From Terriglobia bacterium (GTDB lineage: Bacteria; Acidobacteriota; Terriglobia; 20CM-2-55-15): a stretch of 64,000 nt of DNA. Positions 1 through 64,000 of the stretch are shown one piece after another. The notes below the pieces were generated by a model, which did no database searches, had not been told where the DNA came from, and saw only the letters and a list, made by a program, of their open reading frames with translations. The stretch is from contig CBDAPB010000026.1 in NCBI GenBank assembly GCA_965198265.1, positions 61,614 to 125,613 on the forward strand, in the 5' to 3' direction. The position numbers and the translations under genes are program-made. The stretch's first letter is position 1, and every line of letters starts with the position of its first letter.

Positions 1-137
1 TCGGGATGGGAATCGAGCAGGCGCGGGGAATCAGTCGGGAAGAAATCGCCGATGCGCTGGGCGGCCTACCCGCATCGAAGATGCATTGCAGCGTTCTGGC
101 TTCGGACGCGATACGAGAGGCGTTGAGAGACCTATGA
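1..137 (+). CDS. 3' end of an IscU/NifU-like Fe-S scaffold gene (partial)
   Basis: Frame 3 reads ...IADALGGLPASKMHCSVLASDAIREALRDL*, the conserved IscU C-terminus. The stop TGA (135-137) overlaps the mnmA ATG (134-136) as ATGA. Confidence 0.5.
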   Translation, partial: GMGIEQARGISREEIADALGGLPASKMHCSVLASDAIREALRDL

Positions 138-1225
138 TTGCCGTGGCTATGAGTGGCGGCGTCGATTCATCGGCGGCCGCCGCGTTGCTGAAGGCACAGG
201 GACATGACATCGTCGGGTTGTCGATGCAACTTTGGAATCAGCGGCGCAAACTCGGCGCTGACGCCGACGGCGACGCGGAAGTTCGCCGCACGGGACGTTG
301 CTGTTCGATCGATGACGTCTGGGATGCCCGGCGGGTAGCCAGCCACATCGGCTTTCCGTTCTATGTCCTGAACCTCGAAGACAAATTCGAGCAAACCGTC
401 ATCGCGCCTTTTGTCAGCTCATACTTGAATGGCGAGACTCCGAGCCCATGCGTTCTTTGCAACAACTACGTCAAGTTCCATCACCTGATGGACAAGGCAG
501 AACAAATCGGCGCCGACCGCGTGGCCACGGGTCACTACGCCCGAGTCCGGTTTGACGAAGCACTCGGGCGGTGGCTCTTGCTTCGCGGATGCGATGGTGG
601 GAAAGACCAATCGTATTTCCTGTTCGGCCTGACACAGGCCCAGCTGTCGAAGACAGTCTTTCCGCTCGGTGAGCTGACGAAGGCTGAGGTGCGGGAGATC
701 GCCCGGAACGCGGGCCTGCCGACCTACAACAAGCCGGAGTCGCAGGAAATCTGCTTTGTCCAGGGCCGGTCCTATGCGGATTTCGTGGAGCAGTACTCCG
801 AGACGACGTCAGATGATCGAGGGGAGATCGTGAACCTGGCGGGAGACGTCGTCGGATCTCATTCGGGCATTCACCGCTATACGGTCGGGCAAAGGAAGGG
901 TCTGATAGCAACAGGGAAGCCGCAATATGTCGTCCGTATCGAGCCGGCGTCGAACCGGGTCGTCGTCGGAGACAATGCGGATACCGCCGGACAGCGCTTT
1001 GCCGTACGGGATGCGAATTGGATCGCGATCGAGCGGCCCTCCGACCCGATCCGCTGCAGCATCCAGATCCGGAACCGGTTCGAGCCGCAGGCCGGCAGCG
1101 TCTTTATCGAAGACGGAAGGACGATCGTCCGTTTCGACACCCCGCAACGTGCCGTCACTCCTGGCCAGGCCGCCGTCTTCTACTGGGACGACGTTGTGGT
1201 CGGCGGCGGGTGGATCACCCGGTAA
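134..1225 (+). CDS. mnmA: tRNA-specific 2-thiouridylase MnmA
   Basis: MIAVAMSGGVDSS PP-loop motif and overall MnmA/TrmU-like sequence. Start taken at the internal ATG of the 86..1225 ORF, which overlaps the upstream stop. Confidence 0.85.
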   Translation: MIAVAMSGGVDSSAAAALLKAQGHDIVGLSMQLWNQRRKLGADADGDAEVRRTGRCCSIDDVWDARRVASHIGFPFYVLNLEDKFEQTVIAPFVSSYLNGETPSPCVLCNNYVKFHHLMDKAEQIGADRVATGHYARVRFDEALGRWLLLRGCDGGKDQSYFLFGLTQAQLSKTVFPLGELTKAEVREIARNAGLPTYNKPESQEICFVQGRSYADFVEQYSETTSDDRGEIVNLAGDVVGSHSGIHRYTVGQRKGLIATGKPQYVVRIEPASNRVVVGDNADTAGQRFAVRDANWIAIERPSDPIRCSIQIRNRFEPQAGSVFIEDGRTIVRFDTPQRAVTPGQAAVFYWDDVVVGGGWITR

Positions 1226-1303
1226 GTCCAAGGTCCGAAGTCCAACGTCCGAGGTCTGCAGCTCGACGTCTTCACCTTGGACCTTGGACCTTGGACCTTG
1301 GAC
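1225..1303. repeat. TTGGACC/GGTCCAA heptamer-based palindromic element (copy 1 of 3)
   Basis: gtccaaggtccgaagtccaacgtccgaggtc ... ccttggaccttggaccttggaccttggac. The two arms are reverse complements. Confidence 0.7.
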
Positions 1304-1939
1304 AATTATTTCAACTACTTCACTGAAATCGAACGGTACTACCAGTCCAAGCGCGAGAGTTTCACTCTCCTTTCGACACTGGACTGGGTTCTGATCGAGA
1401 GTTGGAAGGACCAGGGAGTGCCGCTTGAACTCGTCCTCAAGGGAATGGACCGCGCCTTCTCCAAGGCCAAGCGCAAGGTCAGTTCCCTGGGCTACTGCGC
1501 GAACGCAATCTCAGAGGTCGTCAAGGAGCAGAAGAACCTGCGGACGGAAGCCCCCGATCTGCCCGAGTTCTCGACGGATGAAGTCGCTGCCTATCTCAAG
1601 GGACTGGCTGATCAGATCGCACCGCTGGGAAAAACCTTTCCGGAATTCGAATCACGGTTCTCGCAGCTCGCGAATTCCATCCGCAGTCAGGGTGGGTCGG
1701 ATCTTCAGGCAGGTGAACATGCCCTCAACGCGCTGGAAGAGAAACTGATCGCCATCATCAAGATCGCTGCCGATGAACGTGTCCTGATCGATGTCGGGAG
1801 GGAAGTCGAGCGCAGCCTGTCATCGTTCCGTCGAACGATGACCGCCGAGCAACTGGCCATGCTCGAACAACAACTCTGGAAGCGGAAACTGATGGAACGC
1901 TACAACGCCCCCCGCCTCAGTTTGTTCTATTTGATCTAG
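1277..1939 (+). CDS. hypothetical protein, possibly DnaD-domain-like
   Basis: TLLSTLDWVLIESWKDQGVPLELVLKGMDRAFSKAKRKVSSLGYCANAI resembles the DnaD-like helical domain. The N-terminus lies inside the heptamer repeat (TTG start), so the true start is uncertain. Confidence 0.35.
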   Translation: MDLGPWTLDNYFNYFTEIERYYQSKRESFTLLSTLDWVLIESWKDQGVPLELVLKGMDRAFSKAKRKVSSLGYCANAISEVVKEQKNLRTEAPDLPEFSTDEVAAYLKGLADQIAPLGKTFPEFESRFSQLANSIRSQGGSDLQAGEHALNALEEKLIAIIKIAADERVLIDVGREVERSLSSFRRTMTAEQLAMLEQQLWKRKLMERYNAPRLSLFYLI

Positions 1940-1942
1940 TTT

Positions 1943-2070
1943 TTCACCGCAAAGACGCAAAGGCGCAAAGGTGTTTTGTTTTCCGAAGGCGACATTCAAT
2001 GACAATCACACCCCTAGTAGCAGATCCGACTACCCATGACTTCCTTTGCGTCTTTGCGCCTTTGCGGTGA
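1943..2070. repeat. Family-1 hairpin element: inverted arms of (N)CGCAAAG x3
   Basis: Left arm caccgcaaagacgcaaaggcgcaaag and right arm cctttgcgtctttgcgcctttgcggtg, about 70 bp apart, between two + strand genes. Confidence 0.8.
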
Positions 2071-2076
2071 GGAACA

Positions 2077-3246
2077 ATGCGTATCAGGATCGAAAAACTG
2101 GTTTACGGCGGCGCTGGTATTGCCCGGACCGACGAGGGAGTCGTGTTCGTGGGTCGGACCATCCCGGGCGAGCTCGTCGAGGCGGAAATCGTCGACCGCA
2201 AGAAGGACTACGCCCGCGCGAGCCTGGTTGAGGTACTCGAAACGTCCGAGGACCGCCGGGATCCGTCCTGTCCGAACTTCGAGACCGTGGGATGCTGCAG
2301 CTGGGATCACATTGCCTACGAACGACAGCGCGCTCTAAAGCAGGAGATCCTCGTCGAGAGCCTCGCGCGGCTGGGCAAGGTCGAATTGCCCGAACCGATC
2401 GCGTGCATTCACGGTCCGGAGCGCGAGTATCGTTTGCGAGCGAGCTTCCACGTCAGAGACCGCCGGCTAGGATTCATGAAGGAGGGCACGAATGACGTCG
2501 TTACCATCGACCGTTGCGCGGCGTTGATGCCGGAACTGAACACCTTCATCAGCGCGGCTTCCGAGGCGCTGGCCCAGCCGGGACTCGAGGGAACCGATAC
2601 CGTCCGGGCCGTCGTCTCGCCGGAAAAGGGAGAGGTCGCCGCGACTTTTCTCCGGGGCCGAGAACGGGCGCGATGGGCCCACCGGAACCCGACGACCACG
2701 GTCGGCGGGATAGAGTTCCGGCTGAACCCGGATAGTTTTTTCCAACCCAATCGATTCCTGCTCGAGAAGTTCGTCTCTGCAGTCATAGACACTGCGGGAG
2801 CCCCCGGTATCACGTTGGACCTGTTTTGTGGGAGCGGCTTCTTTTCGCTGCCCCTGGCGCAACTGTCCTCCCGGCTGGTGGGCGTCGACCGGCGCTCGAT
2901 CCGGACCGCCGAATGGAATGCCCGACGGAATCGAATCGCAAACGTGGAGTTCATCAAGGCGTCGGCATGGGCGTTCCTGGCGAACTCCGATATCCGACCT
3001 GATCTCGTCGTTCTCGATCCGCCGCGCTCGGGAGCCGGCCGGAATGTCGTAAAGAGGGTCGCCGGCCTCAGGCCTAAGCGGGTCGTCTACGTCTCCTGCA
3101 ACCCGACAACTTTCGCGCCGGAAGCACGCCTGCTGCTGGAAACCGGGTACGCCCTCACGTCGATCACATTTATAGATGAGTTTCCCAATTCGCACCACAT
3201 CGAGACCGTCGGGCTGTTTGAGCGAGCAGGCGTGGTGATACAATGA
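2077..3246 (+). CDS. rlmD: 23S rRNA (uracil-C5)-methyltransferase, RumA/RlmD family (TRAM + SAM MTase)
   Basis: N-terminal TRAM-like region, Cys cluster CPNFETVGCCSW, and a C-terminal class I MTase fold (VLDPPRSGAG). Confidence 0.75.
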   Translation: MRIRIEKLVYGGAGIARTDEGVVFVGRTIPGELVEAEIVDRKKDYARASLVEVLETSEDRRDPSCPNFETVGCCSWDHIAYERQRALKQEILVESLARLGKVELPEPIACIHGPEREYRLRASFHVRDRRLGFMKEGTNDVVTIDRCAALMPELNTFISAASEALAQPGLEGTDTVRAVVSPEKGEVAATFLRGRERARWAHRNPTTTVGGIEFRLNPDSFFQPNRFLLEKFVSAVIDTAGAPGITLDLFCGSGFFSLPLAQLSSRLVGVDRRSIRTAEWNARRNRIANVEFIKASAWAFLANSDIRPDLVVLDPPRSGAGRNVVKRVAGLRPKRVVYVSCNPTTFAPEARLLLETGYALTSITFIDEFPNSHHIETVGLFERAGVVIQ

Positions 3247-3278
3247 AGCCGCCCTCCGCCGAGATCCCTGTCTGCATT

Positions 3279-3414
3279 GGTGCCACTATATCCTCCCCTA
3301 GGAGTCTGCGCGGCAGAACGATTTTGGGTCATTGTGACCACAGCATAGTGTGTGTGCGCAGCACTTAGCATCGACATGGAGTACCGAGTTTCTTCTGCCG
3401 CGCAGACTCCTAGC
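3279..3414. repeat. 21 bp perfect inverted repeat pair at the comEC 5' end
   Basis: ctaggagtctgcgcggcagaa (3279-3299) and ttctgccgcgcagactcctag (3394-3414). Confidence 0.6.
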
Positions 3415-5803
3415 CGCACTGATCGTGGGCATCGTCGCTTCACCCTACCTGGATCCGTTCTTCGTTTGGGTGACCCTGATTCCGACCCTGCTGCTCTCCC
3501 TCCTCCGTCCCAAATGCCTGTTGCTCGCCCTCTGTTTAATGGGAGCCGGCCTTCGCGCAAACCAGGAAGTCCGGCCTCCGGTAATCTTAGATGACGGATA
3601 CGCGCGGCGGGTCGTCGCCGTGCTGGAAGGACCGCCCGAATGGAGGGATCCCGGTTACCACTTCGATGTCGACATCCGGACGCTCGACGGACAACCATGG
3701 CGCGGCCGGGCCCGGCTCTCCTTTTTCCCGCACGACGACAAGCTGGACAAGCTGTTCCGCAACCTGGGGTTGGGAACCGGAGATCGCGTCGAAGTCCTGA
3801 CCCGCCTTCGCCCGCCACGCTCCTACCGCAACCCTGGCGTGTTCGACTACAGACGCTACCTGGCCCGTCAGGGAATATTCTGGGCTGGTTCGATCCGAAA
3901 CCCGCGATTGATTCAGGTCCTCAACGGATCCTGGCATGGTGAGGACAGACTTCGGAAGTCGGTCACCGAACGCATCGGCCGGTTCTTCGAGGCTGACGAA
4001 ACAATCCGGGGTCTGGTACTGGGCATGGTTCTGGGACAGCGCCGGAGACTTCCGGCCGATGACGTTCGCCGGTTCCAGGCGGCCGGCCTGATTCACCTCC
4101 TCGTCGTGTCGGGCTTCAACCTCGCGGTCGTGGCCGCAACCGCCCTGTGGCTCGGGCGGCGTCTTCGGTTCGGACGGTTCCAGAGAGCCGGACGATATCT
4201 CTTCGCGCTCGTCGCGATCCTGACCTACGCCGCTCTGGTCGATGGCCAGAGTCCCGTCGTGCGGGCAACGCTGATGGCATCGATCCTGATTCTAGGAAAG
4301 CTGCTGGACCGCGGTTACACGGTCGGCAACGCGCTGGCGGCGAGCGCAATCCTGATTCTGATAGCGGACCCGTCGGCGCTCGAGGATTCCAGCTTCCAGC
4401 TTACATTCGCGGCGGTGCTGGCCATTCAAGTCCTGGGATCGCCGCTGATTCGGTGGTGTCTCGGGTGGCTTCGGCTAGCTTTGCGGGATTTCTCCAGGAC
4501 AGAGCCGGACATGGTGCTGCCGTCTGACGTTGCCGATTGGCGCGTGTCAAGACGCCTCCGCTGTGAGCTCGGCGGATGGCCGCACAGGACGATCACACTA
4601 CCGTGGACGATCCTCACCGCGTTCGCTGAAACGGCCCTCGTCACGCTGTGCGTACAACTGGTTCTCACCGGGTTCATGGTCGAATCTTTTCACCTGCTCT
4701 CCCCCGTCACGGTCCCGCTCAACGTGGTGGGCGCGGCCGTCGCGGCCATCATCACACCGCTGGGCCTGCTCCTGATCCTCCTGCCCCACTTCGCGGGTCT
4801 TATCGTAGCCAGACTCATGTCTGCCCTGCTCCATTTCCTGATCCTGTCGGTCGATCTGGGCCTGCGAGTCCCGGGTGCCAGTTTTCGGGTGCCGTCACCG
4901 CCCGGCGAGGTCTGGGCAATTTACGCCCTGACCGTTCTCGCGTTCATGTTCTCGATTCGCCGACGCTCGCCCCGTGCGGCGCTGTTGAGCCTGGCAGCCG
5001 CCTACACTCTGCAGGCTTTGATCGTCATCGCGGATTTCGACCCGGTTCCGCCGCGACACACTACCGTGACCTTCTTGGATGTCGGCCAGGGGGATTCGAG
5101 TCTGGTCGAACTCACCGACGGCACGCGCGTTCTCATCGACGCGGGGGGTTCCGCCACGGCACGCTACCGGTCGGCTGACGGCCAGGGGACGTTTTCTGTA
5201 GGAGAAGACGTCCTGACGCCCTACCTCTTCTCGCGCGGCATCCGCCATCTAGACGTCGTCGCGCTGACACACGCCCACCACGATCACATGGGCGGTCTGT
5301 TCGATCTGATCCGGAATTTCCGGATTGGTGAGATCTGGCTCGGTCGGAACCCCATGACGGTGCGCTACCGCGAGTTGTTGCAGGAGGCATATGAGCACCA
5401 GATTCCCATCCGCTGGCTTCGGGCGGACGATCGAATCAAAGCTTTCGAAGTGTTGAACCCACCGCGGGACTGGAAAGCGGCCGGCAAGGTAAAGAATGAC
5501 GACTCGCTCGTCTTACTCTTGAGAACCGAGGACGGGTCTGCGTTCTTGACCGGGGATCTCGAACGTTCCATTCCGGCACCGGATCTGGTGGACGTGCTGA
5601 AAGTCCCGCACCACGGCAGCAAGAACACAAGCCTCAAGGTTCGTGCGCTAATCCCAGTGATTTCCGTCGGAGCGAACAACCCGTTCAGACACCCCCACCC
5701 GACCAAGCTGCCGGCCCTCCGCACCGACATCCTGGGAGCCATCCAGGTCGTGCTGACCCCGGACGGCCCGGTGGTGTCGTTCCCTGGGCTGAAGGAAAAA
5801 TAA
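3350..5803 (+). CDS. comEC: DNA internalization competence protein ComEC/Rec2 with metallo-beta-lactamase domain
   Basis: Multi-TM N-terminal region, DUF4131-like segment, and a C-terminal MBL domain (HAHHDHMGG, VLKVPHHGS). Start uncertain. Confidence 0.85.
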   Translation: MCAQHLASTWSTEFLLPRRLLAALIVGIVASPYLDPFFVWVTLIPTLLLSLLRPKCLLLALCLMGAGLRANQEVRPPVILDDGYARRVVAVLEGPPEWRDPGYHFDVDIRTLDGQPWRGRARLSFFPHDDKLDKLFRNLGLGTGDRVEVLTRLRPPRSYRNPGVFDYRRYLARQGIFWAGSIRNPRLIQVLNGSWHGEDRLRKSVTERIGRFFEADETIRGLVLGMVLGQRRRLPADDVRRFQAAGLIHLLVVSGFNLAVVAATALWLGRRLRFGRFQRAGRYLFALVAILTYAALVDGQSPVVRATLMASILILGKLLDRGYTVGNALAASAILILIADPSALEDSSFQLTFAAVLAIQVLGSPLIRWCLGWLRLALRDFSRTEPDMVLPSDVADWRVSRRLRCELGGWPHRTITLPWTILTAFAETALVTLCVQLVLTGFMVESFHLLSPVTVPLNVVGAAVAAIITPLGLLLILLPHFAGLIVARLMSALLHFLILSVDLGLRVPGASFRVPSPPGEVWAIYALTVLAFMFSIRRRSPRAALLSLAAAYTLQALIVIADFDPVPPRHTTVTFLDVGQGDSSLVELTDGTRVLIDAGGSATARYRSADGQGTFSVGEDVLTPYLFSRGIRHLDVVALTHAHHDHMGGLFDLIRNFRIGEIWLGRNPMTVRYRELLQEAYEHQIPIRWLRADDRIKAFEVLNPPRDWKAAGKVKNDDSLVLLLRTEDGSAFLTGDLERSIPAPDLVDVLKVPHHGSKNTSLKVRALIPVISVGANNPFRHPHPTKLPALRTDILGAIQVVLTPDGPVVSFPGLKEK

Positions 5804-5974
5804 CCACGGAGGCGCGGAGGCACGGAGGGGTGTATGGGTTGAGTCGTTCACCCACTTTTCTGGGTAGTGAACATTCGGGGACAGGGCCCGGCCCGTGTCC
5901 CCCTCACATCCCTTCTCTCACGGCAACCGTACGCCCACCGAAAGACCTCCGCGCCTTCGTGCCTCCGTGGTTAA
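5803..5974. repeat. Family-2 hairpin element: inverted arms of C(A/G)CGGAGG x3
   Basis: aaccacggaggcgcggaggcacggagg ... cctccgcgccttcgtgcctccgtggtt, with internal GC hairpins. Begins at the comEC stop. Confidence 0.8.
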
Positions 5975-6119
5975 CATCCTGTTGACCGGTGTGGGTTGAC
6001 TCGGTTTCAGCTCTTGTGTAACCTAACTTGTTGCAGGACGGCCACTAAGCAAAGAAACACCCGCTTGCCGAGCCCGCCTGACCGGTCCCGCGCTAAGGAC
6101 TCAACCGCGACATCTGGGG

Positions 6120-7967
6120 GTGTCTTCTTTGGTTCCTCACCACCGCATTCCTGCTCTCTCGCTGATTTTTGCGCTCTCGCTCGTCTCTGCATGTTCGGGG
6201 ACGAGGCGATCGTCCGCGCGTCGGGTACCGCCCCCTCCGGTCGAAACCGCGAAAGCGGACACGCAGCCGCAGTCCGCCCCGAGGGATTCGCGAGTTGATC
6301 CCATCTCCGAGGTCCTTGTCCGCACGGAAGCACTCGAGTCGCAAGGAGCGGAGTTGCTCCGAGCCGGGTTCGTCGAACGAGCCCGCGAGGAATTCCAGGC
6401 GGCGCTCGCTCTGCTGCGAGACTATTCGAGGCAAGCTCCAGGCAACTTCCGGATCGAACGGGAGATTGATTTTCTGCAAGTCCGAATCGCGACGCTGGAG
6501 ACCGCTCAAAGGACCGAAAGAGCCGCTATCGACGACCTCGCGGGCATCGAGGCCTCCACCGAAAACCTTGATCCCGGGCTGCGAGATCGGGCTCGGACCG
6601 ATGTCGAGGAATCGAACTACGATTTCCCCGTCGAGATCAACGATCGCGTGCTCTCGATGCTGGATTACTACACCGCGGGACGGGGTCGGAGCACGATCGA
6701 AGCGGGCCTGGAGCGAATCGGGCTCTACCGTCCGTTGATCGAGCAGGTATTCGCGGAAGAAGGGCTGCCCCTGGACTTGATCTACCTGGCTCAGGCGGAG
6801 AGCGTCTTCAAGCCCAAAGCGCTCTCCAGCGCCAAGGCAAGGGGGATGTGGCAGTTCATATCGTCCCGTGGGAGGGAATACGGCCTGCGGCAGAACTGGT
6901 GGATCGATGAGCGATCAGACCCGCAGAAATCGACGCGGGCAGCCGCGCGACACCTGAAGGATCTCTACGACCAGTTCGGGGACTGGTACCTCGCGATGGC
7001 GGCTTACAATTCGGGACCCGCCCGCGTCAGCCGGGCGATGAAACAGGCCGGCGCGTCCGACTTCTGGACGCTGTCGGACCAACGCCGGCTTCCTCGGGAA
7101 ACGAGGAACTACGTCCCGACCATCATCGCGATGACTATTATTGGGAAGCATCCGGACCGTTACGGGTTCGATATCAGCCCCGCCGAAAGCATCGATGTCG
7201 AGCGCGTCCGAGTCAACCTAGCCACGGATCTTCGGGTCATCGCGGATTATCTGGACCTGCCGCTGGAGCAGATACAGGAACTCAACCCCCATGTTCTCCG
7301 CTGGGCTACGCCTCCCGACGACAGTGAATTCGAGCTGATCCTGCCGATGGGGTATGGCAAGCCTTACTTTGGGAAAGTGGCCGGGTTACCCGAGGACAAA
7401 CGCATCCTGTTCCGCCATCACATCGTCAGGAGTGGGGAAACCCTTTCCCACATCGCGCTGCGGTACGGCGTTTCGGTGCGGGCGATCGGCGACGCGAACA
7501 AGATCTCGGAACGACGGATCATCAGGATCGGTCAGTCCCTGGTGATTCCGATCAGTGGTCTGCCCGTCCCGGCTAACGCTTTTACGAGGGTTGCGCCGCC
7601 CGCTCGGATAGCGGGCCCCCCGCCCACCCTCTACCGCATAAGGAGGGGCGATACTCTGTCTGAGATCGCGGAAAGGTACGGCCTTTCCATCGCGGACATC
7701 AGGGCTTGGAACGACATGTCTTCCAGCCTGCTGATTGCAGGCCGCGCCCTGAGACTCTCTCCACAGCCCGCCAGCGCCACGGGCTCCGGCAAGGTTTCGG
7801 CTGAAGGGTCCCGCAGAGTGGTCTACCTGGTCCGCCCGGGCGACACTCTCAGTAAGATCGCATCGTCGTACAACACCTCGGTGGCCGAAATCCGGGAGTG
7901 GAATCGAGAATCCGACCTCTCAGTCATCCGTCCTGGAGATCAGATTACAATCTACAGAAAACGGTGA
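6120..7967 (+). CDS. mltD: membrane-bound lytic murein transglycosylase D-like (SLT domain + 3 LysM)
   Basis: SLT motifs (GMWQF, AYNSGPARV) and three LysM repeats (YRIRRGDTLSEIA..., YLVRPGDTLSKIA...). Confidence 0.85.
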   Translation: MSSLVPHHRIPALSLIFALSLVSACSGTRRSSARRVPPPPVETAKADTQPQSAPRDSRVDPISEVLVRTEALESQGAELLRAGFVERAREEFQAALALLRDYSRQAPGNFRIEREIDFLQVRIATLETAQRTERAAIDDLAGIEASTENLDPGLRDRARTDVEESNYDFPVEINDRVLSMLDYYTAGRGRSTIEAGLERIGLYRPLIEQVFAEEGLPLDLIYLAQAESVFKPKALSSAKARGMWQFISSRGREYGLRQNWWIDERSDPQKSTRAAARHLKDLYDQFGDWYLAMAAYNSGPARVSRAMKQAGASDFWTLSDQRRLPRETRNYVPTIIAMTIIGKHPDRYGFDISPAESIDVERVRVNLATDLRVIADYLDLPLEQIQELNPHVLRWATPPDDSEFELILPMGYGKPYFGKVAGLPEDKRILFRHHIVRSGETLSHIALRYGVSVRAIGDANKISERRIIRIGQSLVIPISGLPVPANAFTRVAPPARIAGPPPTLYRIRRGDTLSEIAERYGLSIADIRAWNDMSSSLLIAGRALRLSPQPASATGSGKVSAEGSRRVVYLVRPGDTLSKIASSYNTSVAEIREWNRESDLSVIRPGDQITIYRKR

Positions 7968-8051
7968 GCGCCCCCTGTCAACTGCTTTTGGCTGTTGGCT
8001 TTTAGCTGTTAGCCTTTAGTTTTGTTGGCTTTTGGCCTAATCTTGGCCTTC

Positions 8052-8096
8052 AGCAGCCCGTGGCGGAAGTCTGATGGTTCGCGCGCAGGGGTTGCT
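8052..8096. repeat. solo terminus of the MITE-B element
   Basis: cagcagcccgtggcggaagtctgatggttcgcgcgcaggggttgc matches the left end of the elements at 47055 and 51551. No partner arm is nearby. Confidence 0.6.
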
Positions 8097-8179
8097 AATA
8101 GCTGTGAACGAAACTTTGTAATTTTTCTGTAACTTCTCGTTTAACCTTTCTCGATCAGGGGCGTCAAAACTACCTGATC

Positions 8180-8803
8180 ATGGACACACTTACCTTGAAG
8201 AGGGCTCCGCGGCGCGAGGGGAATTCGGAAGAGGAGCGGCTTCTGGTCCAGCAGGCTCAGAGCGGCGATCGCGAGGCTTTCGAACAGTTGGTTTACCGTC
8301 ACGACCGTGATATCTTGCGCCTAGCATTTCATATGCTTGGCAATCGGGAAGAGGCTCAGGACGTCTTCCAGGAGACGTTTCTCAAGGCTTATCGCTCCCT
8401 GGCGCGATTCCGCTCCGATTCCAGTTTTTATACCTGGATTTACCGGATCGCAACCAACGTGGCCCTGGATCGTCTCCGGAAGCGGCAAACGCTGCGCGAG
8501 GAGATTTCCTACGAAGCCGACACTGCGGCCAATCCCGACCGCCCGGCTCTCAAGGACACGCTGGAGGAAAAAAGTTATTACAGCAATCCCGAGCGTCGCC
8601 TCTACGGTAGAGAGGTCGGCGCCAAGATTCAGGAGGCCCTGAAGACACTCTCCGAAAAGGAAAGACTGGTCTTCGAGTTGAGGCATTACCAGGGGTTGAG
8701 ACTAAGAATGATCGGGGAGATCATGGGAAGCACCGAGGAAACTGCCAAGAACTACCTGTTCCGTGCAACCCAGAAACTCCGCGCTTATCTGTCCCGGATT
8801 TGA
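8180..8803 (+). CDS. RNA polymerase ECF sigma factor (sigma-70 regions 2 and 4)
   Basis: EAFEQLVYRHDRDILRLAFHMLGNREEAQDVFQETFLKAYRSL...YTWIYRIATNVALDRLRKR. Confidence 0.9.
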   Translation: MDTLTLKRAPRREGNSEEERLLVQQAQSGDREAFEQLVYRHDRDILRLAFHMLGNREEAQDVFQETFLKAYRSLARFRSDSSFYTWIYRIATNVALDRLRKRQTLREEISYEADTAANPDRPALKDTLEEKSYYSNPERRLYGREVGAKIQEALKTLSEKERLVFELRHYQGLRLRMIGEIMGSTEETAKNYLFRATQKLRAYLSRI

Positions 8804-8812
8804 AGCATTAGT

Positions 8813-9739
8813 ATGAACTGTCTAGACCGCGAACACGATATTGTCCTTTTTCTCTACGACGAACTGCCAGAAGGACGGCGAAGCGAGCTCCGCGCTCACA
8901 TGGATACCTGTGAGTCCTGCCAGCGCTTCTATGAGAATGAGAAACAGTTGCATTTCAGCCTGACCGAGGACTTCTCCGACTGGGAAGTTCCATCGGACCT
9001 TCTGGTCGAGTCTCGACGAACTCTGTCGGAGGAATTGGATCGCATCGACGCGCGCCGCTCGTGGTGGCACCTGCCGTCGATGGCGCCGGTCTTCTCTCGA
9101 ATGCGCCTGCTGGAATCGGCAGCGCTGGTTTCGATCGGACTGGCGCTAGGTGTTTACGTCATGGCTCAGCGCCCGGCCGCTCCGTCTCTTCCGCCCCCAA
9201 CCCAGCAAGTCCTGGTCGACCCGATCCCACAGAACGCCGCAGTTTCCAACCTCCGAATCATCGATTCCGACCTCTCAACCGGTCAGGTTCAGCTCGCTGG
9301 CGAGATGGTTCAGTCGATGCGGCTGCAGGGCAACCTGCGGGATGAAAACGTCCGGCGCCTCCTCTTTGGCGCTCTGCAATCGGGAGGCAACGCCGGGTTC
9401 CGGCTGCGGGCCGTCGAGCTGCTGGCCCAGGATCCACGTGATCCCAGCGTGAAAGATGTACTGATCGGCGCTCTGTTGAACGACGAGAACGCCGGAGTGC
9501 GGCTCTACGCCCTGCAGGGTTTGAAAGCGTTTGCTTCCGACGAAGACGTGCGCAGGGCCCTGATCTATGCACTGGAGAATGACGGCAATGCGGGGATACG
9601 TGTCGAGGCAATCGAGGCCTTGATGCCGCTGACTCAGGATGAAAACATGGGAGAGATCATCCAGGCAGCGACGCGAGAAGACGAGAACGCATACGTTCGG
9701 ATGAAGGCGTTGCAGTTCGTGGGAACGGGTAACGAATGA
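8813..9739 (+). CDS. anti-sigma factor: N-terminal zinc-finger domain, one TM helix, C-terminal HEAT repeats
   Basis: HMDTCESCQ motif, the TM helix LVSIGLALGVYVMA, then repeated NAG(F/V)R(L/V)xA(V/L)xxL HEAT/PBS-lyase-like units. Confidence 0.65.
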   Translation: MNCLDREHDIVLFLYDELPEGRRSELRAHMDTCESCQRFYENEKQLHFSLTEDFSDWEVPSDLLVESRRTLSEELDRIDARRSWWHLPSMAPVFSRMRLLESAALVSIGLALGVYVMAQRPAAPSLPPPTQQVLVDPIPQNAAVSNLRIIDSDLSTGQVQLAGEMVQSMRLQGNLRDENVRRLLFGALQSGGNAGFRLRAVELLAQDPRDPSVKDVLIGALLNDENAGVRLYALQGLKAFASDEDVRRALIYALENDGNAGIRVEAIEALMPLTQDENMGEIIQAATREDENAYVRMKALQFVGTGNE

Positions 9740-10896
9740 AGATTGGTTTGAAGCCGAAGATGGATTTGAAGCGTTCTGCTTGGCGTAGCGCCCTGGTCAT
9801 AGTTTCGATTCTCGCCCTCCAGTCTCTGGCTCTCGCCCAATGCCCGATCCCAGAAAACGGATCCCTGTTCGTTCGAGCACCGCTGGGCAACCTGTTGATC
9901 GACACTTCCGCGTCCGGGTTTGTCGAGGTCGAAGTCTCGAACTCGGCTATTGAAGTCGAGGAGAACTGTTTCGAAGATCACGTCGAAGTGGGCGGCACGG
10001 CTCCGGCCCAGTTTTTCGGACCTGTCGACTGGCGGATCCTGGTGCCCGGTTCCGTCGACCTTGATCTCATCACTTTCGCCGGAGGCATTCGCGTCTCGAC
10101 TACCTCAGGGAACGTCACTCTGCGCACCACTGGGGGTTCAGTTGTCACGGGAAACATCGGAGGGACGGCTGCCGTGATCACCCAGGGCGGTTCGATCCTC
10201 GTCGGCAACATCGGCGGTGATGCGGAGCTGAGAAGCCTGGGTGGACAGATCGAGATCGGCGACGTCACCGGGAACGCGGAGTTGGAAACGCTGGGCGGCC
10301 CGATCACGACGGGAACCATCGCGGGGCAAGTACGCGCAGAAACAGCCGGCGGAACGATCAGAATCTCGGAAAGCCAGGGGGATCTCAACGCCGTGACGCT
10401 GGCCGGTGATATCGTCATCGGCACCGCGAGCCGTACGACCGTTCAGACAGCCGGTGGAAACATCATCGGACTGGTGATTCACGGCCCGTTCCAGGGCTTT
10501 ACCGAGCTGGGGAACATCCGGCTCGATCGCGCCGAGGCTTCCGTCGAAGCAACGTCTGGCATGGGAGACATCCAGGCCCGACTGGCGCCAACTTCCTTCG
10601 ATGGCGATCTCCATGTCACCCTGAGGACGAGTTCAGGTAGCATCCGGCTCGACATTCCCGAGAACCTCCCGGCCGACATCGAGGCCGTCGTCGACCGCTT
10701 GATCGTCCAGGAGCAGCGCATCCGGTCCGATTTTCCGCTCCGAAACGTCGGTTCAAACAGCAACACCACAACCTTCGGCCAGCGCTTTACGGTCGCTCCG
10801 GTCATACGGAACACCACTGTCCTGAACGGCGGCGGCAACCCGATCAAAGTCCAGACCTCCCGGGGCACCATCGAGATCCGCCGAATCCGCCAATAG
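9736..10896 (+). CDS. DUF4097 (putative adhesin / YvlB-LiaG-like) repeat protein
   Basis: Signal peptide followed by repetitive G-x-I/V beta-strand units (GNIGGTAAVITQGGSILVGNIGGDAELRSLGGQIEIGDVTGNAELETLGG). Confidence 0.7.
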   Translation: MKIGLKPKMDLKRSAWRSALVIVSILALQSLALAQCPIPENGSLFVRAPLGNLLIDTSASGFVEVEVSNSAIEVEENCFEDHVEVGGTAPAQFFGPVDWRILVPGSVDLDLITFAGGIRVSTTSGNVTLRTTGGSVVTGNIGGTAAVITQGGSILVGNIGGDAELRSLGGQIEIGDVTGNAELETLGGPITTGTIAGQVRAETAGGTIRISESQGDLNAVTLAGDIVIGTASRTTVQTAGGNIIGLVIHGPFQGFTELGNIRLDRAEASVEATSGMGDIQARLAPTSFDGDLHVTLRTSSGSIRLDIPENLPADIEAVVDRLIVQEQRIRSDFPLRNVGSNSNTTTFGQRFTVAPVIRNTTVLNGGGNPIKVQTSRGTIEIRRIRQ

Positions 10897-10919
10897 CCCC
10901 CCCCCAGATCGTCGCCCTT

Positions 10920-11063
10920 TTTTCACCGCAAAGACGCAAAGGCGCAGAGTCAAAGACTCTGAAGCTGCGCCTTCTTAGCCTCGTCTCTCCACTAGTTGCA
11001 TGGAAGGCGCCGCACTCTGGCTGCAGAAGAACAAGGCCTTTGCGTCTTTGCGCCTTTGCGGTT
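10920..11063. repeat. Family-1 hairpin element
   Basis: tttcaccgcaaagacgcaaaggcgcagag ... cctttgcgtctttgcgcctttgcggtt. Abuts the stop of the M16 peptidase gene. Confidence 0.8.
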
Positions 11064-13779
11064 AATTCGTTCCCCTGAGGATGGCGATCTTGGCTGTGTC
11101 GGGGCTGAGGTATCTGGCGGCGACGGATTGGATGAACTCCAGGCCGACGAGCTGGATGTTCCCGCTGAATTCATCGACTGCCGAGACGCCGGTGCCGGCG
11201 TACACCGAGCGCGCGTAAGTCAGGACGCGTCCCAGACGGGTCTGGAGCTGGATTTCATGGGCGCCAACGGAATAGTTGATACCCTTCTGAAGTTCGTCTT
11301 CGGTGATCCCGTCCGCAATCAGCCGCTTGATCTCCGCTTCCAGCGACTCGAGCACCTGCGCTTCGTTCGCCGGCGAAAAGGCCGTGTAGGTAAACACTGC
11401 ACCGGCCTTGGCCAGCAGGACATCCGACGCCATTACGGTGTAAGCCAGACCCTGCTGCTCGCGGATCGTCTCGAAGAAACGGCCGCCCAGGCCCGAAACG
11501 ACATTTCCAAGTACCTTCAGCGCAAACCGGTCCGGATTCGAGTTCGTCGGCCCGACGAAACCGTAGACCAGAGCCGTCTGCCGCCTGGAGGCTGACTCGA
11601 CGTTCTCCTCACGCTCCAGGTCGACGTCGGGGATCGGCAGCGTGGAGATGTCGCGCTCAAACAGATCCTCGTTGGTCAACGCTTCTGCGATCGAAGCCAC
11701 GAGCCCGGTGCCCTGCGTGTCGCCGACGATCACGATGAGAGGAACCAGCGTTCGCTGATGGAGCTGATGCCACTCGGCCAGATTTTCCCGGGTCAGGGAT
11801 CGAAGCGTCTCTTCGGTACCGACCGCCGGACGGGCATAGGAGTGCCCGTCAAAGACGGTGGACATGAACAGCTGCACGGGGTAGCGAAGATTGTCCTCGC
11901 GGAGCTTGCTGATTCGAGCCTGCTGCAGGCTGCGCTCGAGTTCCACCTCTTCGTCGGGAAACGCCGGCTCCTGGAGGATCTCGATCAGAATCTCCAGCGC
12001 TTGGTTCATCTGTCCGCTGACGCCGTCCAAGATGTAACCGAAGAAATCCTGTTCGTTGACGACCTGGATCCGAGCGCCTGCGTTTTCAAGCCGACGCCCG
12101 ATATCGGCGGTGTTGTACCGGCGGGTACCCCGCAACGCACTGCGCAGCATCAACTCGGTGATGCCCGCATTCGTCGCAGATTCGTAGAGACGCCCTCCGG
12201 GATAGAAAATCCCGAACGAAACCAGCGGCAGCCGATGGTCCTCCAGAACATACACATCGGGGCCCCGGAGGATCGAACTTCGGACGATCGGCCGCACGAG
12301 GTCTTGAACGAGCTCCTGGTCGACAAGCCGCACCTCGGCCGAGACGGGTAGTTCTTCCACAGACCGCTCGATCACTGCCTGACCCACCAGCCGGAGCACA
12401 TTGTCGCGAAAATCTGCGTTAGAAAACGATCGAGTCACCGACGCGGGCAGGTACTCGAACAGGCCGAGGTTCTCATTGCTAAGGTAGGCGTTAGCGACGC
12501 GAGAGACATCGGAGGCCGCCACGCTCAGGATGCCGGGCAGGTACGCGTCCGCCCGCTTCCAGTCTCCGAGCGCCTCGTGACGGGACAGTTCTTCGGCGAT
12601 GCCATCGACCGTCTCGAGTCGATGGTAGAACTCCTGAGCCAGCAAAGCCTTCGCCCGGGACAGTTCCTCACCGGTCACCCCGAACTGTTTGACCTGCTCG
12701 ATCTCGGCCAGTGCAGCGATTTCCGCATCGATAGGCGATGCCGCTGTTTCCAATGTGATCTCGAAATAACCGAGGTCTCTGAAGCCGGACAGCGAAGCGG
12801 AAGCGCTGCTGATAATGCCCTGCTCATCGCGGAGAAACCGGTTCATCCGGGATGCCCGTCCGGTGGTCAGAATCGACCGGAGGACCTCGAGCGGGTAGCG
12901 ATCATCGGAACGGGCGTCGGGAACATGGTAGCCGATCGCAATGTGGCTCTGCTCGTGGCTTCCACGCTCCCAGTTGTACCGGAAGCTTGCCTGGGATCCC
13001 TCCGAAGGGGCGGAATCCCTCTCAACAGCCGTGTCTTCGGCGTCCCCGTAGAGCCGGATGACTTGCTCCAACATCTCTTCCCGCTCGAACCGGCCGACGA
13101 GAGTCAGTATGATGTTCGACGGCTGGTAGTACTTCCTGTAGTAGGCCACGATGTCGTCCCGCGTCAGCGCCCGCAGCCCCTCGGCGCTGCCGATTCGCCA
13201 TCGCCGCATTCGATGACTGCGGAACGCGGTCTCGTACAGCCTCTCGGACGCCACCGCAGGGGGGTTGTCCAGCTTTCTGTTGTTTTCCTGCAGGATTACT
13301 TCGATCTCGCGAGCGAGTTCTTCATCATCAAGTGTCGGATTCCACAGCGCATCGGCCTGGATGTCCATCGCCGCTACGGTGTTCTCTGCCGGCACGACGG
13401 CCCGGTACACGGTACGGTCGTAAGCGGTATAGGCGTTCAGGTAACCTCCAAGGGCCTTGGTTTGCCTCGCAATCTGACCGACCGGCCGCTTTGGCGTTCC
13501 TTTGAAGAACATGTGCTCGATCACATGGGAGATCCCCGAGATCCGATCGGGCTCGTCGAAGTACCCCACCTTGACGTGGGTCGTCACGCTGGTCAACGGG
13601 ATGGCGTTCTGCTCTCGAACGATCACGGTCAGACCGTTCTGCAGGATGACTTTCGTCGTCTGTCCGACGTCTTCTCTGAAAATATAGGGTCCCACGATTT
13701 CTCCGGCTATCGGTACTTCAGGAATTGGTATCGGCAACTGCGGAATGACCTGCAGAAAAAGAAGGAAAGCCAGAAACAT
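11062..13779 (-). CDS. M16 family zinc peptidase with two tandem M16 units (pitrilysin-like)
   Basis: Signal peptide; inverted zinc motif HVIEHMFFKGT; length consistent with a duplicated M16 fold. Confidence 0.85.
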   Translation of the reverse strand: MFLAFLLFLQVIPQLPIPIPEVPIAGEIVGPYIFREDVGQTTKVILQNGLTVIVREQNAIPLTSVTTHVKVGYFDEPDRISGISHVIEHMFFKGTPKRPVGQIARQTKALGGYLNAYTAYDRTVYRAVVPAENTVAAMDIQADALWNPTLDDEELAREIEVILQENNRKLDNPPAVASERLYETAFRSHRMRRWRIGSAEGLRALTRDDIVAYYRKYYQPSNIILTLVGRFEREEMLEQVIRLYGDAEDTAVERDSAPSEGSQASFRYNWERGSHEQSHIAIGYHVPDARSDDRYPLEVLRSILTTGRASRMNRFLRDEQGIISSASASLSGFRDLGYFEITLETAASPIDAEIAALAEIEQVKQFGVTGEELSRAKALLAQEFYHRLETVDGIAEELSRHEALGDWKRADAYLPGILSVAASDVSRVANAYLSNENLGLFEYLPASVTRSFSNADFRDNVLRLVGQAVIERSVEELPVSAEVRLVDQELVQDLVRPIVRSSILRGPDVYVLEDHRLPLVSFGIFYPGGRLYESATNAGITELMLRSALRGTRRYNTADIGRRLENAGARIQVVNEQDFFGYILDGVSGQMNQALEILIEILQEPAFPDEEVELERSLQQARISKLREDNLRYPVQLFMSTVFDGHSYARPAVGTEETLRSLTRENLAEWHQLHQRTLVPLIVIVGDTQGTGLVASIAEALTNEDLFERDISTLPIPDVDLEREENVESASRRQTALVYGFVGPTNSNPDRFALKVLGNVVSGLGGRFFETIREQQGLAYTVMASDVLLAKAGAVFTYTAFSPANEAQVLESLEAEIKRLIADGITEDELQKGINYSVGAHEIQLQTRLGRVLTYARSVYAGTGVSAVDEFSGNIQLVGLEFIQSVAARYLSPDTAKIAILRGTN

Positions 13780-13826
13780 ACAAACAGTTTACCGCAGCGC
13801 TTGCCCGAGTAGTTTCGGCGAATCGT

Positions 13827-14004
13827 TTTTCACCGCAAAGGCGCAAAGACGCAAAGGTTATATACCCCCAAGCCGCCTATGATTCCGATTATTCGATACG
13901 GTATCGCTGAAACAAAAAAGCCTATCGCCGTGAGGCATGTTGCGGGTCAGGTGGCGCTGTATCGGCATGAATTAAAAAAATCTTTGCGTCTTTGCGCCTT
14001 TGCG
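13827..14004. repeat. Family-1 hairpin element, long variant with a conserved 50-nt inner motif
   Basis: Arms caccgcaaaggcgcaaagacgcaaag / tctttgcgtctttgcgcctttgcg. Inner motif ggcatgttgcgggtcaggtggcgctgtatcggcatgaat. Confidence 0.8.
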
Positions 14005-14005
14005 A

Positions 14006-14443
14006 TCAAACATCTTCGTCCGCACCGCTCTCAAGTTGAATCTGGCGAGCATTCGCGTCGACGTAGGTCAGGGTGACGCGTGTGGCGGGACCGGGGTCGA
14101 AGTTGCCGAGACGTTCGGCCCATTCCACGACCACCGCGGCCGCGGGTTCATCGAACATGTCTTCCAGGCCCAGATCGTCGAGCTCGCCTGACTCGATGCG
14201 ATAGAGGTCGACATGGTAGATCGGCATCCGCGCCGCGTACTGATTGACGAGCGTGAAGGTCGGGCTGGATACCTCGCCGACGTCCTCCAGACCCAGGCCG
14301 GCGGCCAACCCCTTCGCGAACGTTGTTTTTCCGGCTCCGAGTTCACCGAAGAGCAGGACGTGAACCGGCAGTTCCAGCGTGCCGGCCAGTTCCCGGGCAA
14401 ACTCGAACGTTTGCTCCTCAGACTGGGAAAGAAAGCTCGTCAT
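14006..14443 (-). CDS. tsaE: tRNA t6A37 biosynthesis ATPase TsaE
   Basis: Walker A motif (FGELGAGKTTFAKG) and the YHVDLYRIE motif. Start trimmed to MTSFLSQ because the longer ORF extension runs through the repeat. Confidence 0.85.
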   Translation of the reverse strand: MTSFLSQSEEQTFEFARELAGTLELPVHVLLFGELGAGKTTFAKGLAAGLGLEDVGEVSSPTFTLVNQYAARMPIYHVDLYRIESGELDDLGLEDMFDEPAAAVVVEWAERLGNFDPGPATRVTLTYVDANARQIQLESGADEDV

Positions 14444-14452
14444 CGGGGGTAT

Positions 14453-14720
14453 TTCACCGCAAAGGCGCGAAGGCGCAAAGGCTGTATTCGCACAAGGAAG
14501 GCTCCAGTTCACCGTTGCGGTCTCTCTATACGTAGATGTCCTTTTCACGTAGAAACGAAAAAAACGAAGGACAGACGAGGACTAGTTCCGAAAAAATCTT
14601 CGTTCACTTCGCTTCTTCGTGTCGAAACAACGATCTATCGTCTTGAGGCACGTTGCAAGTCAGGTGGCGCTGCATCGGCATGAATGAACAAGATCTTTGC
14701 GCCTTCGCGCCTTTGCGGTG
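14453..14720. repeat. Family-1 hairpin element, long variant (second copy of the inner motif)
   Basis: Arms tttcaccgcaaaggcgcgaaggcgcaaagg / tctttgcgccttcgcgcctttgcggtg. Inner motif ggcacgttgcaagtcaggtggcgctgcatcggcatgaat. Confidence 0.8.
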
Positions 14721-14726
14721 AAAAAA

Positions 14727-16343
14727 CTAGTCTTCCCGGAGCTCCCGCCACGCTTCGGGCAGGAACCCGATGATGTCGGTGGCGACGAGGGATTCTTCCC
14801 CGAGTTCCGAGGCGGCGATGTCCCCGGCCAGTCCGTGCAGGTAGACGGCGAGGCAGAGACGCTCTTCGAAACCACCCAAATGCGGCTGACCCAGGATGCC
14901 GGCGATCATTCCGGTCAGGATGTCTCCGCTTCCGGCTGTCGCCATGCCGGCATTTCCGGTCGGGTTTACGAAGGCGGTTCCGTCCGGACACGCGATGACA
15001 CTGCGGAAACCCTTCAGAACGACGTAGACGTCATGTTCACGGGCAAAGTCACGGGCCACTTCCAGCCGATTCCGACTGATGTAAGCGACATCCCTCCCGT
15101 TCAGCCGAGCCATTTCTCCGGGGTGGGGGGTGACGATGACGCCACTCTCAGTCCCGCGCAGCTCGGCTCCGTGCCCCTCGAAGGCGTTCAATCCGTCGGC
15201 ATCCAGAACAACGGGGACTGAAAGACGACTGAGCAGGCCCCGAACCAGTTCAGCCGTCTCCGGATGTCGGCTGATTCCTGGCCCGAGCGCCACGATCGAC
15301 TTTCCGGTGACCACCGTCTCCAGCCGCCCATCATCGAGCACAGCCCGGGAGAGGGTCCCTGCATCTGTCTCCGGAAGCGGCTCGGTCATCACCTCCGCCA
15401 TGTGTCCTGCTATCGTCGGAAGCACGCCCTCGGGGCCGGCAACGGTCACCAGCCCGGAGCCGGACTGAAGCGCCGCCTGTCCGGCCATCGCTGCCGCTCC
15501 AGCTTTGCCCCGAGACCCGCCTATGACCAGAACCTTGCCATAATCACCTTTGTTCGTGTCCTGATCCCTGGTGTAGGCGGCGTCGGGAAAACTGTCGGGC
15601 AGGAGCAGGTTGACGTTCAGGCTTGGATCGTCGAAGAGCTCGCGCGGGTTCCCGATGTCGGCGATCACGACCTCACCGGCCATCTCATGAGCCGGGGGAA
15701 ACACCAGGCAGAATTTTGGGGCCGACAACGTCACGGTCAAGTCTGCATCGACGGCGGGACCGGCAAGATCCGCGCTGTCGGCGGCGCATCCGGAAGGCAG
15801 GTCGATCGACGCAATCATCGCTTCCGGGAAGTCGTCCCTCATCGATTCAACGACGGTCCGCAACAACCCCTCGATGGGCTTGGACAGGCCTGTACCCAGT
15901 AGTGCATCCACGACGATGTCCGAGTCGATGATTTCTAGACGTTCCCGATTCCATTCGTCCTGGTTCTGGATGTGGACTGGCGGGTACCCGATCGCAGACA
16001 GTATCTCCAGATTCGTCTTAGCGTCACCGGTGACCTCGGAGGGCGAAGCGAACAGGAAGACCGCAGGGAAACATCCCCGCTGCATCAACTGCCTGGCAAC
16101 GACAAATCCGTCGCCGCCGTTGTTCCCTTTACCGCAAAGAATGGCCACCGACCGGGTCTCGAGCTCTTCCACGCGCGCGTCGATGGCCTCGACGACACGC
16201 ATACCTGCGTTTTCCATCAGAATGCTGCCGGCAATGCCGAACTTCTCAGTCGATATGCGGTCGATCTCGCGGATCTCGGCGGAAGTGAGGATCTTCGTCA
16301 AGGGAAGGCTACCTGAAAACGAAAAAGGACGCAGAGCCCACAT
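14727..16343 (-). CDS. nnr: bifunctional NAD(P)H-hydrate repair enzyme Nnr (epimerase + ADP-dependent dehydratase)
   Basis: YjeF N-terminal motif (GKGNNGGDGFVVARQL) and C-terminal carbohydrate-kinase fold (VLVIGGSRGKAGAAAMAG). Typical neighbour of tsaE. Confidence 0.85.
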   Translation of the reverse strand: MWALRPFSFSGSLPLTKILTSAEIREIDRISTEKFGIAGSILMENAGMRVVEAIDARVEELETRSVAILCGKGNNGGDGFVVARQLMQRGCFPAVFLFASPSEVTGDAKTNLEILSAIGYPPVHIQNQDEWNRERLEIIDSDIVVDALLGTGLSKPIEGLLRTVVESMRDDFPEAMIASIDLPSGCAADSADLAGPAVDADLTVTLSAPKFCLVFPPAHEMAGEVVIADIGNPRELFDDPSLNVNLLLPDSFPDAAYTRDQDTNKGDYGKVLVIGGSRGKAGAAAMAGQAALQSGSGLVTVAGPEGVLPTIAGHMAEVMTEPLPETDAGTLSRAVLDDGRLETVVTGKSIVALGPGISRHPETAELVRGLLSRLSVPVVLDADGLNAFEGHGAELRGTESGVIVTPHPGEMARLNGRDVAYISRNRLEVARDFAREHDVYVVLKGFRSVIACPDGTAFVNPTGNAGMATAGSGDILTGMIAGILGQPHLGGFEERLCLAVYLHGLAGDIAASELGEESLVATDIIGFLPEAWRELRED

Positions 16344-16374
16344 TGGGCCTGCGTCCTTGATTGCATCGACTGGA

Positions 16375-16932
16375 TCAGTTGTCCGAGAGCAGCGCGCTCA
16401 AGTCGGTCAACAGCTTGTCGACCGGGATCAAACCACCCGTCACGTTCTTCCAGATCAAAGTTCCTTCCTCATCGATCAGGAAGTAGTAGCGGTTGGCAAC
16501 CCTGACAGCAAGGTTGTCCCGGATTGCGCCATACATGGCAGAGACCTTCAAATCCGGATCACTCAGGAAACGGTTCTTGGCTCCAACCTTGTTCTTGAAC
16601 TCGTTCTGCGATGGGGCAAGGTCTCTGGAAACTCCGACGATCTCGATGCCCAGTTCCAGAAACTCGTCATATCTCTCACCGAACTCGGTGAACTCTCGCG
16701 TTCAGCCGCCGGTGAAGTCGGCCGGGTAGAACGCGAGCAGGACTTTACTGCGACCCGAGAAATCCTTGAGTCCAATCGTCTCTTGTCCGGCGATTCCGGC
16801 TGGACTCTCGAAATCGGGGGCCTTCTCTCCTACCGTCGGGGTGTTGTCGGCACCGGGTGCGGACAACTGGCTGAAGGCCATCGGGGCCATCACCAATGCC
16901 ACGATCGGAAGGAGCACGGCAATCCTCTTCAT
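16375..16932 (-). CDS. secreted BCP/PrxQ-type peroxiredoxin with in-frame TGA (candidate selenocysteine) at the catalytic position
   Basis: Signal peptide MKRIAVLLPIVALVMAPMAFS. The protein reads ...KVLLAFYPADFTGG-[TGA at 16702-16704]-TREFTEFGERYDEFLELGIEIVGVSRD...YFLIDEEGTLIWKNV... and stays in frame to the TGA at 16375-16377. The TGA aligns with the Cys of the FYPxDFTPGCT motif. Confidence 0.6.
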
Positions 16933-17144
16933 CTCTGTCGTCCTCCTCTTGAATCGGCGGCGAGGAGCTCGACGCCGCGTGAAAATGACCCGGCACTTCG
17001 GTCTCTCGGACCTGCCGGACCCGGAATGAGAACCCGTAGATGATATGCTAAGATTTCCGTCTTATGCAAGGTTTCGCACCAGCGAAGTCTTGAGCTGTCA
17101 ATAATTAAGGCCGATTACGGGCCCGACCCCCCGTTCTAGATCGA

Positions 17145-18365
17145 ATGCCACTCGCAAATGTCAAAAAGTTGGAGGCCGCCTACCTCCTGGGTATTTACAA
17201 CCGCTACGAGGTCCTGATCGACCGCGGTAGCGGAGCGTACCTGTTCGATCGCAGCAACAAACGATACCTGGATCTGATGGCCGGCATCGGTGTCAACGCA
17301 ATGGGGTATGGCGACCCGCGGATTCTCCGGGTCCTGCGAAAGCAGATCAAGAAGCCGATTCACCTCTCCAACCTGCTGTACCACGACTATCAGGGCCGGC
17401 TGGCGGAACGGCTCGTGCAGGTCTCCGGCCTGGATCGGGTGTTCTTCACGAACAGCGGCACGGAATCGGTCGAAGGATGTCTCAAATTCGCCCGGGTCTA
17501 CGCAAACTGGCAGGTCGAGCGCACGTCGGCACGGAAGTACCGGGTCCTTGCCCTGGAGGGATCCTTTCATGGGCGCACTCTGGGTTCGCTTTCCGCAACT
17601 AACAAGCAGAAGTACCGCGAACCCTTCGAACCGCTCGTGCCTGGTTTCGACTTCGTCCGGTTCAACGACGTCGCGGACCTGGAATCGAAGTTCTCCGACG
17701 ATGTCTGCGCGGTGATCTTCGAAACGATACAAGGCGAAGGCGGTGTCCGTCCTGTCTCCGAAGAGTACTACCGGCGGGCGCGCAAGCTTACCCGGGACGC
17801 AGGGTGCGTCCTCATGTGCGATGAAATCCAGTGCGGCCTGGGACGTACCGGGCGTTGGTTCGCTTTCCACAAATTCGCCGATCCGAGCCAGAGCGAGGAA
17901 CTTCCCGACCTGGTGTCTCTGGCCAAGCCGCTCGGGGTTGGCATCCCGCTCGGAGCGGTTCTGATGAAGGAAGACCTCGCCCGGACAATCGAAGTCGGAA
18001 CCCACGGCACGACGTTCGGCGGCGGACCCCTCGCATGTCGATTGAGCCTGGAACTGTTCAGGATCTTCGAGGAGGACGGCATCCTCGAACACGTCGTGGA
18101 GGTGGGCCGGCACTTCCGGCGCCGGCTCGAAGAGCTGACCGACCTGCCGATAGTCGAGGAGGTGCGTGGCGAGGGGCTGATGCTCGCCCTTGAACTGGGC
18201 GTCTCAGGCCGACCCGTCGTCAGAAAGCTGCTCGCGAAAGGCTTCATCGTGAATTGCACCCGCGAGAAAGTTCTTCGGATGCTGCCCCCGCTGATCATCA
18301 CATCGAAACAAGTGGATCGGTTCGTGAAAGTCCTGAGATCCCTGCTGGAGAACCACAATGCCTGA
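17145..18365 (+). CDS. argD: class III PLP aminotransferase, acetylornithine aminotransferase-like
   Basis: Overall ArgD/AstC-like sequence with the PLP-lysine region (LMCDEIQCGLGRTGRWFA). Confidence 0.8.
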   Translation: MPLANVKKLEAAYLLGIYNRYEVLIDRGSGAYLFDRSNKRYLDLMAGIGVNAMGYGDPRILRVLRKQIKKPIHLSNLLYHDYQGRLAERLVQVSGLDRVFFTNSGTESVEGCLKFARVYANWQVERTSARKYRVLALEGSFHGRTLGSLSATNKQKYREPFEPLVPGFDFVRFNDVADLESKFSDDVCAVIFETIQGEGGVRPVSEEYYRRARKLTRDAGCVLMCDEIQCGLGRTGRWFAFHKFADPSQSEELPDLVSLAKPLGVGIPLGAVLMKEDLARTIEVGTHGTTFGGGPLACRLSLELFRIFEEDGILEHVVEVGRHFRRRLEELTDLPIVEEVRGEGLMLALELGVSGRPVVRKLLAKGFIVNCTREKVLRMLPPLIITSKQVDRFVKVLRSLLENHNA

Positions 18366-19140
18366 CATGAAGGAACGCATTGCCAAGATCGAATCGTTCG
18401 TCCGACCGCCGACGTTCCCCATAGCCGTTCGAATGCTGTCGGAGGGCGATGAGATACCCGAGCGAGCCAAACGGCCCCACCGCGACATGTCGGTCCAGAT
18501 CACTACCTGTCAGGCTGTTACGATGTCGAGAAAATACGGCTGGACGGTCGCAATAACAACCGAGGACATCAACTGCCCACTGACCAAAGTGGCCTTCGGT
18601 CTGAAGGAGGAACCGGCCTACTTCACCGAGGGCCACTGCTGCGCCGGGATGTACACCCAGTCAGCGGAGGCGGGCGCTCGGACAGAGGCGGAAACCTATC
18701 ACTTCCCCTACCACAGGTACGAAGGTATCCTCACGGCCCCCGCCGCCAAGGACGCCTTCGAGCCGCAGGTGATCATCCTCTACGGCAACCCGGCTCAGGT
18801 TATGCGGCTGGTGACGGGAGCCCTCTGGCGGGACGGCGGGTCGATCACGTCTTCGTTCACCGGAAGAATCGATTGCTCTGACGAGATCATCCGTCCGATC
18901 GAAACCGGGGAGTACCAGGTCATTCTCCCATGCTACGGCGACCGTGTGTTCGGCCAGACCGAAGACCATGAGATGGCGTTCTCCCTGCCCGCGTCCAGGA
19001 TCGACGAACTCGTCGAAGGACTCGATGGGACCCACAAGGGAGGGGTGCGTTACCCGATCCCGTCTTTCGTCCGCTACTCGGGCCAGTTCCCAGCGAGTTA
19101 CAACAAGCTGGATGAAATCTGGGCAGCGGAAGAATCGTAG
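18358..19140 (+). CDS. hypothetical protein (possibly DUF169-like), translationally coupled to argD
   Basis: 260 aa ORF overlapping the argD stop by 8 nt. No confident family assignment. Confidence 0.45.
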   Translation: MPDMKERIAKIESFVRPPTFPIAVRMLSEGDEIPERAKRPHRDMSVQITTCQAVTMSRKYGWTVAITTEDINCPLTKVAFGLKEEPAYFTEGHCCAGMYTQSAEAGARTEAETYHFPYHRYEGILTAPAAKDAFEPQVIILYGNPAQVMRLVTGALWRDGGSITSSFTGRIDCSDEIIRPIETGEYQVILPCYGDRVFGQTEDHEMAFSLPASRIDELVEGLDGTHKGGVRYPIPSFVRYSGQFPASYNKLDEIWAAEES

Positions 19141-19165
19141 ATCGCAAATCCGAAACGGAAGAAGG

Positions 19166-19232
19166 TTCACCGCAAAGACGCAAAGGCGCAAAGGAACCTT
19201 GTCTTCTTTGCGTCTTTGCGCCTTTGCGGTGA
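19166..19232. repeat. Family-1 hairpin element (short-loop form)
   Basis: ttcaccgcaaagacgcaaaggcgcaaagg aacc ttgtcttctttgcgtctttgcgcctttgcggtgaa. Confidence 0.85.
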
Positions 19233-19239
19233 AAAAAAG

Positions 19240-19758
19240 ATGTCAAAAATACTGGAACAGAGGGTTGAGTATGAAGGGCGGCGGATTACGGTGCGTCGGG
19301 ACCGGATTATCGAGCCGTCGGGCAAGGAAGGGATCCGTGACGTCGTTTTGCATCCCGGTGCCGTCTCGATCCTCGCGTGGTCGAAACCCGATGAGATCGT
19401 CTTGATACGGCAGTACCGCCATGCGACTGGTGAGGAGCTTCTCGAGCTTCCTGCCGGAACGCTGGAGGAAGGAGAAGATCCAATCGATACTGCTCGGCGC
19501 GAACTGGAGGAAGAAACCGGTTATCGCGCGGGCAGGATCAAACACTGTGCCACCTACTACACCACTCCCGGCTTCACCAACGAGCTCATGTATCTCTATG
19601 AAGCCTCCGATCTGGAAGCAAGAGAACAGCGGCTCGAAGACGACGAAGCCATCGACGTCGTCCCAACGCCCTGGGAGGACGCCCTTCGCATGGTCCACGA
19701 CGGCAGGATTCGCGACGCAAAAACACTCGTCGGCCTCCTGATGGTTAGTGGCCTGTAA
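19240..19758 (+). CDS. NUDIX hydrolase (ADP-ribose pyrophosphatase-like)
   Basis: Nudix box (GTLEEGEDPIDTARRELEEETGY). Start trimmed to MSKILEQ. The TAA stop lies inside the MITE terminus. Confidence 0.8.
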   Translation: MSKILEQRVEYEGRRITVRRDRIIEPSGKEGIRDVVLHPGAVSILAWSKPDEIVLIRQYRHATGEELLELPAGTLEEGEDPIDTARRELEEETGYRAGRIKHCATYYTTPGFTNELMYLYEASDLEAREQRLEDDEAIDVVPTPWEDALRMVHDGRIRDAKTLVGLLMVSGL

Positions 19759-20019
19759 CGGAGATATCGGCACCATCGCCGATGGGTCTTGCCAGTCGAG
19801 GTCGAGGAGAGAGGAGGAATTGATGCGGTCTCATCATGACGACGAACGACAAAGAGATCGACGGCAACCCCCATCGGCCCGGAGGGTTGCGGCGGAACGG
19901 CAACGTCTTCGTTGTCGCTCCTCCTCGCAATGTAGGAGCATTACCTCGTCGTCGGCTCCTAGAATCCGGTGCCGTTCCACCGCAACGCTGGTACCGATAT
20001 CTCCGTTACAGGCCACTAG
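19746..20019 (+). mobile_element. MITE-A copy 1 (about 275 bp, ~28 bp terminal inverted repeats, TA-flanked)
   Basis: TIR tagtggcctgtaacggagatatcgg ... ccgatatctccgttacaggccactag. Internal core gaggaggaattgatgcgg...ggcaacccccatcggcccggagggttgcgg. Flanked by TA/TA. Confidence 0.8.
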
Positions 20020-20028
20020 CGCTGCTCC

Positions 20029-21252
20029 ATGAGAACGACTCCCCTGAGCCGGTTGCAGTCTCTGGAGGCGTGGCGCAAGAACCAGATCGCGGTCACGGTG
20101 TCGGGGTCGTTCGTCTTTTTCGGCTTCACGCTGGTCATGCCGTTTCTGCCGCTGTATGTGCGACAACTCGGGGTCGAAGGAACCGGCGCGATCGCACTGT
20201 GGACGGGTCTGATTCTGAGCATCAGTCCCGCGATGGCCGCTTTGACGGGACCGATCTGGGGACGTATAGGGGATCGGATCGGGCTGAAACCGATGGCCAT
20301 CCGGGCGACCGGGGTGAACTGCCTTTGCTGGTTGGGGATGGCGTTTGCCGGCAACGTCTGGGAACTGTTTTTGCTGCGAGCCGCTCTGGGTCTGCTCGGA
20401 GGGTTCAACAGTGTCTCAATAGCGGCCGTCACCCAGTTGTCACCCAAGGAAAAGATCGGCAGCGTCATCGGCACCCTGCAGTCGTCGCAGATCTTCGCCG
20501 CGGCGATCGGGCCACTCGTCGGCGGCATCCTGGCGGGCTTGATCGGCATCACGAACACGTTCTTCGCGACCGCGATGCTGATGTTCGGATCGTTTCTCAG
20601 CATCATGCTGTTCTACCAGGACGCCGAACGAAGATCTGAACAAGCGGACGAACCCGAGCAGCGGGTCGACCGAAGCTTCCTAAAGCATCCCGAGTATGTT
20701 CTTCCTCTGTTTCTCCTGTTCTTCATCCACATGAGCTTCCGCACGTTCAATCCGATCGTCCCCCTGTTTCTCGAGGAACTGGGAACAGCGGCCACGCGCC
20801 TCGCCGCGATATCTGGGGCGTTGATCTCCATGGCGGCTTTCGGTGAAGCCTTTTCGGCCTGGCTTTCAGGAAGACTGGCGGACAGGGTGGAACTCCGGAA
20901 GCTGATGGCGATTCGGCTCGCACTCGGGCTTCTCGTGCTGGTGCCCATGGTTGGTGTCCAGAGTCCCGGCGGCTTTTTCGCGCTACGGGTGGCGCTGACT
21001 CTACTATCGGGGGGTATGATGACACTGGCCTTTAGCGCCGCCGGTCGGGTGATTCCAGGCGAACACCGAGGTACGGGTTTCAGCGTCCTTTCGAGCACTT
21101 CACTGTTCGGCGGAGCGGCGGGCCCGATCATCGCCGGCGCTCTTGCCGGTCTCAGCATCCGCACGGTGTTCGTCTTCAACATCGTCATCTACACGGCCCT
21201 GATGCTGGCCGTCACGCGCATCGGACGGAGGTCGGGTGTAGATCAAACGTGA
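20029..21252 (+). CDS. MFS transporter
   Basis: Twelve predicted TM segments and the MFS motif GRIGDRIG. Start is 9 nt after the MITE end. Confidence 0.8.
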   Translation: MRTTPLSRLQSLEAWRKNQIAVTVSGSFVFFGFTLVMPFLPLYVRQLGVEGTGAIALWTGLILSISPAMAALTGPIWGRIGDRIGLKPMAIRATGVNCLCWLGMAFAGNVWELFLLRAALGLLGGFNSVSIAAVTQLSPKEKIGSVIGTLQSSQIFAAAIGPLVGGILAGLIGITNTFFATAMLMFGSFLSIMLFYQDAERRSEQADEPEQRVDRSFLKHPEYVLPLFLLFFIHMSFRTFNPIVPLFLEELGTAATRLAAISGALISMAAFGEAFSAWLSGRLADRVELRKLMAIRLALGLLVLVPMVGVQSPGGFFALRVALTLLSGGMMTLAFSAAGRVIPGEHRGTGFSVLSSTSLFGGAAGPIIAGALAGLSIRTVFVFNIVIYTALMLAVTRIGRRSGVDQT

Positions 21253-21267
21253 TAACATTTCGAATCT

Positions 21268-22296
21268 ATGCTGATCGTGATGGACGCTCATGCGAGCCCG
21301 GAACAGACCGAGGCCGTGTGCAAGAAGATCGAAGAGCTAGGGCTCAAGCCCCATCCCATGCCGGGAGCCAATCGAACGGCAATCGGGATCACCGGCAACG
21401 ACGAGCCGATCGTGCCCGATCCGTTCGAGAACATGCCCGGGGTCGTGGAGCTGATACCCGTCACCCACCCCTACAAGCTGGTCAGCCGCGAGTTCCGCGG
21501 GGACGACACCCTGGTTCAGGTCGGAGAAGTGACGGTCGGCGGGAGCGATCTGGTCGTCATCGCGGGACCGTGCGCTGTGGAGAACGAGGAGCGAACGATC
21601 CGTATCGCCGAGAAGGTGCGGGCGGCCGGAGCTCACATGCTTCGCGGGGGCGCTTTTAAACCGCGAACCTCGCCTTACAGCTTTCAGGGGCTTGGACTCG
21701 AGGGGCTGAAGATGCTCGCCAAAGCCCGCGAACAAACGGGTCTGCCGATCGTCACCGAGGCGGTCGATGGAGAAAGCCTCGATCTGGTCGAGGAATACGC
21801 CGATGTCATCCAGATCGGCGCGCGCAACATGCAGAATTTCGCCCTCTTGAAGAGGGCCGGGAAGGCGTCGAAACCGGTATTCTTGAAACGCGGTATGAGC
21901 GCGACGCTCGATGACTTCATGCTGGCCGCCGAATACATCATGTCGGAGGGCAACTACCAAGTCATCCTCTGCGAACGCGGCGTCCGGACTTTCGCCGATC
22001 ACACACGAAACACGCTGGACCTTTCGATCATCCCGGCGGTCAAGCGGATCTCACACCTGCCGATCCTCACCGACCCGAGCCACGGGACGGGCAAGCGCCA
22101 CAAGGTGGGTCCGATGAGCCGGGCTTCGGTCGCAGCCGGCGCGGACGGACTGATCATCGAGGTCCATGACGAGCCCGACAAGGCTCTCTCGGACGGTCCT
22201 CAGGCACTCCTGCCTGATCACTTCGCGCTCCTGATGGATGAGCTGAGGCTGCTGGCGCCAGTGGTTCGGCGTGGGATTCCTCTGGTTGCCGTGTAG
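21268..22296 (+). CDS. aroF: 3-deoxy-7-phosphoheptulonate (DAHP) synthase, type I-beta with N-terminal regulatory domain
   Basis: KDO8PS/DAHPS I-beta core (GPCAVENEE..., [19 protein letters not shown]) preceded by an ACT-like N-terminal domain. Confidence 0.85.
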
Positions 22297-22362
22297 GTGC
22301 GCTCTATATGAGCGCACATTCCTCGACCCGACACAACGTGCGCTCATAGAGCGCACCTACAC
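22291..22362. repeat. Family-5 palindrome (GTGTAGGTGCGCTC-TATA-GAGCGCAC...), between convergent genes
   Basis: gtgtaggtgcgctctatatgagcgcac ... gtgcgctcatagagcgcacctacac. Likely a bidirectional terminator. Confidence 0.7.
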
Positions 22363-23523
22363 AACGATCCATTCCTGGGGCGAATTGGTCAAGCGCTCGC
22401 ATCCGGTTTCCGTGATCACGTAGGTGTTTTCAACCCCCGCTCCACCCAGACCTGGGTAGAAAACCTTCGGCTCGACAGCAAGGACGACACCGGGTTCCAG
22501 CGGGTCATCGAACCGTTTAGCGATCACCGGGAGCTCGTCCAACTCCAGGCCGACGCCGTGGGCGACAAAGCCAACCTGGTTTTCCCCGGCCCCCATGAAA
22601 TGCTCCCCGAAACCGGCGTTCGCCACTCGTTCCTGGGTCTTCGAGTAGATTTCGCTCGGGATGTTTCCCGGCTTGAGCTGCTCTTCGAGCCAGCCGTTCA
22701 AATCCAGGATGAAAGAATGCGTTTCCTGCACGCGCGGAGACGGAGGTCCCAGCGAATAGGCTCGGGATCCGTCTGCGAGATAGCCTCCATGACCGCCGAC
22801 GACATCGACCATGATGGGCTCGCCGCGCACAAGTTCCTTGTGTCCCCCCATTGCGGGAACCGCGGGATAGAGTCCCCGAACTCCGACGGGGCCGTCGAAG
22901 CTGTGAGGATAAGCAGAGGTATCACCGAATGCGACCGCACCGTAGAACATTTCGAGATTGAACCGTCGCATCCGCGCAAGCCCCTGATGGCCGGACATTC
23001 GCATGACATATTCGATCCGGGCGCTCAACTCAAACTCGCAAAGTCCCTCCCGAAGCTGGTTTGGAATATCGACGAACGCTTCATCCAGCATGGCGGCAGC
23101 CCGGCGAATGTGTTCGATCTCGAAGTCGGTCTTCACGGCACGCGCGCGCCGGAGGGCCATCGAGGAATCCACGACCTCGCAGTCAGGAAACACCTTGGTG
23201 ATCTGCCGGTACAACGCGACGGGCACAATGTCGAGCTCCAGCCCGAGGACTTCCCCCACATCCGGGATCAGGGAAGCGAGCTCGCCGTAGCGACGGAACC
23301 TTACGATATTCTCGAGCGCGGACTCGGTAAGCGCCCGCTGGTGGCTCTTCCGCACGGCAAACACCGGCTCGCCTTCGCGGGGAAACCAGAGGACTCCGTT
23401 CTGTATCGTTCCGGTCAGATAGAACTGGTCGACGTTCTGAAGCACGATGAGTGAATCGCAGTCCATGAAGCCGCGGACCCGCGTCCAACGCCGTTCGAGC
23501 TCCTCCCTGGGAACATAATCCAT
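22357..23523 (-). CDS. pepP: M24 family Xaa-Pro aminopeptidase (creatinase N-terminal + M24 domains)
   Basis: Metal-binding motifs of the M24 fold (DVVGGHGGYLADGSRAY, HGVGLELDE). Start trimmed to MDYVPREE; the upstream extension runs into the repeat. Confidence 0.8.
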   Translation of the reverse strand: MDYVPREELERRWTRVRGFMDCDSLIVLQNVDQFYLTGTIQNGVLWFPREGEPVFAVRKSHQRALTESALENIVRFRRYGELASLIPDVGEVLGLELDIVPVALYRQITKVFPDCEVVDSSMALRRARAVKTDFEIEHIRRAAAMLDEAFVDIPNQLREGLCEFELSARIEYVMRMSGHQGLARMRRFNLEMFYGAVAFGDTSAYPHSFDGPVGVRGLYPAVPAMGGHKELVRGEPIMVDVVGGHGGYLADGSRAYSLGPPSPRVQETHSFILDLNGWLEEQLKPGNIPSEIYSKTQERVANAGFGEHFMGAGENQVGFVAHGVGLELDELPVIAKRFDDPLEPGVVLAVEPKVFYPGLGGAGVENTYVITETGCERLTNSPQEWIVV

Positions 23524-23556
23524 GAGTGACCTCCGCGAGGCATTATAAGCGAACGT

Positions 23557-23634
23557 GTCCAAGGTCCGAGGTCCTGTCATGCGATCGGCGACATTGGACC
23601 TTGGACTTTGGACTTTGGACGTCGGACTTGGACT
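23557..23634. repeat. TTGGACC/GGTCCAA heptamer-based palindromic element (copy 2)
   Basis: gtccaaggtccgaggtcc ... ttggaccttggactttggactttggacgtcggacttggac. Confidence 0.7.
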
Positions 23635-23649
23635 GATATGATCATCCCG

Positions 23650-23795
23650 AACTTCGGATGAGGGAAAGCGGTGAGATTCCGCTGCTGCCCCGCAACTGTA
23701 AGACGACTCTTCCCAGCTACAGCCACTGCCAGCCACGCTGGCGGGAAGGCGCCCGCGAAACCGCTGTCGTCAAGCCAGGACACCTCCCGGAGGAG
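23650..23795 (+). promoter_or_regulatory. cobalamin (B12) riboswitch
   Basis: agggaaagcGGTGAgattCCgctGCTGCCCCGCAACTGTAAg ... aGCCACTGccagcc ... GGGAAGGCgcc ... gtcaaGCCAGGAcACCTcc matches the conserved cores of the B12 element. It lies in the 5' UTR of a TonB-dependent receptor. Confidence 0.75.
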
Positions 23796-23819
23796 ATTAC
23801 CTTTCGAGGGAGAGGGACC

Positions 23820-25967
23820 ATGTCCAAGTCTGGCCATTTGCGGCTTTGCCGTACCTTCAGTTTTCTGATCACCATATCTTTTCTGAACTTTTCTACCGAA
23901 GCGTCCGCACTGGATTCCGTCGCGGGATGCGTGGAGGACTCGACCCGCGCCCCGATCGCCGGGGCTCGCGTCGTCGTCCGACATCTCCGGAGAGGGGATC
24001 TCGTCCAAACCCGATCCGATGAGTCGGGCTGCTTTGCTGTCGAGGACTTCCCGTCCGGAAGCGCAAGCGTGCGCATTCTGGCCGAAGCGTTCGAAGCCTA
24101 CGAGAGCAGGGTCGAGCTTGACGGTTCCAAACGCATGCCGACGATCATCCTGGGACTTCAGCCGATCCGCAACTCCGTCACCGTCACGGCTCGCCGCACT
24201 GTAGCTCCGACTGCAACCCTGGGTTCGAGCGTAGATCTCGTGGACCGAACGGACCTCGAGGCATCACAGACCCGGAACGTTTCCGATGCATTGAGGACCA
24301 TGGCCGGTATCGCCCTCCAGCAGACCGGTGCGAGCGGCATCGCGAACTTCTTCGTCCGCGGCGGGGAATCCGACTACAGCAAGGTGCTGATCGACGGAGT
24401 GCCCGTCAACCTTCCGGGCGACACCTACGATTTCGCTCACATTCCGACTGACAACGTGGATCGCGTGGAGGTTGTCCGCGGACCACAGAGCGCGCTGTTC
24501 GGGTCCGACGCAATGTCGAGCGTCGTCCAGATCTTCACCCGAAGGGGACCGGCATCTCCCGAGGTGGGCTACACGGTCGAAGGCGGCAGTTTCGGCACGT
24601 TGCGTCAGGCAGGGTCCGTACGCGGGAGTTTCCGGGGCCTGGATTTCTCCAACACCTTCAGCCGCTCTGACACCGACAACGTAGCCGAGAACGACGACTA
24701 CCGTAATGCCAGCTACTTCGGTAACTTCGGATACACACCGGATCCGAATCAAACCCTCCGTGTCACACTGATGAACACTTCGGTTCGTGCCGGAACGCCG
24801 GGACCGACGGCCGAAGGGTTCTCTTCGTTTGATCCAACCGCGTGGATGCAGCGCCGGGAGAGAGCCGGCGGTCTGAGTTATGACGCGCTGGTGGGAGGAC
24901 GCCTCACTCAGCACGCCGCCTATCGTATACACGACCTTGATCAGACGTTTTTCGGGGCATTCGGTCCGTTCGAGGTCGCGAGCACGCGACACCGGGTCGA
25001 GTACCGCGGCGACGTCCTGCTCTCGCGAGGCGGTACGCTTTCATACGGTGTGGATTTCGATCGCGAACGCGGACTCGTCAGCGGCGATCCGCAGAGCCGG
25101 GACAACTTCGGCTACTACGTTCAACAACAATTGGAGCCCGTCCGCGGTCTCCACCTCACCGCAGGCTTGCGTGTCGAGGACAACGATTCCTTCGGAACGG
25201 TCGCGAGCCCGAGACTGGGTGTTTCTTACGGGCTTTGGGCACCCGACGGTTTCTTCGGACCGGCCCGACTTCGTTTCGCGCTCGGTCGGGGTATCAAAGA
25301 GCCGCGTTTTCTGGAGAGCTTCAGCCGGAACCCTTTCTTTCTCGGGAACCCGGACCTCGAAGCGGAGCGCTCCCGCAGCTGGGAGATCGGCTGGGAGCAG
25401 GGACTGGCGGACGAGCGTATCGTGGCCGACATCACGTGGTTTGACAACACCTTCCTCAACCTGATTCAACTCGTAGGGACCGACGACGGTTCAAGCCAGT
25501 ACCAGAACATCGGTTTGACCACCACGCAGGGTCTCGAGATTCGGACTCGGTTTCGAATCGGGGCAGTGCGTGCCAGCGCGAACTACACCTACCTCGAGGG
25601 CCGGATCGAAGAGTCTTCCTCAGCGTCGTTCCCATTCAGGACGGGTGATCCTCTATTGCGTCGACCGAAACACTCCGGCGACTTTCGAGTGTCTTGGCTT
25701 GGCAATCGCTGGACGGCGGCGTGGAATTCTCGTTTCGTCGGGCGTCGTGCTGACAGCGACTTCTTCAGCCACTTCCCGCCGCTGACGAGCAACGAATACT
25801 ACACCGCCTCCGACGTGGTCGTTACTCTGGACCTGACACCTCAGCTGTCCACCTTCGTCCGAATCGACAACATCTTCGATCGGACATACCAGGAAGTTCT
25901 GGGTTTTGAGGCTCTGGGGCGGGGAATAGCCGTGGGCAGTCGGGTCCGTTGGGGTGGAGAACGTTGA
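23820..25967 (+). CDS. btuB: TonB-dependent outer-membrane receptor (BtuB-like) with N-terminal carboxypeptidase-regulatory-like domain
   Basis: Signal peptide, plug motifs (DALRTMAGIALQQ, FVRGGESDYSKVLIDGVPVN), and a beta-barrel. Sits downstream of the B12 riboswitch. Confidence 0.8.
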   Translation: MSKSGHLRLCRTFSFLITISFLNFSTEASALDSVAGCVEDSTRAPIAGARVVVRHLRRGDLVQTRSDESGCFAVEDFPSGSASVRILAEAFEAYESRVELDGSKRMPTIILGLQPIRNSVTVTARRTVAPTATLGSSVDLVDRTDLEASQTRNVSDALRTMAGIALQQTGASGIANFFVRGGESDYSKVLIDGVPVNLPGDTYDFAHIPTDNVDRVEVVRGPQSALFGSDAMSSVVQIFTRRGPASPEVGYTVEGGSFGTLRQAGSVRGSFRGLDFSNTFSRSDTDNVAENDDYRNASYFGNFGYTPDPNQTLRVTLMNTSVRAGTPGPTAEGFSSFDPTAWMQRRERAGGLSYDALVGGRLTQHAAYRIHDLDQTFFGAFGPFEVASTRHRVEYRGDVLLSRGGTLSYGVDFDRERGLVSGDPQSRDNFGYYVQQQLEPVRGLHLTAGLRVEDNDSFGTVASPRLGVSYGLWAPDGFFGPARLRFALGRGIKEPRFLESFSRNPFFLGNPDLEAERSRSWEIGWEQGLADERIVADITWFDNTFLNLIQLVGTDDGSSQYQNIGLTTTQGLEIRTRFRIGAVRASANYTYLEGRIEESSSASFPFRTGDPLLRRPKHSGDFRVSWLGNRWTAAWNSRFVGRRADSDFFSHFPPLTSNEYYTASDVVVTLDLTPQLSTFVRIDNIFDRTYQEVLGFEALGRGIAVGSRVRWGGER

Positions 25968-26842
25968 ACAACATCGGACGATCCGCGGGCGCGCTGGTGT
26001 GCGCCCTCATGCTGCTGTCGTGCTCGGAATCCCAGACTGTGGAAATCCCTCGGCCAGAGGCTCCTGAACGAATCGTTTCGCTCGTGCCCGCCGTGACGGA
26101 AATGCTGTTTGCGCTCGGGGCTGGTGAACGGGTCGTCGGTGTCAGCGACTACGACACCTATCCACCAGAAGTCCTGCGTTTGCCGAAGGTCGGGGCACTC
26201 ATCAACCCGAACCTGGAGAAGATTTTCGAACTGCAACCGGAAATGGTGATCACCTACGGAACCCAGTCCAATCTGCGAGAGCGGCTCGACGCCGCCGGAA
26301 TCCGCTCATACTCTTTCCTTCACGGCCCGATCGACGACATGCTGGATTACGTGCTCGAACTGAGCCGTGAACTCCGTATGGAGAACGAGGGGCGCCGCCT
26401 GGTCGACGAAATCCGGGGTGAGCTGGACGCAATCCGAGGCGGCGCGTCCGGGTATCGACCTCGTGTTCTACTGGCCCACAGCCGGGAAGTGGGCACGATG
26501 GGGTCGTTCTACAGCGGAGGCGGCGAATCGTTCTTCAACGAGCTGATCGACATCGCCGGCGGTGTCAACATCTTTGGCGATGTCGAGGACGACTCGATCC
26601 AGCCATCACTAGAAGAGGTTCTCAAACGCCGGCCCGAGATCATCATCGAGCTGCTGCCGTCCAACAGGGATGACCCGGATCAGATCGCCCAGCGAATCCA
26701 GGATTGGAGGCAGCTCAAGACCCTGCCCGCGGTTCAACGGGAACGTGTCCACGTCATTGCCGGCGATTACCTCCTCCTCATTGGCCCCCGACTCCACCTC
26801 GCCGCCCGACGATTGGCTGAAGTGATTCGGGAAGAAGAATAA
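25949..26842 (+). CDS. btuF: periplasmic cobalamin/siderophore-type ABC substrate-binding protein (BtuF-like, lipoprotein)
   Basis: Lipobox LLSC; class-8 SBP pattern (RIVSLVPAVTEMLFALGAGERVVGVSDY...LQPEMVITYG). Confidence 0.7.
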   Translation: MGWRTLNNIGRSAGALVCALMLLSCSESQTVEIPRPEAPERIVSLVPAVTEMLFALGAGERVVGVSDYDTYPPEVLRLPKVGALINPNLEKIFELQPEMVITYGTQSNLRERLDAAGIRSYSFLHGPIDDMLDYVLELSRELRMENEGRRLVDEIRGELDAIRGGASGYRPRVLLAHSREVGTMGSFYSGGGESFFNELIDIAGGVNIFGDVEDDSIQPSLEEVLKRRPEIIIELLPSNRDDPDQIAQRIQDWRQLKTLPAVQRERVHVIAGDYLLLIGPRLHLAARRLAEVIREEE

Positions 26843-27133
26843 CCACGGAGGCGCGGAGACACGGAGGTCCCTTTTTCATTGAGCCGAGGAGTTCAAGAGA
26901 TGGCTCGGGCGTGGGGGGGGCCGGACCAGCTGTCTTTCTCCGGAATCGTTCCCAATGAGTGTAGTCGTCGAACGCTCTCGTTCGCGGTGAGAGGGGGACG
27001 GTGGGCCCGACGCTAAAGAATGGTCGGGGACAGGGGCCTGGCCCTGGCCCCGGGTGTCGGCTCTAGCAGAAACGTCGGTTAACGACTCACCTGCCTACCA
27101 AAAAACTCCGCGCCTCAGTGCCTCCGTGGTTAA
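26841..27133. repeat. Family-2 hairpin element (long form, about 290 bp)
   Basis: aaccacggaggcgcggagacacggagg ... ctccgcgcctcagtgcctccgtggtt, with GC-rich internal hairpins (gtcggggacaggggcctggccctggccccgggtgtcgg). Confidence 0.8.
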
Positions 27134-27139
27134 GAAACC

Positions 27140-28564
27140 TCAGTCTAGGTCAGCGGCCACTGACTGGATCAACTTCCATGCGGCGCGGACGTGTCTCTCT
27201 TCGGTACGGAGGTTCCCGACCGTGAAACGGATGGTCAGCCGATCGTCGAGTTTCGTGTGGGACAGGAAAGCCTTACCGGAGGCGTTCACCCGATCGAGCA
27301 GCACCTGGTTCTCTTCGTCTGATCCCTCGAGTCGAAAGCAGACTGTGCTGAACGGCGCCGGAGCCATCAATCCGAAGTTCGGGCTCTCTTCGATCCAGGA
27401 AGCAAACATCTGGCTGAGACGGATGTGCTCGCGAAGCCTTTCGCGGATGCCGTCCACGCCAAAATACCGGATGACCATCCAGAATTTCAGCGCCCGGAAC
27501 CGGCGTCCGAGCTGGATCCCGTAATCCATGTAGTTGGTGACGCTGTCGTCCTCGGCCGTTTTCAGGTATTCCGGCGTCATGCTGAATGCCTGTTTGAGTA
27601 CTTCGGGACGGCGGCAATAGAACGCGCTGAAATCAATCGGGGTGAACATCCACTTATGAGGATTCACCACGAGCGAATCGGCACGTTCACAACCGTCGAG
27701 AACGTGTCGCAGCTCGGGCAGGATCGCCGCCGATCCCGCATATGCCGCGTCGACGTGCAGCCACAGCCCGTGACGTTCGCAAACCCTTGCGACTTCATCC
27801 ACCGGATCGATGCTCGTCGTCGATGTCGTGCCGATGGTCGCCGAGACACAGAACGGTCTCCACCCATCCTGCAAGTCTCGCTCGATCGCTGCTTCCAGAT
27901 CGGCCACGTCCAGGCAAAAACCCTTGTCCACACCGACTTTGACGACTCCCCGGCGGCCGAGCCCGATCGCCAGCGCTGCTTTTTCCACCGAGGAGTGCGC
28001 ATGCTCCGATGTATAGAGACGCAGTCTGGGTGCTCCGGGACCAGCAATTCCTTCTTCGCTGACGTCTCGCTCTCCGATCGCCTGCCTTGCCGCTGCAAAT
28101 GCGTGGAATGTGGAAATCGAAGCTGTATCGTAGACGACGCCCATGAAGTCTTCCGGAAGTCCCAGCATCTGGCGGAGCCAATCCAGAACAAGCTCCTCGA
28201 GTTCCGTCGCCGAAGGCGAGGTCTTCCACAGCATGGCGTTCACGTTGAATGCCGCCGTGAGGAGTTCGCCCAGTATTCCGGGACCAGACCCTGTTATCGC
28301 AAAGTAGGCAAAGAAGTCCGGATGATTCCAATGGGTTATCCCGGGAACGATGACGCGCTCCAGATCTGCAAAGATCGTCTCCATATCCTCTCCCGCGTCC
28401 GGCGGTGAAGCTGGCAACTGGTCGCGGATCGCCCCCGGTTCAACCTGTGCTAGAACCGGATACTTCTCTGGATCGGCCAGGTAGTCCGCAATCCAATCGA
28501 TCGCGTAGTGTCCCCAGCGACGAAAATCTTCCGGGCTCATATCCGACGGAACTGGATCACTCAT
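27140..28564 (-). CDS. PLP-dependent aromatic-L-amino-acid/tyrosine decarboxylase (group II decarboxylase)
   Basis: DDC-family N-terminal pattern (HWNHPDFFAYF) and PLP-lysine region (NPHKWMFTPIDFSAFY). Start trimmed to MSDPVPS. Confidence 0.85.
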   Translation of the reverse strand: MSDPVPSDMSPEDFRRWGHYAIDWIADYLADPEKYPVLAQVEPGAIRDQLPASPPDAGEDMETIFADLERVIVPGITHWNHPDFFAYFAITGSGPGILGELLTAAFNVNAMLWKTSPSATELEELVLDWLRQMLGLPEDFMGVVYDTASISTFHAFAAARQAIGERDVSEEGIAGPGAPRLRLYTSEHAHSSVEKAALAIGLGRRGVVKVGVDKGFCLDVADLEAAIERDLQDGWRPFCVSATIGTTSTTSIDPVDEVARVCERHGLWLHVDAAYAGSAAILPELRHVLDGCERADSLVVNPHKWMFTPIDFSAFYCRRPEVLKQAFSMTPEYLKTAEDDSVTNYMDYGIQLGRRFRALKFWMVIRYFGVDGIRERLREHIRLSQMFASWIEESPNFGLMAPAPFSTVCFRLEGSDEENQVLLDRVNASGKAFLSHTKLDDRLTIRFTVGNLRTEERHVRAAWKLIQSVAADLD

Positions 28565-28759
28565 GATTACTTCCTCTCGACTGCGATGATCTCGCGTGAG
28601 TCGCGAAAACACATACCACCTTCGAAGTACTGATGGAAGGGCTTCCCATCTCTTCCACGGGCGGCAACGAAGGTCTTCCCCTCTGGCAGGCGAGACGTAT
28701 CGCGCCTTGACGGTCCACGACCCAAACCCGTAAAATGTTATTCATACGCGGCAGGTTAT

Positions 28760-29269
28760 ATGGAAGAGTTTGAAATCGGCGACCAAGTGGTTTACCCAAA
28801 CCACGGTGTCGGGATTATCGAAAAAATCTCGAATCGCCTGGTTCAAGGTAAGTTCGAAAGATTCTATCTTCTGAGAATCTGCTCCAACGATATCCTCGTC
28901 ATGGTTCCCACGGCCAACGCCAACGACGTTGGCCTCCGTCGCACGATCGATGTAAAAGACGTCGACCGCCTTTTTTCGTTCCTCTCCAACGGTGAGTTCT
29001 TCTCCCAACGCGACTGGAAGGACCGTTTCAAGGAGAATTCCGAAAAGATGCGATCGGGTTCGATTTCCCATGTCGCGGAGGTCTACAAGAACCTGGTCTA
29101 CCTCAACAAGATCAAGCCTCTTTCGTTCCGAGAAAAGCGCATGCAGGACCGGGCCCGTTTCCTGCTGGTTTCCGAACTGGCCTCCGTCATGGGCGTAGCC
29201 GAAGACGAGATTGAAACTCGAGTCGACAAGACAGTCAACAAGGCCTGCGCAAGAGTTCCCGTCGCCTAA
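28760..29269 (+). CDS. cdnL: CarD/CdnL family RNAP-binding transcription regulator
   Basis: FEIGDQVVYPNHGVGIIEKI... CarD_CdnL_TRCF N-terminal domain. Confidence 0.85.
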   Translation: MEEFEIGDQVVYPNHGVGIIEKISNRLVQGKFERFYLLRICSNDILVMVPTANANDVGLRRTIDVKDVDRLFSFLSNGEFFSQRDWKDRFKENSEKMRSGSISHVAEVYKNLVYLNKIKPLSFREKRMQDRARFLLVSELASVMGVAEDEIETRVDKTVNKACARVPVA

Positions 29270-29281
29270 CCCGGGCGCCCC

Positions 29282-30571
29282 ATGTCCTCCTTCTTTCTAA
29301 TCTCTATCCTCCTTGTATTTCTTTTCCTGTCAGGATTCTTCTCCCTGTCGGAAACGGCGGTGTTATCGAGCAATCGGTATCGCATCCGGCACCTCGCGTC
29401 GAAGGGAAACAGAAACGCGCGGAAGCTCGCTGGTTGGTTGGACGCACCCCAGAAACTTCTGGCGACGATCCTGCTCGGCAACAACTTTGCCAACATCGGT
29501 GCCGCGACCGTGGCGGCGGCGCTCGTCACGCGCACTTTCCAGGAGCAGCAGCGGGACCTCTACCTGGCGCTGGAAACGATCGTGCTGACGCTTGTCGTTC
29601 TGTTGTTCTGCGAACTGGGGCCCAAAGCGTTCGCGACGCGAACGCCCGAGAGGATCAGTCTCCGCCTCGTCGTCCCGATCGAGGTGTGGATGCGGGTCGT
29701 CTATCCCGTGGCCCAACTGGCAATCAGGTTTGCGGGTCTTTTCTACCGTAGCGTTCGGGAGAATCAGCAGACGCTTGCGGCGTCGATATCAGACGTTGAA
29801 CTCAAGTCGATCATCAACAGCTACACGCAGGATCGGAGGAAGATGCTCGAGCGGGTACTCGAATTTTCGGAACGGCAAGTGCGAGATGTGATGGTGCCGC
29901 GGATGGAAACCGTGTCACTCGCGATCTCGACGCCGCTGGAAGACGTTCTGCGCGTGGTAGAGACAACACGTTTCACGCGTTTTCCGGTATACCACGGCAG
30001 CATGGACAACGTGCTGGGTATCTTACACGGCAAGGATCTGATGCCCTACCTGCACCAACAGAAGACGTTCCGGATTTCGAACTTGCTCCGCAAACCGATC
30101 TTCATCCCCGATACTGCGCGGCTGAACAATGCCGTAAGCGTCCTGCAGACGGCGCAAACTCATATGGGAATCGTCGTCGACGAGCATGGTGGTGTGGAGG
30201 GCATCGTCACCCTCGAAGACCTGATCGAACAGATCGTCGGCGAGATTCAGGACGAACATGACGTTGAGGTTGACGAGATCGTCCCGCAGGCGAACGGGAA
30301 TTACCTGATCGACGCCGGCATATCTGTCCGAGAACTGAACGAGAGATTGGGCTTGGGCGTGCCCGAAGAAGGACAATACGTTACGCTGGCCGGTTTCATC
30401 CTGATGAAGACGGGCCGACTGCCGACCGAAGGCGATGAGATCGAGTTCGAAGGAGACACCTACCGGATCGATCAGATGGTCGGTCGCAGGATCATGCGCG
30501 TGCGGCTGAATCGGACGCTCTCTTCGAGCAGCGTTGAACAAGAGCAGATTGACTTGAAAGAAGAGGCATAG
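29282..30571 (+). CDS. CNNM/CorC/TlyC-type transporter (DUF21 + CBS pair + CorC_HlyC)
   Basis: N-terminal DUF21 TM region (LSETAVLSS), two CBS motifs, and a transporter-associated C-terminal domain. Confidence 0.8.
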   Translation: MSSFFLISILLVFLFLSGFFSLSETAVLSSNRYRIRHLASKGNRNARKLAGWLDAPQKLLATILLGNNFANIGAATVAAALVTRTFQEQQRDLYLALETIVLTLVVLLFCELGPKAFATRTPERISLRLVVPIEVWMRVVYPVAQLAIRFAGLFYRSVRENQQTLAASISDVELKSIINSYTQDRRKMLERVLEFSERQVRDVMVPRMETVSLAISTPLEDVLRVVETTRFTRFPVYHGSMDNVLGILHGKDLMPYLHQQKTFRISNLLRKPIFIPDTARLNNAVSVLQTAQTHMGIVVDEHGGVEGIVTLEDLIEQIVGEIQDEHDVEVDEIVPQANGNYLIDAGISVRELNERLGLGVPEEGQYVTLAGFILMKTGRLPTEGDEIEFEGDTYRIDQMVGRRIMRVRLNRTLSSSSVEQEQIDLKEEA

Positions 30572-30577
30572 CCACGG

Positions 30578-30700
30578 ATTACACGGACTGGAAGAAACCT
30601 GTGGTCTGCGCTCCGAAAGACTACTCCTAATCCGTTAAATCCGTGGCTGAATTCTCAGTGCAATCCGTGGCGGGAAACCGTTCACCGCTTAGCCAACTCC
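30578..30700. repeat. GCCACGGATT / AATCCGTGGC inverted repeat between convergent genes
   Basis: gccacggattacacgg...ccgttaaatccgtggc, plus a third copy caatccgtggcg. Probable bidirectional terminator. Confidence 0.5.
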
Positions 30701-32004
30701 TCCAGTACTTCAAAGAAACCGGGAAAAGAAACCTCGACGCAATCGGGGTCCTGAATGCGCACGCCAGACCGGGAAAGCAGACCGGCAACCGCGAACGCCA
30801 TCGCGATTCGGTGGTCCCCGTGTGAAGAGATCGTGCCCCCCTCAATCGTCTGAGGACCGTCCACGGACAGGCCGTCGGGAAACTCCTCGACGGAGACGCC
30901 AACGCTCTCGAGGTTGCGAACGATCGCGGCGATTCGATCACTCTCCTTTACGCGCAGTTCGGCAGCTCCCCGGACGCGCAACCCCCCGCGACACCGGCTG
31001 CCCAGGACCGCCAGAACCGGCAACTCGTCGATCAGGCTCGGAACCGCTGCCGAATGAACGTCGATGCGGCCCATAGTCGACGACTTTACCGTAACGTCGG
31101 CTACCGGTTCGCCACTCTCGCTTCTCAGCAATCCAAACGAAACGATTCCCCCGATACGTTCGAGGAGGGACAGGTAACCGGAACGAGTCGGATTGACCCC
31201 AACCTCCAACAAGCGCAATTCGGAATCGGCAAGGGCCAACGCGGCCACAACGAGGAAGGCGGCGGAGGAAGTGTCTCCGGGGATACGTATCGATCGCGCT
31301 TCAAGCTTCCCCCCACCTTCCAAATCAATTCGTGAGTCGTCGGACAATATGTTTGCCCCGCACCCACCGAGGGCGATCTCGGTGTGGTCCCGCGTTGCGA
31401 ACGTCTCGCGTACCGAGGTGACGCCGGAGGCGTAGAGTCCGGCGAGAAGAATGGCAGATTTGACCTGCGCGCTGGCAACGGGCAGCGCGTAGTCGATCGC
31501 CTGAAGAGAACCTCCCTGGATCCGGAGAGGAAGCCGCTCGCCCTCGGCCGCCTCTATGTGAGCCCCGAAGCGTCGGAGTGGGTCGATCACGCGATTCATC
31601 GGTCTTTCCCGCAGCGAGGAATCTCCGGACAGAGTCGATGAAAACGGCTGACCCGCTAGAATCCCTAACAAGAGGCGGGCCGTAGTACCGGAGTTCCCAG
31701 CGTCGAGTACTTCCCGAGGCTCCTGCAAACCACCGAGACCTCGACCCTCGACATGGAGTCGGTGACTCTCGAGCCCGAGGTCCACCCCGAGTGCCCGCAG
31801 GCAAGCAAGCGTGCTGAGACAGTCCGCGCTGAGGGGAAAGTTCTCCGCTTCGGTGGTACCTTCGGAGATCGCGCCGATCAGGGCGACACGATGACTGATC
31901 GACTTGTCCCCGGGCAAGCGGACGTCCCCGCGAAACGACTTTGCCGGCTGGACTTCCCGTATGTTTGCAGTCATCGATCCAACTCCGCCAATGCTCAAAC
32001 CCAC
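30682..32004 (-). CDS. aroA: 3-phosphoshikimate 1-carboxyvinyltransferase (EPSP synthase)
   Basis: LPGDKSISHRVALIGAISEGTT motif and overall AroA sequence. True start may be the internal MTANIREV. Confidence 0.9.
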   Translation of the reverse strand: MGLSIGGVGSMTANIREVQPAKSFRGDVRLPGDKSISHRVALIGAISEGTTEAENFPLSADCLSTLACLRALGVDLGLESHRLHVEGRGLGGLQEPREVLDAGNSGTTARLLLGILAGQPFSSTLSGDSSLRERPMNRVIDPLRRFGAHIEAAEGERLPLRIQGGSLQAIDYALPVASAQVKSAILLAGLYASGVTSVRETFATRDHTEIALGGCGANILSDDSRIDLEGGGKLEARSIRIPGDTSSAAFLVVAALALADSELRLLEVGVNPTRSGYLSLLERIGGIVSFGLLRSESGEPVADVTVKSSTMGRIDVHSAAVPSLIDELPVLAVLGSRCRGGLRVRGAAELRVKESDRIAAIVRNLESVGVSVEEFPDGLSVDGPQTIEGGTISSHGDHRIAMAFAVAGLLSRSGVRIQDPDCVEVSFPGFFEVLEELAKR

Positions 32005-32064
32005 GCATCAGACGGACCCTGGGGAACGGCTCAGCATAGCACGCGCGAGTGTCGGGCCAACTCC

Positions 32065-32337
32065 AGTGGCCTGTAACGGAGATATCGGCACCATCGCCGA
32101 TGGGTCTTGCCAGTCGAGGTCGAGGAGAGAGGAGGAATTGATGCGGTTTCATCATGACGACGAACGACAAAGAGATCGACGGCAACCCCCATCGGCCCGG
32201 AGGGTTGCGGCCCAACGGCACCGTCTTCGTTGTCGCTCCTCCTCGCAATGTAGGAGCATTACCTCGTCGTCGGCTCCTAGAATCCGGTGCCGTTCCACCG
32301 CAACGCTGGTACCGATATCTCCGTTACAGGCCACTAG
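32065..32337 (+). mobile_element. MITE-A copy 2
   Basis: Near-identical to copy 1 (cagtggcctgtaacggagatatcggcacc...ggtaccgatatctccgttacaggccactag). Left flank is CA instead of TA. Confidence 0.8.
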
Positions 32338-32426
32338 CTAGCACGCTCTGCGTACACGCTTGTTGGAGCGGTTTCGAGCGGAATCACTCATTGATTTTTC
32401 AAAAACCCTATGTTACTTCTCGACCG

Positions 32427-32867
32427 ATGGGTCAAAGTGATTCTTCGGTCTTCGAGCTCACAGTCCCAAGCCGGATGGAGGAGCTCACCTCTGTACAGGA
32501 GCTCGTTGAGAAGGCCAGCCGGGCGTTCGGCCTGAGTGAGGAGCTGGCACACTGGATCGAGCTGACCGTCAGCGAGTCAACGATCAACGCGATCGAACAC
32601 GGCAACGGCGGAGATCCTTCCAAGAACGTCTTCCTCAGCATTTCTTCAGATGGGGAAAACATCGAAGTCATCGTCGAGGACCAGGGCCCGGGCTTCGAGC
32701 TGGCTGAGATACCGGACCCGACCGATGTCGAGAACCTTCTGAAACCCGGAGGGCGTGGCATCCTTATCATCCGCTCGTTCATGGACAAGGTTGAAGTCAC
32801 GGAGCGCAAGGGTGGAGGAAGTCGTCTGCGAATGGTCAAAAACCTACAGGACTCTCAACCGGCATGA
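32427..32867 (+). CDS. anti-sigma regulatory factor serine kinase (RsbW/SpoIIAB-like, HATPase_c)
   Basis: ELAHWIELTVSESTINAIEHGNGGDPSKNVFLS...EDQGPGFE...GGRGILIIRSFMDKV. The 5' ORF extension reads through the MITE, so the real start is taken as MGQSDSS (coordinate approximate, +/-1). Confidence 0.75.
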   Translation: MGQSDSSVFELTVPSRMEELTSVQELVEKASRAFGLSEELAHWIELTVSESTINAIEHGNGGDPSKNVFLSISSDGENIEVIVEDQGPGFELAEIPDPTDVENLLKPGGRGILIIRSFMDKVEVTERKGGGSRLRMVKNLQDSQPA

Positions 32868-33208
32868 GCATGGCAATCAGTGCGCGGCACCTGGACGACG
32901 TCGAAATCCTGGATCTCGCCGGACGGATCACGATCGGTGAGGGAACACTCATGCTCCGCGACAAGATCCAGAATATGCTCGACGCCGGTGAAACGAAGTT
33001 CCTGTTGAACCTCGCCGACGTCGACTACATCGACAGCTCCGGGCTCGGCGAACTCGTGTCGTCCTTCACCACGGTGAAGAATCAAGGCGGCGTGTTGAAA
33101 CTGCTGGGCCTGACTCACCGCGTCCGTGACCTCATGCAGATCACCAAACTCCTCACCGTTTTCGACGTCTACGATGACGAGCCGGAAGCCCTGAAAAGCT
33201 TCCGCTAA
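32864..33208 (+). CDS. anti-sigma factor antagonist (STAS domain, RsbV/SpoIIAA-like)
   Basis: LDLAGRITIGEGTLMLRDKIQNML...DYIDSSGLGELV STAS pattern. ATGA overlap with the upstream kinase gene. Confidence 0.8.
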   Translation: MSMAISARHLDDVEILDLAGRITIGEGTLMLRDKIQNMLDAGETKFLLNLADVDYIDSSGLGELVSSFTTVKNQGGVLKLLGLTHRVRDLMQITKLLTVFDVYDDEPEALKSFR

Positions 33209-33252
33209 GCTACGCCTGACTGCAACCGCACGCCAAGCGTCAGATTTCGTTT

Positions 33253-33427
33253 CCACCGCAAAGGCGCAAAGACGCAAAGAGAGGAGTTTTCTTTCTTCGC
33301 TGCCACCTCCGCGTCTCTGCGCCTCCGTGGTGATAGGCAGCGTTTCGGTTCGGATTCCCGACAGGGGCGGCCAATCTCCGCCACGAAGCGAGAAAATAAC
33401 CTTGCGTCTTTGCGCCTTTGCGGTGAC
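33253..33427. repeat. Family-1 hairpin element containing a lone family-2 arm
   Basis: ttccaccgcaaaggcgcaaagacgcaaag ... cttgcgtctttgcgcctttgcggtga. cacctccgcgtctctgcgcctccgtggtg (33303-33332) is a family-2 arm nested inside. Confidence 0.75.
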
Positions 33428-33433
33428 AAACTC

Positions 33434-34024
33434 CTAACGTTCGACGACGACGTTGGAGTCGGGTAGGACCAGTCGCAGGAGGCGGCCGTTGGAATCGGTC
33501 GTAGCCTCCAGCTTCAGGTTGCTGCTGTCGAGCTCATAGGTCAGGTTTCCGGTAGGACGGACCCGGACGCTGCCTAATCGCATCTCGTTGGGAACGAAAA
33601 CCGGCAACTCCCCTCCCTCGCTGCCGACTTTGTACAGCAAGAGCAGGTAGTGGTGGAAGAAGTTGTTGTCTACGATCATCCCGTTCGTCGGAATACGGAC
33701 GTCGTATGGAGTGCGTTGACCCTCGACGGTGTATTCGACTTCACTCACCGGGCCGGCAAGTCGGACACGAATCAGAGTCTCTTCGGACCGGTACTCATAA
33801 AAGGTCGGGTTAAGGTCCTTATCGAGCTCCATCCGGCTCCGAACATCAACACTGTTACCCTCGACCCTCAGCCTGGTGTGGCCGCGCGCGACGAAACCGC
33901 TGCCGTCCTTCGATACGGAGAACTCTTCGGTTCCGACGCGTTCGCCGTCGACGCGCACCGTGAACCGCGCACTCTCGAGCTGGACCGGAAGAAGGAGCAA
34001 TATGAGTAGGGACAGGGTGTTCAT
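33434..34024 (-). CDS. hypothetical secreted protein
   Basis: 196 aa ORF with a signal peptide (MNTLSLLILLLLPVQLESA). Its start overlaps the aroK stop by 4 bp. Confidence 0.5.
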   Translation of the reverse strand: MNTLSLLILLLLPVQLESARFTVRVDGERVGTEEFSVSKDGSGFVARGHTRLRVEGNSVDVRSRMELDKDLNPTFYEYRSEETLIRVRLAGPVSEVEYTVEGQRTPYDVRIPTNGMIVDNNFFHHYLLLLYKVGSEGGELPVFVPNEMRLGSVRVRPTGNLTYELDSSNLKLEATTDSNGRLLRLVLPDSNVVVER

Positions 34025-34578
34025 GAATATTCGATTGCACGGACAATTTCCCGCACCACCTCGTCTGGTTTGAGGGGGTCAGTATCGATCCGTACCCGTG
34101 CCATTCTATACGAAGGACGGCGCCGCTCGAAGAGTTCCTCGACCCTCGAAGCGTCGGAAAAAAGCGGCCGGGTGCCGTCATCGGAGATGCGTGAGCGAAT
34201 CCGCGTGAGAGAAGCTTCCAGGTAGACAGACAGGCCATGAGAGTCGACGAAGGCGCGGTTGTCGGGATCCACGTACGTTCCTCCTCCTAGAGCGATGACA
34301 CATTGCTCGTCTCTGGAAACGGTCCGGAGGAACCGGCTTTCGATCTCCCTGAAATACGGTTCACCGGATTCTTCGAAAATCCGCGTGATGGGACGCGCTT
34401 CACGACGCACGAGCTCCTCGTCCAGGTCAAGGAACTGCCATCCCAGTTCCCCGGCAACGAGGCGCCCCACTGTGCTCTTGCCCGAGCCCATGAAGCCAAC
34501 CATGTACACTCTCGATACCATCAAGCCGAGGTTATCGTGCCCTCGGATCGCTGTCCAGAGCCGCTGATTCAGCCGCAA
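34021..34578 (-). CDS. aroK: shikimate kinase
   Basis: P-loop (GFMGSGKSTVGR) and overall AroK sequence. Confidence 0.85.
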   Translation of the reverse strand: MRLNQRLWTAIRGHDNLGLMVSRVYMVGFMGSGKSTVGRLVAGELGWQFLDLDEELVRREARPITRIFEESGEPYFREIESRFLRTVSRDEQCVIALGGGTYVDPDNRAFVDSHGLSVYLEASLTRIRSRISDDGTRPLFSDASRVEELFERRRPSYRMARVRIDTDPLKPDEVVREIVRAIEYS

Positions 34579-34671
34579 GAAACCAAAAGCGCGGGGAGAA
34601 CGTCTCCCCGCGTCTTCGTGACTTTTGGCTTTCGATCAGATAGCTGAGGGCTGACGGCTAATCGCCAAAAC

Positions 34672-35181
34672 TTATGCCGCGGTCAGAGCCGAACGGATCC
34701 TGTAGTGCTCTCGACCTTCAGCCGACAACAAAACCCAGAAGGCATAAATGCCGATGGCTGTCCCCACCGGGAACTTGAATAGCATGAACACGGCGGCAAT
34801 GATCGCCATCACACGACCCCACGTCTGGTAGTACAGCAGGCCCACGCCCGCTGCCGCCGTCAGGCCCGACACGACGACCATCGAGATCGCCACGAGCGAG
34901 ATGATGGATGTCAGGAACACTCCGAGATCCATCTCGACTCCAGTGAAACCGAAATCGACGAACTCCAGGATCCGACCGGCGAGAAGAACCATCGTTGACA
35001 GCATACCCATGAGTACGCCCGACCCGACGAGGAGCCAGGCCAGGATCTTTACATGGACCTGCATGCTTTCTGGCGTTCGTACCTTCCTGGCCGGCGCTGC
35101 TGTCTCCGGTTGAGCGGCCCCACAGCTACCGCAGAATCTGTGTTGAGGCTGGACCTCCGTTCCGCATTGTGGGCAATACAT
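34672..35181 (-). CDS. zinc-ribbon domain membrane protein
   Basis: N-terminal zinc-ribbon (CPQCGTEV...FCGSCG) followed by 3-4 TM helices. Confidence 0.55.
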   Translation of the reverse strand: MYCPQCGTEVQPQHRFCGSCGAAQPETAAPARKVRTPESMQVHVKILAWLLVGSGVLMGMLSTMVLLAGRILEFVDFGFTGVEMDLGVFLTSIISLVAISMVVVSGLTAAAGVGLLYYQTWGRVMAIIAAVFMLFKFPVGTAIGIYAFWVLLSAEGREHYRIRSALTAA

Positions 35182-35218
35182 GTGTATGTTCTCCCGGTGT
35201 TTTGACTTGGAGCGAGAA

Positions 35219-35250
35219 AGTAGTCAGTAGTCAGTAGTCGGTAGTCAGTT
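35219..35250. repeat. AGTAGTC heptamer tandem array (left arm of a split palindrome)
   Basis: agtagtcagtagtcagtagtcggtagtcagtt. The complementary arm aactgactaccgactacgactact lies at 35489-35513. Confidence 0.7.
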
Positions 35251-35267
35251 AGGGATCAGAGTGAGGC

Positions 35268-35453
35268 TCAATGTAAGACAAAGAAGAAGCCGCAGCAAAT
35301 GAGCAGGGCCGCCCCAACCGCCAGCAGCCCCGTGTCCATTCGCTCCTCAGACGGACGCATAGTATTCGTAACTGAATGTTTCAATTCGTTGCCGCAGTGA
35401 GCGCAGAACCTGTGATGCGCCTCTACCGTCGCCTGACACTTCGGACAATTCAT
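35268..35453 (-). CDS. small zinc-ribbon membrane protein (61 aa)
   Basis: CPKCQATVEAHHRFCAHCG zinc ribbon plus a C-terminal TM helix. Strong RBS (AGGAGGaataATG). Paralogous to the N-terminus of the 34672..35181 protein. Confidence 0.5.
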   Translation of the reverse strand: MNCPKCQATVEAHHRFCAHCGNELKHSVTNTMRPSEERMDTGLLAVGAALLICCGFFFVLH

Positions 35454-36981
35454 TATTCCTCCTGACTGAAGAATGTTCGATTTCCGACAACTGACTACCG
35501 ACTACGACTACTTCCCCTTCCCTCATCCCCTCTCTACCGTGTGCCTCTTCAGCAGATTGGGGTAGATGCGGAACCGGTGATTGGAATCGGTCGTGTGGAG
35601 GAAACTCAAGCCGTTTCCTTATGTCCCCGCGACTGGTTTGAATCGTGATGCGGGGTCCGCCTTCGCCAAGCTCTCCGACGACCCTCTGGTCGCGTCCCGA
35701 CGACACGCGGTCGATTCCCTCGAAATCCGAATCGAATGAGCCGGAGCGGGTCTGGGCATCGAGCGAAAAGTTCGAGGCCGCGGGCATCTCGATCCGGATG
35801 TCGGTATAGTCGCCGGTCCCGACGAAGGAGATGTCGTTCTGCGGCGGCACCTCAACCTCAAACAGGAGTCGAATGCCGCCGTGCCGGTTGGCAAGGTCGA
35901 TCTCTCCAGCCGCGTTGCGTACGATGATGTCCTTGTAGGAACTCTCCACTTCGACCGGACCCGTCACGTCCTCCAGGTCGACCGAGTTGTTGCGCCCTTC
36001 GATCTGAACCCGGCCTCCGACTCTCTCGACGCTGACCAGGGAATACTTGTTGTCGATCGTCGCGTCTCCCACGACCCCCGACACGTGGACGCTTCCGTAT
36101 TTGTTCTCGACGAGGGCGTCACCGCCGATTTCGGTGACGGTCACACTGCCGTACTTGTTGACGATGCCGACGCTCCCTGAGACGTTCTCGGTGACGACGG
36201 GACCGTAGCCGTCCTCGATCCGGACACTGCCGGTGACGCCTCGTATCGTCGTGCCGCCGTAACGATTCTCGACCTCCTGGTCTCCACTCAGGCCCGTGAC
36301 GCGAACAGGACCATACTTGTTGTTGACCCGGAGTGATGACTCAGCGGGCACTTGGATCGTGAGGCTGGTCTTGAACCGCCGTCGGAGGGATGAGCGGAGG
36401 TCGTCGCGATTGGACTCGACAACGTAGGAATCACCCCGATCGGTGATCGTAAAATACATTTCCGGCTCAAGGCGTTCGGCCTGCTCGCGGCTTGTTGCCC
36501 GGACGGTCTTTTCGATGTTGACGACGATCCTATCGCCCTCTCCGGGTTCGACCTCCACCGAACCATAGATATTGTGGATCTCGACGCTCCGTCCGGGCAC
36601 GGCTTCAGCCTCGAGATTGGCTGAGAATTCGTAGTTGTCACCCAGGAGGTCAAAGAGATCGAAATCTTCGCCCAGGTTGATGTCGATGAACCCCACTTCG
36701 GAAGTGAGGTGAGCGGCGGCAGTCAGAGCACTGCCGACGAAGAGGACCAACACGAGCAGGGCGACCTCGCCCCCGGAAAACAGCCGTCGATTCTCGCCCT
36801 TCAATCGGTAGTAATCCACGACCTTCAGCAGCCCCCAGGCGATGATCAGAATCGGCCAGTACAGGGCCAGCCCCTGCCAGATCGGGATGTCATAGCCGAG
36901 GTTTCGGAGCAACAGCACCACTCCGACAGCGATCAGTATGATCGCCCAGAAGATGGTGCCCAGGCCACGACGCGGATTCAT
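35347..36981 (-). CDS. DUF4097 repeat protein with N-terminal TM region (LiaF/YvlB-like)
   Basis: Two N-terminal TM helices, then repeated NKYG(P/S)V...V(T/E)... beta units as in DUF4097 proteins. The C-terminal tail overlaps the small zinc-ribbon gene in another frame. Start at MNPRRG with a GGAGG RBS. Confidence 0.65.
   Translation of the reverse strand: MNPRRGLGTIFWAIILIAVGVVLLLRNLGYDIPIWQGLALYWPILIIAWGLLKVVDYYRLKGENRRLFSGGEVALLVLVLFVGSALTAAAHLTSEVGFIDINLGEDFDLFDLLGDNYEFSANLEAEAVPGRSVEIHNIYGSVEVEPGEGDRIVVNIEKTVRATSREQAERLEPEMYFTITDRGDSYVVESNRDDLRSSLRRRFKTSLTIQVPAESSLRVNNKYGPVRVTGLSGDQEVENRYGGTTIRGVTGSVRIEDGYGPVVTENVSGSVGIVNKYGSVTVTEIGGDALVENKYGSVHVSGVVGDATIDNKYSLVSVERVGGRVQIEGRNNSVDLEDVTGPVEVESSYKDIIVRNAAGEIDLANRHGGIRLLFEVEVPPQNDISFVGTGDYTDIRIEMPAASNFSLDAQTRSGSFDSDFEGIDRVSSGRDQRVVGELGEGGPRITIQTSRGDIRKRLEFPPHDRFQSPVPHLPQSAEEAHGREGMREGEVVVVGSQLSEIEHSSVRRNNELSEVSGDGRGASQVLRSLRQRIETFSYEYYASV
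35489..35513. repeat. GACTACT heptamer array (right arm, complementary to 35219-35250)
   Basis: aactgactaccgactacgactactt. Confidence 0.7.
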
Positions 36982-36982
36982 C

Positions 36983-37375
36983 TCAATCCTCCTTTCCCGG
37001 GACCGATGACGAGCTTCCTTCATCGTCCTTCGGTTCCGGGTCCGCCTTTTCGACAGGCTTTGAAGCTTCGCTTCCCCCACCGCTGTAGCCCGGCGACTGA
37101 CGCGGTGCGTTGGTCTGAACGGGCCGGCCAGGGCTCAAAGATGGTATCGCCGATCCTGGTTTCGGGGCCGACGGCGGGGAGGACGGCGGCAGCGGTGATT
37201 TGGCAGTCGTTGGGCTTTTTACCGGGGCCGGGCGCTGGAGGTAGTCGACGATCTTGACGACGCCGATGACGATCAGAATCAGCGGCCACATCCGCCCGAA
37301 CTCGAACTGTGTCGGGTAGAGGTTGTTCATCAAGAGCAGAACGCCCAGGGTGATCAACACGAACGCTCCAGTCAT
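36983..37375 (-). CDS. small membrane protein with Pro-rich tail (LiaF/PspC-N-terminal-like TM pair)
   Basis: Two TM helices (FVLITLGVLLLMNNL...WPLILIVIGVVKIV) then a low-complexity P/S-rich tail. Confidence 0.45.
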   Translation of the reverse strand: MTGAFVLITLGVLLLMNNLYPTQFEFGRMWPLILIVIGVVKIVDYLQRPAPVKSPTTAKSPLPPSSPPSAPKPGSAIPSLSPGRPVQTNAPRQSPGYSGGGSEASKPVEKADPEPKDDEGSSSSVPGKED

Positions 37376-38043
37376 CTGTCTGCCTGCCCTTCATCTGGAG
37401 TCTTTGTTTCGCCCTTCTCCTGCTTGCTCCAGATCAGCCACACGCCGATTGCGATCAACGCCACAGGCCAGAATTCGAAGATCTGACGCAGTTGAAAGAA
37501 CCGGAAGTTGTCCATCAGGAACAACGCGCCCAGAACGACGAGGGCAACGCCACCCCAAAGTTCCTTATTCTCGACGCCGGCAACCTGTTCGTGAAGGCGA
37601 TCGATCGGCGTTTCCAACTGTACACCTTGAGTTTCTAGACGTCTCTTCTTGGCCGTATAGTACGCCTCGAACGGCATGTAGATGTAGAACCCGGTGATGA
37701 GCAGCCCGAACAGCGGTTCCAGGCCACGAGTCGAATCGACGATGCTGATCAGAACTCCAAAAATGATGATGTGAACGGCAGCTTTGAAGAATTCCCCGTT
37801 GTAGATGGCTCCAACTCCCGGGATCAGGCCGAGAGCAAATGCGGCGCCCGGACTCTCCCCGCCGACACTGGACGGCGGGGTCGGCCCGCGGGCGGCCGGT
37901 CCCCCTCTCATCCTCTCCCCAAGACAGGTCTCGCAGTAGACACTTCCCTGCACATCTCGTTTGCACGACTCGCAGAGGGCTCGGCCGCAGGTAACACAGA
38001 AAGCCACACTCGCAGCGTCAGCGTGGTAAGCACAATTCATCAA
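37372..38043 (-). CDS. B-box-type zinc-finger membrane protein
   Basis: N-terminal CxxH...CxxC...CxxC...CxxC cluster (CAYHADAASVAFCVTCGRALCESCKRDVQGSVYCETC) followed by 4 TM helices. Confidence 0.5.
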   Translation of the reverse strand: MMNCAYHADAASVAFCVTCGRALCESCKRDVQGSVYCETCLGERMRGGPAARGPTPPSSVGGESPGAAFALGLIPGVGAIYNGEFFKAAVHIIIFGVLISIVDSTRGLEPLFGLLITGFYIYMPFEAYYTAKKRRLETQGVQLETPIDRLHEQVAGVENKELWGGVALVVLGALFLMDNFRFFQLRQIFEFWPVALIAIGVWLIWSKQEKGETKTPDEGQADR

Positions 38044-38540
38044 GAACTCTCCCTCAACCGCTCGATCTGAGACTGAATCTGCGTGACCAGCGGAGCGCGG
38101 TAGTAAAGCCGAACAGCCCCGTCGTATGCATCGTTGACGAGATCACCGGCACTCTGATAGATCGCTGCCGGGCTCCGCAAGTCGGCCAGGCTGGGAGCTA
38201 TTCCGACGGTGTTGGAAATCCAGCCCAACACGATCATCGAGGTGAAGACGGACATCGCGGTTCTGGTGTCCAGGACCCAACGTCCGAGTGCCCCCAGCGT
38301 GTCCCTCCAGGTTTCGCGTTCCTTCCGCGGGGTGTTCGCAAGAATTCTCGTCACGAGCCACTCGGGGGCTTCGAAAACGGGGAAATTCCGGCCCCAATCG
38401 AGGACCTCCTCCATGCTCTCGTGGAGTCGCCGACACCTGTCACATGAAGCGAGATGAGCTTCGACCGAATGGTGCTCGCCGGCCATGAGCAGTCCGTCCA
38501 GATAGTCGGAAAGCCTGGCTTCAAGAGTCGTGCAGTTCAT
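38040..38540 (-). CDS. anti-sigma factor, zinc-finger (ZAS/RsrA-ChrR-like) with TM helix
   Basis: HLASCDRCRR (HxxxCxxC) zinc motif plus a TM segment. Overlaps the sigma gene stop. Confidence 0.7.
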   Translation of the reverse strand: MNCTTLEARLSDYLDGLLMAGEHHSVEAHLASCDRCRRLHESMEEVLDWGRNFPVFEAPEWLVTRILANTPRKERETWRDTLGALGRWVLDTRTAMSVFTSMIVLGWISNTVGIAPSLADLRSPAAIYQSAGDLVNDAYDGAVRLYYRAPLVTQIQSQIERLRESS

Positions 38541-39109
38541 AACTGATCCTTCAATCGGCCTAGGACCCGGGCGAGTTCGCCGCGGCCTCGATTGATCCGT
38601 GATTTGACGGTCCCGATCGGGACGTCCAACAAGCCCGACATTTCGTCATAAGTAAAACCCTCCAGGTCCCTTAGGATCACGGCTTCTCTGAGGTCCTCGC
38701 TCAGCCGGAGCAATCCCTGGTGGACGAGGTCGGAGAGCTCCCGCTTCTCGAGAGCCTCCCCGGGGCTGTCATAGCGTGCCGGATTTTCCTCGACGCGCTC
38801 GAACTCGGCATCGATCGCGTCGGTCCTGGAACGCTCGGTCCTGAACTTCCGGTAGTGGTCGATGATATGGTTTCGACTAACTCGTATCAACCACGTAACC
38901 AGCGCTCCGGATTCCGGCCGGTAGGAGGCCAAGGTGCGGTAGACCTTGAGAAATATCTCCTGAGCCAGGTCTTCTGCCTCATCGAACCGTCCGGTGTAGC
39001 GGTACGCCAGGTTGTAGATCCGCTGGTGATGCTGCCGGACTATTGACTCCCAGGCGCCATGCTCACCCTCCAGGCACTGCCTCACCAGTTCGGCTTCCGG
39101 TCGGTCCAA
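38537..39109 (-). CDS. RNA polymerase ECF sigma factor (second copy)
   Basis: Regions 2 and 4 (DLAQEIFLKVYRTLASY...VTWLIRVSRNHIIDHYRK; TYDEMSGLLDVPIGTVKSRINRGR). TTG start with a GGAG RBS. Confidence 0.9.
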   Translation of the reverse strand: MDRPEAELVRQCLEGEHGAWESIVRQHHQRIYNLAYRYTGRFDEAEDLAQEIFLKVYRTLASYRPESGALVTWLIRVSRNHIIDHYRKFRTERSRTDAIDAEFERVEENPARYDSPGEALEKRELSDLVHQGLLRLSEDLREAVILRDLEGFTYDEMSGLLDVPIGTVKSRINRGRGELARVLGRLKDQL

Positions 39110-39212
39110 CTAGGGGCTCCATCCGCATCGCCGGCACTCACAATCGGTTAACGTAGTCACGCGAAGAAATGTTTCAACAACGTTAAACCTTTCTGAGATA
39201 ATTCCCCCCGAC

Positions 39213-40184
39213 ATGGGCCGGAAACTATTGTTTTTTTTGGCTTTGGCGGCTTTCGCGGTGGCTATGTACCTGGTGTTCCGCCGGGACTTCGATTCGAGGC
39301 TCTTTCTCGAGAGCGTCACCGACGTCCGACCCATGTGGCTGGCCGCCTCGACTGTGCTGACCTTCGTCAACTACGTCGTCCGCTCTTTCAGGTGGCAGAT
39401 CTTACTCATTTCAATGAAGTTAATTAAAATGACGTCCCTCGTCGGCGCAACGATCCTCGGTTTCGCCGTGATCTACCTGCTCGGCAGGGCCGGGGAGTTC
39501 GCCCGACCGGTTTGGATTGCACGCACGGAAGGCGTCGCCATGGCCGGATCTTTCGCGACGATCGTCGTCGAGCGGGTCTTCGATACGCTGATGCTGATCC
39601 TGCTCTTTGCTGCAACCGTTGGTGTTGTTGGGGCGGAAACCGGAGCTACGGGCGCGATCGACCTGCTGACGACATCCGTCTGGCTGCTTCTGGCTCTGTC
39701 CTCGGTCGCGCTTCTCGTGTTTATCCTGTTCCGAGCGCACGTACCTTCGATCGCCAGACGCCTTTCCTTCGAACGGCTCTCGACCACACTCGAACGGTTT
39801 GGGGACGGTCTGGCCATCACGGGCAGCTGGCGCAACCTGGGACTTACAACAGTATACTCGCTGCTGCTGTGGGTAGGGATTGCGCTACAATTCTGGCTGA
39901 TGCTGTTCGGGCTGAACCTGGAGTTCACTTTCCGGGCGGCGACGCTGGTGCTAGTCGCCTCCGCAATCGGATCGATCGCACAGGTACCGGGAATCGGTGG
40001 AGGCTTCCAGGTCGGATTCATTTTCTGCGTGACAACATTCTTCCTGGTGCCCCTGGAAACCGCGGTTGGGGCCTCATTGTTGGCCTGGTTCTTTACCTAT
40101 GTTCCGACTATTGTCGTCGCAGCAATCTACATGACCTGGAAAGGCATATCGGCGAGGGATCTGATCACCCCAGAGCCGGCCTGA
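39213..40184 (+). CDS. flippase-like / lysylphosphatidylglycerol-synthase-TM-domain family membrane protein (UPF0104)
   Basis: Eight TM helices with the RSFRWQILL motif typical of the LPG_synthase_TM family. Confidence 0.65.
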   Translation: MGRKLLFFLALAAFAVAMYLVFRRDFDSRLFLESVTDVRPMWLAASTVLTFVNYVVRSFRWQILLISMKLIKMTSLVGATILGFAVIYLLGRAGEFARPVWIARTEGVAMAGSFATIVVERVFDTLMLILLFAATVGVVGAETGATGAIDLLTTSVWLLLALSSVALLVFILFRAHVPSIARRLSFERLSTTLERFGDGLAITGSWRNLGLTTVYSLLLWVGIALQFWLMLFGLNLEFTFRAATLVLVASAIGSIAQVPGIGGGFQVGFIFCVTTFFLVPLETAVGASLLAWFFTYVPTIVVAAIYMTWKGISARDLITPEPA

Positions 40185-40198
40185 CAGTTCCATAAGCT

Positions 40199-40657
40199 AT
40201 GAAATGCCCTTTTTGCGGCCACTTGAGAGACAAAGTGGTCGACTCCCGCGAAAGTAAGGAAGGCGATGCGATCCGGCGGCGCCGGCAGTGCCTGGAGTGT
40301 AGCCGCCGCTTCACCAGCTACGAAAGAATCGACGAGATCCCCTACATGGTCATCAAGAAGGACGGGCGCCGCGAACGCTTCGAACGTCAGAAGGTACTAT
40401 CGGGCATACTGAAAGCGTGTGAGCGCCGACCAGTCTCGATGGTTCAACTCGAGGCTATCGCGGACAAAGTCGAGCTCCTTGCCCAGGAATCGCCCGTTCG
40501 CGAGGTCTCTACCGGGTCGGTCGGAGAGACGATCATGACGGAACTGAAGGACCTCGACAAGGTGGCCTACGTCCGGTTCGCGTCCGTATACCTCGACTTC
40601 AAGGACGTCCAGGAATTCATGGCGGAGTTGAAAGACCTCCTCGAGAGCCGGGATTAG
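40199..40657 (+). CDS. nrdR: transcriptional repressor NrdR
   Basis: [22 protein letters not shown]...[20 protein letters not shown] zinc ribbon plus ATP-cone. Confidence 0.9.
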
Positions 40658-40665
40658 GCACACGC

Positions 40666-41037
40666 ATGGTCTACTTCCAGTTCGAACCCGAGGAACGTTT
40701 TCAATCCACCTGGTCTCCGATCGTCGACGTGTACGAGCGGCCGGCCGCAATCATAGTCCGGGTGGAGCTGCCTGGCGTGGCTAAGAACGACATCAAGCTC
40801 AGGTGGCGTGACGGAATTCTCACCATCGCCGGTACCAAACGGCGCCCGCCCGCCGAACAGGGGAGCTGCCGATACCTGTGCATGGAGCGGAACTACGGCT
40901 ACTTCAGGCGAGACATCGCGATCGGCAGCGAAATCGACTATTCGAAATCCTCGGCGGAATTACGGGACGGGCTCTTGAATATTCAACTTCCCAAACTGAT
41001 GGAACGGGACGGAGAGACGGTTATTCCGATTGGGTGA
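40666..41037 (+). CDS. Hsp20/alpha-crystallin small heat-shock protein
   Basis: WSPIVDVYERPAAIIVRVELPGVAKNDIKL...GILTIAG ACD domain. Confidence 0.85.
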   Translation: MVYFQFEPEERFQSTWSPIVDVYERPAAIIVRVELPGVAKNDIKLRWRDGILTIAGTKRRPPAEQGSCRYLCMERNYGYFRRDIAIGSEIDYSKSSAELRDGLLNIQLPKLMERDGETVIPIG

Positions 41038-41044
41038 ATGGTGT

Positions 41045-41113
41045 AGGTGCGGTCTATGACCGCACGTTGCCCAGCTTGAGGAATGTGCGCTCATAGAGCG
41101 CACCTACACTTAG
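41045..41113. repeat. Family-5 palindrome (copy 2)
   Basis: ggtgtaggtgcggtctatgaccgcac ... gtgcgctcatagagcgcacctacac. Confidence 0.7.
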
Positions 41114-41119
41114 AAGACT

Positions 41120-43636
41120 ATGGAAATTATAAGCGACGAACCAGAAGAGACGCCCGAAGACCAGCAGGTTTCCATACCCGAGACGCTGCCGGTTTTGCCG
41201 CTGCCGGACGTTGTTGTCTTCCCGTATATGATTGTCCCGCTCTTCGTGAACCGGGAGCAGTCCATCCAGGCTGTCGACCAGTCACTCGCCGAGAACCGGA
41301 TGGTACTGGTAGTGTCTCAAAAGACACCGGACGTCGAGGAGCCCACCGCGGAGGACCTCTACCCATTCGGAACCGTATCGCTGATCATGCGCATGCTGAA
41401 GCTCCCCGACGGTCGCGTGCGCATCCTCGTCCAGGGTTTCGCGCGGGCGAGTGTCCAGTATCTGTCCGGTCCGGAACCCTTCCTCCAGGCCAAGGTGTTC
41501 CCGGAGGCCGAATTCCCGCCGAGACAGGAATCCCTGGAACTGGAAGCGCTGATACGGAGCGTCAAGTCGGCGCTGGAGCGGGCGATTTCTCTGGGCAAGA
41601 ACATCTCCCAGGACATCGTCATCATCGCTGCGAACCTCGAAGACCCCGGTCGATTGGCAGACCTGATCGCCTCGAACATGGAGCTGCGGATCGAAGACGC
41701 TCAAAATGTCCTGGAGATCACCGACCCTGTTGATCGGCTCCGGCAGATCAACACAATGCTGGCGAAGGAGATCGAGGTCCTCCAGATTCAGCACGACATC
41801 ACGACACAAGCAAAAGGAGAGATCGATCGGACTCAGCGGGAGTACTACCTCCGCCAACAGATGAAGGCGATACAGCAGGAACTGGGTGAAGGCAACGAAC
41901 TGCTCGAGGAGATCGAACAGTACCGGGAAAGGGTTCGAGACGCAAAGATGCCCGAAGAGGCAGCCGAAGAAACCGAGCGCCAGATCGGAAGGTTGGAGCG
42001 GATGCACCCCGATTCGGCCGAGACTGCCACTTTGCGCAATTACCTGGACTGGATGGTCGGCCTACCCTGGTCCACCGCAACCCCAGACAACCTCGACCTC
42101 AAGAAAGCGCAGAAGATTCTCGACGAGGACCACTATGGCCTCGAGAAGATCAAAGAGAGGATCATCGAGCACCTTGCCGTACGAAAGTTGAGGCAGAAAA
42201 CCAAGGGACCCATCCTATGCTTTGTGGGACCCCCCGGGGTCGGCAAGACGTCGCTGGGCCGCTCGATCGCCAGGGCGCTTGGTCGCAAGTTCGTCCGCCT
42301 CAGTCTCGGTGGCGTCCACGACGAAGCTGAGATTCGGGGACACCGGCGCACCTACGTGGGAGCGATGCCGGGTCGGGTCGTCCAGAGCATCCAGCAAGCG
42401 GGCACGAACAACCCGGTGTTCATCATGGACGAAGTCGACAAGATTGGGGCTGATTTCCGGGGAGATCCATCCTCTGCCCTGCTCGAAGTGCTGGACCCGG
42501 AACAGAACTCCTCTTTCCGCGACAACTACCTCGGCGTCTCATTCGATCTGTCCGACGTGATGTTCATCACGACCGCAAACACGCTCGACCCGATCCAGCC
42601 GGCATTCCGGGACCGAATGGAAATCATCCGTTTGAGTGGTTACACCGAAGAAGAAAAGATCCAAATCGCCGAACGGCATCTGATCCTGAAACAACTGGAT
42701 GAGCACGGGCTGACGAAAAAACATCTCGAGTTCAGTGAGTCGGGTCTGCGGGCCGTGATCAGCGGCTATACGCAGGAAGCCGGTTTGAGAAACCTGGAAC
42801 GAGAGATCGCGAGCGTCTGCAGAAAGGTTGCACGCCAGGTGGCGATGGGCCAATCACGCTTACGTAGGCTGAATCCTAAACAGGTCGATAAGTATCTTGG
42901 ACGCCCGAAGGTTTTCCAGGATGAGCTCTTGAAGAACGACGAGATCGGCGTCGCGACCGGCCTGGCGTGGACTCCAACGGGCGGGGACATTCTCTTTGTG
43001 GAGGCCACGGCCATGAAGGGCAAGGGTGGGCTGGCCCTGACGGGACAGCTCGGCGACGTAATGAAAGAGTCCGCCCACGCGGCGATGAGTTACGCGCGCT
43101 CGCATGCGACAGACTTCGGAATCGACGAGGACTTCTTCGCCGGCAACGACATCCACGTCCATGTGCCCGAGGGGGCAATTCCGAAGGACGGACCGTCGGC
43201 CGGTGTGACGATGGCAACGGCGATGATGTCGATGCTCGTCGGGAAGCCGGTCCACCGGAACATCGCGATGACCGGAGAGATCACGTTGCGCGGAGAGGTT
43301 CTTCCGGTCGGAGGTATCAAGGAGAAAGTTCTCGCCGCAAGGCGAGCCAAGATCCGTTCGGTCATCCTCCCCGCACTGAACGAGCGCGACCTGGAAGACG
43401 TCAACGAAGAACTGCGGCAGGAAATGCGGTTCGTCTTTGTCGGCCGGATCCACGAGGTGTACGCCGAGGCCATCATCACCGAGCCCAAGCCCCTTCCCAA
43501 GCGGAGGACTCCGCGCAAGAAAACGGCAAAGAAACAGCTGACAAAGAAGAAGACGAAGAAGAAAGCCGCCAAGCGGTCGACGACGGCGTCAAAGAAATCT
43601 GCCGCGAAGCGCGCAACGAGAAAAGGACGCCGCTAG
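41120..43636 (+). CDS. lon: ATP-dependent Lon protease with lysine-rich C-terminal extension
   Basis: LON N-domain, AAA+ motif (GPPGVGKTSLG), Ser-Lys dyad protease domain (PKDGPSAGV), then a ~50 aa tail KRRTPRKKTAKKQLTKKKTKKKAAKRSTTASKKSAAKRATRKGRR. Confidence 0.95.
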   Translation: MEIISDEPEETPEDQQVSIPETLPVLPLPDVVVFPYMIVPLFVNREQSIQAVDQSLAENRMVLVVSQKTPDVEEPTAEDLYPFGTVSLIMRMLKLPDGRVRILVQGFARASVQYLSGPEPFLQAKVFPEAEFPPRQESLELEALIRSVKSALERAISLGKNISQDIVIIAANLEDPGRLADLIASNMELRIEDAQNVLEITDPVDRLRQINTMLAKEIEVLQIQHDITTQAKGEIDRTQREYYLRQQMKAIQQELGEGNELLEEIEQYRERVRDAKMPEEAAEETERQIGRLERMHPDSAETATLRNYLDWMVGLPWSTATPDNLDLKKAQKILDEDHYGLEKIKERIIEHLAVRKLRQKTKGPILCFVGPPGVGKTSLGRSIARALGRKFVRLSLGGVHDEAEIRGHRRTYVGAMPGRVVQSIQQAGTNNPVFIMDEVDKIGADFRGDPSSALLEVLDPEQNSSFRDNYLGVSFDLSDVMFITTANTLDPIQPAFRDRMEIIRLSGYTEEEKIQIAERHLILKQLDEHGLTKKHLEFSESGLRAVISGYTQEAGLRNLEREIASVCRKVARQVAMGQSRLRRLNPKQVDKYLGRPKVFQDELLKNDEIGVATGLAWTPTGGDILFVEATAMKGKGGLALTGQLGDVMKESAHAAMSYARSHATDFGIDEDFFAGNDIHVHVPEGAIPKDGPSAGVTMATAMMSMLVGKPVHRNIAMTGEITLRGEVLPVGGIKEKVLAARRAKIRSVILPALNERDLEDVNEELRQEMRFVFVGRIHEVYAEAIITEPKPLPKRRTPRKKTAKKQLTKKKTKKKAAKRSTTASKKSAAKRATRKGRR

Positions 43637-43680
43637 GATCACGGCTCAGGGGACTGCGTGACTTGGTCCACGGCACTCTT

Positions 43681-43707
43681 TACTGACTACTGGCTACTGA
43701 CTACTGG
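43681..43707. repeat. GACTACT heptamer array (solo arm)
   Basis: tactgactactggctactgactactgg. Confidence 0.6.
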
Positions 43708-43716
43708 GTCCCCCCC

Positions 43717-44682
43717 ATGTACCCCGAAGACCAGTTGATCGAGATGATCCGGAAAAGGTTCGCCGACACGTCGGTGCGTGTCGGGATCGGCGACACAACA
43801 GTGCGTGTCGGGATCGGCGACGATGCGGCCGTCATCGATCTCTCGTCGGGCTTTTCTACCCTGGTCTGTTCGGACCTGCTTGCCGAGAACACGCATTTCC
43901 GACGCGAAACCCATCCCCCGGACTCCGTGGGATTCAAGGCCGTGGCAGTCAACGTCAGCGACATCGGTGCGATGGGAGGAATCCCGGATTTTTGTCTGTT
44001 GTCGCTGGCCCTGCCCCGGGATCTGGAACGATCGTGGATCGACGCCTTCCTGGATGGCGTAGCAGCGGCGTGCCGTGAATTCGAGATAAGCCTTGTCGGG
44101 GGCGATTCTTCGGCTGCAGATCGAGTGTTCGTCGACGTGTCGGTCATCGGACATGTTCGGCGAGGCAGCGCGGTACTTCGATCCGGCGCTCGTTCGGGGA
44201 ACCACGTTTACATCACGGGCAGTCTTGGAGGGTCCGCAATGGGCCTCGAGTTGCTCGAGGAAGGTCATGGCTTCGAGTTGCTTGAGGAGGGTCGGAGGGA
44301 CCATCCAGCGATCCGCCGTAGTCTTTACCCGGAACCCCGACACCGGATCGGCTCAAGAGTCGCGGACCGGGCGACCGCGATGATCGACATCAGCGACGGG
44401 CTTTCCGCCGACCTCACACACATTCTGGAAGCTTCATCTGTCTCCGCGCGGATCACCAGCGAGTCGATTCCACTCCACCCCGGTGCGGAGGTTTCCCGAG
44501 CCCTGCACAGCGGTGAGGAGTACGAACTGATCGTGACGGCTGAAGATCTGCCCAGCGAGATCGACGGCGTACCGATAACATGCATCGGTCAAATCGTGCC
44601 TTCGGGCGAGAAGCCGCAGATTCTGCTGATCGAAGGGCTGAGGGAACAGGTGCTGGATCCGAAGGGGTGGAAACACTTCTGA
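43717..44682 (+). CDS. thiL: thiamine-monophosphate kinase
   Basis: AIR-synthase-related fold (GIGDDAAVIDL...ENTHF...AVAVNVSDIGAMGG). Contains two in-frame 27 bp tandem duplications. Confidence 0.8.
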   Translation: MYPEDQLIEMIRKRFADTSVRVGIGDTTVRVGIGDDAAVIDLSSGFSTLVCSDLLAENTHFRRETHPPDSVGFKAVAVNVSDIGAMGGIPDFCLLSLALPRDLERSWIDAFLDGVAAACREFEISLVGGDSSAADRVFVDVSVIGHVRRGSAVLRSGARSGNHVYITGSLGGSAMGLELLEEGHGFELLEEGRRDHPAIRRSLYPEPRHRIGSRVADRATAMIDISDGLSADLTHILEASSVSARITSESIPLHPGAEVSRALHSGEEYELIVTAEDLPSEIDGVPITCIGQIVPSGEKPQILLIEGLREQVLDPKGWKHF

Positions 44683-44740
44683 CACGTCAGTTCCAGGTGC
44701 TGGGTTCTCGGTGCTTGGTTCTTAGCGCGAACCCAGAACC

Positions 44741-44838
44741 CAGGTCCGAGGTCAGGACAGTATGGACCCGACTTTGGACCTTGGACTTTGGACTTCTTAG
44801 CTCGACCTCGGACCTTGGACTTCCGACTCCTGGACTCT
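44741..44838. repeat. TTGGACC/GGTCCAA heptamer-based palindromic element (copy 3)
   Basis: caggtccgaggtcagg ... gactttggaccttggactttggac ... cctcggaccttggacttccgactcctggac. Confidence 0.7.
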
Positions 44839-44854
44839 GTGCTATCCTCAGACC

Positions 44855-45397
44855 ATGTCGAACCCGGACCTCCTGAACCAGGCGGACAAGATCCTCCGAC
44901 CGGTATTACGCAAGCTGACAAACGTCCCCTGGATGAAGGTGACGGCCTGCTGTGCGGGGCACGAACCGGAAGACAGCGTGTGGATCGAGGTGCATGTACG
45001 GGGATCGTCCGGTTTGAGCAGATTGATGGAACTGCTCAGGGTGCTGGAGGGAAAGCTGGCCGGTACTGACTGCCGGGCGGACTGCCTCGTAAACTACGGA
45101 ACAGATGCGGAGGCGGTTCGCATCCAGCACGGATGGTTCCCGATTGTCGTCGAGGTTTTCTGGCCGTCGAAGGACGACTGGAGGCGCGGGCAGGCGCTGA
45201 TTGTCGAAGCCCTGCTGTCTTCGGTCGAAGAATTCGGGGACCGTATCGACGACGCGACACAGCCTGAAGGCGCGATCGTCTATTGCCCGTACTGCTCCTC
45301 CTCGTTCATCAAGCTGGAGGGATTCGAACCCTCAGGGCATCGGTACCTCTGCGGCGATTGTGAAACTCCGTGGACGATGATTGATCCTTCCATCTAG
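44855..45397 (+). CDS. hypothetical protein with C-terminal zinc ribbon
   Basis: 180 aa; C-terminal CPYC...CGDC motif. No family recognised. Confidence 0.45.
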   Translation: MSNPDLLNQADKILRPVLRKLTNVPWMKVTACCAGHEPEDSVWIEVHVRGSSGLSRLMELLRVLEGKLAGTDCRADCLVNYGTDAEAVRIQHGWFPIVVEVFWPSKDDWRRGQALIVEALLSSVEEFGDRIDDATQPEGAIVYCPYCSSSFIKLEGFEPSGHRYLCGDCETPWTMIDPSI

Positions 45398-45584
45398 TGA
45401 CCTAGTTCGACACCACGCCCCCAACCTCCATTCCGGTATATATCCGAAGCGTCCTCGGGCCGGGCGCCTGCGTCGTGGAGCGTTCCACCCACGCCCCCTG
45501 ACGGATAGACGCCGGGTACAAGAACGCGGTCGTCGGTAGTGGGCAAGTTCTTGCCCACTACGGAGTCATCGTGCGCGTTCCAAC

Positions 45585-45859
45585 TAGAGTGACCTGTAAC
45601 AGTGCTATCGGTACCAGCGTTCGGCGGAACGGCGTCGGATTCTAGGAGTGACGCCCGAGCCAATGCTGTTTCATTGCGAGGGCGTTACGACACCGAAGAC
45701 GGCGCCGTTGGGCCGAACCCTTCGGGCCGATGGGGGTTGCGGGCGATCTCTTTGTCGGAAGCCGTCACCGATGAATGAGCATCGCTTTCCGTCTCCCTCC
45801 TCGACCTCGCCCGCAAGACCCATCGGCGATGGTACCGATAGCATTGTTACAGGCCACTA
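45585..45859 (-). mobile_element. MITE-A-like copy (diverged, inverted orientation)
   Basis: tagagtgacctgtaacagtgctatcggtaccagcg ... ggtaccgatagcattgttacaggccactac. The internal core is recognisable but carries many substitutions. Flanked by TA/TA. Confidence 0.6.
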
Positions 45860-45907
45860 CAAACCGGTTCATGGTATAAAGCTCGGTTACGTTTCGACGG
45901 AGGAAGC

Positions 45908-47050
45908 ATGGAGTTCAGCCAGTCGGAGGAGCTGCAAGAGATTCGGCGGACAGTCCGGGAGTTCGCCGAGAACGAAATTCGTCCGCACATGATGGAGTGG
46001 GATGAGAAGCAGATCTTCCCCCGAGAAGTGCTCGACAAACTCGGAGAACTCGGGTTTCTGGGCGTCCTCATCCCGACCGAATACGGCGGAACCGGGCTCG
46101 GATACCAGGAATACATTGCCATCGTTGAGGAACTGTCGCGAGTGGACGGTTCCGTCGGTATTTCCGTGGCTGCCCACAACTCGCTGTGCACCGGACACAT
46201 CTTCCTCGCAGGAACGGAAGATCAACGCACCAGATTCGTCATACCGCTGGCGAAAGGTGAGAAGCTTGGGGCATGGAGCCTGACCGAGCCTGAAGCCGGC
46301 AGCGACGCCGGTGGCACACAGACCGTGGCGATGAAGGACGGCGATTCTTGGATCCTGAAGGGGCAGAAGACATTCACGACCCACGGTACTTACGGTGAAG
46401 TCTGTATCGCCATGGCAGTGACGGATCCGACGAAGGGGCACGACGGGATTTCCGCCTTCATCATCGAGAAGGGAACGCCTGGCTTTCATCCCGGCCATAA
46501 GGAAAACAAGCTCGGTCTCCGAGCCAGCGATACCTCGACCGTCATCTTCGAAGACTGTCGGATACCGGCCGAGAACCTCCTGGGTGAGGAAGGCAGCGGT
46601 TTCCGTGATTCCATGAAAGTGCTCGACGGCGGGCGGATCTCGATCGCGGCGTTGGCCGTCGGCATGGCTCAGGGAGCCTATGAAGCAGCGCTCAGCTACT
46701 CCAAAGAACGCAAGCAGTTCGGCAAGTCCATTTCTGAATTCCAGGCCATCCAGTTCAAACTTGCAGACATGGCGACGGAAATCGACGCCGCGCGCCTCCT
46801 AATGTACCGGGCGGCATGGATGAAAGACAACGGCATGACGACGACCCTGGAGTCGTCGATGGCCAAGCTCTACGCAGGCGAAGTGGGAGTCCGCGTCGCC
46901 AACGAGAGTGTCCAGATCCACGGCGGCTACGGCTATATCAAGGACTATCCTGCTGAGAAGTTCTACAGGGACGTCAAGCTCTGCACGATCGGTGAAGGCA
47001 CGAGCGAAATCCAGCGCATGGTGATCGCCAGACAGATCCTGCGGGATTAG
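45908..47050 (+). CDS. short/branched-chain acyl-CoA dehydrogenase
   Basis: Full-length ACAD pattern (GSDAGGTQT..., [34 protein letters not shown]). Confidence 0.9.
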
Positions 47051-47054
47051 CGCC

Positions 47055-47329
47055 TAGCAGCCCGTGGCAGAAGTCTGATGGTTCGCGCGCACGGGTCTTG
47101 CGAGGCGGAGACGAGGCGCGAGGAGGAACTGATGCGGTTTCATCATGACGACGAGTAACAAAGTATCCGACCGCAACCCCCGTGCGCCCGGAGGGTTACG
47201 GCGGCGTCACACCATCTGCGTTGTTGCCACACCTCAACGATGTACCCGCATCGCAGTCGGCGCGGCGCCTAGCATCTGGCGCAACGCCGCCGTAACGCGA
47301 GCCATCAGACTTCTGCCACGGGCTGCTAG
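47055..47329 (+). mobile_element. MITE-B copy 1 (same core as MITE-A, different termini)
   Basis: TIR tagcagcccgtggcagaagtctgatggttcgcg ... cgagccatcagacttctgccacgggctgctag. Core gaggaggaactgatgcggtttcatcatgacgacgag... TA flanks; the left TA is part of the acyl-CoA dehydrogenase stop codon. Confidence 0.85.
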
Positions 47330-47352
47330 CTCCCACCAACTTCAGCGACCCT

Positions 47353-48318
47353 ATGAATGACCTCTTAGAACGTTTCTCGAAACGTGATGTACGAGCGCTG
47401 GCAAGGGTCATTACAACAGTCGAGAACCGCGCTGACGGCAGCCTCGCACTGTTGCAGAAAATTTTCCCGCAGAGCGGCAGGGCCCGGATCCTCGGCGTGA
47501 CAGGCAGCCCGGGTTCGGGCAAGAGCACTCTGGTCGACAAACTGGCCCTTTCCTACCGTCAGGCGGGCGAGCCGGTCGGGATCGTCGCGGTCGATCCCAG
47601 CAGCCCGTACACGGGTGGCGCCATTCTCGGCGACAGGATCCGGATGCACGCGCTGGAGAAGGATCCCGGAGTGTACATCCGCAGCATGGCCACGCGGGGG
47701 AACCTAGGGGGATTGGCCGCGGCGACGACCGACGTTGTGACTGTCCTGGACGCTGCAGGCAAGGACCCCGTGATCGTTGAAACCGTAGGGGTCGGTCAGG
47801 ATGAAGTCGACATCGTGAAACTCGCTGATGTGTCGATCGTGGTGCTCGTCCCGGGCATGGGCGACGACATCCAGGCCTTGAAGGCGGGAATCATGGAGAT
47901 CGGCGATATTTTCGTCATCAACAAGTGCGACCGACCGGGCGTAGAGAAGATGGAGCGGGCGATTCAGGCGATGCTGTCGCTGGCGCCACACACGAGGGAT
48001 TGGGAGCCGCCAATTGTGCGGGTGACGGCAACGGATGGCGACGGGATCGAGGAGTTGTCGCGCACGATCGCGGATTGCCATCGCGTCTTCCAGAGCCAGC
48101 CGGTCGAGGCGGAACGTCGACGTCAGGCCACGCGGGACCGTCTGGTCAAGTTGATGCAAGAGAGACTCGTCGGAAGGGTGATGGAGAGCGCCTTCCCAGG
48201 GGATGAGCTCGAGCGAGTCGTCGATGCCATTTCCAGGCGCGAGACCGATCCATACTCGGTTGTCGAGGAATTGATCGAACGTCTGAGCTTTGAAGGTCGC
48301 GAGGGGGCCCAGTCATGA
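47353..48318 (+). CDS. meaB: methylmalonyl-CoA mutase-associated GTPase MeaB/ArgK
   Basis: P-loop (GVTGSPGSGKSTLVDKL), DVVTVLDAAGKDPVIVETVGVGQ, and NKCD motifs. Confidence 0.85.
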   Translation: MNDLLERFSKRDVRALARVITTVENRADGSLALLQKIFPQSGRARILGVTGSPGSGKSTLVDKLALSYRQAGEPVGIVAVDPSSPYTGGAILGDRIRMHALEKDPGVYIRSMATRGNLGGLAAATTDVVTVLDAAGKDPVIVETVGVGQDEVDIVKLADVSIVVLVPGMGDDIQALKAGIMEIGDIFVINKCDRPGVEKMERAIQAMLSLAPHTRDWEPPIVRVTATDGDGIEELSRTIADCHRVFQSQPVEAERRRQATRDRLVKLMQERLVGRVMESAFPGDELERVVDAISRRETDPYSVVEELIERLSFEGREGAQS

Positions 48319-48713
48319 TCATCGAACACATCGGAATCGCGGTCAGGTCGCTCGAAGAGGCGACGAAAACATACGAAGAGTGTTTGGGCTTGGAACTCGA
48401 GGGACTCGACCACGTGGAAGACCAGGGTGTGCGGGTCGCCATGCTTCCGATCGGAGAGAGCCGCATCGAGCTGTTGGAGCCGGTCACGGCGGAGTCGCCG
48501 ATCGAGAAGTTCCTGGCCAAACGCGGTCCCGGAATCCATCACATCGCGGTACGGGTCGACGACATCGAGGAATCTCTCGCAAGGATGAAGGCCGCGGGTG
48601 CGCGGTTGATCGACGAATCGCCGCGCGCCGGTGCCCACAACACTCGGGTTGCATTCGTGCATCCGTCGTCCACCCACGGAGTGCTGTTGGAGCTAGTCGA
48701 ACATGGCGAATGA
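48315..48713 (+). CDS. mce: methylmalonyl-CoA epimerase (VOC/glyoxalase family)
   Basis: [14 protein letters not shown]...[15 protein letters not shown] pattern; operon with meaB. Confidence 0.8.
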
Positions 48714-49578
48714 AATCAAGATCGGCATCATCGGAGGCAGCGGCCTCTACGAAATGGACGGGCTGACCGACATTCAGGAAATGTCTGTCGAAACGCCATT
48801 CGGCTCTCCGTCAGACGCCTACCGCGTCGGTACTCTGGAGGACCGCCGGGTGGCCTTTCTCGCCCGGCACGGACGCGGCCACACGATCATGCCTTCGGAG
48901 CTGAACTTCAGGGCCAACATCTACGGCTTCAAGAAACTCGGCGTGGAGCGCATCCTTTCCGCAAGCGCAGTCGGTTCCCTCAAAGAGGAACATGCCCCCC
49001 TGGACATCCTGCTTCCCGACCAGTTTTTCGACCGGACCCGGACCAGAGTTTCGACTTTCTTCGGAGACGGGCTGGTCGCACACGTCAGTTTCGGGGATCC
49101 GATCTGTCCGGACCTGGCCGACGTCATCGAGAGCGCGGCCGCGGATGCCGACATTTCGATCCACCGCGGAGGGACCTACATCTGTATGGAAGGCCCGCAA
49201 TTTTCGACCAAGGCGGAATCGTACACATACCGCAGTTGGGGCATGGATGTCATCGGCATGACGAACCTACAGGAAGCCAAGCTCGCCAGGGAGGCTGAAA
49301 TCTGCTACACGACGATGGCACTGGTAACCGATTATGACTGCTGGCATCCGGATCACGATTCGGTGACCGTCAGTGAAATCATCGAGAACCTCCAGAAGAA
49401 CAGCGTCAACGCGCAAAAGATCATTCGTGCCGCCGTCCCTCGTCTACCCGGGAGTCGGGATTGCGCTTGCAAGGACGCTCTCAAGTACGCCGTGATCACG
49501 GATCCGGCGAAGATACCGGCAGAGACGCGGAAGCGCCTGGACCTGCTGGTGGGGAAGTATTTGGGAAGTAGTCAGTAG
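48703..49578 (+). CDS. mtnP: S-methyl-5'-thioadenosine phosphorylase
   Basis: PNP/MTAP family ([10 protein letters not shown]...ARHGRGH...[18 protein letters not shown]). Confidence 0.85.
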
Positions 49579-49640
49579 TCAGTTGGGGTGTGCGAACTGC
49601 AAACTGATAACTAACTGACTACCGACTACTGACTACTGAT
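49567..49640. repeat. AGTAGTC / GACTACT heptamer-array hairpin
   Basis: agtagtcagtagtcagtt ... aactgactaccgactactgactactg, about 27 bp apart. Confidence 0.75.
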
Positions 49641-49650
49641 AACTAAGATC

Positions 49651-50601
49651 ATGTCCGTCTTGTTTAACGAATCGAGCGAGCTCCGATCCGGCTGGAAGTT
49701 TGCCATCTATCTCTTGATCTTCGGCCTCTTGCTGTTCGCCGCGGGCGCCTTGATCTCGGCCCTACTGGATCCTTCCTTGGCCGAGAGCGAGGTCGGCTTG
49801 CTGGGTCTCAATGCGATCGCGCTGCTGATCCCGGCCGTCGGCGCCTTGCTGTTCATGGTTCGCTTTGTCGATCGCATCCCGGTTTCCACGTACGGCGTCG
49901 CGATGCATGAGAAGTGGGGGCGGGATCTCGTGCTGGGTCTACTGATTGCGCTGGCAATGTTGCTGCTCTTCGACCTCGTTGGCGCCGTAGTCGAAAACCT
50001 CAGCATAGAAACCGCTGTACATGGTGACGGCTTCTGGTTGAACTTCCTGCTCATCCTCGCAATGCTCGGCGTTTCCGCCGCCAACGAAGAACTCGTTTTC
50101 AGGGGTTACCCCTTGCAGGTATTGATGGCCGGTATCGGCGCGTGGCCGGCAATGATTCTTCTGTCGGGGCTTTTCGGCTTGCTGCACCACTTGAACCCGG
50201 GGGCGACGTGGCTGGGGACGACGAACACGTTTCTGGCCGGGATACTCCTGTCGGTGGCGTACCTGCGGACCCGATCGCTCTGGTTTCCCTTCGGCATTCA
50301 CATCGGCTGGAACGTAGCGATCGGACCTGTTTCGGGGTATGCCGTCTCGGGCATCCAGATCAGTTCCATCTGGACGACCGAAATGTCGGGAGCGGACTGG
50401 TTTACCGGGGGTGCGTACGGACCGGAGGGAGGCGCCCTCGGTTCCGTGGTCATGATAGCCGCGATCGGCACGGTGCTCGCCACCCGGAGGGTCGAAATCA
50501 GCCCGACTCTCCGCAGACTTCTACAGGATCATTCGAAAAAGGTGTATGCGAAGGACATCGTGGGTTCCGCCCGGAACATTGTCGAACCGTCGCCATCATG
50601 A
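49651..50601 (+). CDS. CPBP family intramembrane glutamic endopeptidase (CAAX protease/Abi)
   Basis: EELVFRGY...LSGLFGLLHH...FGIHIGWN motifs 1-3 and multiple TM helices. Confidence 0.75.
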   Translation: MSVLFNESSELRSGWKFAIYLLIFGLLLFAAGALISALLDPSLAESEVGLLGLNAIALLIPAVGALLFMVRFVDRIPVSTYGVAMHEKWGRDLVLGLLIALAMLLLFDLVGAVVENLSIETAVHGDGFWLNFLLILAMLGVSAANEELVFRGYPLQVLMAGIGAWPAMILLSGLFGLLHHLNPGATWLGTTNTFLAGILLSVAYLRTRSLWFPFGIHIGWNVAIGPVSGYAVSGIQISSIWTTEMSGADWFTGGAYGPEGGALGSVVMIAAIGTVLATRRVEISPTLRRLLQDHSKKVYAKDIVGSARNIVEPSPS

Positions 50602-50638
50602 TTAGTACGCATTCTTCTCAAGGGTTGCAGGGAGCGCG

Positions 50639-51553
50639 ATGAAATCCTCGATACTGGTTGTCGGTTCTGTGGCGCTGGATTCGGTGAAGACACCCTTCGG
50701 CGAAGTGGACGACGCGCTGGGCGGATCGGCAACCTATTTTTCTGTAGCCGCCAGCTTCTTCTCCCCGGTCCGAGTCGTCGCGGTCGTCGGAGATGATTTC
50801 AGCGATGACCACTCCGCGATCTTCAAGCGCCATAACATCGACACCGACGGTCTGGTGCGGGCCGACGGGCGAACCTTCCGCTGGAAGGGGGAGTACAGCT
50901 ACGATCTCAACGAGGCGCGAACACTCGACACACAACTCAACGTCTTCGAGGCGTTCAAACCTGAGATACCAAAATCCTACAGGGGTTCGGAGTACGTCTT
51001 TCTGGGCAACATCGACCCCGAACTCCAATCCCAGGTTCTGGAACAAATCGAACACCCGAAAGTTGTCGCCTGCGACACGATGAATTTCTGGATTGACGGC
51101 AAGCTGGACGAACTGAAGCGCACTCTCGGCAAGGTCGACATCCTCATCATCAATGACGGAGAGGCTCGTATGCTCGCCGGGGAGGCCAACCTCGTGCGGG
51201 CGGCGGGTAAGATAATGGCAATGGGCCCGAAAATCCTGATCGTGAAACGCGGGGAGTACGGAGTGCTGATGTTTAACGAAGGTTCGGTCTTCGGAGCGCC
51301 GGCCTTCCCGCTGGAGGAAGTCTACGATCCGACCGGGGCGGGAGATTCATTCGCTGGAGGGTTCATAGGCTATCTCGCCGAGTCCGGAGAACTGACCGAC
51401 GAGGTGTTCCGCCGATCGATCATATTCGGCTCGGTTATGGCTTCGTTCAACGTGGAACAGTTCAGTCTCGACGGTCTATCCAAGCTGACGCGCACCGACA
51501 TCGATTCGCGCTTCAGACAGTTCAAGAAGCTGACACACTTCGAAACACTCTAG
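50639..51553 (+). CDS. PfkB family carbohydrate kinase
   Basis: N-terminal GG motif region and C-terminal DPTGAGDSFAGGF. The TAG stop is the first three bases of the MITE-B terminus. Confidence 0.8.
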   Translation: MKSSILVVGSVALDSVKTPFGEVDDALGGSATYFSVAASFFSPVRVVAVVGDDFSDDHSAIFKRHNIDTDGLVRADGRTFRWKGEYSYDLNEARTLDTQLNVFEAFKPEIPKSYRGSEYVFLGNIDPELQSQVLEQIEHPKVVACDTMNFWIDGKLDELKRTLGKVDILIINDGEARMLAGEANLVRAAGKIMAMGPKILIVKRGEYGVLMFNEGSVFGAPAFPLEEVYDPTGAGDSFAGGFIGYLAESGELTDEVFRRSIIFGSVMASFNVEQFSLDGLSKLTRTDIDSRFRQFKKLTHFETL

Positions 51554-51824
51554 CAGCCCGTGGCAGAAGTCTGATGGTTCGCGCGCACGGGTCTTGCGAG
51601 GCGGAGACGAGGCGCGAGGAGGAACTGATGCGGTTTCATCATGACGACGAGCAACAAAGTATCCGACCGCAACCCCCGTGCGCCCGGAGGGTTACGGCGG
51701 CGTCACACCATCTGGGTTGTTGCCGCACCTCAACGATGTACCAGCATCGCAGTCGGCGCGGCGCCTACCATCTGGCGCAACGCCGCCGTAACGCGAGCCA
51801 TCAGACTTCTGCCACGGGCTGCTA
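51551..51824 (+). mobile_element. MITE-B copy 2
   Basis: Near-identical to 47055-47329. Lies between the PfkB stop and the dapF start (ATG 4 nt after the element). Confidence 0.85.
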
Positions 51825-51827
51825 ACC

Positions 51828-52649
51828 ATGATCCCTTTCGTAAAGACAAACGCGCTGGGCAACGACTTCATCCTGATCGCGGACACCGACGTGACCGGCG
51901 ACGCTCCCAAGCTGGCGACTCGGATATGCGATCGCCACTTCGGCGTCGGCGCAGACGGGCTGATCGTATGGAAGCCGGGCAACGAAGGCGCTGAGATTCG
52001 GATCTTCAACATGGACGGCAGCGAGGCGGAGTGCTCCGGGAACGGCCTGCGATGCGTAGCAGCCTACCTGATGGACCTGGAGCGGTTCGACAGCGAGCAG
52101 ATCGAACTCAGGACGGTTTCAGGCAGTTACCCGATTCGACGGGTCGGCGCAGGGTTCGAAACGGCCATGGGCGAACCCGGGTTGAAGCCCGAGGAGATAC
52201 CGTTCACGGACGCAGATGGGCTCGAATGCATCGTCGATTACGCCCTGGAGGTCGACGGCAGCCCGGTTCGCATCACTGCGTGCTCGACGGGCAATCCACA
52301 CTGTTCCCTGTTTGTCGACTCGATCGAAGCCGGCATGATCGAGAACCTGGGGCCGAAGCTGGAGAATCATCCGGCCTTCCCGAACCGGACGAACGTGGAG
52401 TTCGTGCACGTACGAAACCGGCGTGAAATCGAAGTCGCGTTCTGGGAACGGGGGGTCGGTCTGACTTTCGCATCCGGAACAGGATCGTGCGGCGCGACCG
52501 TGGCCTCGATCTTGAACGGCAGGACCGAACGGCAGGTCCGGGTCCACACCCGAGCAGGAAAGCTCGACGTGGAGTGGGCCGAAGACGGCAAACTGAAGCT
52601 CACTTCGACGGCGGAAGTCGTCGCCGAAGGCCGGTACATGGATTCCTGA
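51828..52649 (+). CDS. dapF: diaminopimelate epimerase
   Basis: NALGNDF..., SGNGLRC, and GNPHC catalytic cysteine motifs. Confidence 0.9.
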   Translation: MIPFVKTNALGNDFILIADTDVTGDAPKLATRICDRHFGVGADGLIVWKPGNEGAEIRIFNMDGSEAECSGNGLRCVAAYLMDLERFDSEQIELRTVSGSYPIRRVGAGFETAMGEPGLKPEEIPFTDADGLECIVDYALEVDGSPVRITACSTGNPHCSLFVDSIEAGMIENLGPKLENHPAFPNRTNVEFVHVRNRREIEVAFWERGVGLTFASGTGSCGATVASILNGRTERQVRVHTRAGKLDVEWAEDGKLKLTSTAEVVAEGRYMDS

Positions 52650-52660
52650 ACGAACTCGCT

Positions 52661-53638
52661 ATGAAACAGCTTCTTGACGTGATCATCATCGGAGCCGGTC
52701 CAACCGGCCTCGCCGCGGGGATCGAGGCGCAGAGATACGGTCTCGATTACTTGATCATCGAGAAAGGCTGTGTCACCAACTCGATCTTCCACTTCCCGAT
52801 CCAGATGGTGTTCTTCACCACTCCCGAACGGCTGGAAATCGGAAACATGCCTCTGGTTTGCGAACGGGAGAAGCCGAACCGCAACGAGGCACTCAAGTAC
52901 TACAGGAAAGTGGTCGAGGCCATCGGCCTGGCGGTTCACCAGTACGAGGAGGTCCGAAACGTGGGGCGCGAGGGCCAAACGTTCGTAGTCGAGATCTCTG
53001 GCGCCAACTATAAGGCCCGGACCCTCGTCCTCGCGACCGGATACTACGACAACCCGAACTCCCTGGAGATTCCCGGTGAGGATCTCCCTCATGTGTCGCA
53101 CTACTACACCGAGGCCCATCCTTTCTTCGATCGGGACGTCGTCGTCATCGGCGGGAAGAACTCGGCCGCCGAGGCCGCACTCGAGCTCTTCCGAACCGGT
53201 GCCCGAGTGACGCTGATCCACCGGGGAAGCGAACTGGGGGCGTCGGTCAAGTATTGGGTCCGGCCGGACATGCAGAATCGGATCGACCGCAAGGAGATTC
53301 AAGCGTATTTCGACACAACGGTGGAGCAGATCCTGCCAGACCGGGTTCGGGCCCGGAGGAATTCACACACGTTTGAGATCCCGGCGCAGCAGGTATTCGC
53401 CCTGACCGGCTACCGCCCCTCCACCAAGTTCTTCACCCAGCTCGGTGTTCACTACGACTCGGAGATACTGGAACCCGAGTACGATCCCGACACCTACGAA
53501 ACGAACGTGCCCGGTGTCTTTCTGGCCGGGTCGATAGTGGCGGGAACGAAGAACCGCGAGATATTCATCGAGAACGGGCGCTTCCACGGGGAAATCGTCA
53601 TGAAGACGATCGCGGAACGCCTCGGCAAACTTGGCTAG
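52661..53638 (+). CDS. YpdA-family FAD/NAD(P)-dependent disulfide oxidoreductase (bacillithiol-disulfide-reductase-like)
   Basis: GAGPTGL Rossmann motif, IIEKGCVTNSIFHFPIQMVFFTTPERLEIG, and C-terminal FAD motifs. Start trimmed to MKQLLDV. Confidence 0.65.
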   Translation: MKQLLDVIIIGAGPTGLAAGIEAQRYGLDYLIIEKGCVTNSIFHFPIQMVFFTTPERLEIGNMPLVCEREKPNRNEALKYYRKVVEAIGLAVHQYEEVRNVGREGQTFVVEISGANYKARTLVLATGYYDNPNSLEIPGEDLPHVSHYYTEAHPFFDRDVVVIGGKNSAAEAALELFRTGARVTLIHRGSELGASVKYWVRPDMQNRIDRKEIQAYFDTTVEQILPDRVRARRNSHTFEIPAQQVFALTGYRPSTKFFTQLGVHYDSEILEPEYDPDTYETNVPGVFLAGSIVAGTKNREIFIENGRFHGEIVMKTIAERLGKLG

Positions 53639-53680
53639 CTAGCCTGACCCGACATATCGTCACACCGACACGATTCGTGT

Positions 53681-53754
53681 TCACCGCAAAGGCGCAAAGA
53701 CGCAAAGGGAGAAAGAAATATCAATTCTTTCCGACCTTTGCGCCTTTGCGGTGA
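53681..53754. repeat. Family-1 hairpin element (short form) between convergent genes
   Basis: tcaccgcaaaggcgcaaagacgcaaaggg ... cctttgcgcctttgcggtga. Confidence 0.8.
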
Positions 53755-53812
53755 AAACAAAAGGGCGGCCCGCTGGCCGCCCTTCTTTCGTCGATTGAAA
53801 TGTTGAATCGGG

Positions 53813-54205
53813 TTAGTCGCCGGCGACGCCTTCGTAGGCCTCGACCGCCTCATCGTACTTATCGTGGAGCTGGATGCCGAAGTATTCTTCGACTTGGGGC
53901 GTCGGATACATCGCGATGGCATCCCAGGCCATCCGTTCGCAGACGTTGACACATATCACGCAGCCGATGCACTCGTCGAAGCGGACCTGCACGGGCTCCA
54001 TGATGACGCCTACGTTGTCGGAGTTGTCGCGCGGAACGTGCTCAATACAATCCACCGGGCAGAACGGGATACAGGCTTCACAGCCGGTACAGTTGTCCGG
54101 GTTGACCACGGCGAGCATCTTGGGCTTCTTTTTCTTCCGCGTGATCTTCGACGGAGCTTCCGGGATGATTAAAGTCGGATTCGCCTTCTTCTTATTGACG
54201 GCCAT
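53813..54205 (-). CDS. 4Fe-4S dicluster ferredoxin-like protein
   Basis: CTGCEACIPFCP and CIGCVICVNVCE cluster motifs, with an N-terminal K-rich leader. Confidence 0.75.
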   Translation of the reverse strand: MAVNKKKANPTLIIPEAPSKITRKKKKPKMLAVVNPDNCTGCEACIPFCPVDCIEHVPRDNSDNVGVIMEPVQVRFDECIGCVICVNVCERMAWDAIAMYPTPQVEEYFGIQLHDKYDEAVEAYEGVAGD

Positions 54206-55403
54206 CTATCAAGTCCTTCAGTCGATTAAGCCCCATTGTATCCCGAAAACCGATGATGCGCTCGACAGCTTCCCCGATTTGACTATTCGGTGTGGATGCC
54301 CCTGACGTCAATCCGATCGTCTGAGGTCCATCGGCGAGCCAGCCGCGAGTCGATGTCTCCTCCATCCGCCCCAGGACTTTGTGCCGAATCTCACCGACGT
54401 TGAGGATCGAACGGGCGTCCTCGATGTGGAAAACGCGCGTAAACTCCGCAGCGATCCGGGCCAGATTGTTGGTGTTTGAGCTGTTGTAGCCACCGATCAC
54501 GATCATCAGGTCAATCGGTTCTCTGCGGAGCGCTTTCATTGCGTCCTGCCGATCCTGCGTCGCGCTACAGATCGTGTCGAAGGCAATGTAGCGCTGATCC
54601 AGCCCGTTCTTACCATGTTTACGGACCAGCGCAAGGCGCAACATCTCGGCAATCTCGAGCGATTCGGAACTCAGCATTGTCGTCTGATTGGCCAGTCCGA
54701 CACGCTCCAGATGGTGGTCCGGATCAAACCCGTCCGATGCAGCCTTCCGAAACTTGTCGAGGAATCCCTTCCGACTACCGCCTCGCTCGATGTAGTCGCA
54801 GACGTCGGCGGCCTCGTCTTTGTTTCGCACGATCAGGTAATGGGCACCGGGATGCAAGGAGGTCCGGGAAAACGTCGCACGCGTCTCTTCGTGCTCGAAC
54901 TTTCCATGGATGATCGACGTGATCCCGTCGGCCGCGTAACGCTCGACGTTCTTCCAGACGTTGAGAACTGAACCGCAGGTGGTGTCGACGACGACACAAC
55001 CTTTTTCGGCAAGCACATCCAACTCCCTGCCGGGGACTCCGAAGGCGGGCACGATGACGACGTCTTCGGAAGTTACAGGACCGTACTTGTCCGGATCAGT
55101 CAAGAACTCGATTCCGGACTGTTTCAGTTCGTTGTTTACGAAAGGATTATGGATGATCTCGCCGGTCAGAAAGATGCGGCGGTTGGGAAACTTGGCAACC
55201 GTTTCGTAGGCGTATTCGACGGCCCGCTCGACGCCGTAACAGAACCCGAATTCGTTCGCCAGGCGGAACGTCAGGTCACCGACCTCGAGCCGGGACCCCT
55301 GGGCTCTCATCAGGTCGACGATCTGGCTGCGGTAGTTTTCCTGGAGTTGAGGACGGACCTGAGAACGTAGTCCAAACCCCTTTTGGAAGTACGTCTGGCC
55401 CAT
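54192..55403 (-). CDS. ispH: 4-hydroxy-3-methylbut-2-enyl diphosphate reductase
   Basis: LytB/IspH signatures (GFCYGVERAV, NTTC, SSNT). Confidence 0.9.
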   Translation of the reverse strand: MGQTYFQKGFGLRSQVRPQLQENYRSQIVDLMRAQGSRLEVGDLTFRLANEFGFCYGVERAVEYAYETVAKFPNRRIFLTGEIIHNPFVNNELKQSGIEFLTDPDKYGPVTSEDVVIVPAFGVPGRELDVLAEKGCVVVDTTCGSVLNVWKNVERYAADGITSIIHGKFEHEETRATFSRTSLHPGAHYLIVRNKDEAADVCDYIERGGSRKGFLDKFRKAASDGFDPDHHLERVGLANQTTMLSSESLEIAEMLRLALVRKHGKNGLDQRYIAFDTICSATQDRQDAMKALRREPIDLMIVIGGYNSSNTNNLARIAAEFTRVFHIEDARSILNVGEIRHKVLGRMEETSTRGWLADGPQTIGLTSGASTPNSQIGEAVERIIGFRDTMGLNRLKDLIDGRQ

Positions 55404-55496
55404 AAGTCAACGATTGTAACACACCACCGATTGTGCTAATTTCGGGCTTCTCCTGCCTTTGAGGAGCCCCGTTTATAAGGTTCGAGGGACCCCAGT

Positions 55497-56489
55497 TTGG
55501 CGAAGAAACACGCTGCGATCACAGCCGTCTCACACTTCCTGCCCGAACGCCGACTCACCAATCAGGATCTGGAAAAGATGGTCGACACGACCGACCAGTG
55601 GATCCTGGATCGGACCGGTATCAGCGAGCGACGAATCGTCGCAAAAGGACAGGCAACCAGCGACCTGGCCGCGGGAGCCGCTGACCAGATTCTCGCCGAC
55701 CGGGGGATCGGGCCCGAAGAAATCGATCTGATCATCGTAGCGACGGTGACGCCGGACATGTTCTTTCCGTCCACGGCCTGCGTCATGCAGGAAAAGATCG
55801 GCGCGACCAACGCCTGGGGCTTCGATCTTCTCGGGGCTTGTTCCGGCTTTCTCTATGCGCTGGCAACCGGCGCGCAGTTCATCGCGAACGGCAGCCACGA
55901 GAAGGTGCTGATCGTGGGCGCCGACGTCATGAGCTCGATCATCGACTTCGAGGACCGGGCAACCTGTGTGCTCTTTGGCGACGGTGCCGGTGCTGTGCTG
56001 CTGGAACCGTCCGATAGCCCCAACGGAGTGCTCGACTGGATTCTACGGAGCGACGGCAGCGGCGGACAGTTTCTCTACATGCCCGGCGGGGGGAGCCTGA
56101 ACCCGTCGACCACCGAAACGGTCGGTAAGAAAATGCACTACGTCCACCAGAACGGACGGAACGTGTTCAAGTATGCGGTAAAGGGCATGGTCGAAGTCTC
56201 ACAGGCAATCCTCGAACGGAACAACCTGAAGATGGCCGACCTGAAGCTGTATGTCCCGCACCAGGCCAACCTCCGAATCATCAAGTCCGCCGCGGACAAA
56301 CTACAACTGGACGAATCGCAGGTGGCGATCAACATCGACCGGTATGCGAACACGACCGCCGGGACCATACCGATCTGTCTGTCCGAAGCCGTTGACGACG
56401 GCCTTGTCCTGGACGGCGACATACTTTTGCTGGCGAGCTTCGGCGCTGGATTTACCTGGGGCAGTTTGCTCCTCCGCTGGGGGGCTTGA
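55497..56489 (+). CDS. fabH: 3-oxoacyl-ACP synthase III
   Basis: Full-length FabH sequence with catalytic Cys ([10 protein letters not shown]) and the HQAN/ANTTA motifs. Confidence 0.9.
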
Positions 56490-56715
56490 TAGGCTATCAG
56501 CCGTCAGCGATCAGCTGCCAGCTCAATAGGATGGGACTATCGTCCCGTTTAGGAAGTAGCTGACGGTTGAACGCTGAGGGCGCGCTTGATCCCCTCAGTC
56601 CGAGAGATCCTCAAACATAAGGATCAAGCGCCTAAAGTAATTTCGGAGAAAAACCGAAAAAACATCCTAGTGACGTATTTTTGACAGGCGTGTCAAATCT
56701 ATTGGTATGTAAGGC

Positions 56716-56848
56716 GGCATTAGAGAAAGCAGCCGAGCTTTGATCTAAAAAGAGATACTTTTCCGATACCGTCCCTGGCTGAGAAAAGCAATCATAGATC
56801 ACAAAGCTCGGTACCAAAGCCCTCGCAAAGCGAGGGCTTTTTATTTTG
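56716..56848 (+). ncRNA. candidate small RNA (promoter + long closing stem + intrinsic terminator)
   Basis: Upstream TTGACA-N19-tgGTATGTA. A 14-16 bp stem ccgagctttgatct / agatca(ca)aagctcgg encloses about 50 nt. Ends in gccctcgcaaagcgagggc TTTTTATTTT. Confidence 0.3.
56815..56848 (+). terminator. Rho-independent terminator
   Basis: aaagccctcgcaaagcgagggctttttattttg: an 8 bp GC stem, a 4 nt loop, and a T-tract. It is the only classical terminator found in the window. Confidence 0.7.
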
Positions 56849-57243
56849 TCCCAATACCGCTTTAAGACAAGCACCCGCTGTTTCCCTTCAATTCCGTCAA
56901 CTCAGGGCGTACTGCCACCGCTATACAACCAATTTCCCTGTCAACATATTGTCACTCGGGAGGCACGCAACGGCAACGGAAGGGAGCTACAAATCGAATA
57001 GAATCTAGGCCTTGGGCTCTGACAGCCAGGATCCGAACTGCCAAACATCCTTCAACACCGAGGACCACGGAGGTAGATGACGGCCGTAGGCAGTCTGGAA
57101 ACGCCATGCCAGGTACTTTCGTGTCGGAACGGGTAGGAACGGGGAACGTCGGTACCAATCCCCAGGTACGATCCGGAAGTAGAAGCTCACGAGCGCTCGG
57201 GCGATCGTCAGGTGTCGCACAAGGCGCATGCTATCATAAACTC

Positions 57244-57639
57244 ATGAAAATATTCGGCATCCTGCTGTCGATGTTCATCGTAATTCCGCTGGTGGAGTTC
57301 GCGCTTCTAATCGAAATCGGATCTCGTTTGGGAACCGTGCGGACGCTGATGCTCATCTTTGGGACCGGCGTCGTGGGCGCTTATCTGGCTCGACTCGAGG
57401 GACTGCGGATTCTTTACCGCATCCAACGGGAATTCCAGCAGGGATCGATGCCGGGCGAGCAGCTCTTCGACGGTATTCTCGTCCTGATCGCCGGGGTCGT
57501 TCTGATCACTCCCGGACTGCTGACCGACATCGCCGGCCTGATCCTGCTGATTCCCGTGACCCGATACCCGATCAAGGCCTTCATCAAGCGTCGCGCGCAA
57601 TCCTGGCTCTCCAGCAGCCATGTACGTATCTCCATGTAG
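57244..57639 (+). CDS. fxsA: FxsA family membrane protein
   Basis: MKIFGILLSMFIVIPLVEFALLIEIG...LITPGLLTDIAGLILLIP pattern of UPF0716/FxsA. Confidence 0.7.
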   Translation: MKIFGILLSMFIVIPLVEFALLIEIGSRLGTVRTLMLIFGTGVVGAYLARLEGLRILYRIQREFQQGSMPGEQLFDGILVLIAGVVLITPGLLTDIAGLILLIPVTRYPIKAFIKRRAQSWLSSSHVRISM

Positions 57640-57738
57640 TCGAGCAGCACGCCCGCGCCAGTTTGACCATTTCCACCCGGTTCCTATAACATCCAGCCGT
57701 TTCGTCCCCACTTCAATAACATAGATGAGGAGCAACCC

Positions 57739-59340
57739 ATGGCTTCGAAACGACCGTTTCTCCTGACCGAGCTCGGCGCCGCATTTGCGGCCCTCGCCCT
57801 GGTAGCGCTCTGTTTGCCCCTGTTGGGGCAGACATCTCCGTTCACCGTCTCTCACGTCAAAGAAGCATCGATCGCCGATGTCCACGCCGCGATGACCGCG
57901 GGTAAACTGACGGCCCAGGATCTGGTGCAGATGTACCTGGATCGAATCGAGGCGTACGACAAGCAGGGGCCGGCCATCAACGCGATCATCATGATCAACC
58001 CGAGGGCCATGGACCGCGCTGCGGAACTGGACGCGAAGTTCGCCGAGTCAGGCTTTGTGGGTGCGTTGCACGGGATTCCCGTCATCATCAAGGACAACTA
58101 CGACACGCACGACATGCCCACGACGAACGGAACGCTCGCACTCAAGGATTCCATACCGCCCGATGACGCCTACCAGGTCCGAAGACTGCGAGAGGCCGGA
58201 GCGATCATCCTGGCCAAATCCAACATGGCGGAGTTCGCGATGAGCGGGGGTTTCTCAGTCAGCTCCATCCTGGCTGGGTACACGCGGAACCCGTACGACA
58301 CGAGCCGGGCGACGGCCGGCTCCAGTGGAGGCACTGCCGCAGCGATCGCTGCGAATTTCGCGACCGTCGGCCTGGGCACCGACACCGGTAGTTCGATCCG
58401 AGGTCCTGCTTCGCATCAGAGTCTGGTCGGGTTCCGATCTACGGTCGGGCTCACGAGCCGGGACGGGATCGTCCCACTCAATGCCGCCCGCGATGTGGGG
58501 GGGCCGATGGCTCGGAGTGTCGCCGACGCGGTGATCGTCTTCGAACTGATCGCGGGATACGACCCGGCGGACCCGATAACGGCTGCAAGCGAGGGCAAGG
58601 TGCCCGACAACTACAGTCAGTTTCTCGTCGAGGACGGTCTGGAGGGAGCTCGTCTCGGGGCTTTCCGGCAGCTCTTCCCGGAAGACGACACGGACCCCGA
58701 GGTCTTGCGGCTTATGGACCAGGCCCTGGAAGACATGAAAGCCGCGGGCGCCATCATCATCGACCCGGTCCGGATCCCGGACCTCGAAGAGATTCGAGAA
58801 TCGTTCAAAGAGGGAACCAGTCGGATGAAGTACGACTTCGAACGGTATCTCGCCACGCTGGGGCCCGACGCGCCTTTCAAAACCCTGGACGAAATCGTTG
58901 AAACGGAGGACTTCCATCCTTTCTTGAGGAGGAATCTGAACCGCGCGATCGAACGGGCGGAGGAAAACCCCGGCCCACCCGAAGAGAACCCGGACTACCA
59001 GCACAACATGGAGGTCGAGGAGCGGCTGCGGGTGGCCCTCCTCAAGGCGATGGACGACAACGCGGTCGAGGCCATCATCTATCCGACCTTCCGGTATCCC
59101 CCGCGACTCATCGGGGACGAGAACACGACACCGCTGGGCGCAAACAGCAATCCGCTCTCACCTCCGACGGGCTTCCCCGCTTTCACCGTTCCGATGGGCT
59201 TCACCGTCAATGGCCTGCCGGTGGGCTTGCAGTTGCTGGGGCGCGCCTTCGACGAAGGGACCCTGATTCGGCTGTCCTACGCCTACGAGCAGGCCACAAA
59301 ACATCGCCGACCTCCGCGGAGCACGCCGCCTCTCTGGTAG
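57739..59340 (+). CDS. secreted amidase (amidase signature family)
   Basis: Signal peptide; AS motifs (GGSSGGTAAAIAANFA...GTDTGSSIRGPAS) and a catalytic Ser-cisSer-Lys arrangement. Confidence 0.85.
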   Translation: MASKRPFLLTELGAAFAALALVALCLPLLGQTSPFTVSHVKEASIADVHAAMTAGKLTAQDLVQMYLDRIEAYDKQGPAINAIIMINPRAMDRAAELDAKFAESGFVGALHGIPVIIKDNYDTHDMPTTNGTLALKDSIPPDDAYQVRRLREAGAIILAKSNMAEFAMSGGFSVSSILAGYTRNPYDTSRATAGSSGGTAAAIAANFATVGLGTDTGSSIRGPASHQSLVGFRSTVGLTSRDGIVPLNAARDVGGPMARSVADAVIVFELIAGYDPADPITAASEGKVPDNYSQFLVEDGLEGARLGAFRQLFPEDDTDPEVLRLMDQALEDMKAAGAIIIDPVRIPDLEEIRESFKEGTSRMKYDFERYLATLGPDAPFKTLDEIVETEDFHPFLRRNLNRAIERAEENPGPPEENPDYQHNMEVEERLRVALLKAMDDNAVEAIIYPTFRYPPRLIGDENTTPLGANSNPLSPPTGFPAFTVPMGFTVNGLPVGLQLLGRAFDEGTLIRLSYAYEQATKHRRPPRSTPPLW

Positions 59341-59344
59341 GTGA

Positions 59345-60396
59345 GTGAGCACTACCCGGTACTTCTCACCCGACTACAACACGGCCCGCGATCGGTTTCG
59401 CAAGGCCGTCGAGCGGGAGGGAGCACGGCTCGATGTGCTCAGACTCGATGCCGAGGGGCCCGTGGGAGGGAATCTGACGATCGACATTGCCTGGTTCGGG
59501 TCGGTGAATCCCAGACGTGCGATTATCCACACGTCCGGGCTGCACGGGGTGGAGGGCTTCGCAGGCTCCGCCATCCAACTGCGGCTCCTCGACCAAATGC
59601 CCGCCTTGCCGAAGGCCACGCGGTCGCGATCGTCCACATTCTGAATCCCTACGGCATGGCCTGGCTCCGCCGCTTCAACGAGAACGGAGTGGACCTGAAC
59701 CGCAATTTTCTGAGCGAAGACGAGCGCTACACCGGATCGCCCGAGGGATACCCGCGGCTGGACTCGTTGCTGAATCCGACCAGCCAGCCCTCACGGGACC
59801 TGTTTCCGCTCCGCGTCGCTTGGCTCATCTGGCGGCATGGCCTGGCCGCAATGAAAGAAGCAATCGTCAGCGGCCAGTACGAGTACCCGAAGGGGCTTTT
59901 CTTCGGCGGAAAGCGGCTCGAACAGGGGGCGCAGCTGTATCTCGAATGGGTGCGAAAACATCTGTCGACGACGGAGCGTGTCCTTGCGGTGGATATTCAC
60001 ACGGGTCTCGGAAAATCTGGAGAAGACACCCTGCTCGTGGACGCGAACCTGTATGCACGGGCACGTCGTCTGTTCGGCAGACGGGTCGCTCCCTTCGATG
60101 CGGATCGCAGCGTCGCCTACGAGGTCCGCGGCGGGCTCCACATGAGGGTTCCTGATCTGCTACCCAACGTCGACTTCGTCGGCCAGGAATTCGGAACATA
60201 CGGCCCGGTCCATGTCCTCCACGCTCTTCGTGAGGAAAACCGCTGGCACCACTACGGCGGGGGCAGCATCGATCATCCGGTCAAGATTGGGTTGAAGGAA
60301 GCCTTCTGCCGGGACGAAGAGTCCTGGAGGAGGAAAGTGCTGACCCGTGGATGTGAGCTGTTTGAGCAGGCAGTCGGTGTGGTGTTGGAATCCTAG
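59345..60396 (+). pseudogene. DUF2817 (M14-like / succinylglutamate-desuccinylase-fold) gene with internal frameshift
   Basis: Frame A gives MSTTRYFSPDYNTARDRFRKAVE...IIHTSGLHGVEGFAGSAIQLRLLDQMPALP. The homologous continuation EGHAVAIVHILNPYGMAWLRRFNENGVDLNRNF... is in the -1 frame. The frames swap near 59600-59612. The TAG stop coincides with the MITE terminus. Confidence 0.55.
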
Positions 60397-60669
60397 TGGC
60401 CTGTAACGGAGATATCGGTACCAGCGTTGCGGTGGAACGGCACCGGATTCTAGGAGCCGACGACGAGGTAATGCTCCTACATTGAGAGGAGGAGCGACAA
60501 CGAAGACGGTGCCGTTCCGCCGCAACCCTCCGGGCCGATGGGGGTTGCCGTCGATCTCTTTGTCGTTCGTCGTCATGATGAAACCGCATCAATTCCTCCT
60601 CTCTCTCCTCGATCTCGACTGGCAAGACCCATCGGCGATGGTGCCGATATCTCCGTTACAGGCCACTAG
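60394..60669 (-). mobile_element. MITE-A copy 3 (inverted orientation)
   Basis: tagtggcctgtaacggagatatcggtaccagcg ... ggtgccgatatctccgttacaggccactag, flanked by TA/TA. Confidence 0.8.
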
Positions 60670-60754
60670 CCGGTGCCGCGTCAGCCAGCGGTATCGCAAC
60701 GGTTGATCTGCTAAACTGGAACTCGCCCTTTCCTTATCTCCCAGGAACAATCCA

Positions 60755-62284
60755 ATGCTCTTCAAGACCCGTACCGGTGCGGTCTATGGCATCGAAGCCC
60801 GTCCGGTCGAGGTGGAAGTCAATATCTCTTCCGGCGGAAACGGCGACTTCCAGATCGTCGGTCTCCCGGATTCCGCCATCCGGGAGTCCCGCCCGCGAAT
60901 CCGGGCGGCGGTGCGCAACTCCGGATTCGAGTTCCCTGTTCAATACATCACGATAAACCTGGCCCCGGCCAACCTCAGGAAGGAAGGATCCGCGTTCGAC
61001 CTTTCGATGGCCGTGGGCATACTGGGCGTCACGAGGTTGATTCACAACGACGTGTCCGATTGTTTGTTCATCGGCGAACTCTCCTTGGACGGGCGACTGC
61101 GACCCGTCCGGGGTGCGCTGTCGATGGCGATCCTCGCTCGAGACTCAGCTGTCGAGCGGCTGATCCTGCCGGAAGCCAACGCGAAGGAAGCCGCCGTAGT
61201 CGAGGGTGTTTCCGTCTACCCGGTGAGGACACTCGCCGAGGTCGTCGATCTCGTAAACGGGAACGGCCCCACTGCGCCCTTCCGAGTTTCGACCACCGAC
61301 CACCGCGTCCCCCCGCATCCGAGAGTCGAGGATTATCACGACGTCCGCGGACAACAACACGCCAGGCGGGCGATCGAGGTTGCCGTCGCCGGCGGACACA
61401 ACATCCTGATGATGGGCCCGCCCGGTTCCGGCAAGACGATGCTCGCCAGACGAATCCCGTCGGTGATCCCCCCGATGACATTTGAAGAGAGCCTGGAAAC
61501 GACGCGGATCCACTCCAGTGCCGGTTTGCTCCCCAACGGCAACGGCCTGGTGGAAGAACGGCCATTCCGGGCGCCGCATCACAGCGTTTCGGCGGCCGGC
61601 CTGATCGGAGGTGGATCGATCCCCCGCCCGGGCGAGGTGAGCCTGGCCCACAACGGCGTCCTGTTTCTGGACGAGCTGCCGGAATTCCCTCGCCATGTCC
61701 TCGAAGTGTTGCGCCAGCCCCTTGAAGACCAGAGCATCACGATCGCACGCACCCAGATGACGCTCTCGTTTCCATCGTCTTTCGTCCTCGTCGCGGCGAT
61801 GAACCCGTGTCCGTGCGGCTACGCGGGCGATCCACAGCGGGAGTGTCTGTGTTCTCCGGCCCAGATTCAGCGGTACATGTCCAGGATCTCCGGTCCGTTG
61901 CTGGACCGAATCGACATCCAGGTTGCGGTGCCCCGGGTTCAGTATCGTGAACTGACCGAGGCGGCGGCGGTCGAAAGTTCGACTTCCATTCGAGAACGAA
62001 TCGTTCGTGCTCGAGAAAGTCAGCGAGCCCGACTCGGGAACGACGGGGCACTGGTCAACGCGAGAATGTCTCCCGGCCAGGTGGAGCGACATTGCCGACT
62101 GGACCCAGAATGCGGCCGGCTTCTCGAGCGCGCGGTGAATCGGTTGGGCCTGTCGGCGAGAGGGTGGAATCGAGTGCTGAAAGTGTCGCGAACGATTGCC
62201 GACCTCGAAAGTGGCGCAGCGATCAAGATCAACCATGTAGCCGAAGCGATCCAGTACCGGAGTCTGGACCGGGATCCGCGGTAA
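60755..62284 (+). CDS. YifB/ComM family Mg-chelatase-like AAA+ ATPase
   Basis: Lon-protease-like N-terminal domain, Walker A (GPPGSGKTM), sensor motifs, and a C-terminal ChlI-like domain. Confidence 0.9.
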   Translation: MLFKTRTGAVYGIEARPVEVEVNISSGGNGDFQIVGLPDSAIRESRPRIRAAVRNSGFEFPVQYITINLAPANLRKEGSAFDLSMAVGILGVTRLIHNDVSDCLFIGELSLDGRLRPVRGALSMAILARDSAVERLILPEANAKEAAVVEGVSVYPVRTLAEVVDLVNGNGPTAPFRVSTTDHRVPPHPRVEDYHDVRGQQHARRAIEVAVAGGHNILMMGPPGSGKTMLARRIPSVIPPMTFEESLETTRIHSSAGLLPNGNGLVEERPFRAPHHSVSAAGLIGGGSIPRPGEVSLAHNGVLFLDELPEFPRHVLEVLRQPLEDQSITIARTQMTLSFPSSFVLVAAMNPCPCGYAGDPQRECLCSPAQIQRYMSRISGPLLDRIDIQVAVPRVQYRELTEAAAVESSTSIRERIVRARESQRARLGNDGALVNARMSPGQVERHCRLDPECGRLLERAVNRLGLSARGWNRVLKVSRTIADLESGAAIKINHVAEAIQYRSLDRDPR

Positions 62285-62331
62285 GCGTCTAACTCATTGA
62301 CGACGTATGAGTATGGCCATAACATATAGTT

Positions 62332-62661
62332 ATGGCTACCACTACGATCAAGTCCACCTACTCGCTCGATGTCGAAACGGTACGTCAACTCGAAGCGATG
62401 GCTCGGCGCTGGAGGGTGTCGAAGTCAGAAGCTCTGCGTCGCGCGATCAGAGCGGCAGCGGACCAACAGCCGGCGGTGGGCCGGGAAACTCTCGAGGCCC
62501 TCGATCGATTGCAGGACTCGCTGACATTGACGCCGGACGCCGCGAAACGCTGGGAGAGAAGCGCGAAGAACGAAGGCTTCTGGCCTGAAAATCCTTCAGT
62601 CCGATCCGGCCTCATGAGATCATCAGCCACGCCGTCTGGCTCTACTATCGATTCAGTCTGA
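62332..62661 (+). CDS. ribbon-helix-helix (CopG/antitoxin-like) protein, no adjacent toxin
   Basis: N-terminal RHH (TTIKSTYSLDVETVRQLEAMARRWRVSKSEALRRAIRAA). A palindromic putative operator (atggccataacatatagttatggc) sits just upstream. Confidence 0.55.
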   Translation: MATTTIKSTYSLDVETVRQLEAMARRWRVSKSEALRRAIRAAADQQPAVGRETLEALDRLQDSLTLTPDAAKRWERSAKNEGFWPENPSVRSGLMRSSATPSGSTIDSV

Positions 62662-62728
62662 GTTTTCGGGAAGTTGAAGAAATCGAGCTGAAGTATCCCA
62701 CCAATCGACCCAACTGAGGGAGCGTCAG

Positions 62729-62890
62729 ATGAGACGCTTCAAATCACCCGATCAGGCTCAGCGATTCTTGCATGTTCACGGTGTGATTCAGAATCTGTTC
62801 CGACTGGGAAGGCATCGGCTCAGGTCCGTTCATCACCTAACATTTCGGGCGCGATCTTTCACCGCCTGGGCCGCGGTCACAGCGGCCTAA
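62729..62890 (+). mobile_element. IS6-family transposase 3' remnant
   Basis: MRRFKSPDQAQRFLHVHGVIQNLFRLGRHRL...FTAWAAVTAA resembles the conserved C-terminal end of IS6/IS26-type transposases. There is no upstream DDE domain, so it is a truncated fragment. Confidence 0.45.
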
Positions 62891-63183
62891 TCTGCGTCCG
62901 ACCAGCCCCCCCCCTGACTTGCGTCCGTTAACTTGACAGTACCGTCGACATGCTTCTTTGGAGTAGGGACGATGCACCGGGCTTCACTGATAAGCTTCGC
63001 CAAGGTGCCCGTTTTTCGCTCGAATCGCGGCTGAGGAATCGCTTTCTTGTGGGCCTTTGCGGTTTTCTCGACTGGTGAATGGCGCTATTCCTGAAGAATT
63101 TCATCTTTACTTTGCTCGTCCCCGGGACTGTTGCGGAAATCCCATATGGGGGCGCTTCAAGCGCCCCCGAGATGCGACCAGAT

Positions 63184-64000
63184 TCAGGGGTTGGGAAAGG
63201 CGATTAGTTTTTGAGTATTGGAACCGGCGGCCGGGAACTTCATGCCGTCGACGTGAAGGAGCTTTTGCGGCGTGCTGTTTCCGTCGCCCCATACCCAAAG
63301 CGTGCCGTCCTTGCCGGCCGCCATCCGTCCATACCCGCTGGATCCGATCGAGACTATCGGTGGCAGGCCGTTCACCCGAACCGGGACGCTGCTGTCGAGA
63401 CAGTTGACAAAGACCTGGCAGCCATCCCCGAGTTGGCCGGCGTCATTCCAGCCCCACGTCCAGACGCTGCCATCCGACTCGAGCGCCATGCTGCCCGTTG
63501 CGCCGGCGGCGACCTGGACGACGTCGCTCACCCCCAGCACCGGGGCGGGTTCGAAAGCGCTGGGACAGATCGCGCTGAGGTCACAGCCATCGCCCAGCTG
63601 CCCGTGGTTGTTGTATCCCCACGCCCAGACGGTTCCGTCATCCTTAACCGCGAGCACGTGGGCATCGCCGCCGGCGAAATCGATGACCTCCTTCATGTTT
63701 GTCTGTTGCGGTGTCGTGTAGACAGCAGGCGGGCTACCATTACCCATCTGTCCGAAATAGTTGCTGCCCCACCCCCAGAGGGTGCCGTCTCTGGTCTGGG
63801 CCAGGCTGTACTCGGCGCCGGCGCCGAGCGCGACAGCAGAACTGATCTCGACCAGCACGGGCAGATTCCTGTCGACGGTGGTGTTGTCACCGAGCTGACC
63901 GAAAAAGTTGGAGCCCCAGGCGTAGACGAGCGTCTGAGTCCCCTGGGTGGTCAGGGCCAGGCTGTGAAACGGCCCAGCGGCAACAGCCAGGGCATTGCCG
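63184..64000 (-). CDS. RCC1-repeat (beta-propeller) protein, C-terminal part (gene continues past the window end)
   Basis: Repeated WGWN.AGQLGDG / WAWGYNNHGQLGDG / WGWGSNYFGQMGNG RCC1 signatures. The reading frame stays open to position 64000. Confidence 0.7.
   Translation of the reverse strand, partial: GNALAVAAGPFHSLALTTQGTQTLVYAWGSNFFGQLGDNTTVDRNLPVLVEISSAVALGAGAEYSLAQTRDGTLWGWGSNYFGQMGNGSPPAVYTTPQQTNMKEVIDFAGGDAHVLAVKDDGTVWAWGYNNHGQLGDGCDLSAICPSAFEPAPVLGVSDVVQVAAGATGSMALESDGSVWTWGWNDAGQLGDGCQVFVNCLDSSVPVRVNGLPPIVSIGSSGYGRMAAGKDGTLWVWGDGNSTPQKLLHVDGMKFPAAGSNTQKLIAFPNP

Follow-up and report, generated by a model that had tools for sequence, protein, structure and literature searches.

Few components of bacterial genomes are as poorly understood as dispersed palindromic repeats, and to our knowledge a cognate enzyme is known for only one class of them, the REPINs with their RAYT proteins. 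REP superfamilies are defined by a terminal GTAG or CGTC tag (Di Nocera 2013; PMC3733652). REPIN-RAYT systems are described as vertically inherited and lineage-specific.

The elements considered here lie in a 64-kb stretch of DNA from a Terriglobia bacterium (the window, meaning the whole stretch that was analysed). They resemble REPIN-RAYT systems, in which hairpin-forming REP doublets are served by a single-copy Y1 transposase (Bertels and Rainey 2011, PMC3116915), in being many short extragenic hairpin doublets situated mostly at gene ends and, as set out below for other genomes, in the company of a small nuclease-type gene that is flanked by repeats, is far outnumbered by them and co-varies with them in sequence. 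They differ in that each arm is made of three tandem direct octamers, spacer length varies between about 10 and 240 nt, the protein found with them is a member of the PD-(D/E)XK superfamily (PF13366) rather than an HUH/Y1 transposase, and near-identical arms recur across phyla.

The closest published architecture is that of Geobacter metallireducens, in which sites of three classes (1–3) occur in pairs on opposite strands, separated by a variable distance, and each site consists of 3–5 tandem 7/8-mers (Aklujkar et al. 2009, PMC2700814). By that description the Geobacter sites share the build of the window elements and are likewise multicopy and intergenic; they differ in having been described only as alignments in supplementary figures and read as putative sites for an IHF/HU-type regulator, and the paper noted no link to GxxExxY genes, no spread across phyla and no bias toward gene ends (PMC2700814). 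Intergenic tandem heptamers are also common to distant phyla, as in the cyanobacterial STRR and the TAACTGA repeats of Beggiatoaceae, Cyanobacteria and Bacteroidetes (MacGregor 2015, PMC4679880). These share with the present elements the presence of one specific intergenic 7–8-mer in distant phyla with no known vector, but they are mostly direct arrays, reported just upstream of start codons, whereas here the repeats form inverted arms at stop codons. Finally, MITEs such as Correia and Nezha are small, non-autonomous and bounded by terminal inverted repeats, as the window elements are by arms of 24–33 nt; unlike MITEs, the window elements have no clear target duplication, non-homologous interiors, ends made of tandem repeats and no DDE transposase found to match. 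A literature search returned the arm string in no paper.

Anatomy and position of the hairpins

Ten loci had been listed in the window by the original prediction, seven of CGCAAAG type and three of CGGAGG type, and pattern searches located all ten at the positions claimed, with none expected by chance. At up to two mismatches the window holds 13 arms of (CGCAAAG-N)x3, compared with none in 100 shuffles, and 5 arms of (CGGAGGC-N)x3, again with none expected. An arm consists of three tandem 8-mers (N+CGCAAAG or C[A/G]CGGAGG) preceded by a terminus of 4–6 nt (TTCAC or TAACC), and two such arms are inverted around a non-conserved spacer, the purine-rich arm coming first whichever strand is read. 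An inverted-repeat scan gave arm complementarities of 85–100% and inter-arm distances of 12 to 239 nt. RNA folds of four elements, computed for both strands, gave energies between −42 and −68 kcal/mol, with z between −4.8 and −9.9. The stems had been described as perfect over about 26 bp, but perfection is not general: in the CGCAAAG elements at 1943, 10920 and 19166 the A and G spacer bases occur in swapped order in the two arms, leaving one A·C mismatch and one G·U pair, the right arm of 53681–53754 has only two units, and that of 13827–14004 is without GGTG.

Stop codons lie in or close to several of the CGCAAAG-type elements. The hairpin at 1943..2070 (arms 1944–1971 and 2043–2070, 71-nt spacer, fold −60/−61 kcal/mol) follows a 220-aa gene whose stop is at 1937–1939, and only 6 nt separate its end from the start codon of a tRNA U5-methyltransferase gene, the ATG at 2077. 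At 10920..11065 (fold −65/−68 kcal/mol) the genes on either side converge, and the minus-strand stop of the M16 peptidase gene (11062–11064) falls within the arm end GGTTAA. The element at 13826..14012 separates the 3′ end of tsaE, whose stop (14006–14008) is 1 nt from the arm, from the 5′ end of the M16 gene, and that at 14452..14723 lies between the 3′ end of a yjeF-like gene (stop 14727–14729) and the 5′ end of tsaE; its 29-nt arms are 100% complementary across a 214-nt spacer, and its middle unit is the variant CGCGAAG in both arms. The minimal form, two 28-nt arms around a 12-nt spacer (19166..19233; −47.9/−45.1 kcal/mol, z −8.9/−7.8), stands between DUF169 and NUDIX genes, both on the plus strand; gene boundaries at 19243–19776 and 22558–23454 are those called in the assembly. 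Convergent genes also enclose 33253..33427 (a STAS gene and a 196-aa gene), which has a lone CGGAGG-type arm nested in its spacer at 33303–33332, and 53681..53754.

Two complete hairpins are of CGGAGG type. That at 5801..5973 (TAACCACGGAGGCGCGGAGGCACGGAGG with an inverted copy) opens with the stop codon of a comEC-like gene, the TAA at 5801–5803 being the first triplet of the arm TAACCACGG, and that at 26840..27132, between convergent genes and with a 239-nt spacer, opens in the same way with the TAA (26840–26842) of a Peripla_BP_2 gene. The contacts previously proposed for the comEC-like, M16 and tsaE stops thus all hold, and the Peripla_BP_2 stop joins them.

Every entry of the earlier list is real, but the list was incomplete, and four further hairpins of the same build were found. 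One, at 30570..30648 between convergent genes, is of a third octamer type (CACGGATTACACGGACT with an inverted copy; CACGGATT-type octamers), and its unit resembles repeats that flank distant GxxExxY genes of Treponema and a Fusobacteria bacterium. The other three have arms of heptamers: 1224..1303, which has the build of the octamer hairpins but a period of 7, pairs four AAGTCCA-like units with four of ACCTTGG in a 51-nt intergenic space; 35220..35505 carries AGTAGTC x4 and an inverted copy with the arms 232 nt apart; and 49567..49637 pairs AGTAGTC with ACTGACT/GACTACT in a 72-nt intergenic space. Lone heptamer arrays also occur in the window, one of them with a copy number that varies between strains.

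All nine octamer hairpins abut at least one gene 3′ end, in agreement with the intergenic, 3′-end location first suggested for them; 4 of the 9 lie between convergent genes, 5 between same-strand genes and none between divergent genes. As palindromes scattered outside genes and next to gene 3′ ends, they can aptly be compared with REP/BIME elements in a descriptive sense. As in REPINs, two inverted units form a hairpin that recurs outside genes (nine intergenic octamer hairpins in 64 kb). A REP unit, however, is itself an imperfect palindrome of 20–40 nt, whereas the arms here are three direct 8-mers without an internal dyad, and their termini (TTCACC/GGTGAA and TAACCAC/GTGGTTA) carry no GTAG or CGTC tag. 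A search of the elements against Rfam gave no match at gathering level, only chance snoRNA-level matches at E of about 1. Rfam has one real match in the window, to a cobalamin riboswitch. The 3′ arm contains GTCTTTG, which may correspond to a binding heptamer of the cold-shock protein CspB, and CACGGAGG would fit the CsrA/RsmE consensus CANGGANG; no weight is placed on either resemblance here.

Terminators and gene 3′ ends

Intrinsic terminators and the window elements have in common a stable stem-loop just 3′ of genes, often at convergent junctions. The elements differ from terminators in their stems of 24–33 bp, in loops of up to about 240 nt and in the repetition of one sequence at many loci. 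The flanks read 5′-TTTT-CACC[arm]...[arm]GGTG-AAAA-3′, and an RNA copied from either strand would carry its U's ahead of the hairpin and its A's behind. The order is opposite to that of an intrinsic terminator, in which a G+C-rich stem is followed within 0–2 nt by a U-rich tract. A scan with a terminator consensus reported only inner arm fragments from the elements. The idea that these hairpins replace terminators thus finds no support in their anatomy. Nor is a canonical terminator as scarce in the window as had been stated, at a single copy: at least three are present, at 56816–56840, at 34590–34612 on the minus strand (a 10-bp stem followed by CTTTTGGTTT), and at 53761–53793, a bidirectional GC-hairpin with a T-tract (AAAAGGGCGGCC-CGCT-GGCCGCCCTTCTTTCG) that lies directly 3′ of the element 53681..53754. 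The scan covered the first 60 kb of the window in three 20-kb stretches and found 17 terminator-like patterns vs 17.3 expected, 17 vs 17.0 and 29 vs 16.8 (sd 4.4).

A wider form of the RNA explanation is that the host selects these structures at transcript 3′ ends, for transcript ending or for protection of mRNA 3′ ends, and that the repeat sequence is incidental. The very stable stems fit it, as do the presence of a gene 3′ end at all nine octamer hairpins and the occupation of 4 of about 8 convergent junctions in the window; canonical terminator patterns, moreover, were unenriched in two of the three stretches scanned. Further points in its favour come from the junction downstream of the M16 gene in relatives at 55–63% amino acid identity, which is either empty or filled from stop to stop by a different palindrome. 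It is empty (TAA-CG-TTA) in three of them (L133, L135 and L154), reads TAA-CCACAGAGACACAAAG...-TTA in a fourth (L132), and in a fifth (L127) holds CACAAAG arms around a GC-rich core hairpin. The frequent filling by different palindromes is what strong deletion pressure combined with selection for hairpins predicts. In the last case the octamer arms extend the GC-rich core, which places CTTTGTG units after the stem in the manner of a weak U-tract. The turnover at this orthologous junction counts equally in favour of the explanation that we prefer.

Against these stand the T-runs on the 5′ side and A-runs on the 3′ side on both strands, the canonical terminator adjoining one element, and the location of five of the nine hairpins between genes on the same strand, in one case with the next ATG only 6 nt away. 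A hairpin does not require 28-nt arms that are identical at nine loci and near-identical in at least 12 phyla, nor would local selection be expected to produce them, and in other genomes the arms bracket a gene of a specific nuclease family. Host-selected 3′-end structure is thus an unlikely account of the elements as a whole. It is compatible with the explanation that we prefer, given below, as a secondary or co-opted role, and the elements may serve as mRNA 3′ hairpins. What stands of the original interpretation is the presence of extragenic palindromes at gene 3′ ends; the replacement of terminators is not supported.

For annotation it follows that structure alone is no ground for scoring such hairpins as terminators, and that stop codons inside arm termini can mislead gene-end calls.

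Mobility and insertion sequences

The spacers are unrelated between window copies except in one pair, in which 83 nt of the spacer of 13826..14012 are 87% identical to the spacer of 14452–14723; the elements are therefore unlike simple deletion derivatives of one master copy. A sister strain (ENA assembly, 99.9% identical) has no presence/absence difference in octamer hairpins from the window, and the comparison thus does not demonstrate mobility of the elements. The only differences between the two are a change in heptamer copy number, small duplications, an 80-nt indel and an IS. On the sister-strain contigs beyond the window, the only mobile elements are IS21 and DDE_Tnp_1. No target-site duplication was found for the CGCAAAG family, and the TA that borders the CGGAGG family at either end can equally be read as an extension of the palindrome.

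These data bear on the proposal that the elements are ordinary MITEs of DDE-type insertion sequences or classical REP/REPIN sequences served by a RAYT (an IS200-like Y1 transposase). The elements do have terminal inverted repeats and are small, multicopy and intergenic; the CGGAGG family, read as TA-ACCACGG...CCGTGGT-TA, could reflect a TA duplication of the IS630/mariner type; and the genome harbours both real MITEs and GTAG-tagged REP doublets. On the other side, the duplication is missing from one family and ambiguous in the other, MITE copies share an interior and the ends of an autonomous IS, whereas here only the one pair shares 83 nt and no IS with such ends was seen, and the precomputed Pfam lists for the window and 8–10 kb of flanking sequence contain no Y1 transposase. 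The true REP doublets of this genome (22294–22362 and 41040–41110) have an internal dyad and look quite different, and the arms are tandem direct repeats without the terminal GTAG/CGTC tag by which REP superfamilies are defined (PMC3733652). We therefore regard this as the least probable of the explanations considered, and a very improbable one. The real MITEs of the window are 275 nt long and behave differently, and in the sister strain one of them has a DDE_Tnp_1 IS as its neighbour.

Arm recurrence and the GxxExxY family

That the elements might be confined to the window had been named as an outcome that would count against them; instead, the arm is present in at least 12 phyla. A scan for exact (CGCAAAG-N)x3, with one genome per species, gave at least 120 hits, and the hosts among the hits listed include Acidobacteriota, Chloroflexota, Cyanobacteriota, Pseudomonadota, Myxococcota, Desulfobacterota, Bacteroidota, Verrucomicrobiota, Planctomycetota, Chlamydiota, Nitrospirota and Gemmatimonadota. 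Also among the hits listed, the five bases before the arm are conserved (T61% Y T77% C74% A52%), and hairpins with the purine arm first outnumber the other orientation by 75 to 16. The recurrence is specific to the octamer: in IMG/VR the CGCAAAG triple occurs in 81 stretches and the CGGAGGC triple in 22, compared with 6, 4 and 1 for three composition-matched permuted octamers, which makes the CGCAAAG arm 13–80 times commoner than these controls. Arms of CGGAGG type in other genomes have the same TTCAC/CTCA termini, and the window arms match the build seen across phyla, namely a terminus of T(Y)TCN, TTCAC or TAACC, at least 2–3 tandem CRCNRAG+N units, the purine arm in first place and an inverted partner downstream. 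The position at gene ends also recurs, with 45 of 75 cross-phylum hairpins (60%) having the stop of a long ORF that reads inward within 45 nt, vs 11% of random positions.

Conservation of this kind could mean that the arms are read by a protein as duplex DNA, and paired sites for a nucleoid or global regulator, of the IHF/HU type proposed in Geobacter metallireducens, would be one such case. The class 2 consensus of that organism, TCTCCGTS[Y] (PMC2700814), is similar to the CGGAGG family as read on its pyrimidine strand (CCTCCGTG/CCTCCGCG), the arms are far better conserved than the spacers, and the bases between octamer units are only 49.5% complementary, often unpaired, which fits reading of the sequence better than pure pairing. 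Yet the Geobacter proposal was itself a guess, and known multimeric proteins that bind duplex DNA use a helical repeat to which an 8-bp period does not correspond. The orientation bias of 75 to 16, together with partner termini that are 73% complementary vs 44% for shuffled partners, points to pairing of the arms, and a preference for stop codons over promoters would be unusual for the sites of a regulator. Binding sites of this sort are accordingly an improbable explanation.

When all ORFs at the 120 loci listed were clustered, the sole recurrent family with arms on both sides within 75 nt was a protein of about 125 aa, found at 6 loci, with bit scores of 148 for TIGR04256 (GxxExxY) and 143 for PF13366 (PDDEXK_3); an HMM search for GxxExxY gave 8 hits in 0.83 Mb. 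We know of no function for this family, which belongs to the PD-(D/E)XK superfamily. The gene fills the hairpin loop in Nostoc (L069), Desulfobacterales (L021), Bernardetia (L203), Bacteroides (L205) and a further locus, L291. In the last the layout between convergent genes is stop-CTCA(CGCAAAGG)x3-7 nt-ATG...TAA-23 nt-(CCTTTGCG)x3TGAG, and the Bacteroides locus has the same termini as the window, TTCACC...GGTGAA, with units that mix both window families. Seven of the associated GxxExxY genes come from loci picked for carrying the arm; in a sample chosen without regard to arms (8 plasmid tblastn hits and 3 database proteins), short tandem or inverted repeats were seen by eye beside all 11 genes, and a strict automatic repeat test was positive for 9 of 22 GxxExxY flanks vs 5 of 61 background windows.

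Across phyla, the octamer sequence tracks the similarity of the GxxExxY protein. All copies 61–81% identical to the Nostoc protein have CGCAAAG or CGCCAAG units, their named hosts being Cyanobacteriota, a Deltaproteobacteria MAG, Chloroflexota and Verrucomicrobiota, with three copies on metagenome contigs of unknown taxon. Copies 44–56% identical have CGCAGAG, CACAGAG, CACAAAG or CGCGAAG units, with the exception of one (L009, 51%) that has CGCAAAG, and those at or below 40% have unrelated units.

The protein keeps the E...D...ExK motif, with E27, D67, E77 and K79 invariant in 42 homologues. Its AlphaFold2 model is weak (pLDDT 66, pTM 0.65), Foldseek found no PDB entry that matched the model with E below 0.1, and a PDB sequence search gave nothing relevant. 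The grounds for the PD-(D/E)XK assignment are therefore the Pfam family, the invariance of the E/D/ExK residues and, over the core, weak matches to Cas4. The family is large: a word-index search with one query returned at least 8000 homologues, all scored ones at E ≤ 1e-10.

The window elements share with these nuclease-associated hairpins the arm build and the location on the stop-codon side of genes, and a GxxExxY (PF13366) gene or remnant was found neither in or beside a hairpin nor elsewhere in the 64-kb window and its spacers (tblastn, and HMM with filters off). The precomputed Pfam lists of the sister strain show no PDDEXK_3 gene in the 8–10 kb on either side. GxxExxY was likewise absent from 0.85 Mb of sequence from relatives, although these are rich in similar hairpins, and from 1.07 Mb of IMG/VR loci, 81 of them with a CGCAAAG arm. 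The gene is therefore much rarer than the arms, which in many genomes may occur without it.

On balance we favour the explanation that the window elements are ORF-less, non-autonomous members of a nuclease-associated family of hairpin repeats, related to GxxExxY as REPINs are to their RAYT. The genome of the window presumably has, or once had, a cognate GxxExxY gene. The nuclease, encoded elsewhere in the genome, would recognise the tandem octamers and/or an extruded hairpin or cruciform, and would copy, move or maintain the arms; the elements would thus be mobile. Copies would persist where they are least harmful, on the stop-codon side of genes, where some supply or overlap the stop codon itself. 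Where transcribed, the elements, which are not built as intrinsic terminators, would place stems of 24–33 bp at mRNA 3′ ends, where they may slow 3′ exonucleases or become substrates of RNase III. The dependence might also run in the other direction, with GxxExxY genes homing into pre-existing hairpins. A telomerase-like templated addition of repeats was considered as an idea and is not relied on here.

More tentatively, GxxExxY and the octamer and heptamer hairpins may together form a repeat-plus-nuclease system that has gone unrecognised across phyla, in which a small PD-(D/E)XK nuclease recognises the arms, or the hairpin or cruciform that they form, and propagates or maintains them, a cassette of about 470 bp moves between phyla, and ORF-less hairpins are left at gene ends; we see this as a serious possibility, somewhat short of an even chance. 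If true, the REPIN-RAYT lifestyle would have been invented twice independently, or the system would be a homing element of a new kind, and it would explain the paired octamer sites of Geobacter and perhaps some of the shared heptamer repeats. If the link between hairpin and gene holds, it would account for the near-verbatim presence of one 28-nt sequence in Cyanobacteria, Acidobacteriota, Verrucomicrobiota, Chlamydiota, Myxococcota and others, repeats earlier guessed to be regulator sites would be reinterpreted, and the very large orphan family GxxExxY/PDDEXK_3 would gain a concrete nucleic-acid partner amenable to bench experiments.

Arm structure, gene ends and terminators

Pattern searches recovered arms of tandem 8-mers at the loci where the original prediction had placed them. 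Thirteen arms of the form (CGCAAAG-N)x3, with up to two mismatches, are present in the window, compared with none in 100 shuffles, as are five of the form (CGGAGGC-N)x3, likewise absent from shuffles. Paired, they give seven inverted repeats of the CGCAAAG type and two of the CGGAGG type, with arms of 24–33 nt, complementarity of 85–100% and arm-to-arm distances of 12 to 239 nt; a lone CGGAGG arm sits nested within element 33253–33427. Each arm consists of a short terminus (TTCAC or TAACC), three 8-mers and a G, the variable position of the 8-mers being a purine almost without exception. RNA folding of four elements on both strands gave −42 to −68 kcal/mol (z-scores −4.8 to −9.9); the perfect stems originally described are not general, the A/G spacer bases being swapped in order between the arms of three elements. 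Spacers are unrelated among the window copies, except for neighbors 13827 and 14453 (83 nt shared, 87% identity). Target duplication was not evident at the CGCAAAG-type hairpins, the TA bordering both sides of the CGGAGG type could equally belong to the palindrome, and insertion polymorphism relative to a 99.9% identical sister-strain assembly was not seen.

By the gene calls stored with that assembly, plus our own, all nine elements touch at least one gene 3′ end, with convergent neighbors in four cases, same-strand neighbors in five and divergent neighbors in none. The exact contacts with stop codons noted earlier are real: the first triplet of the TAACCACGG arm is the TAA stop of two genes, and the M16 peptidase and tsaE stop codons overlap or touch CGCAAAG arms. 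The elements are flanked by TTTT-CACC...GGTG-AAAA, therefore RNA of either strand has U's ahead of the hairpin and A's behind it, an order opposite to that in an intrinsic terminator. Canonical terminators lie at 56816–56840, at 34590–34612 on the minus strand and at 53761–53793, directly adjoining element 53681–53754. A scan of three 20-kb stretches, ending before the last 4 kb of the window, found terminator-like patterns at shuffle expectation in two (17 vs. 17.3 and 17 vs. 17.0) and above it in the third (29 vs. 16.8). To call terminators scarce is thus roughly fair, the original count of only one was wrong (there are at least three), and their replacement by hairpins is unsupported by the anatomy. 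Octamer hairpins would not act as classical terminators; when transcribed they would form long stems that may stabilize RNA or be processed.

The right end of element 1943–2070 (GCGGTGA) forms, with the next bases GGAAC, a GAGGA Shine-Dalgarno-like motif (window 2061–2079), 5 nt ahead of the ATG at 2077 of the downstream methyltransferase gene. Since the motif is shared with the end of the element, folding would partly sequester the methyltransferase ribosome-binding site.

Arms across phyla and the GxxExxY gene

The exact CGCAAAG triple, searched in one genome per species, has at least 120 matches in at least 12 phyla; among the matches listed, conservation extends to the bases that precede the arm (T, Y, T 77%, C 74%, A 52%). 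A relaxed search found 75 hairpin arrangements vs. 16 everted ones. Variant units (CGCCAAG, CGCGAAG, CGCAGAG, and CACAAAG) tend to be common to both arms of a pair, and complementarity between true partner arms exceeds that between shuffled ones (0.818 vs. 0.735), as it does for their 5-nt termini (0.73 vs. 0.44). IMG/VR contains 81 stretches with the CGCAAAG triple and 22 with the CGGAGGC triple, compared with 6, 4, and 1 for three permuted octamers of equal composition. The arms are a specific family and not background slippage. CGGAGG arms elsewhere share TTCAC/CTCA termini, so the two families of the window form one superfamily. A long-ORF stop reading inward lies within 45 nt of 45 of the 75 cross-phylum hairpins, vs. 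11% of random positions; such stop-proximal sites would be where elements are tolerated. In some genomes (loci L104, L310, and L237) octamer arms form regular arrays instead of hairpins, with six copies at an 81-nt period in Dolichospermum (L104 5513–5940) and many copies at a period of about 41 nt in the flanks of the GxxExxY gene 601–984 of L310.

Clustering of all ORFs from the 120 loci among the arm matches listed revealed one small protein inside or directly beside arms at six of them; this protein, GxxExxY (TIGR04256, 148 bits; PF13366 PDDEXK_3, 143 bits), is the only recurrent family among the listed loci with arms within 75 nt on both sides. It belongs to a PD-(D/E)XK family of unknown function with "multiple transfers" between divisions (Steczkiewicz et al., 2012; PMC3424549), and the literature searched on GxxExxY nowhere discusses repeats. 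The gene fills the hairpin loop in Nostoc (L069), a Desulfobacterales MAG (L021), Bernardetia (L203), Bacteroides finegoldii (L205), and metagenomic locus L291. The cassette in L291 is wedged between convergent genes in the layout stop-CTCA(CGCAAAGG)x3-7 nt-ATG...TAA-23 nt-(CCTTTGCG)x3TGAG; that of L205 has the termini of the window elements, TTCACC...GGTGAA, and units mixing both window families. Elsewhere the gene lies between two hairpins (L009 and L011), amid arm arrays (L310) or, in Sphingomonas, as a cassette wedged between fabD and fabG. GxxExxY genes picked regardless of arms (8 plasmid hits and 3 database proteins) all have short tandem or inverted repeats alongside when inspected by eye; a strict automatic test was positive for 9 of 22 GxxExxY flanks vs. 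5 of 61 background windows.

Octamer type tracks protein similarity and not host phylum. Copies 61–81% identical to the Nostoc protein have CGCAAAG or CGCCAAG units (named hosts in four phyla; three of the copies lie on metagenome contigs without a named taxon), copies 44–56% identical have CGCAGAG, CACAGAG, CACAAAG, or CGCGAAG units, and copies at or below 40% have unrelated units; the one exception, L009, has CGCAAAG units at 51% identity. Residues E27, D67, E77, and K79, invariant in 42 homologs, fit a putative active E...D...ExK site.

No GxxExxY gene or relic was found in the window or the element spacers, and the precomputed Pfam lists for an extra 8–10 kb of flank include no PDDEXK_3 gene; 0.85 Mb of sequence from relatives and IMG/VR loci totaling 1.07 Mb likewise yielded no GxxExxY. 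For the window elements this weakens the link to the gene, as do the unrelated spacers and the lack of an evident target duplication or insertion polymorphism. A protein that reads the arms may keep them conserved while spacers drift, or the hairpins may have a different reason for existing and serve GxxExxY genes as homing sites.

Turnover at gene ends and other repeats

The region downstream of the M16 peptidase was compared in soil-metagenome relatives (55–63% amino acid identity). In some the convergent junction is essentially empty (TAA-CG-TTA), and in others a palindrome fills the gap exactly, stop to stop, with different arms each time: L132 has TAACCACAGAGACACAAAG..., L127 has CACAAAG units surrounding a GC-rich core hairpin, and L128 and L147 have other long palindromes. 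Those of L128, L132, and L147 run on into the final codons of the two genes (e.g., AAGAAGAATTAA...TTAATTCTTCTT), therefore two unrelated proteins have identical terminal residues, as though the palindrome had replaced the C-terminus of each. Gene ends, as these states show, turn over rapidly; this fits recurrent insertion, and it also fits selection for a hairpin of some kind at that spot. That the elements primarily serve the host as 3′ hairpins is rather unlikely; such a function would be compatible with our preferred reading as a co-opted role. Units (GGCGGTCTATGACCGCC) similar to the window REP occur at the M16 junction of relatives L125, L126, L143, and L144.

The window contains a third octamer type (30570–30648), heptamer-armed hairpins (1224–1303, 35220–35505, and 49567–49637) and lone intergenic heptamer arrays of GACCTTG/GACTTTG, GCTTTTG, and TACTGAC (23590–23634, 7984–8036, 43681–43707, and 44696–44795). 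At 23590 the array is one heptamer shorter than its counterpart in the 99.9% identical assembly (L121); it overlaps the 5′ boundary of a cobalamin riboswitch (23606–23805, 87.6 bits) upstream of a TonB-dependent receptor gene. Two GTAG-tagged self-palindromic REP doublets with the unit GTGTAGGTGCGCTCTATATGAGCGCAC (22294–22362, filling the gap where the DAHP synthase and M24 peptidase genes converge, and 41040–41110) look like classical REPINs. There are two 275-nt MITE families: one, MITE-like, has 33-nt terminal inverted repeats (CTAGTGGCCTGTAACGGAGATATCGG...; 19746–20018, 32065–32335, 45588–45858, and 60393–60669), and the other has arms CTAGCAGCCCGTGGCAGAAGTCTGATGG... 208 nt apart (47054–47329 and 51551–51824), both copies beginning at or a few nt from a gene stop codon. 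Set beside these heptamer, REP and MITE repeats, the octamer hairpins thus form a separate class within a genome rich in repeats.

In the sister-strain assembly (L302 9951–11686), a 1.7-kb insertion with a DDE_Tnp_1 transposase immediately adjoins MITE copy 60393, with a 4-nt overlap in the alignment at its junction. Differences between the window (35537–35616, 43760–43821, and 35819–35848) and sister contig L303 comprise an 80-nt stretch replaced by 4 nt, a 27-nt tandem duplication within the AIRS-domain gene and two 6-nt duplications; these could be real strain variation or stem from errors in a long-read assembly at 6x.

Relation to described systems

Of the objects described so far, compared by published description, the paired sites of tandem octamers in G. 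metallireducens come closest; they are alike in architecture and include one unit similar to a window unit (PMC2700814). It seems improbable that the window elements serve a nucleoid protein as binding sites on duplex DNA, the guess made for Geobacter. REPIN-RAYT systems are closest in lifestyle (PMC3116915), and the elements have only a slim chance of being ordinary MITEs or REPINs. They differ from REPs because the arms lack an internal dyad and a GTAG/CGTC tag, from intrinsic terminators because there is no 3′ U-tract, and from DDE-derived MITEs because there is neither a shared interior nor a cognate IS in the window. As far as the literature searched shows, the cross-phylum identity of the arms and their pairing with a gene of the PD-(D/E)XK family are undescribed. 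Arm anatomy and the association with the gene were observed directly; nuclease action, mobility and effects on RNA are inferences. By a modest preference, we regard the window elements as ORF-less members of a hairpin family that a GxxExxY nuclease encoded elsewhere would propagate or maintain, tolerated near stop codons and without classical termination.

Follow-up and report, generated by a model that had tools for sequence, protein, structure and literature searches.

How is a TGA codon read when it interrupts a peroxiredoxin gene at the very position of the catalytic residue: as a stop, as selenocysteine (Sec), or as some other amino acid? The locus that raises this question lies on the minus strand of the window, by which we mean the whole 64-kb stretch of DNA analyzed here. 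A single frame spans positions 16375..16932, beginning with MKRIAVLL, reaching AFYPADFTGG immediately before the TGA, resuming with TREFTEFGERYDEF, and ending with LSALLSDN and a second TGA (conceptual translation of the window). The first of these TGA codons, at 16704–16702, is codon 77 and the sole internal stop in the 185-codon frame; the peptide that spans it is VLLAFYPADFTGG-X-TR, X being the UGA-encoded residue. The features that define the gene are as follows.

16375..16932, minus strand: coding sequence of the predicted selenocysteine peroxiredoxin (185 codons), with the predicted Sec at codon 77 and the terminal TGA at 16375–16377.
16941..16948, minus strand: ribosome-binding site GAGGAGGA, with 8 nt between it and the ATG at 16932–16930, identified by reading the sequence.
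16702..16704, minus strand: putative Sec codon, an in-frame UGA (codon 77) that occupies the peroxidatic site of the PxxxTxxC motif.

Automated gene calling does not recover this gene in one piece. The mechanical ORF list gives just the 76-residue front half (16702..16932), and in public gene calls the gene is broken into a 76-residue “peroxiredoxin” piece and a second piece of 53 or 104 residues. A preliminary description of the locus had held that the called ORF is only the front half of a gene and that gene finders would call such genes in truncated form; the 185-codon frame with its one internal TGA bears out the former claim, and both the ORF list and the public fragments agree with the latter. 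The gene is intact and encodes a real peroxiredoxin, which gene finders have split in two. The gene is also present on contig ctg242587_6x_l of ENA ERZ25072076.

One explanation for the internal TGA would be that this codon has acquired a sense meaning throughout the genome, for instance, Trp or Gly. The in-frame TGA itself speaks for this explanation, and nothing beyond it does. Of the 52 genes called in the window, 25 end in TGA, which makes it the commonest stop codon there, and this very gene is among those that it terminates; the recoding is, therefore, local to UGA-77. The genetic code is standard and the recoding of UGA-77 is site-specific, and genome-wide reassignment, which we consider hardly conceivable, is effectively refuted.

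For profile searches and alignment, Cys was substituted for the internal stop. The Pfam model AhpC-TSA (PF00578) matches residues 34–161 across the TGA, with an E-value of 1e-28 and a score of 100.2 bits, compared with a cut-off of 26. In an alignment of 44 sequences, comprising the window protein and 43 homologues, the TGA column coincides with the invariant Cys of these homologues, as expected from the earlier placement of the TGA at the peroxidatic cysteine. The local context of the codon, P-A-D-F-T-G-G-TGA, corresponds to the peroxiredoxin motif PxxxTxxC. Further active-site codons and the predicted signal peptide are located as follows.

16723–16725, minus strand: active-site Pro70 of the PxxxTxxU motif, invariant in the 44-sequence alignment.
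16711–16713, minus strand: active-site Thr74 of the PxxxTxxU motif, at least 90% conserved in the 44-sequence alignment.
16489..16491, minus strand: catalytic Arg148 codon, in the motif NRYYFLID, invariant in the 44-sequence alignment.
16870..16932, minus strand: predicted Sec-type signal peptide (codons 1–21), MKRIAVLLPIVALVMAPMAFS, with the predicted cleavage site directly before QL.

The closest solved structures by sequence are of the BCP type (5enu, E-value 1e-18, and 3drn, E-value 3e-17). The protein nevertheless scores below the cut-offs of the NCBIfam models for BCP (NF006960; 52.8 bits versus a cut-off of 140), PrxQ (NF053650; 48 bits versus 260), and PrxU (NF040737; 62.2 bits versus 270). 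The label “BCP/PrxQ-type” that had been attached to this gene holds only as a statement of nearest relationship; the protein falls under the cut-offs of all three models and is without a resolving Cys.

Nearly all complete family members start with M-K/R-K/R, followed by approximately 15 hydrophobic residues, a small-x-small motif, and then the conserved stretch QLxxPGxDNTP. The signal peptide noticed earlier in the window protein is, thus, a pattern found across the family, and on this basis the protein is predicted to be exported via the Sec translocon. The mature protein (approximately 164 residues) contains zero Cys, both in the window form and in every intact relative, which would make the UGA-encoded residue the sole redox center and would leave its recycling to an external reductant.

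Metagenome contigs were scanned with a DNA pattern that fixed only F-T-x-G-TGA-x-x-E-F-T-E-F, at the amino acid level, and 58 loci were returned. After deduplication, these loci, the window, and four others (L001–L003 and L005) gave 47 distinct sequences, and the equivalent of codon 77 is TGA in 47/47. Downstream of the TGA, the frame of the homologues remains open to a conserved C-terminus wherever the contig permits. The dN/dS ratio over the 47 sequences was 0.071 for the 21 codons upstream of the TGA and 0.082 for codons +10 to +45 downstream of it, with synonymous sites being saturated (dS >2). These low and nearly equal ratios on both sides of the codon indicate that the downstream half is translated and is selected like the upstream half.

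The same data bear on the idea that UGA-77 is a true stop, in which case the gene would be a pseudogene, would owe its TGA to a mistake in sequencing or assembly, or would give rise to two separate polypeptides. Gene callers do give a 76-residue ORF and a downstream ORF, and in three sequences a GTG directly after the TGA makes the second ORF callable. However, the TGA is common to 47 distinct sequences from many samples, with a downstream dN/dS of only 0.08, and the codon that follows it is mostly ACG, which is not a start codon and is without a ribosome-binding site. Moreover, a 76-residue product would end just short of the catalytic residue and would be without the catalytic Arg. The preliminary description had suggested inspecting this codon in relatives, where it turns out to be TGA in intact frames and not in degraded genes. 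A pseudogene, a sequencing error, and a two-polypeptide product are effectively refuted, and we regard termination at UGA-77 as very improbable.

Protein searches returned two kinds of relatives. The first kind consists of full-length Cys forms that are approximately 50% identical to the window protein and contain FTPGCTTEFTEAG. The second consists of fragments that begin with (V/M)REFTEFG or end with AFYPADFTGG, products of genes that callers have cut in two at this TGA; on the contigs concerned, TGA is present at the matching site. In a search of 5.8 billion proteins, which picks candidates by shared 5-residue words and in which a Cys-REFTEFG protein would rank at the top, the word-matched hits contained no full-length protein in which REFTEFG is preceded by Cys. 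Judging from these hits, the Sec-form clade appears to be TGA-only.

In genomes, the closest Prx relatives belong to lineages labeled Solibacteraceae, Acidobacteriota, Terriglobia, and Bryobacterales. A scan of genome contigs, which used Cys-containing peptide patterns and, thus, found mostly Cys forms, yielded L005 and L006. The two loci come from one and the same Solibacteraceae MAG, L005 being a Sec form and L006 a Cys paralogue. As a separate observation, the closest named relative of the Lon protease encoded in the window is from an Acidobacteria MAG (74% identity).

Shortly after UGA-77, the mRNA can form a hairpin of the SECIS type, which is described by the following features.

16675..16692, minus strand: SECIS-type hairpin, with a stem of up to 7 pairs in the window.
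16677–16690, minus strand: conserved core of the hairpin, C-ACCG[AGUU]CGGU-G, with the loop AGUU at 16682–16685.

The hairpin as originally drawn, UCACCG-AGUU-CGGUGA, is located at 16691–16676 (minus strand). Its stem begins 11 nt past the UGA, and the distance from the UGA to the loop is 16 nt. When folded locally, the hairpin of the window has an energy of −8.8 to −9.2 kcal/mol (z −2.2 to −3.5). When segments of 55 or 71 nt are folded, the minimum-energy structure is a different one and is no better than that of shuffled sequences. Single-sequence folding is uninformative here, and the hairpin taken alone is weak evidence.

The bSECIS rules of Zhang and Gladyshev, as summarized in PMC13188914, describe an apical loop of 3 to 9 nt, an upper stem of 4 to 16 bp, a G at loop position 1 or 2 that is followed by G or U, a UGA-to-loop distance of 16 to 37 nt, and a folding energy that does not exceed −7.5 kcal/mol. 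With its AGUU loop, its stem of 5 to 7 bp, and its distance of 16 nt, the window hairpin agrees with all of the published rules on geometry, in line with the earlier statement that its spacing and shape fit bacterial SECIS elements. The local energy of the window hairpin also lies within the limit, but that of most other clade members does not. Over the local 20 nt, only 7 of the 47 family members reach the bSECISearch limit of −7.5 kcal/mol; over a 40-nt stretch this number is 34 of 47, often by way of other folds, and a competing helix wins over the hairpin in 28 of 47 members (40-nt fold). We also considered a competing helix that involves the UGA itself (GAAC/GUUC plus CGG/CCG). This helix is 89% pairable, with zero covariation, and was rejected as being explained by Thr, Val, and Ile codons. 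RNAalifold gave no sign of a lower stem or a bulged U conserved across the clade, and a search of the hairpin region against Rfam, at E-values up to 10, gave no family, only two chance matches to snoRNAs.

Codon usage over the hairpin is more telling. Codons +5 to +8 are ACC GAG TTC GGT in 47/47 sequences, even though the scan pattern permitted ACN, GAR, and TTN, and GGT was outside the pattern altogether. In the rest of these genes, GGC is the prevailing Gly codon, and every four-fold site is variable. The closing pair of the stem, which is formed by the third base of Phe +4 and the first base of codon +9, is UA in 31 sequences, CG in 15, and UG in one, with zero mismatches; codon +9 encodes Asn, Ile, or Lys (A-first) when its partner is U, and Glu, Val, or Ala (G-first) when its partner is C. 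RNAalifold independently returns the same 5-pair stem. On a neighbor-joining tree, the closing-pair pattern needs just two state changes (one double change and one wobble), which makes the covariation thin; more weight falls on the frozen synonymous sites.

Four Cys paralogues vary at the corresponding codons (ACC/ACG/ACA and GAA/GAG), and in the Cys paralogues GCN GGN replaces the TTC GGT of the Sec forms, so that the hairpin cannot form there. As to the hairpin of the preliminary description, the local fold holds and is joined by the frozen codons and a compensatory closing pair, but the structure is lost in folds of 55 to 71 nt. The central reading of that description, a selenoprotein peroxiredoxin with a SECIS-type hairpin, is sustained by the TGA in 47/47 sequences, by purifying selection, and by the lack of the hairpin in the Cys paralogues. 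From its sequence, the UGA-77 peroxiredoxin is, in our view, very probably an exported Sec enzyme of the AhpC/TSA family from an Acidobacteriota-like host.

The genes for Sec synthesis and insertion were searched for at several scales. In the 64-kb window, there is no selA, selB, selD, or tRNA-Sec, and no sel genes occur in the approximately 10 kb beyond window position 1, a region that contains IscS/NifU, citrate synthase, an IS21 element, and NusG. No selA, selB, or selD was found in the 749 kb comprising the window and related loci, and ARAGORN detected no tRNA-Sec in the 749 kb of the window and fetched loci.

Three candidates from the window were rejected. An AIRS-domain gene at 43717–44682, considered as selD, is thiL (TIGR01379, 288 bits), and it is preceded by a TGA in non-coding sequence. 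The match of a PLP decarboxylase (27140–28612) to SepSecS was weak and represents general fold-type similarity. What looked like a second TGA-interrupted gene at 52424 is explained by a DapF-like gene (51828–52649) in another frame. A crude list of TGA-joined open stretches in the window was mostly noise.

The outcome of these searches, in the window, in the approximately 10 kb beyond it, and in the 749 kb of loci, counts against the Sec reading, as do the small size of the hairpin and the thin covariation, and is compatible with decoding of UGA-77 as Cys, Ser, or some other residue by an opal-suppressor tRNA; Sec is assigned to residue 77 from the sequence. Such a suppressor could be a tRNA-Cys(UCA) of the selC* type or an acidobacterial allo-tRNA, and a SelB-like factor at the same hairpin might still deliver it. 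There are precedents, namely, allo-tRNAs in Acidobacteria and selC* tRNA-Cys in deltaproteobacteria (PMC5389517), but selC* tRNAs from Acidobacteria are unreported in that study. Furthermore, it is hard to see what a genome that already contains Cys-encoding paralogues would gain from reading UGA as Cys, and TGA has been kept in all 47 sequences, although a plain change from TGA to TGY would yield Cys. SelA and SelB occur in the related genus Solibacter; in Solibacter usitatus, these are found along with two Sec-FdhA proteins (PMC1794560 supplement). On balance, we consider a suppressor tRNA unlikely and Sec the very probable residue at UGA-77.

If UGA-77 encodes Sec, expression of the enzyme could proceed as follows. 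Translation would begin at ATG 16932, behind the GGAGGA ribosome-binding site. The hairpin Y-ACCG[AGUU]CGGU-R, 11 nt downstream of the UGA, would then recruit SelB with Sec-tRNA(Sec), and Sec would be inserted at UGA-77 in place of termination. Translation would proceed to the TGA at 16375, and transcription would halt at a terminator right after it. The signal peptide would direct the protein to the periplasm, where a selenolate placed by Pro70, Thr74, and Arg148 may reduce peroxides via a selenenic acid. Because the mature protein is Cys-free, an external reductant would have to recycle the Sec.

The terminator that follows the gene is a strong one.

16315..16358, minus strand: intrinsic terminator, whose G+C-rich hairpin of 14 pairs begins 17 nt past the stop codon and leads into a U-run, UUUUUCGUUUUC.

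It folds with −27.3 kcal/mol (z −4.75), and none of 200 shuffled sequences was as stable (0/200); a simple terminator scan had overlooked this hairpin because of a bulge. With a terminator directly past its stop codon, the gene is its own transcription unit. The contigs of the fragments share a common gene order, which consists of an aminotransferase, Prx, nnr, tsaE, and an M16 peptidase. The functional link to nnr and tsaE that had been suggested does not follow from this order: the synteny is indeed conserved, yet the gene ends in its own terminator, and the adjacency is, therefore, not evidence of shared function.

As to its wider meaning, the gene adds a new and unannotated member or subclade to the established Sec-Prx family and does not represent a new kind of protein; our understanding of Sec decoding or of peroxiredoxins is unchanged by it. 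A more far-reaching proposal, to which we give somewhat less than even weight, is that these genes form a distinct and unannotated Acidobacteriota clade of exported, Cys-free “1-Sec” peroxiredoxins, present in many metagenome samples, with an unusually minimal SECIS element that is frozen at the nucleotide level and whose RNA requirement has imprinted EFTEFG on the protein (EFTEAG in Cys paralogues). If this is true, the element, with a 5-bp stem and an AGUU tetraloop, would rank among the most compact SECIS elements that occur naturally in bacteria, and the enzyme would be a periplasmic selenoperoxidase that is recycled by an external reductant. The clade also provides a clean natural case of an RNA signal that constrains synonymous sites and even the choice of amino acid, and such a very short hairpin may serve the engineering of Sec insertion. 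The gene further implies a need for selenium in periplasmic peroxide defense, with a Cys paralogue being retained alongside. Gene callers split the gene and no NCBIfam model captures the clade; hence, the selenoproteome of this phylum, which is widespread in soil and aquatic habitats, is under-counted.

As the preliminary description had stated, Sec-containing peroxiredoxins are known from bacteria, and those with a TxxU motif are an established family in the literature. The founding member, PrxU of Eubacterium acidaminophilum, was characterized experimentally (Sohling et al. 2001, as cited in PMC13188914). Counts of Sec-Prx genes rose from 12 in 2006 (PMC1794560) to 91, in 78 genomes, in 2016 (PMC5029168), and the GOS metagenomes contributed 253 Sec-Prx, including FTGGU variants and some proteins with hydrophobic N-termini (PMC2398784). 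The window gene resembles this family (PF00578, TxxU) in belonging to the AhpC/TSA fold family, in having its putative Sec at the peroxidatic position of PxxxTxxU, in having a SECIS-type hairpin inside the coding region just past the UGA, and in that Cys homologues are far commoner. As points of difference, the window clade has a signal peptide, a Cys-free mature protein, and the motif U-T/V-R-E-F-T-E-F-G; the EFTEFG part of this motif is absent from the accessible portions of the supplementary Sec-Prx sequence sets of 2006 and 2008.

The likeness to BCP/PrxQ proteins (5enu and 3drn) lies in the active-site context FYP.D.T.GCT.E and in a similar length. The differences are that the window protein is predicted to be exported, that it would have Sec in place of Cys, and that it has no resolving Cys at +5. 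A resolving Cys five residues past the peroxidatic residue is typical of BCPs but not universal among them.

In comparison with SECIS elements of the E. coli fdhF type and those described by bSECISearch, the window hairpin is likewise a coding-region stem-loop directly past the UGA, with G and then U in the loop. The start of the upper stem 11 nt past the UGA is the spacing required by the minimal E. coli SECIS element. Unlike typical bacterial SECIS elements, the conserved structure comprises only a 5-bp stem and a tetraloop, and the spacing between the UGA and the loop is at the lower limit.

The Cys paralogue clade (P0001–P0026 and L006–L009) belongs to the same lineage; its members are approximately 50% identical to the Sec form, are of equal length, have a single redox residue, and share with it both the signal peptide and the mature N-terminus QLxAPGxDN. 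They differ from the Sec form in having TGC for TGA and FTPGCTTEFTEAG for FT(A/G)GU(T/V)REFTEFG, and they are without the hairpin, with free synonymous variation at the matching codons.

A second helix can form in the transcript of the putative selenoperoxidase gene (Sec-Prx, an AhpC/TSA peroxiredoxin with an in-frame UGA), and it uses nucleotides of both the UGA codon and the SECIS hairpin.

16681-16703, minus strand: competing helix, in which the GA of the UGA and the following AC pair with GUUC from the loop and 3' arm of the hairpin, and CGG pairs with CCG

The competing helix shows 89% pairability over the 47 distinct Sec-Prx sequences, and many 40-nt folds of these sequences favor it over the SECIS hairpin. 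No covariation was seen in the competing helix across the 47 sequences, and its pairing follows from the Thr, Val, and Ile codons that lie there. It may have a role, for example, in occluding the UGA until SelB binds.

Sec and Cys forms of the peroxiredoxin occur together in one Solibacteraceae metagenome-assembled genome, with the Sec form (AAFTAG-TGA-TREFTEFG) on CAZWGA010000001.1 (L005) and the Cys form (GAFTPGCTTEFTEAG) on CAZWGA010000007.1 (L006). These two genes are paralogues, not alternative alleles. Two Sec-Prx copies in inverted orientation, at 4310-4344 (plus strand) and 492-526 (minus strand), are present on a single 4.7-kb contig, Ga0137408_1422882 (L100), and one of them is full of frameshifts. 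This inverted pair has the appearance of an assembly artefact, either chimeric or folded back on itself, and not of a biological arrangement.

Within the window, a decarboxylase gene gave a match to a family of the selenocysteine machinery.

27140-28612, minus strand: PLP-dependent decarboxylase (Pyridoxal_deC, 1e-104)

The secondary match of this protein, to the SepSecS family, is weak (5e-7) and was read as reflecting the common fold-type I PLP architecture and not a role in the selenocysteine machinery.

A regulatory RNA lies at lower coordinates.

23606-23805, plus strand: cobalamin riboswitch (Rfam RF00174, 87.6 bits)

Downstream of the riboswitch, up to approximately 26842, are genes for a TonB-dependent receptor and for a Peripla_BP_2-type periplasmic binding protein, and together these elements likely constitute a B12-uptake operon. 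The mechanically called start of the receptor, at 23658, falls inside the riboswitch, and the true start is therefore probably farther downstream.

Short repeats, which may be genuine or may have arisen in assembly, are found in and next to thiL, where the gene carries two in-frame 27-bp tandem duplications.

43681-43707, plus strand: 14-bp tandem repeat TACTGACTACTGGC, 1.9 copies, immediately 5' of the thiL start
43717-44682, plus strand: thiL
43760-43821, plus strand: thiL tandem duplication encoding VRVGIGDT/VRVGIGDD
44242-44293, plus strand: thiL tandem duplication encoding LELLEEGHG/FELLEEGRR

A mobile element lies just outside the window, approximately 6-9 kb beyond its position 1, on a stretch of ENA ctg242587_6x_l (L143).

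1365-3675 of L143: IS21-type element encoding a Mu-transposase-C-like protein and an IstB ATPase

It is bordered on one side by a gene without a Pfam match, which adjoins NusG, and on the other by a TPR gene and citrate synthase. Judged by the coordinates of L143 and a second locus (L004), this 161-kb ENA record would stop close to window position 51034, and the window (here its part from about 51035 to 64000) therefore derives from a different copy or assembly of the region; a look-up by exact sequence with the gene at 60755-62284 gave no match. Related contigs came from the same metagenome assembly, ENA ERZ25072076. One of these, ctg246054_14x_l (L144), is a single contig of 4,556,585 bp from a related bacterium whose Lon is 77% identical, and it has the NrdR-Hsp20-Lon-ThiL order in common with the window. 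In two others (L146 and L147; 171-kb and 911-kb contigs) Lon is 96% identical; they belong to a very close relative and are syntenic over 22 kb.

Follow-up and report, generated by a model that had tools for sequence, protein, structure and literature searches.

The six full-length repeats found in the 64-kb window (the whole stretch of DNA analysed here) are best explained as copies of a non-coding MITE of ~270 bp of the IS630/Tc1-mariner type, an account to which, taken as a whole, we give a probability of roughly 85%. The copies have inverted termini (TIRs) of ~30 bp, insert at TA with a preference for C-TA-G, duplicate the TA, differ in presence between close relatives and belong to a large Acidobacteriota family. 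Judged by sequence, there are also IS630-family elements whose termini are identical and which likewise duplicate TA within a C-TA-G target. In the proposed mechanism the copies would be moved in trans by cut-and-paste, through a DDE transposase of the IS630/Tc1-mariner type whose gene lies outside the window, and sister transposases would serve subtype B and the other TIR subtypes. The position of copies at stop codons and ahead of start codons would be a by-product of the CTAG/TA preference combined with the loss of gene-breaking insertions. A non-autonomous TIR element of this type had been proposed from the window sequence alone (hereafter the original prediction), and that proposal is borne out by empty sites, TA tallies over 56 further copies and an insertion sequence (IS) with the same termini.

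A profile search of the window returned exactly six full copies (269-271 nt), in agreement with repeat finding and a six-way alignment, and the predicted number of full copies is confirmed. Two core motifs each occur 5 or 6 times in the window, with 0.00 occurrences expected from shuffles. Coordinates given here run from the first G through the last C of the element proper. The reference copy is a 269-nt subtype A element on the plus strand at 19748-20016, between NUDIX and MFS genes and flanked by TA at 19746-19747 and 20017-20018. Its TIRs lie at 19748-19777 (left) and 19987-20016 (right), its left-arm stem at 19778-19803 and 19854-19878 with an apical hairpin at 19821-19836, its CC-GGA-GG mini-hairpin at 19879-19885 and its right-arm stem at 19886-19899 and 19973-19986. 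Two further subtype A copies are present: a 269-nt plus-strand copy at 32066-32334, where EPSP synthase (minus strand) and an RsbW-like HATPase_c_2 gene diverge from a shared intergenic region, and a 271-nt minus-strand copy at 60396-60666, which follows the DUF2817 stop and has TA..TA flanks within C-TA-G. Both subtype B copies are 270 nt long and on the plus strand. The one at 47057-47326 has TA..TA flanks in a C-TA-G context, with the acyl-CoA dehydrogenase stop 4 nt before it and meaB 24 nt after it, and the one at 51553-51822 lies between PfkB and DapF with TA at 51551-51552 and 51823-51824. The sixth copy (269 nt, minus strand, 45589-45857) is of subtype A' and has degenerate flanks, reading GA..TA on the plus strand. 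TA..TA flanks had been claimed for every copy; they are perfect in four of the six, whereas the 45589 copy and the 32066 copy each depart by one base, the CA..TA flanks of the latter reflecting a mutated left TA. TIR pairing measures ~30 nt in place of the 25-27 nt first proposed, with inverted termini of 29-36 nt in 69 of the 85 family copies scored and 96% pairing across the 29 pairs of the outer helix.

The solo terminus placed by the original prediction at 8052-8096 is real, with 95% identity to the B-type left end, but spans only 41 nt (8052-8092, plus strand); it is a truncated remnant with a LysM/SLT gene on one side and a gene for an ECF sigma factor on the other. At 45394-45405 (plus strand) the sequence CTAGTGACCTAG holds 8 nt (TA + GTGACC) that are extra relative to three relatives, and GTGACC is the A'/E-type terminal hexamer; this is probably a scar left by a lost copy. 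The window also contains a separate REP-like GTAG hairpin at 45536-45561.

The original prediction recognised two subtypes among the full copies; we find three in the window (three A, one A' and two B). Identity is 98-99% within subtypes and 69% between A and B. The copy at 45589 had been regarded as diverged, but while it is only 80% identical to A it is 99% identical to copies in another genome (MAG CBDAOY01), indicating that it represents a third subfamily rather than a decayed element. An A-B comparison gives 49-53% identity for the TIRs and 81% for the left arm, the interior being better conserved than the TIRs. In most MITE families the pattern is the opposite, with TIRs better conserved than the interior, and TIR recognition alone does not suffice to explain the conservation seen here.

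Copy density in the window is ~1 per 10 kb, and a related MAG has at least 20 copies. A scan of species-representative genomes with the central motif GCAACCCCCNTNNGCCCGNAGGGTT identified at least 82 further loci; invariance of this motif across loci is partly a matter of ascertainment, as it was the search pattern. Nearly all of the matches listed are in Acidobacteriota MAGs (Terriglobia, Thermoanaerobaculia, Polarisedimenticolia), the other bins among them being two Gemmatimonadota and one ‘Deltaproteobacteria’. All listed matches have the ~270-nt architecture, which persists at 269-272 nt across Acidobacteriota classes, and their termini are of at least six types: A (GTGGCCTGTAAC), B (GCAGCCCGTGGC), C (GTACTCCCTTYCAT), D (GGAGCCTGTCCG), E (GTGACCTGTACC) and F (GTGTCCTGTCCC). 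When aligned (alignment A2), the type C TIR has G12, T13, C17, T20, C23 and A24 at the same positions as A, a positional similarity that suggests divergence rather than replacement. Searches of the searchable literature by keyword and by sequence fragments found no description of the family.

With ends set on a common alignment, 36 of the 56 family copies of types other than C are flanked by perfect TA/TA and 18 more differ by one base. Of the 36 perfect cases, 24 lie in a C-TA-G outer context. A 4-bp CTAG duplication was ruled out because some copies have outer bases other than C..G (T, A or G). Type C, which is absent from the window, has 3-bp duplications in a C-TWA-G context (12 of 18 perfect, comprising 8 TTA, 3 TAA and 1 TAC), and TA-only duplication therefore does not extend throughout the family. 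IS630/Tc1 elements are not known to make 3-bp duplications, and the type C pattern weighs against the IS630 account.

Syntenic loci of 20 kb retrieved via PfkB orthologues (L167-L172) lack any family copy, and these relatives show nucleotide identities to the window of 92.6%, 87.3% and 72%. Alignment blocks between the window and the relatives are interrupted at 45515-45860, 47059-47325 and 51555-51822, exactly at the elements, the copies at 45589, 47057 and 51553 being absent from the relatives (the first missing in L167, L169 and L171, the second in L167 and L168). At the PfkB/DapF junction the empty allele reads CACTT-TA-GCCATG, with a single TA in L167-L170 where PfkB ends in TAG, and the window reads CACTC-TA-element-TA-ACCATG. 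This is one clean empty site of the kind the original prediction had proposed to look for at syntenic loci as confirmation of TA duplication. The element plus 2 nt are likewise absent at the acyl-CoA dehydrogenase/MeaB junction (empty GCGCC-TC-GCTCCC; window GCGCC-TA-element-TA-GCTCCC). The empty allele there has TC rather than TA, an observation that counts against the TA-target reading. The empty alleles in relatives indicate that the elements are mobile, that their insertion is recent and that they add themselves plus two bases. Furthermore, the 99% identity between window copies and those in a MAG with a 92.6% identical backbone points to recent activity or transfer. Insertion solely at TA has been documented for IS630/Tc1 elements (PMC2170065).

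The statement that no transposase is present in the window holds as to IS630, no gene of that family being detected by tblastn in the 64 kb. A metagenome scan that required the A-type terminus and excluded the MITE interior returned 83 loci, among them a soil metagenome locus (L121) with a complete 1116-bp element, TA/GTGGCCTGTAACATTGAAATCG...GTTACAGGCCAC/TA, in the target gaC-TA-Gtc. Its terminal 14 nt at both ends are those of the MITE A type (TA/GTGGCCTGTAAC), a match that is partly forced since the search pattern itself prescribed 19 of the first 24 TIR positions; beyond the prescribed positions the A-type TIR of the window and the L121 IS differ. The 355-aa ORF of this element matches DDE_3 (PF13358) and HTH domains and scores 239 bits against NF033545 ‘IS630 family transposase’ (cut-off 100). 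Nine more loci carry relatives of L121 (41-99.7% aa identity) with the same terminal motif, in six of which the right end was located ~1.1 kb away, and the protein family is abundant in soil metagenomes, with one cluster of 498 members. The same scan yielded 13 clusters of unrelated fold-back MITEs (82-281 nt) bounded by the A-type terminus and one further member of the structured family, L125. Apart from the 14 terminal nt, the L121 IS showed no homology to the interior of the MITE. The suggested search for an autonomous partner gave a candidate for subtype A, seen in metagenomes only, and none for B: no partner with B or C termini was found in the genome loci or in viral-contig scans, and no element combining these termini with a gene was found in the ~660 kb of genome loci.

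Several other elements were considered and set aside as partners. Among the MAGs that carry the MITE, a single IS630 was seen (L015/L022), and its TIRs are no more than loosely similar (TAGTGGTCCCCGTCAAACAG). At L044 a B-type end adjoins an IS256-like gene; this IS256-family element has its own ~44-nt inverted repeats and an 8-bp duplication (CAGACTTC) and sits inside the TIR of the MITE as an independent insertion. An IS3-family element (L008), IS1380-family elements (L001, L013, L074 and L077), an IS4-like element (L019 and L072) and an IS5-like element (L002, L029 and L065) are all unrelated insertions with different ends. An exact look-up of two window proteins, aimed at the far side of the L001 IS, had nothing on record.

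RNAalifold applied to 25 diverse copies predicts 79 pairs that form a perfect four-way junction composed of the TIR stem, the left arm, a CC-GNA-GG mini-hairpin and the right arm. Cells are paired at 95.8%, compared with 76.3% for shuffles and at most 46% for slid partners. Changes on both sides were recorded for 51 of the 79 pairs, a number reached by none of 500 shuffles, and the modelled junction is kept by compensatory changes. L125 retains the predicted fold with a wholly different left-arm stem. The two strands have near-equal minimum free energies (-152.7 vs -154.6 kcal/mol), stem mismatches comprise 49 G-U, 29 A-C and 53 others, and the constraint on the predicted fold is strand-symmetric. 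Sequence conservation across subtypes extends to the unpaired segments GAGGAGG, GACGACGA and ACAAAG and to the GNA mini-hairpin. Inter-arm pairings noted by eye (GAGGAGG with CTCCTCC and GACGACGAG with CTCGTCGTC) were dropped, as E and A' change one side only. We favour the interpretation that the fold reflects a constraint that acts on DNA and equally on both strands, as is typical for fold-back MITEs belonging to this transposase group, and that is maintained, it may be, by selection for mobility or by neutral correction between arms. Such a fold could help to pair the two ends, extrude a cruciform or persist through intra-element repair.

The interior may alternatively be structured non-coding RNA (an sRNA, or a cis-regulatory RBS, processing site or terminator) riding on a transposon and selected at the RNA level via neighbouring genes. 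Such a role would fit the very strong covariation seen in the two arms and in both apical hairpins, the motif GAGGAGG-N5-7-ATG in 24 of the 25 diverse copies, the location of copies at operon junctions, within a few nt of starts and stops, the slight excess of G-U over A-C mismatches and the reported action of Correia and ERIC elements on mRNA. Against it, the near-equal folding of the two strands is matched by unbiased orientation relative to tandem genes (23 co-oriented and 26 anti by a crude ORF-based gene caller), and strand symmetry together with the lack of orientation bias speaks against any role as RBS, promoter or strand-specific RNA. Mismatches other than G-U are as frequent as G-U, and self-complementarity is just as high in unrelated MITEs that share the TIR. 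Rfam 15 covariance models gave no match at gathering thresholds over the whole window and only chance-level miRNA and snoRNA matches at E<=10, and no sigma-70 promoter or intrinsic-terminator consensus was found in the three copies checked. We therefore consider an RNA function improbable, and the suggestion that the SD-ATG and hairpin of the core add ribosome binding sites, promoters or terminators to neighbouring genes finds no support. A small protein read from the same SD-ATG (MTTNDKEIDGNPHRPGG... or MRFHHDDE... translations) is scarcely credible. The SD-ATG spacing is canonical and the ORFs stay open to the element end in several subtypes, but open frames are expected in 60% GC DNA, substitutions are base-pair compensatory rather than synonymous, and a 1-nt indel after the apical hairpin shifts the frame of the conserved centre between subtypes A and C. 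Coding potential was rejected on the ground that the frame after the ATG differs between subtypes; the interior is non-coding.

Arm complementarity could also persist without selection by intra-element correction, through mismatch repair or template switching in an extruded hairpin, as a neutral by-product of the palindrome. The strand-symmetric mismatch spectrum and the equal folding of the strands agree with this, as do the fold-back character of all 13 unrelated MITE clusters with this TIR and the wholesale replacement of one stem in L125 with perfect complementarity kept. Correction would not explain the conserved unpaired loops and GNA mini-hairpin, however, nor the constant 269-272-nt architecture across Acidobacteriota classes, and we regard it as rather unlikely. 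Slightly less doubtful, and still tentative, is the idea that the interior is a functional module, either a cis-acting DNA structure that boosts IS630-type transposition (cruciform extrusion, for example, would bring both ends together) or a structure that hosts tolerate or exploit in transcripts. The interior would then have persisted across Acidobacteriota classes as TIRs co-evolved with at least six transposase lineages, and the lineage that makes 3-bp TWA duplications would be an IS630 relative with a different stagger or a transposase from another superfamily. A separate alternative attributes mobilisation not to IS630 but to an IS5-family (IS427/IS1031/ISL2-type) or PIF/Harbinger-like transposase. 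IS5 and Harbinger families have CTAG- or CTNAG-like targets and 2-4 bp duplications, with which the TTA/TAA duplications of type C in C-TWA-G accord and, going by ISfinder family descriptions, the C-TA-G preference of the other subtypes may also be compatible; moreover, IS5-like elements occur in the same MAGs. In opposition to this stand the complete IS630-family elements with exactly A-type termini and TA flanks, the unrelated ends of the IS5-like, IS4-like, IS1380, IS256 and IS3 elements in the loci, the positional similarity of the type C TIR to A, and the 2-bp duplication of the window copies, TWA being confined to type C. We consider an IS5 or Harbinger origin very improbable.

Returning to mobilisation by an IS630-type transposase, the gene neighbourhoods of the copies may largely be understood from its target preference. 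Pfam matches agree with the names first given to the flanking genes (NUDIX/MFS, EPSP synthase/HATPase_c_2 (RsbW-like), acyl-CoA dehydrogenase/MeaB, PfkB/DapF and DUF2817/Mg-chelatase-like). About 30 of 74 copies adjoin the stop codon of a long ORF, and such stops make up about one third of the CTAG sites present in these loci, so that the association with stop codons follows from the CTAG target preference; the view that TA targets fall largely at stop codons in this GC-rich genome is thereby sustained. The NUDIX stop does lie inside the TIR as predicted (TAA at 19756-19758); the ORF runs 12 nt into the TIR, which means that the NUDIX C-terminus is altered. By contrast, the claim that the element supplies the TAG stops of PfkB and DUF2817 is contradicted by uninterrupted alleles, which already have TAG at the same position (PfkB in L167, ...CTT TAG; DUF2817 in L001, ...TCC TAG). 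These stops are rebuilt from TA and the first G of the element, and are preserved rather than supplied. Extension of ORF calls through the element was also foreseen correctly and is exemplified by a 237-aa ‘RsbW’ ORF, the first ~60 residues of which are element sequence.

The family resembles previously described repeats to differing degrees. RUP of Streptococcus pneumoniae is associated with IS630-Spn1, and IS630 is known for a CTAG preference. Like RUP and the ISY100/IS630 family itself, the present elements are short and non-coding, have TIRs, TA duplication and C-TA-G preference, and share termini with an IS630-family (DDE_3) element. They differ from RUP-type MITEs in being longer (270 nt), in their branched four-way fold, in having at least six co-evolving TIR subtypes around one conserved interior and in the 3-bp duplication of one subfamily. 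ERIC/IRU (enterobacteria) and bcr1 (Bacillus cereus group) are intergenic imperfect palindromes flanked by TA or short target-site duplications (TSDs), keep both sequence and secondary structure across species through compensatory changes and are not known to encode a transposase. Our family is likewise a structure-conserving repeat. ERIC/IRU and bcr1, however, form single hairpins, 127-155 nt long, for which roles at the RNA level have been proposed, unlike the strand-symmetric four-way junction predicted here, which shows no orientation bias and for which a candidate transposase family has been identified. Correia/NEMIS elements of Neisseria are TA-duplicating MITEs found densely in intergenic regions near genes, with long TIR hairpins in transcripts. 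TA duplication and intergenic density close to genes are common to both families, but Correia elements measure 100-155 bp, against ~270 nt here, and have an IHF site, and effects involving promoters and RNase III are documented for them. REP/REPIN sequences, which RAYT (Y1) transposases mobilise, are similar in being abundant intergenic palindromes, but REPs are 20-40 nt long, GTAG/CGTC-tagged and without TIRs plus TSD; the 270-nt size, 30-nt TIRs and TA duplication of the present elements rule out REP/REPIN identity.

As an IS630-type MITE the family is an ordinary kind of element; what is unusual is a conserved branched interior under diversifying TIRs, along with a sister subfamily that has a 3-bp TSD. 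Its practical effects are that ORF calls are inflated and mis-extended, as in the ‘RsbW’ case, that C-termini are altered, as in NUDIX, and that metagenome assemblies are broken by family copies; with a model of the family, Acidobacteriota genomes could be cleaned up. For transposase specificity, the sister subfamily with the 3-bp TSD poses a specific puzzle, and the family as a whole offers a tractable system for asking whether the internal fold of a MITE matters for IS630-type transposition, as well as dated evidence of recent transposition within a soil phylum that is poorly cultured.

A 180-aa ORF of the window has its stop codon at the sequence CTAGTGACCTAG (45394-45405), which contains TA plus GTGACC, a surplus of 8 nt over the syntenic loci of three relatives (L167, L169 and L171). 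GTGACC is a terminal hexamer of the MITE family (A'/E-type), and this surplus is probably a scar left by excision or deletion of a former copy. The relative at 87% nucleotide identity also lacks the entire DUF2817 gene together with its neighbouring MITE (L169 16850-20052 versus window 59349-60697), and its junction between the acyl-CoA dehydrogenase gene and meaB carries a different repeat of ~230 nt with a duplication of ~11 bp (GCGGGATTAGC).

Window positions 50448-60396 are 99.99% identical to ENA contig L001, and divergence begins exactly 3' of the DUF2817 CTAG (L001 9947-11106 versus the window from 60394), where an IS1380-family element (DDE_Tnp_1_4) in L001 occupies the place of the window's MITE copy. 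CTAG also adjoins the IS1380 copies of three further loci (L013, L074 and L077), one of them at a MITE flank. At L018 (~155-720), an A''-type copy abuts a B-like one, the centre of which has diverged; the two lie end to end with one shared TA, CTAG-like targets being re-formed by the element ends plus TA.

Type C copies, a homologous subfamily with GTACTCCC termini, are flanked by 3-bp target duplications (TTA, TAA or TAC) in C-TWA-G, as exemplified among genome loci L004-L083 by L006 753-1031 and L059 7148-7426. Duplications of this length are not expected of IS630-type transposition, and no partner element for the type C termini was found in the genome loci or in a scan of viral contigs. The family also varies in length, with copies longer by 60 nt (L015, L024, L053, L069 and L076) or 35 nt (L022/L044) and other variants at L012, L031, and L042 and L056 (shortened). 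Some of these have additional hairpins within loops of the left or right arm and others a short hairpin in place of the right arm; all retain the junction and TIRs.

A cobalamin riboswitch (RF00174, 87.6 bits) lies at 23606-23805, upstream of a 769-aa ORF. A ~50-nt insertion (~45515-45570) contains a REP-like hairpin with a GTAG tag, GTAGTGGGCAAGTTCTTGCCCACTAC (45536-45561), which is missing from syntenic L167; a Y1_Tnp (RAYT-like) gene is present at L169 20106-20774. Triple CGCAAAGR octamers occur in many intergenic regions of the window as inverted pairs ~0-250 nt apart (1939-2071, 10918-11065, 13825-14009, 14449-14722, 19162-19233, 33248-33427 and 53676-53755). Their sister motifs are triple CRCGGAGG (5795-5974, 26834-27133 and 33301-33334) and runs of TTGGACY (1265, 23575-23633 and 44755-44847) and GACTACY (35219-35259, 43682 and 49604-49644). 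Together, the octamers and sister motifs are a second intergenic repeat system besides the MITEs.
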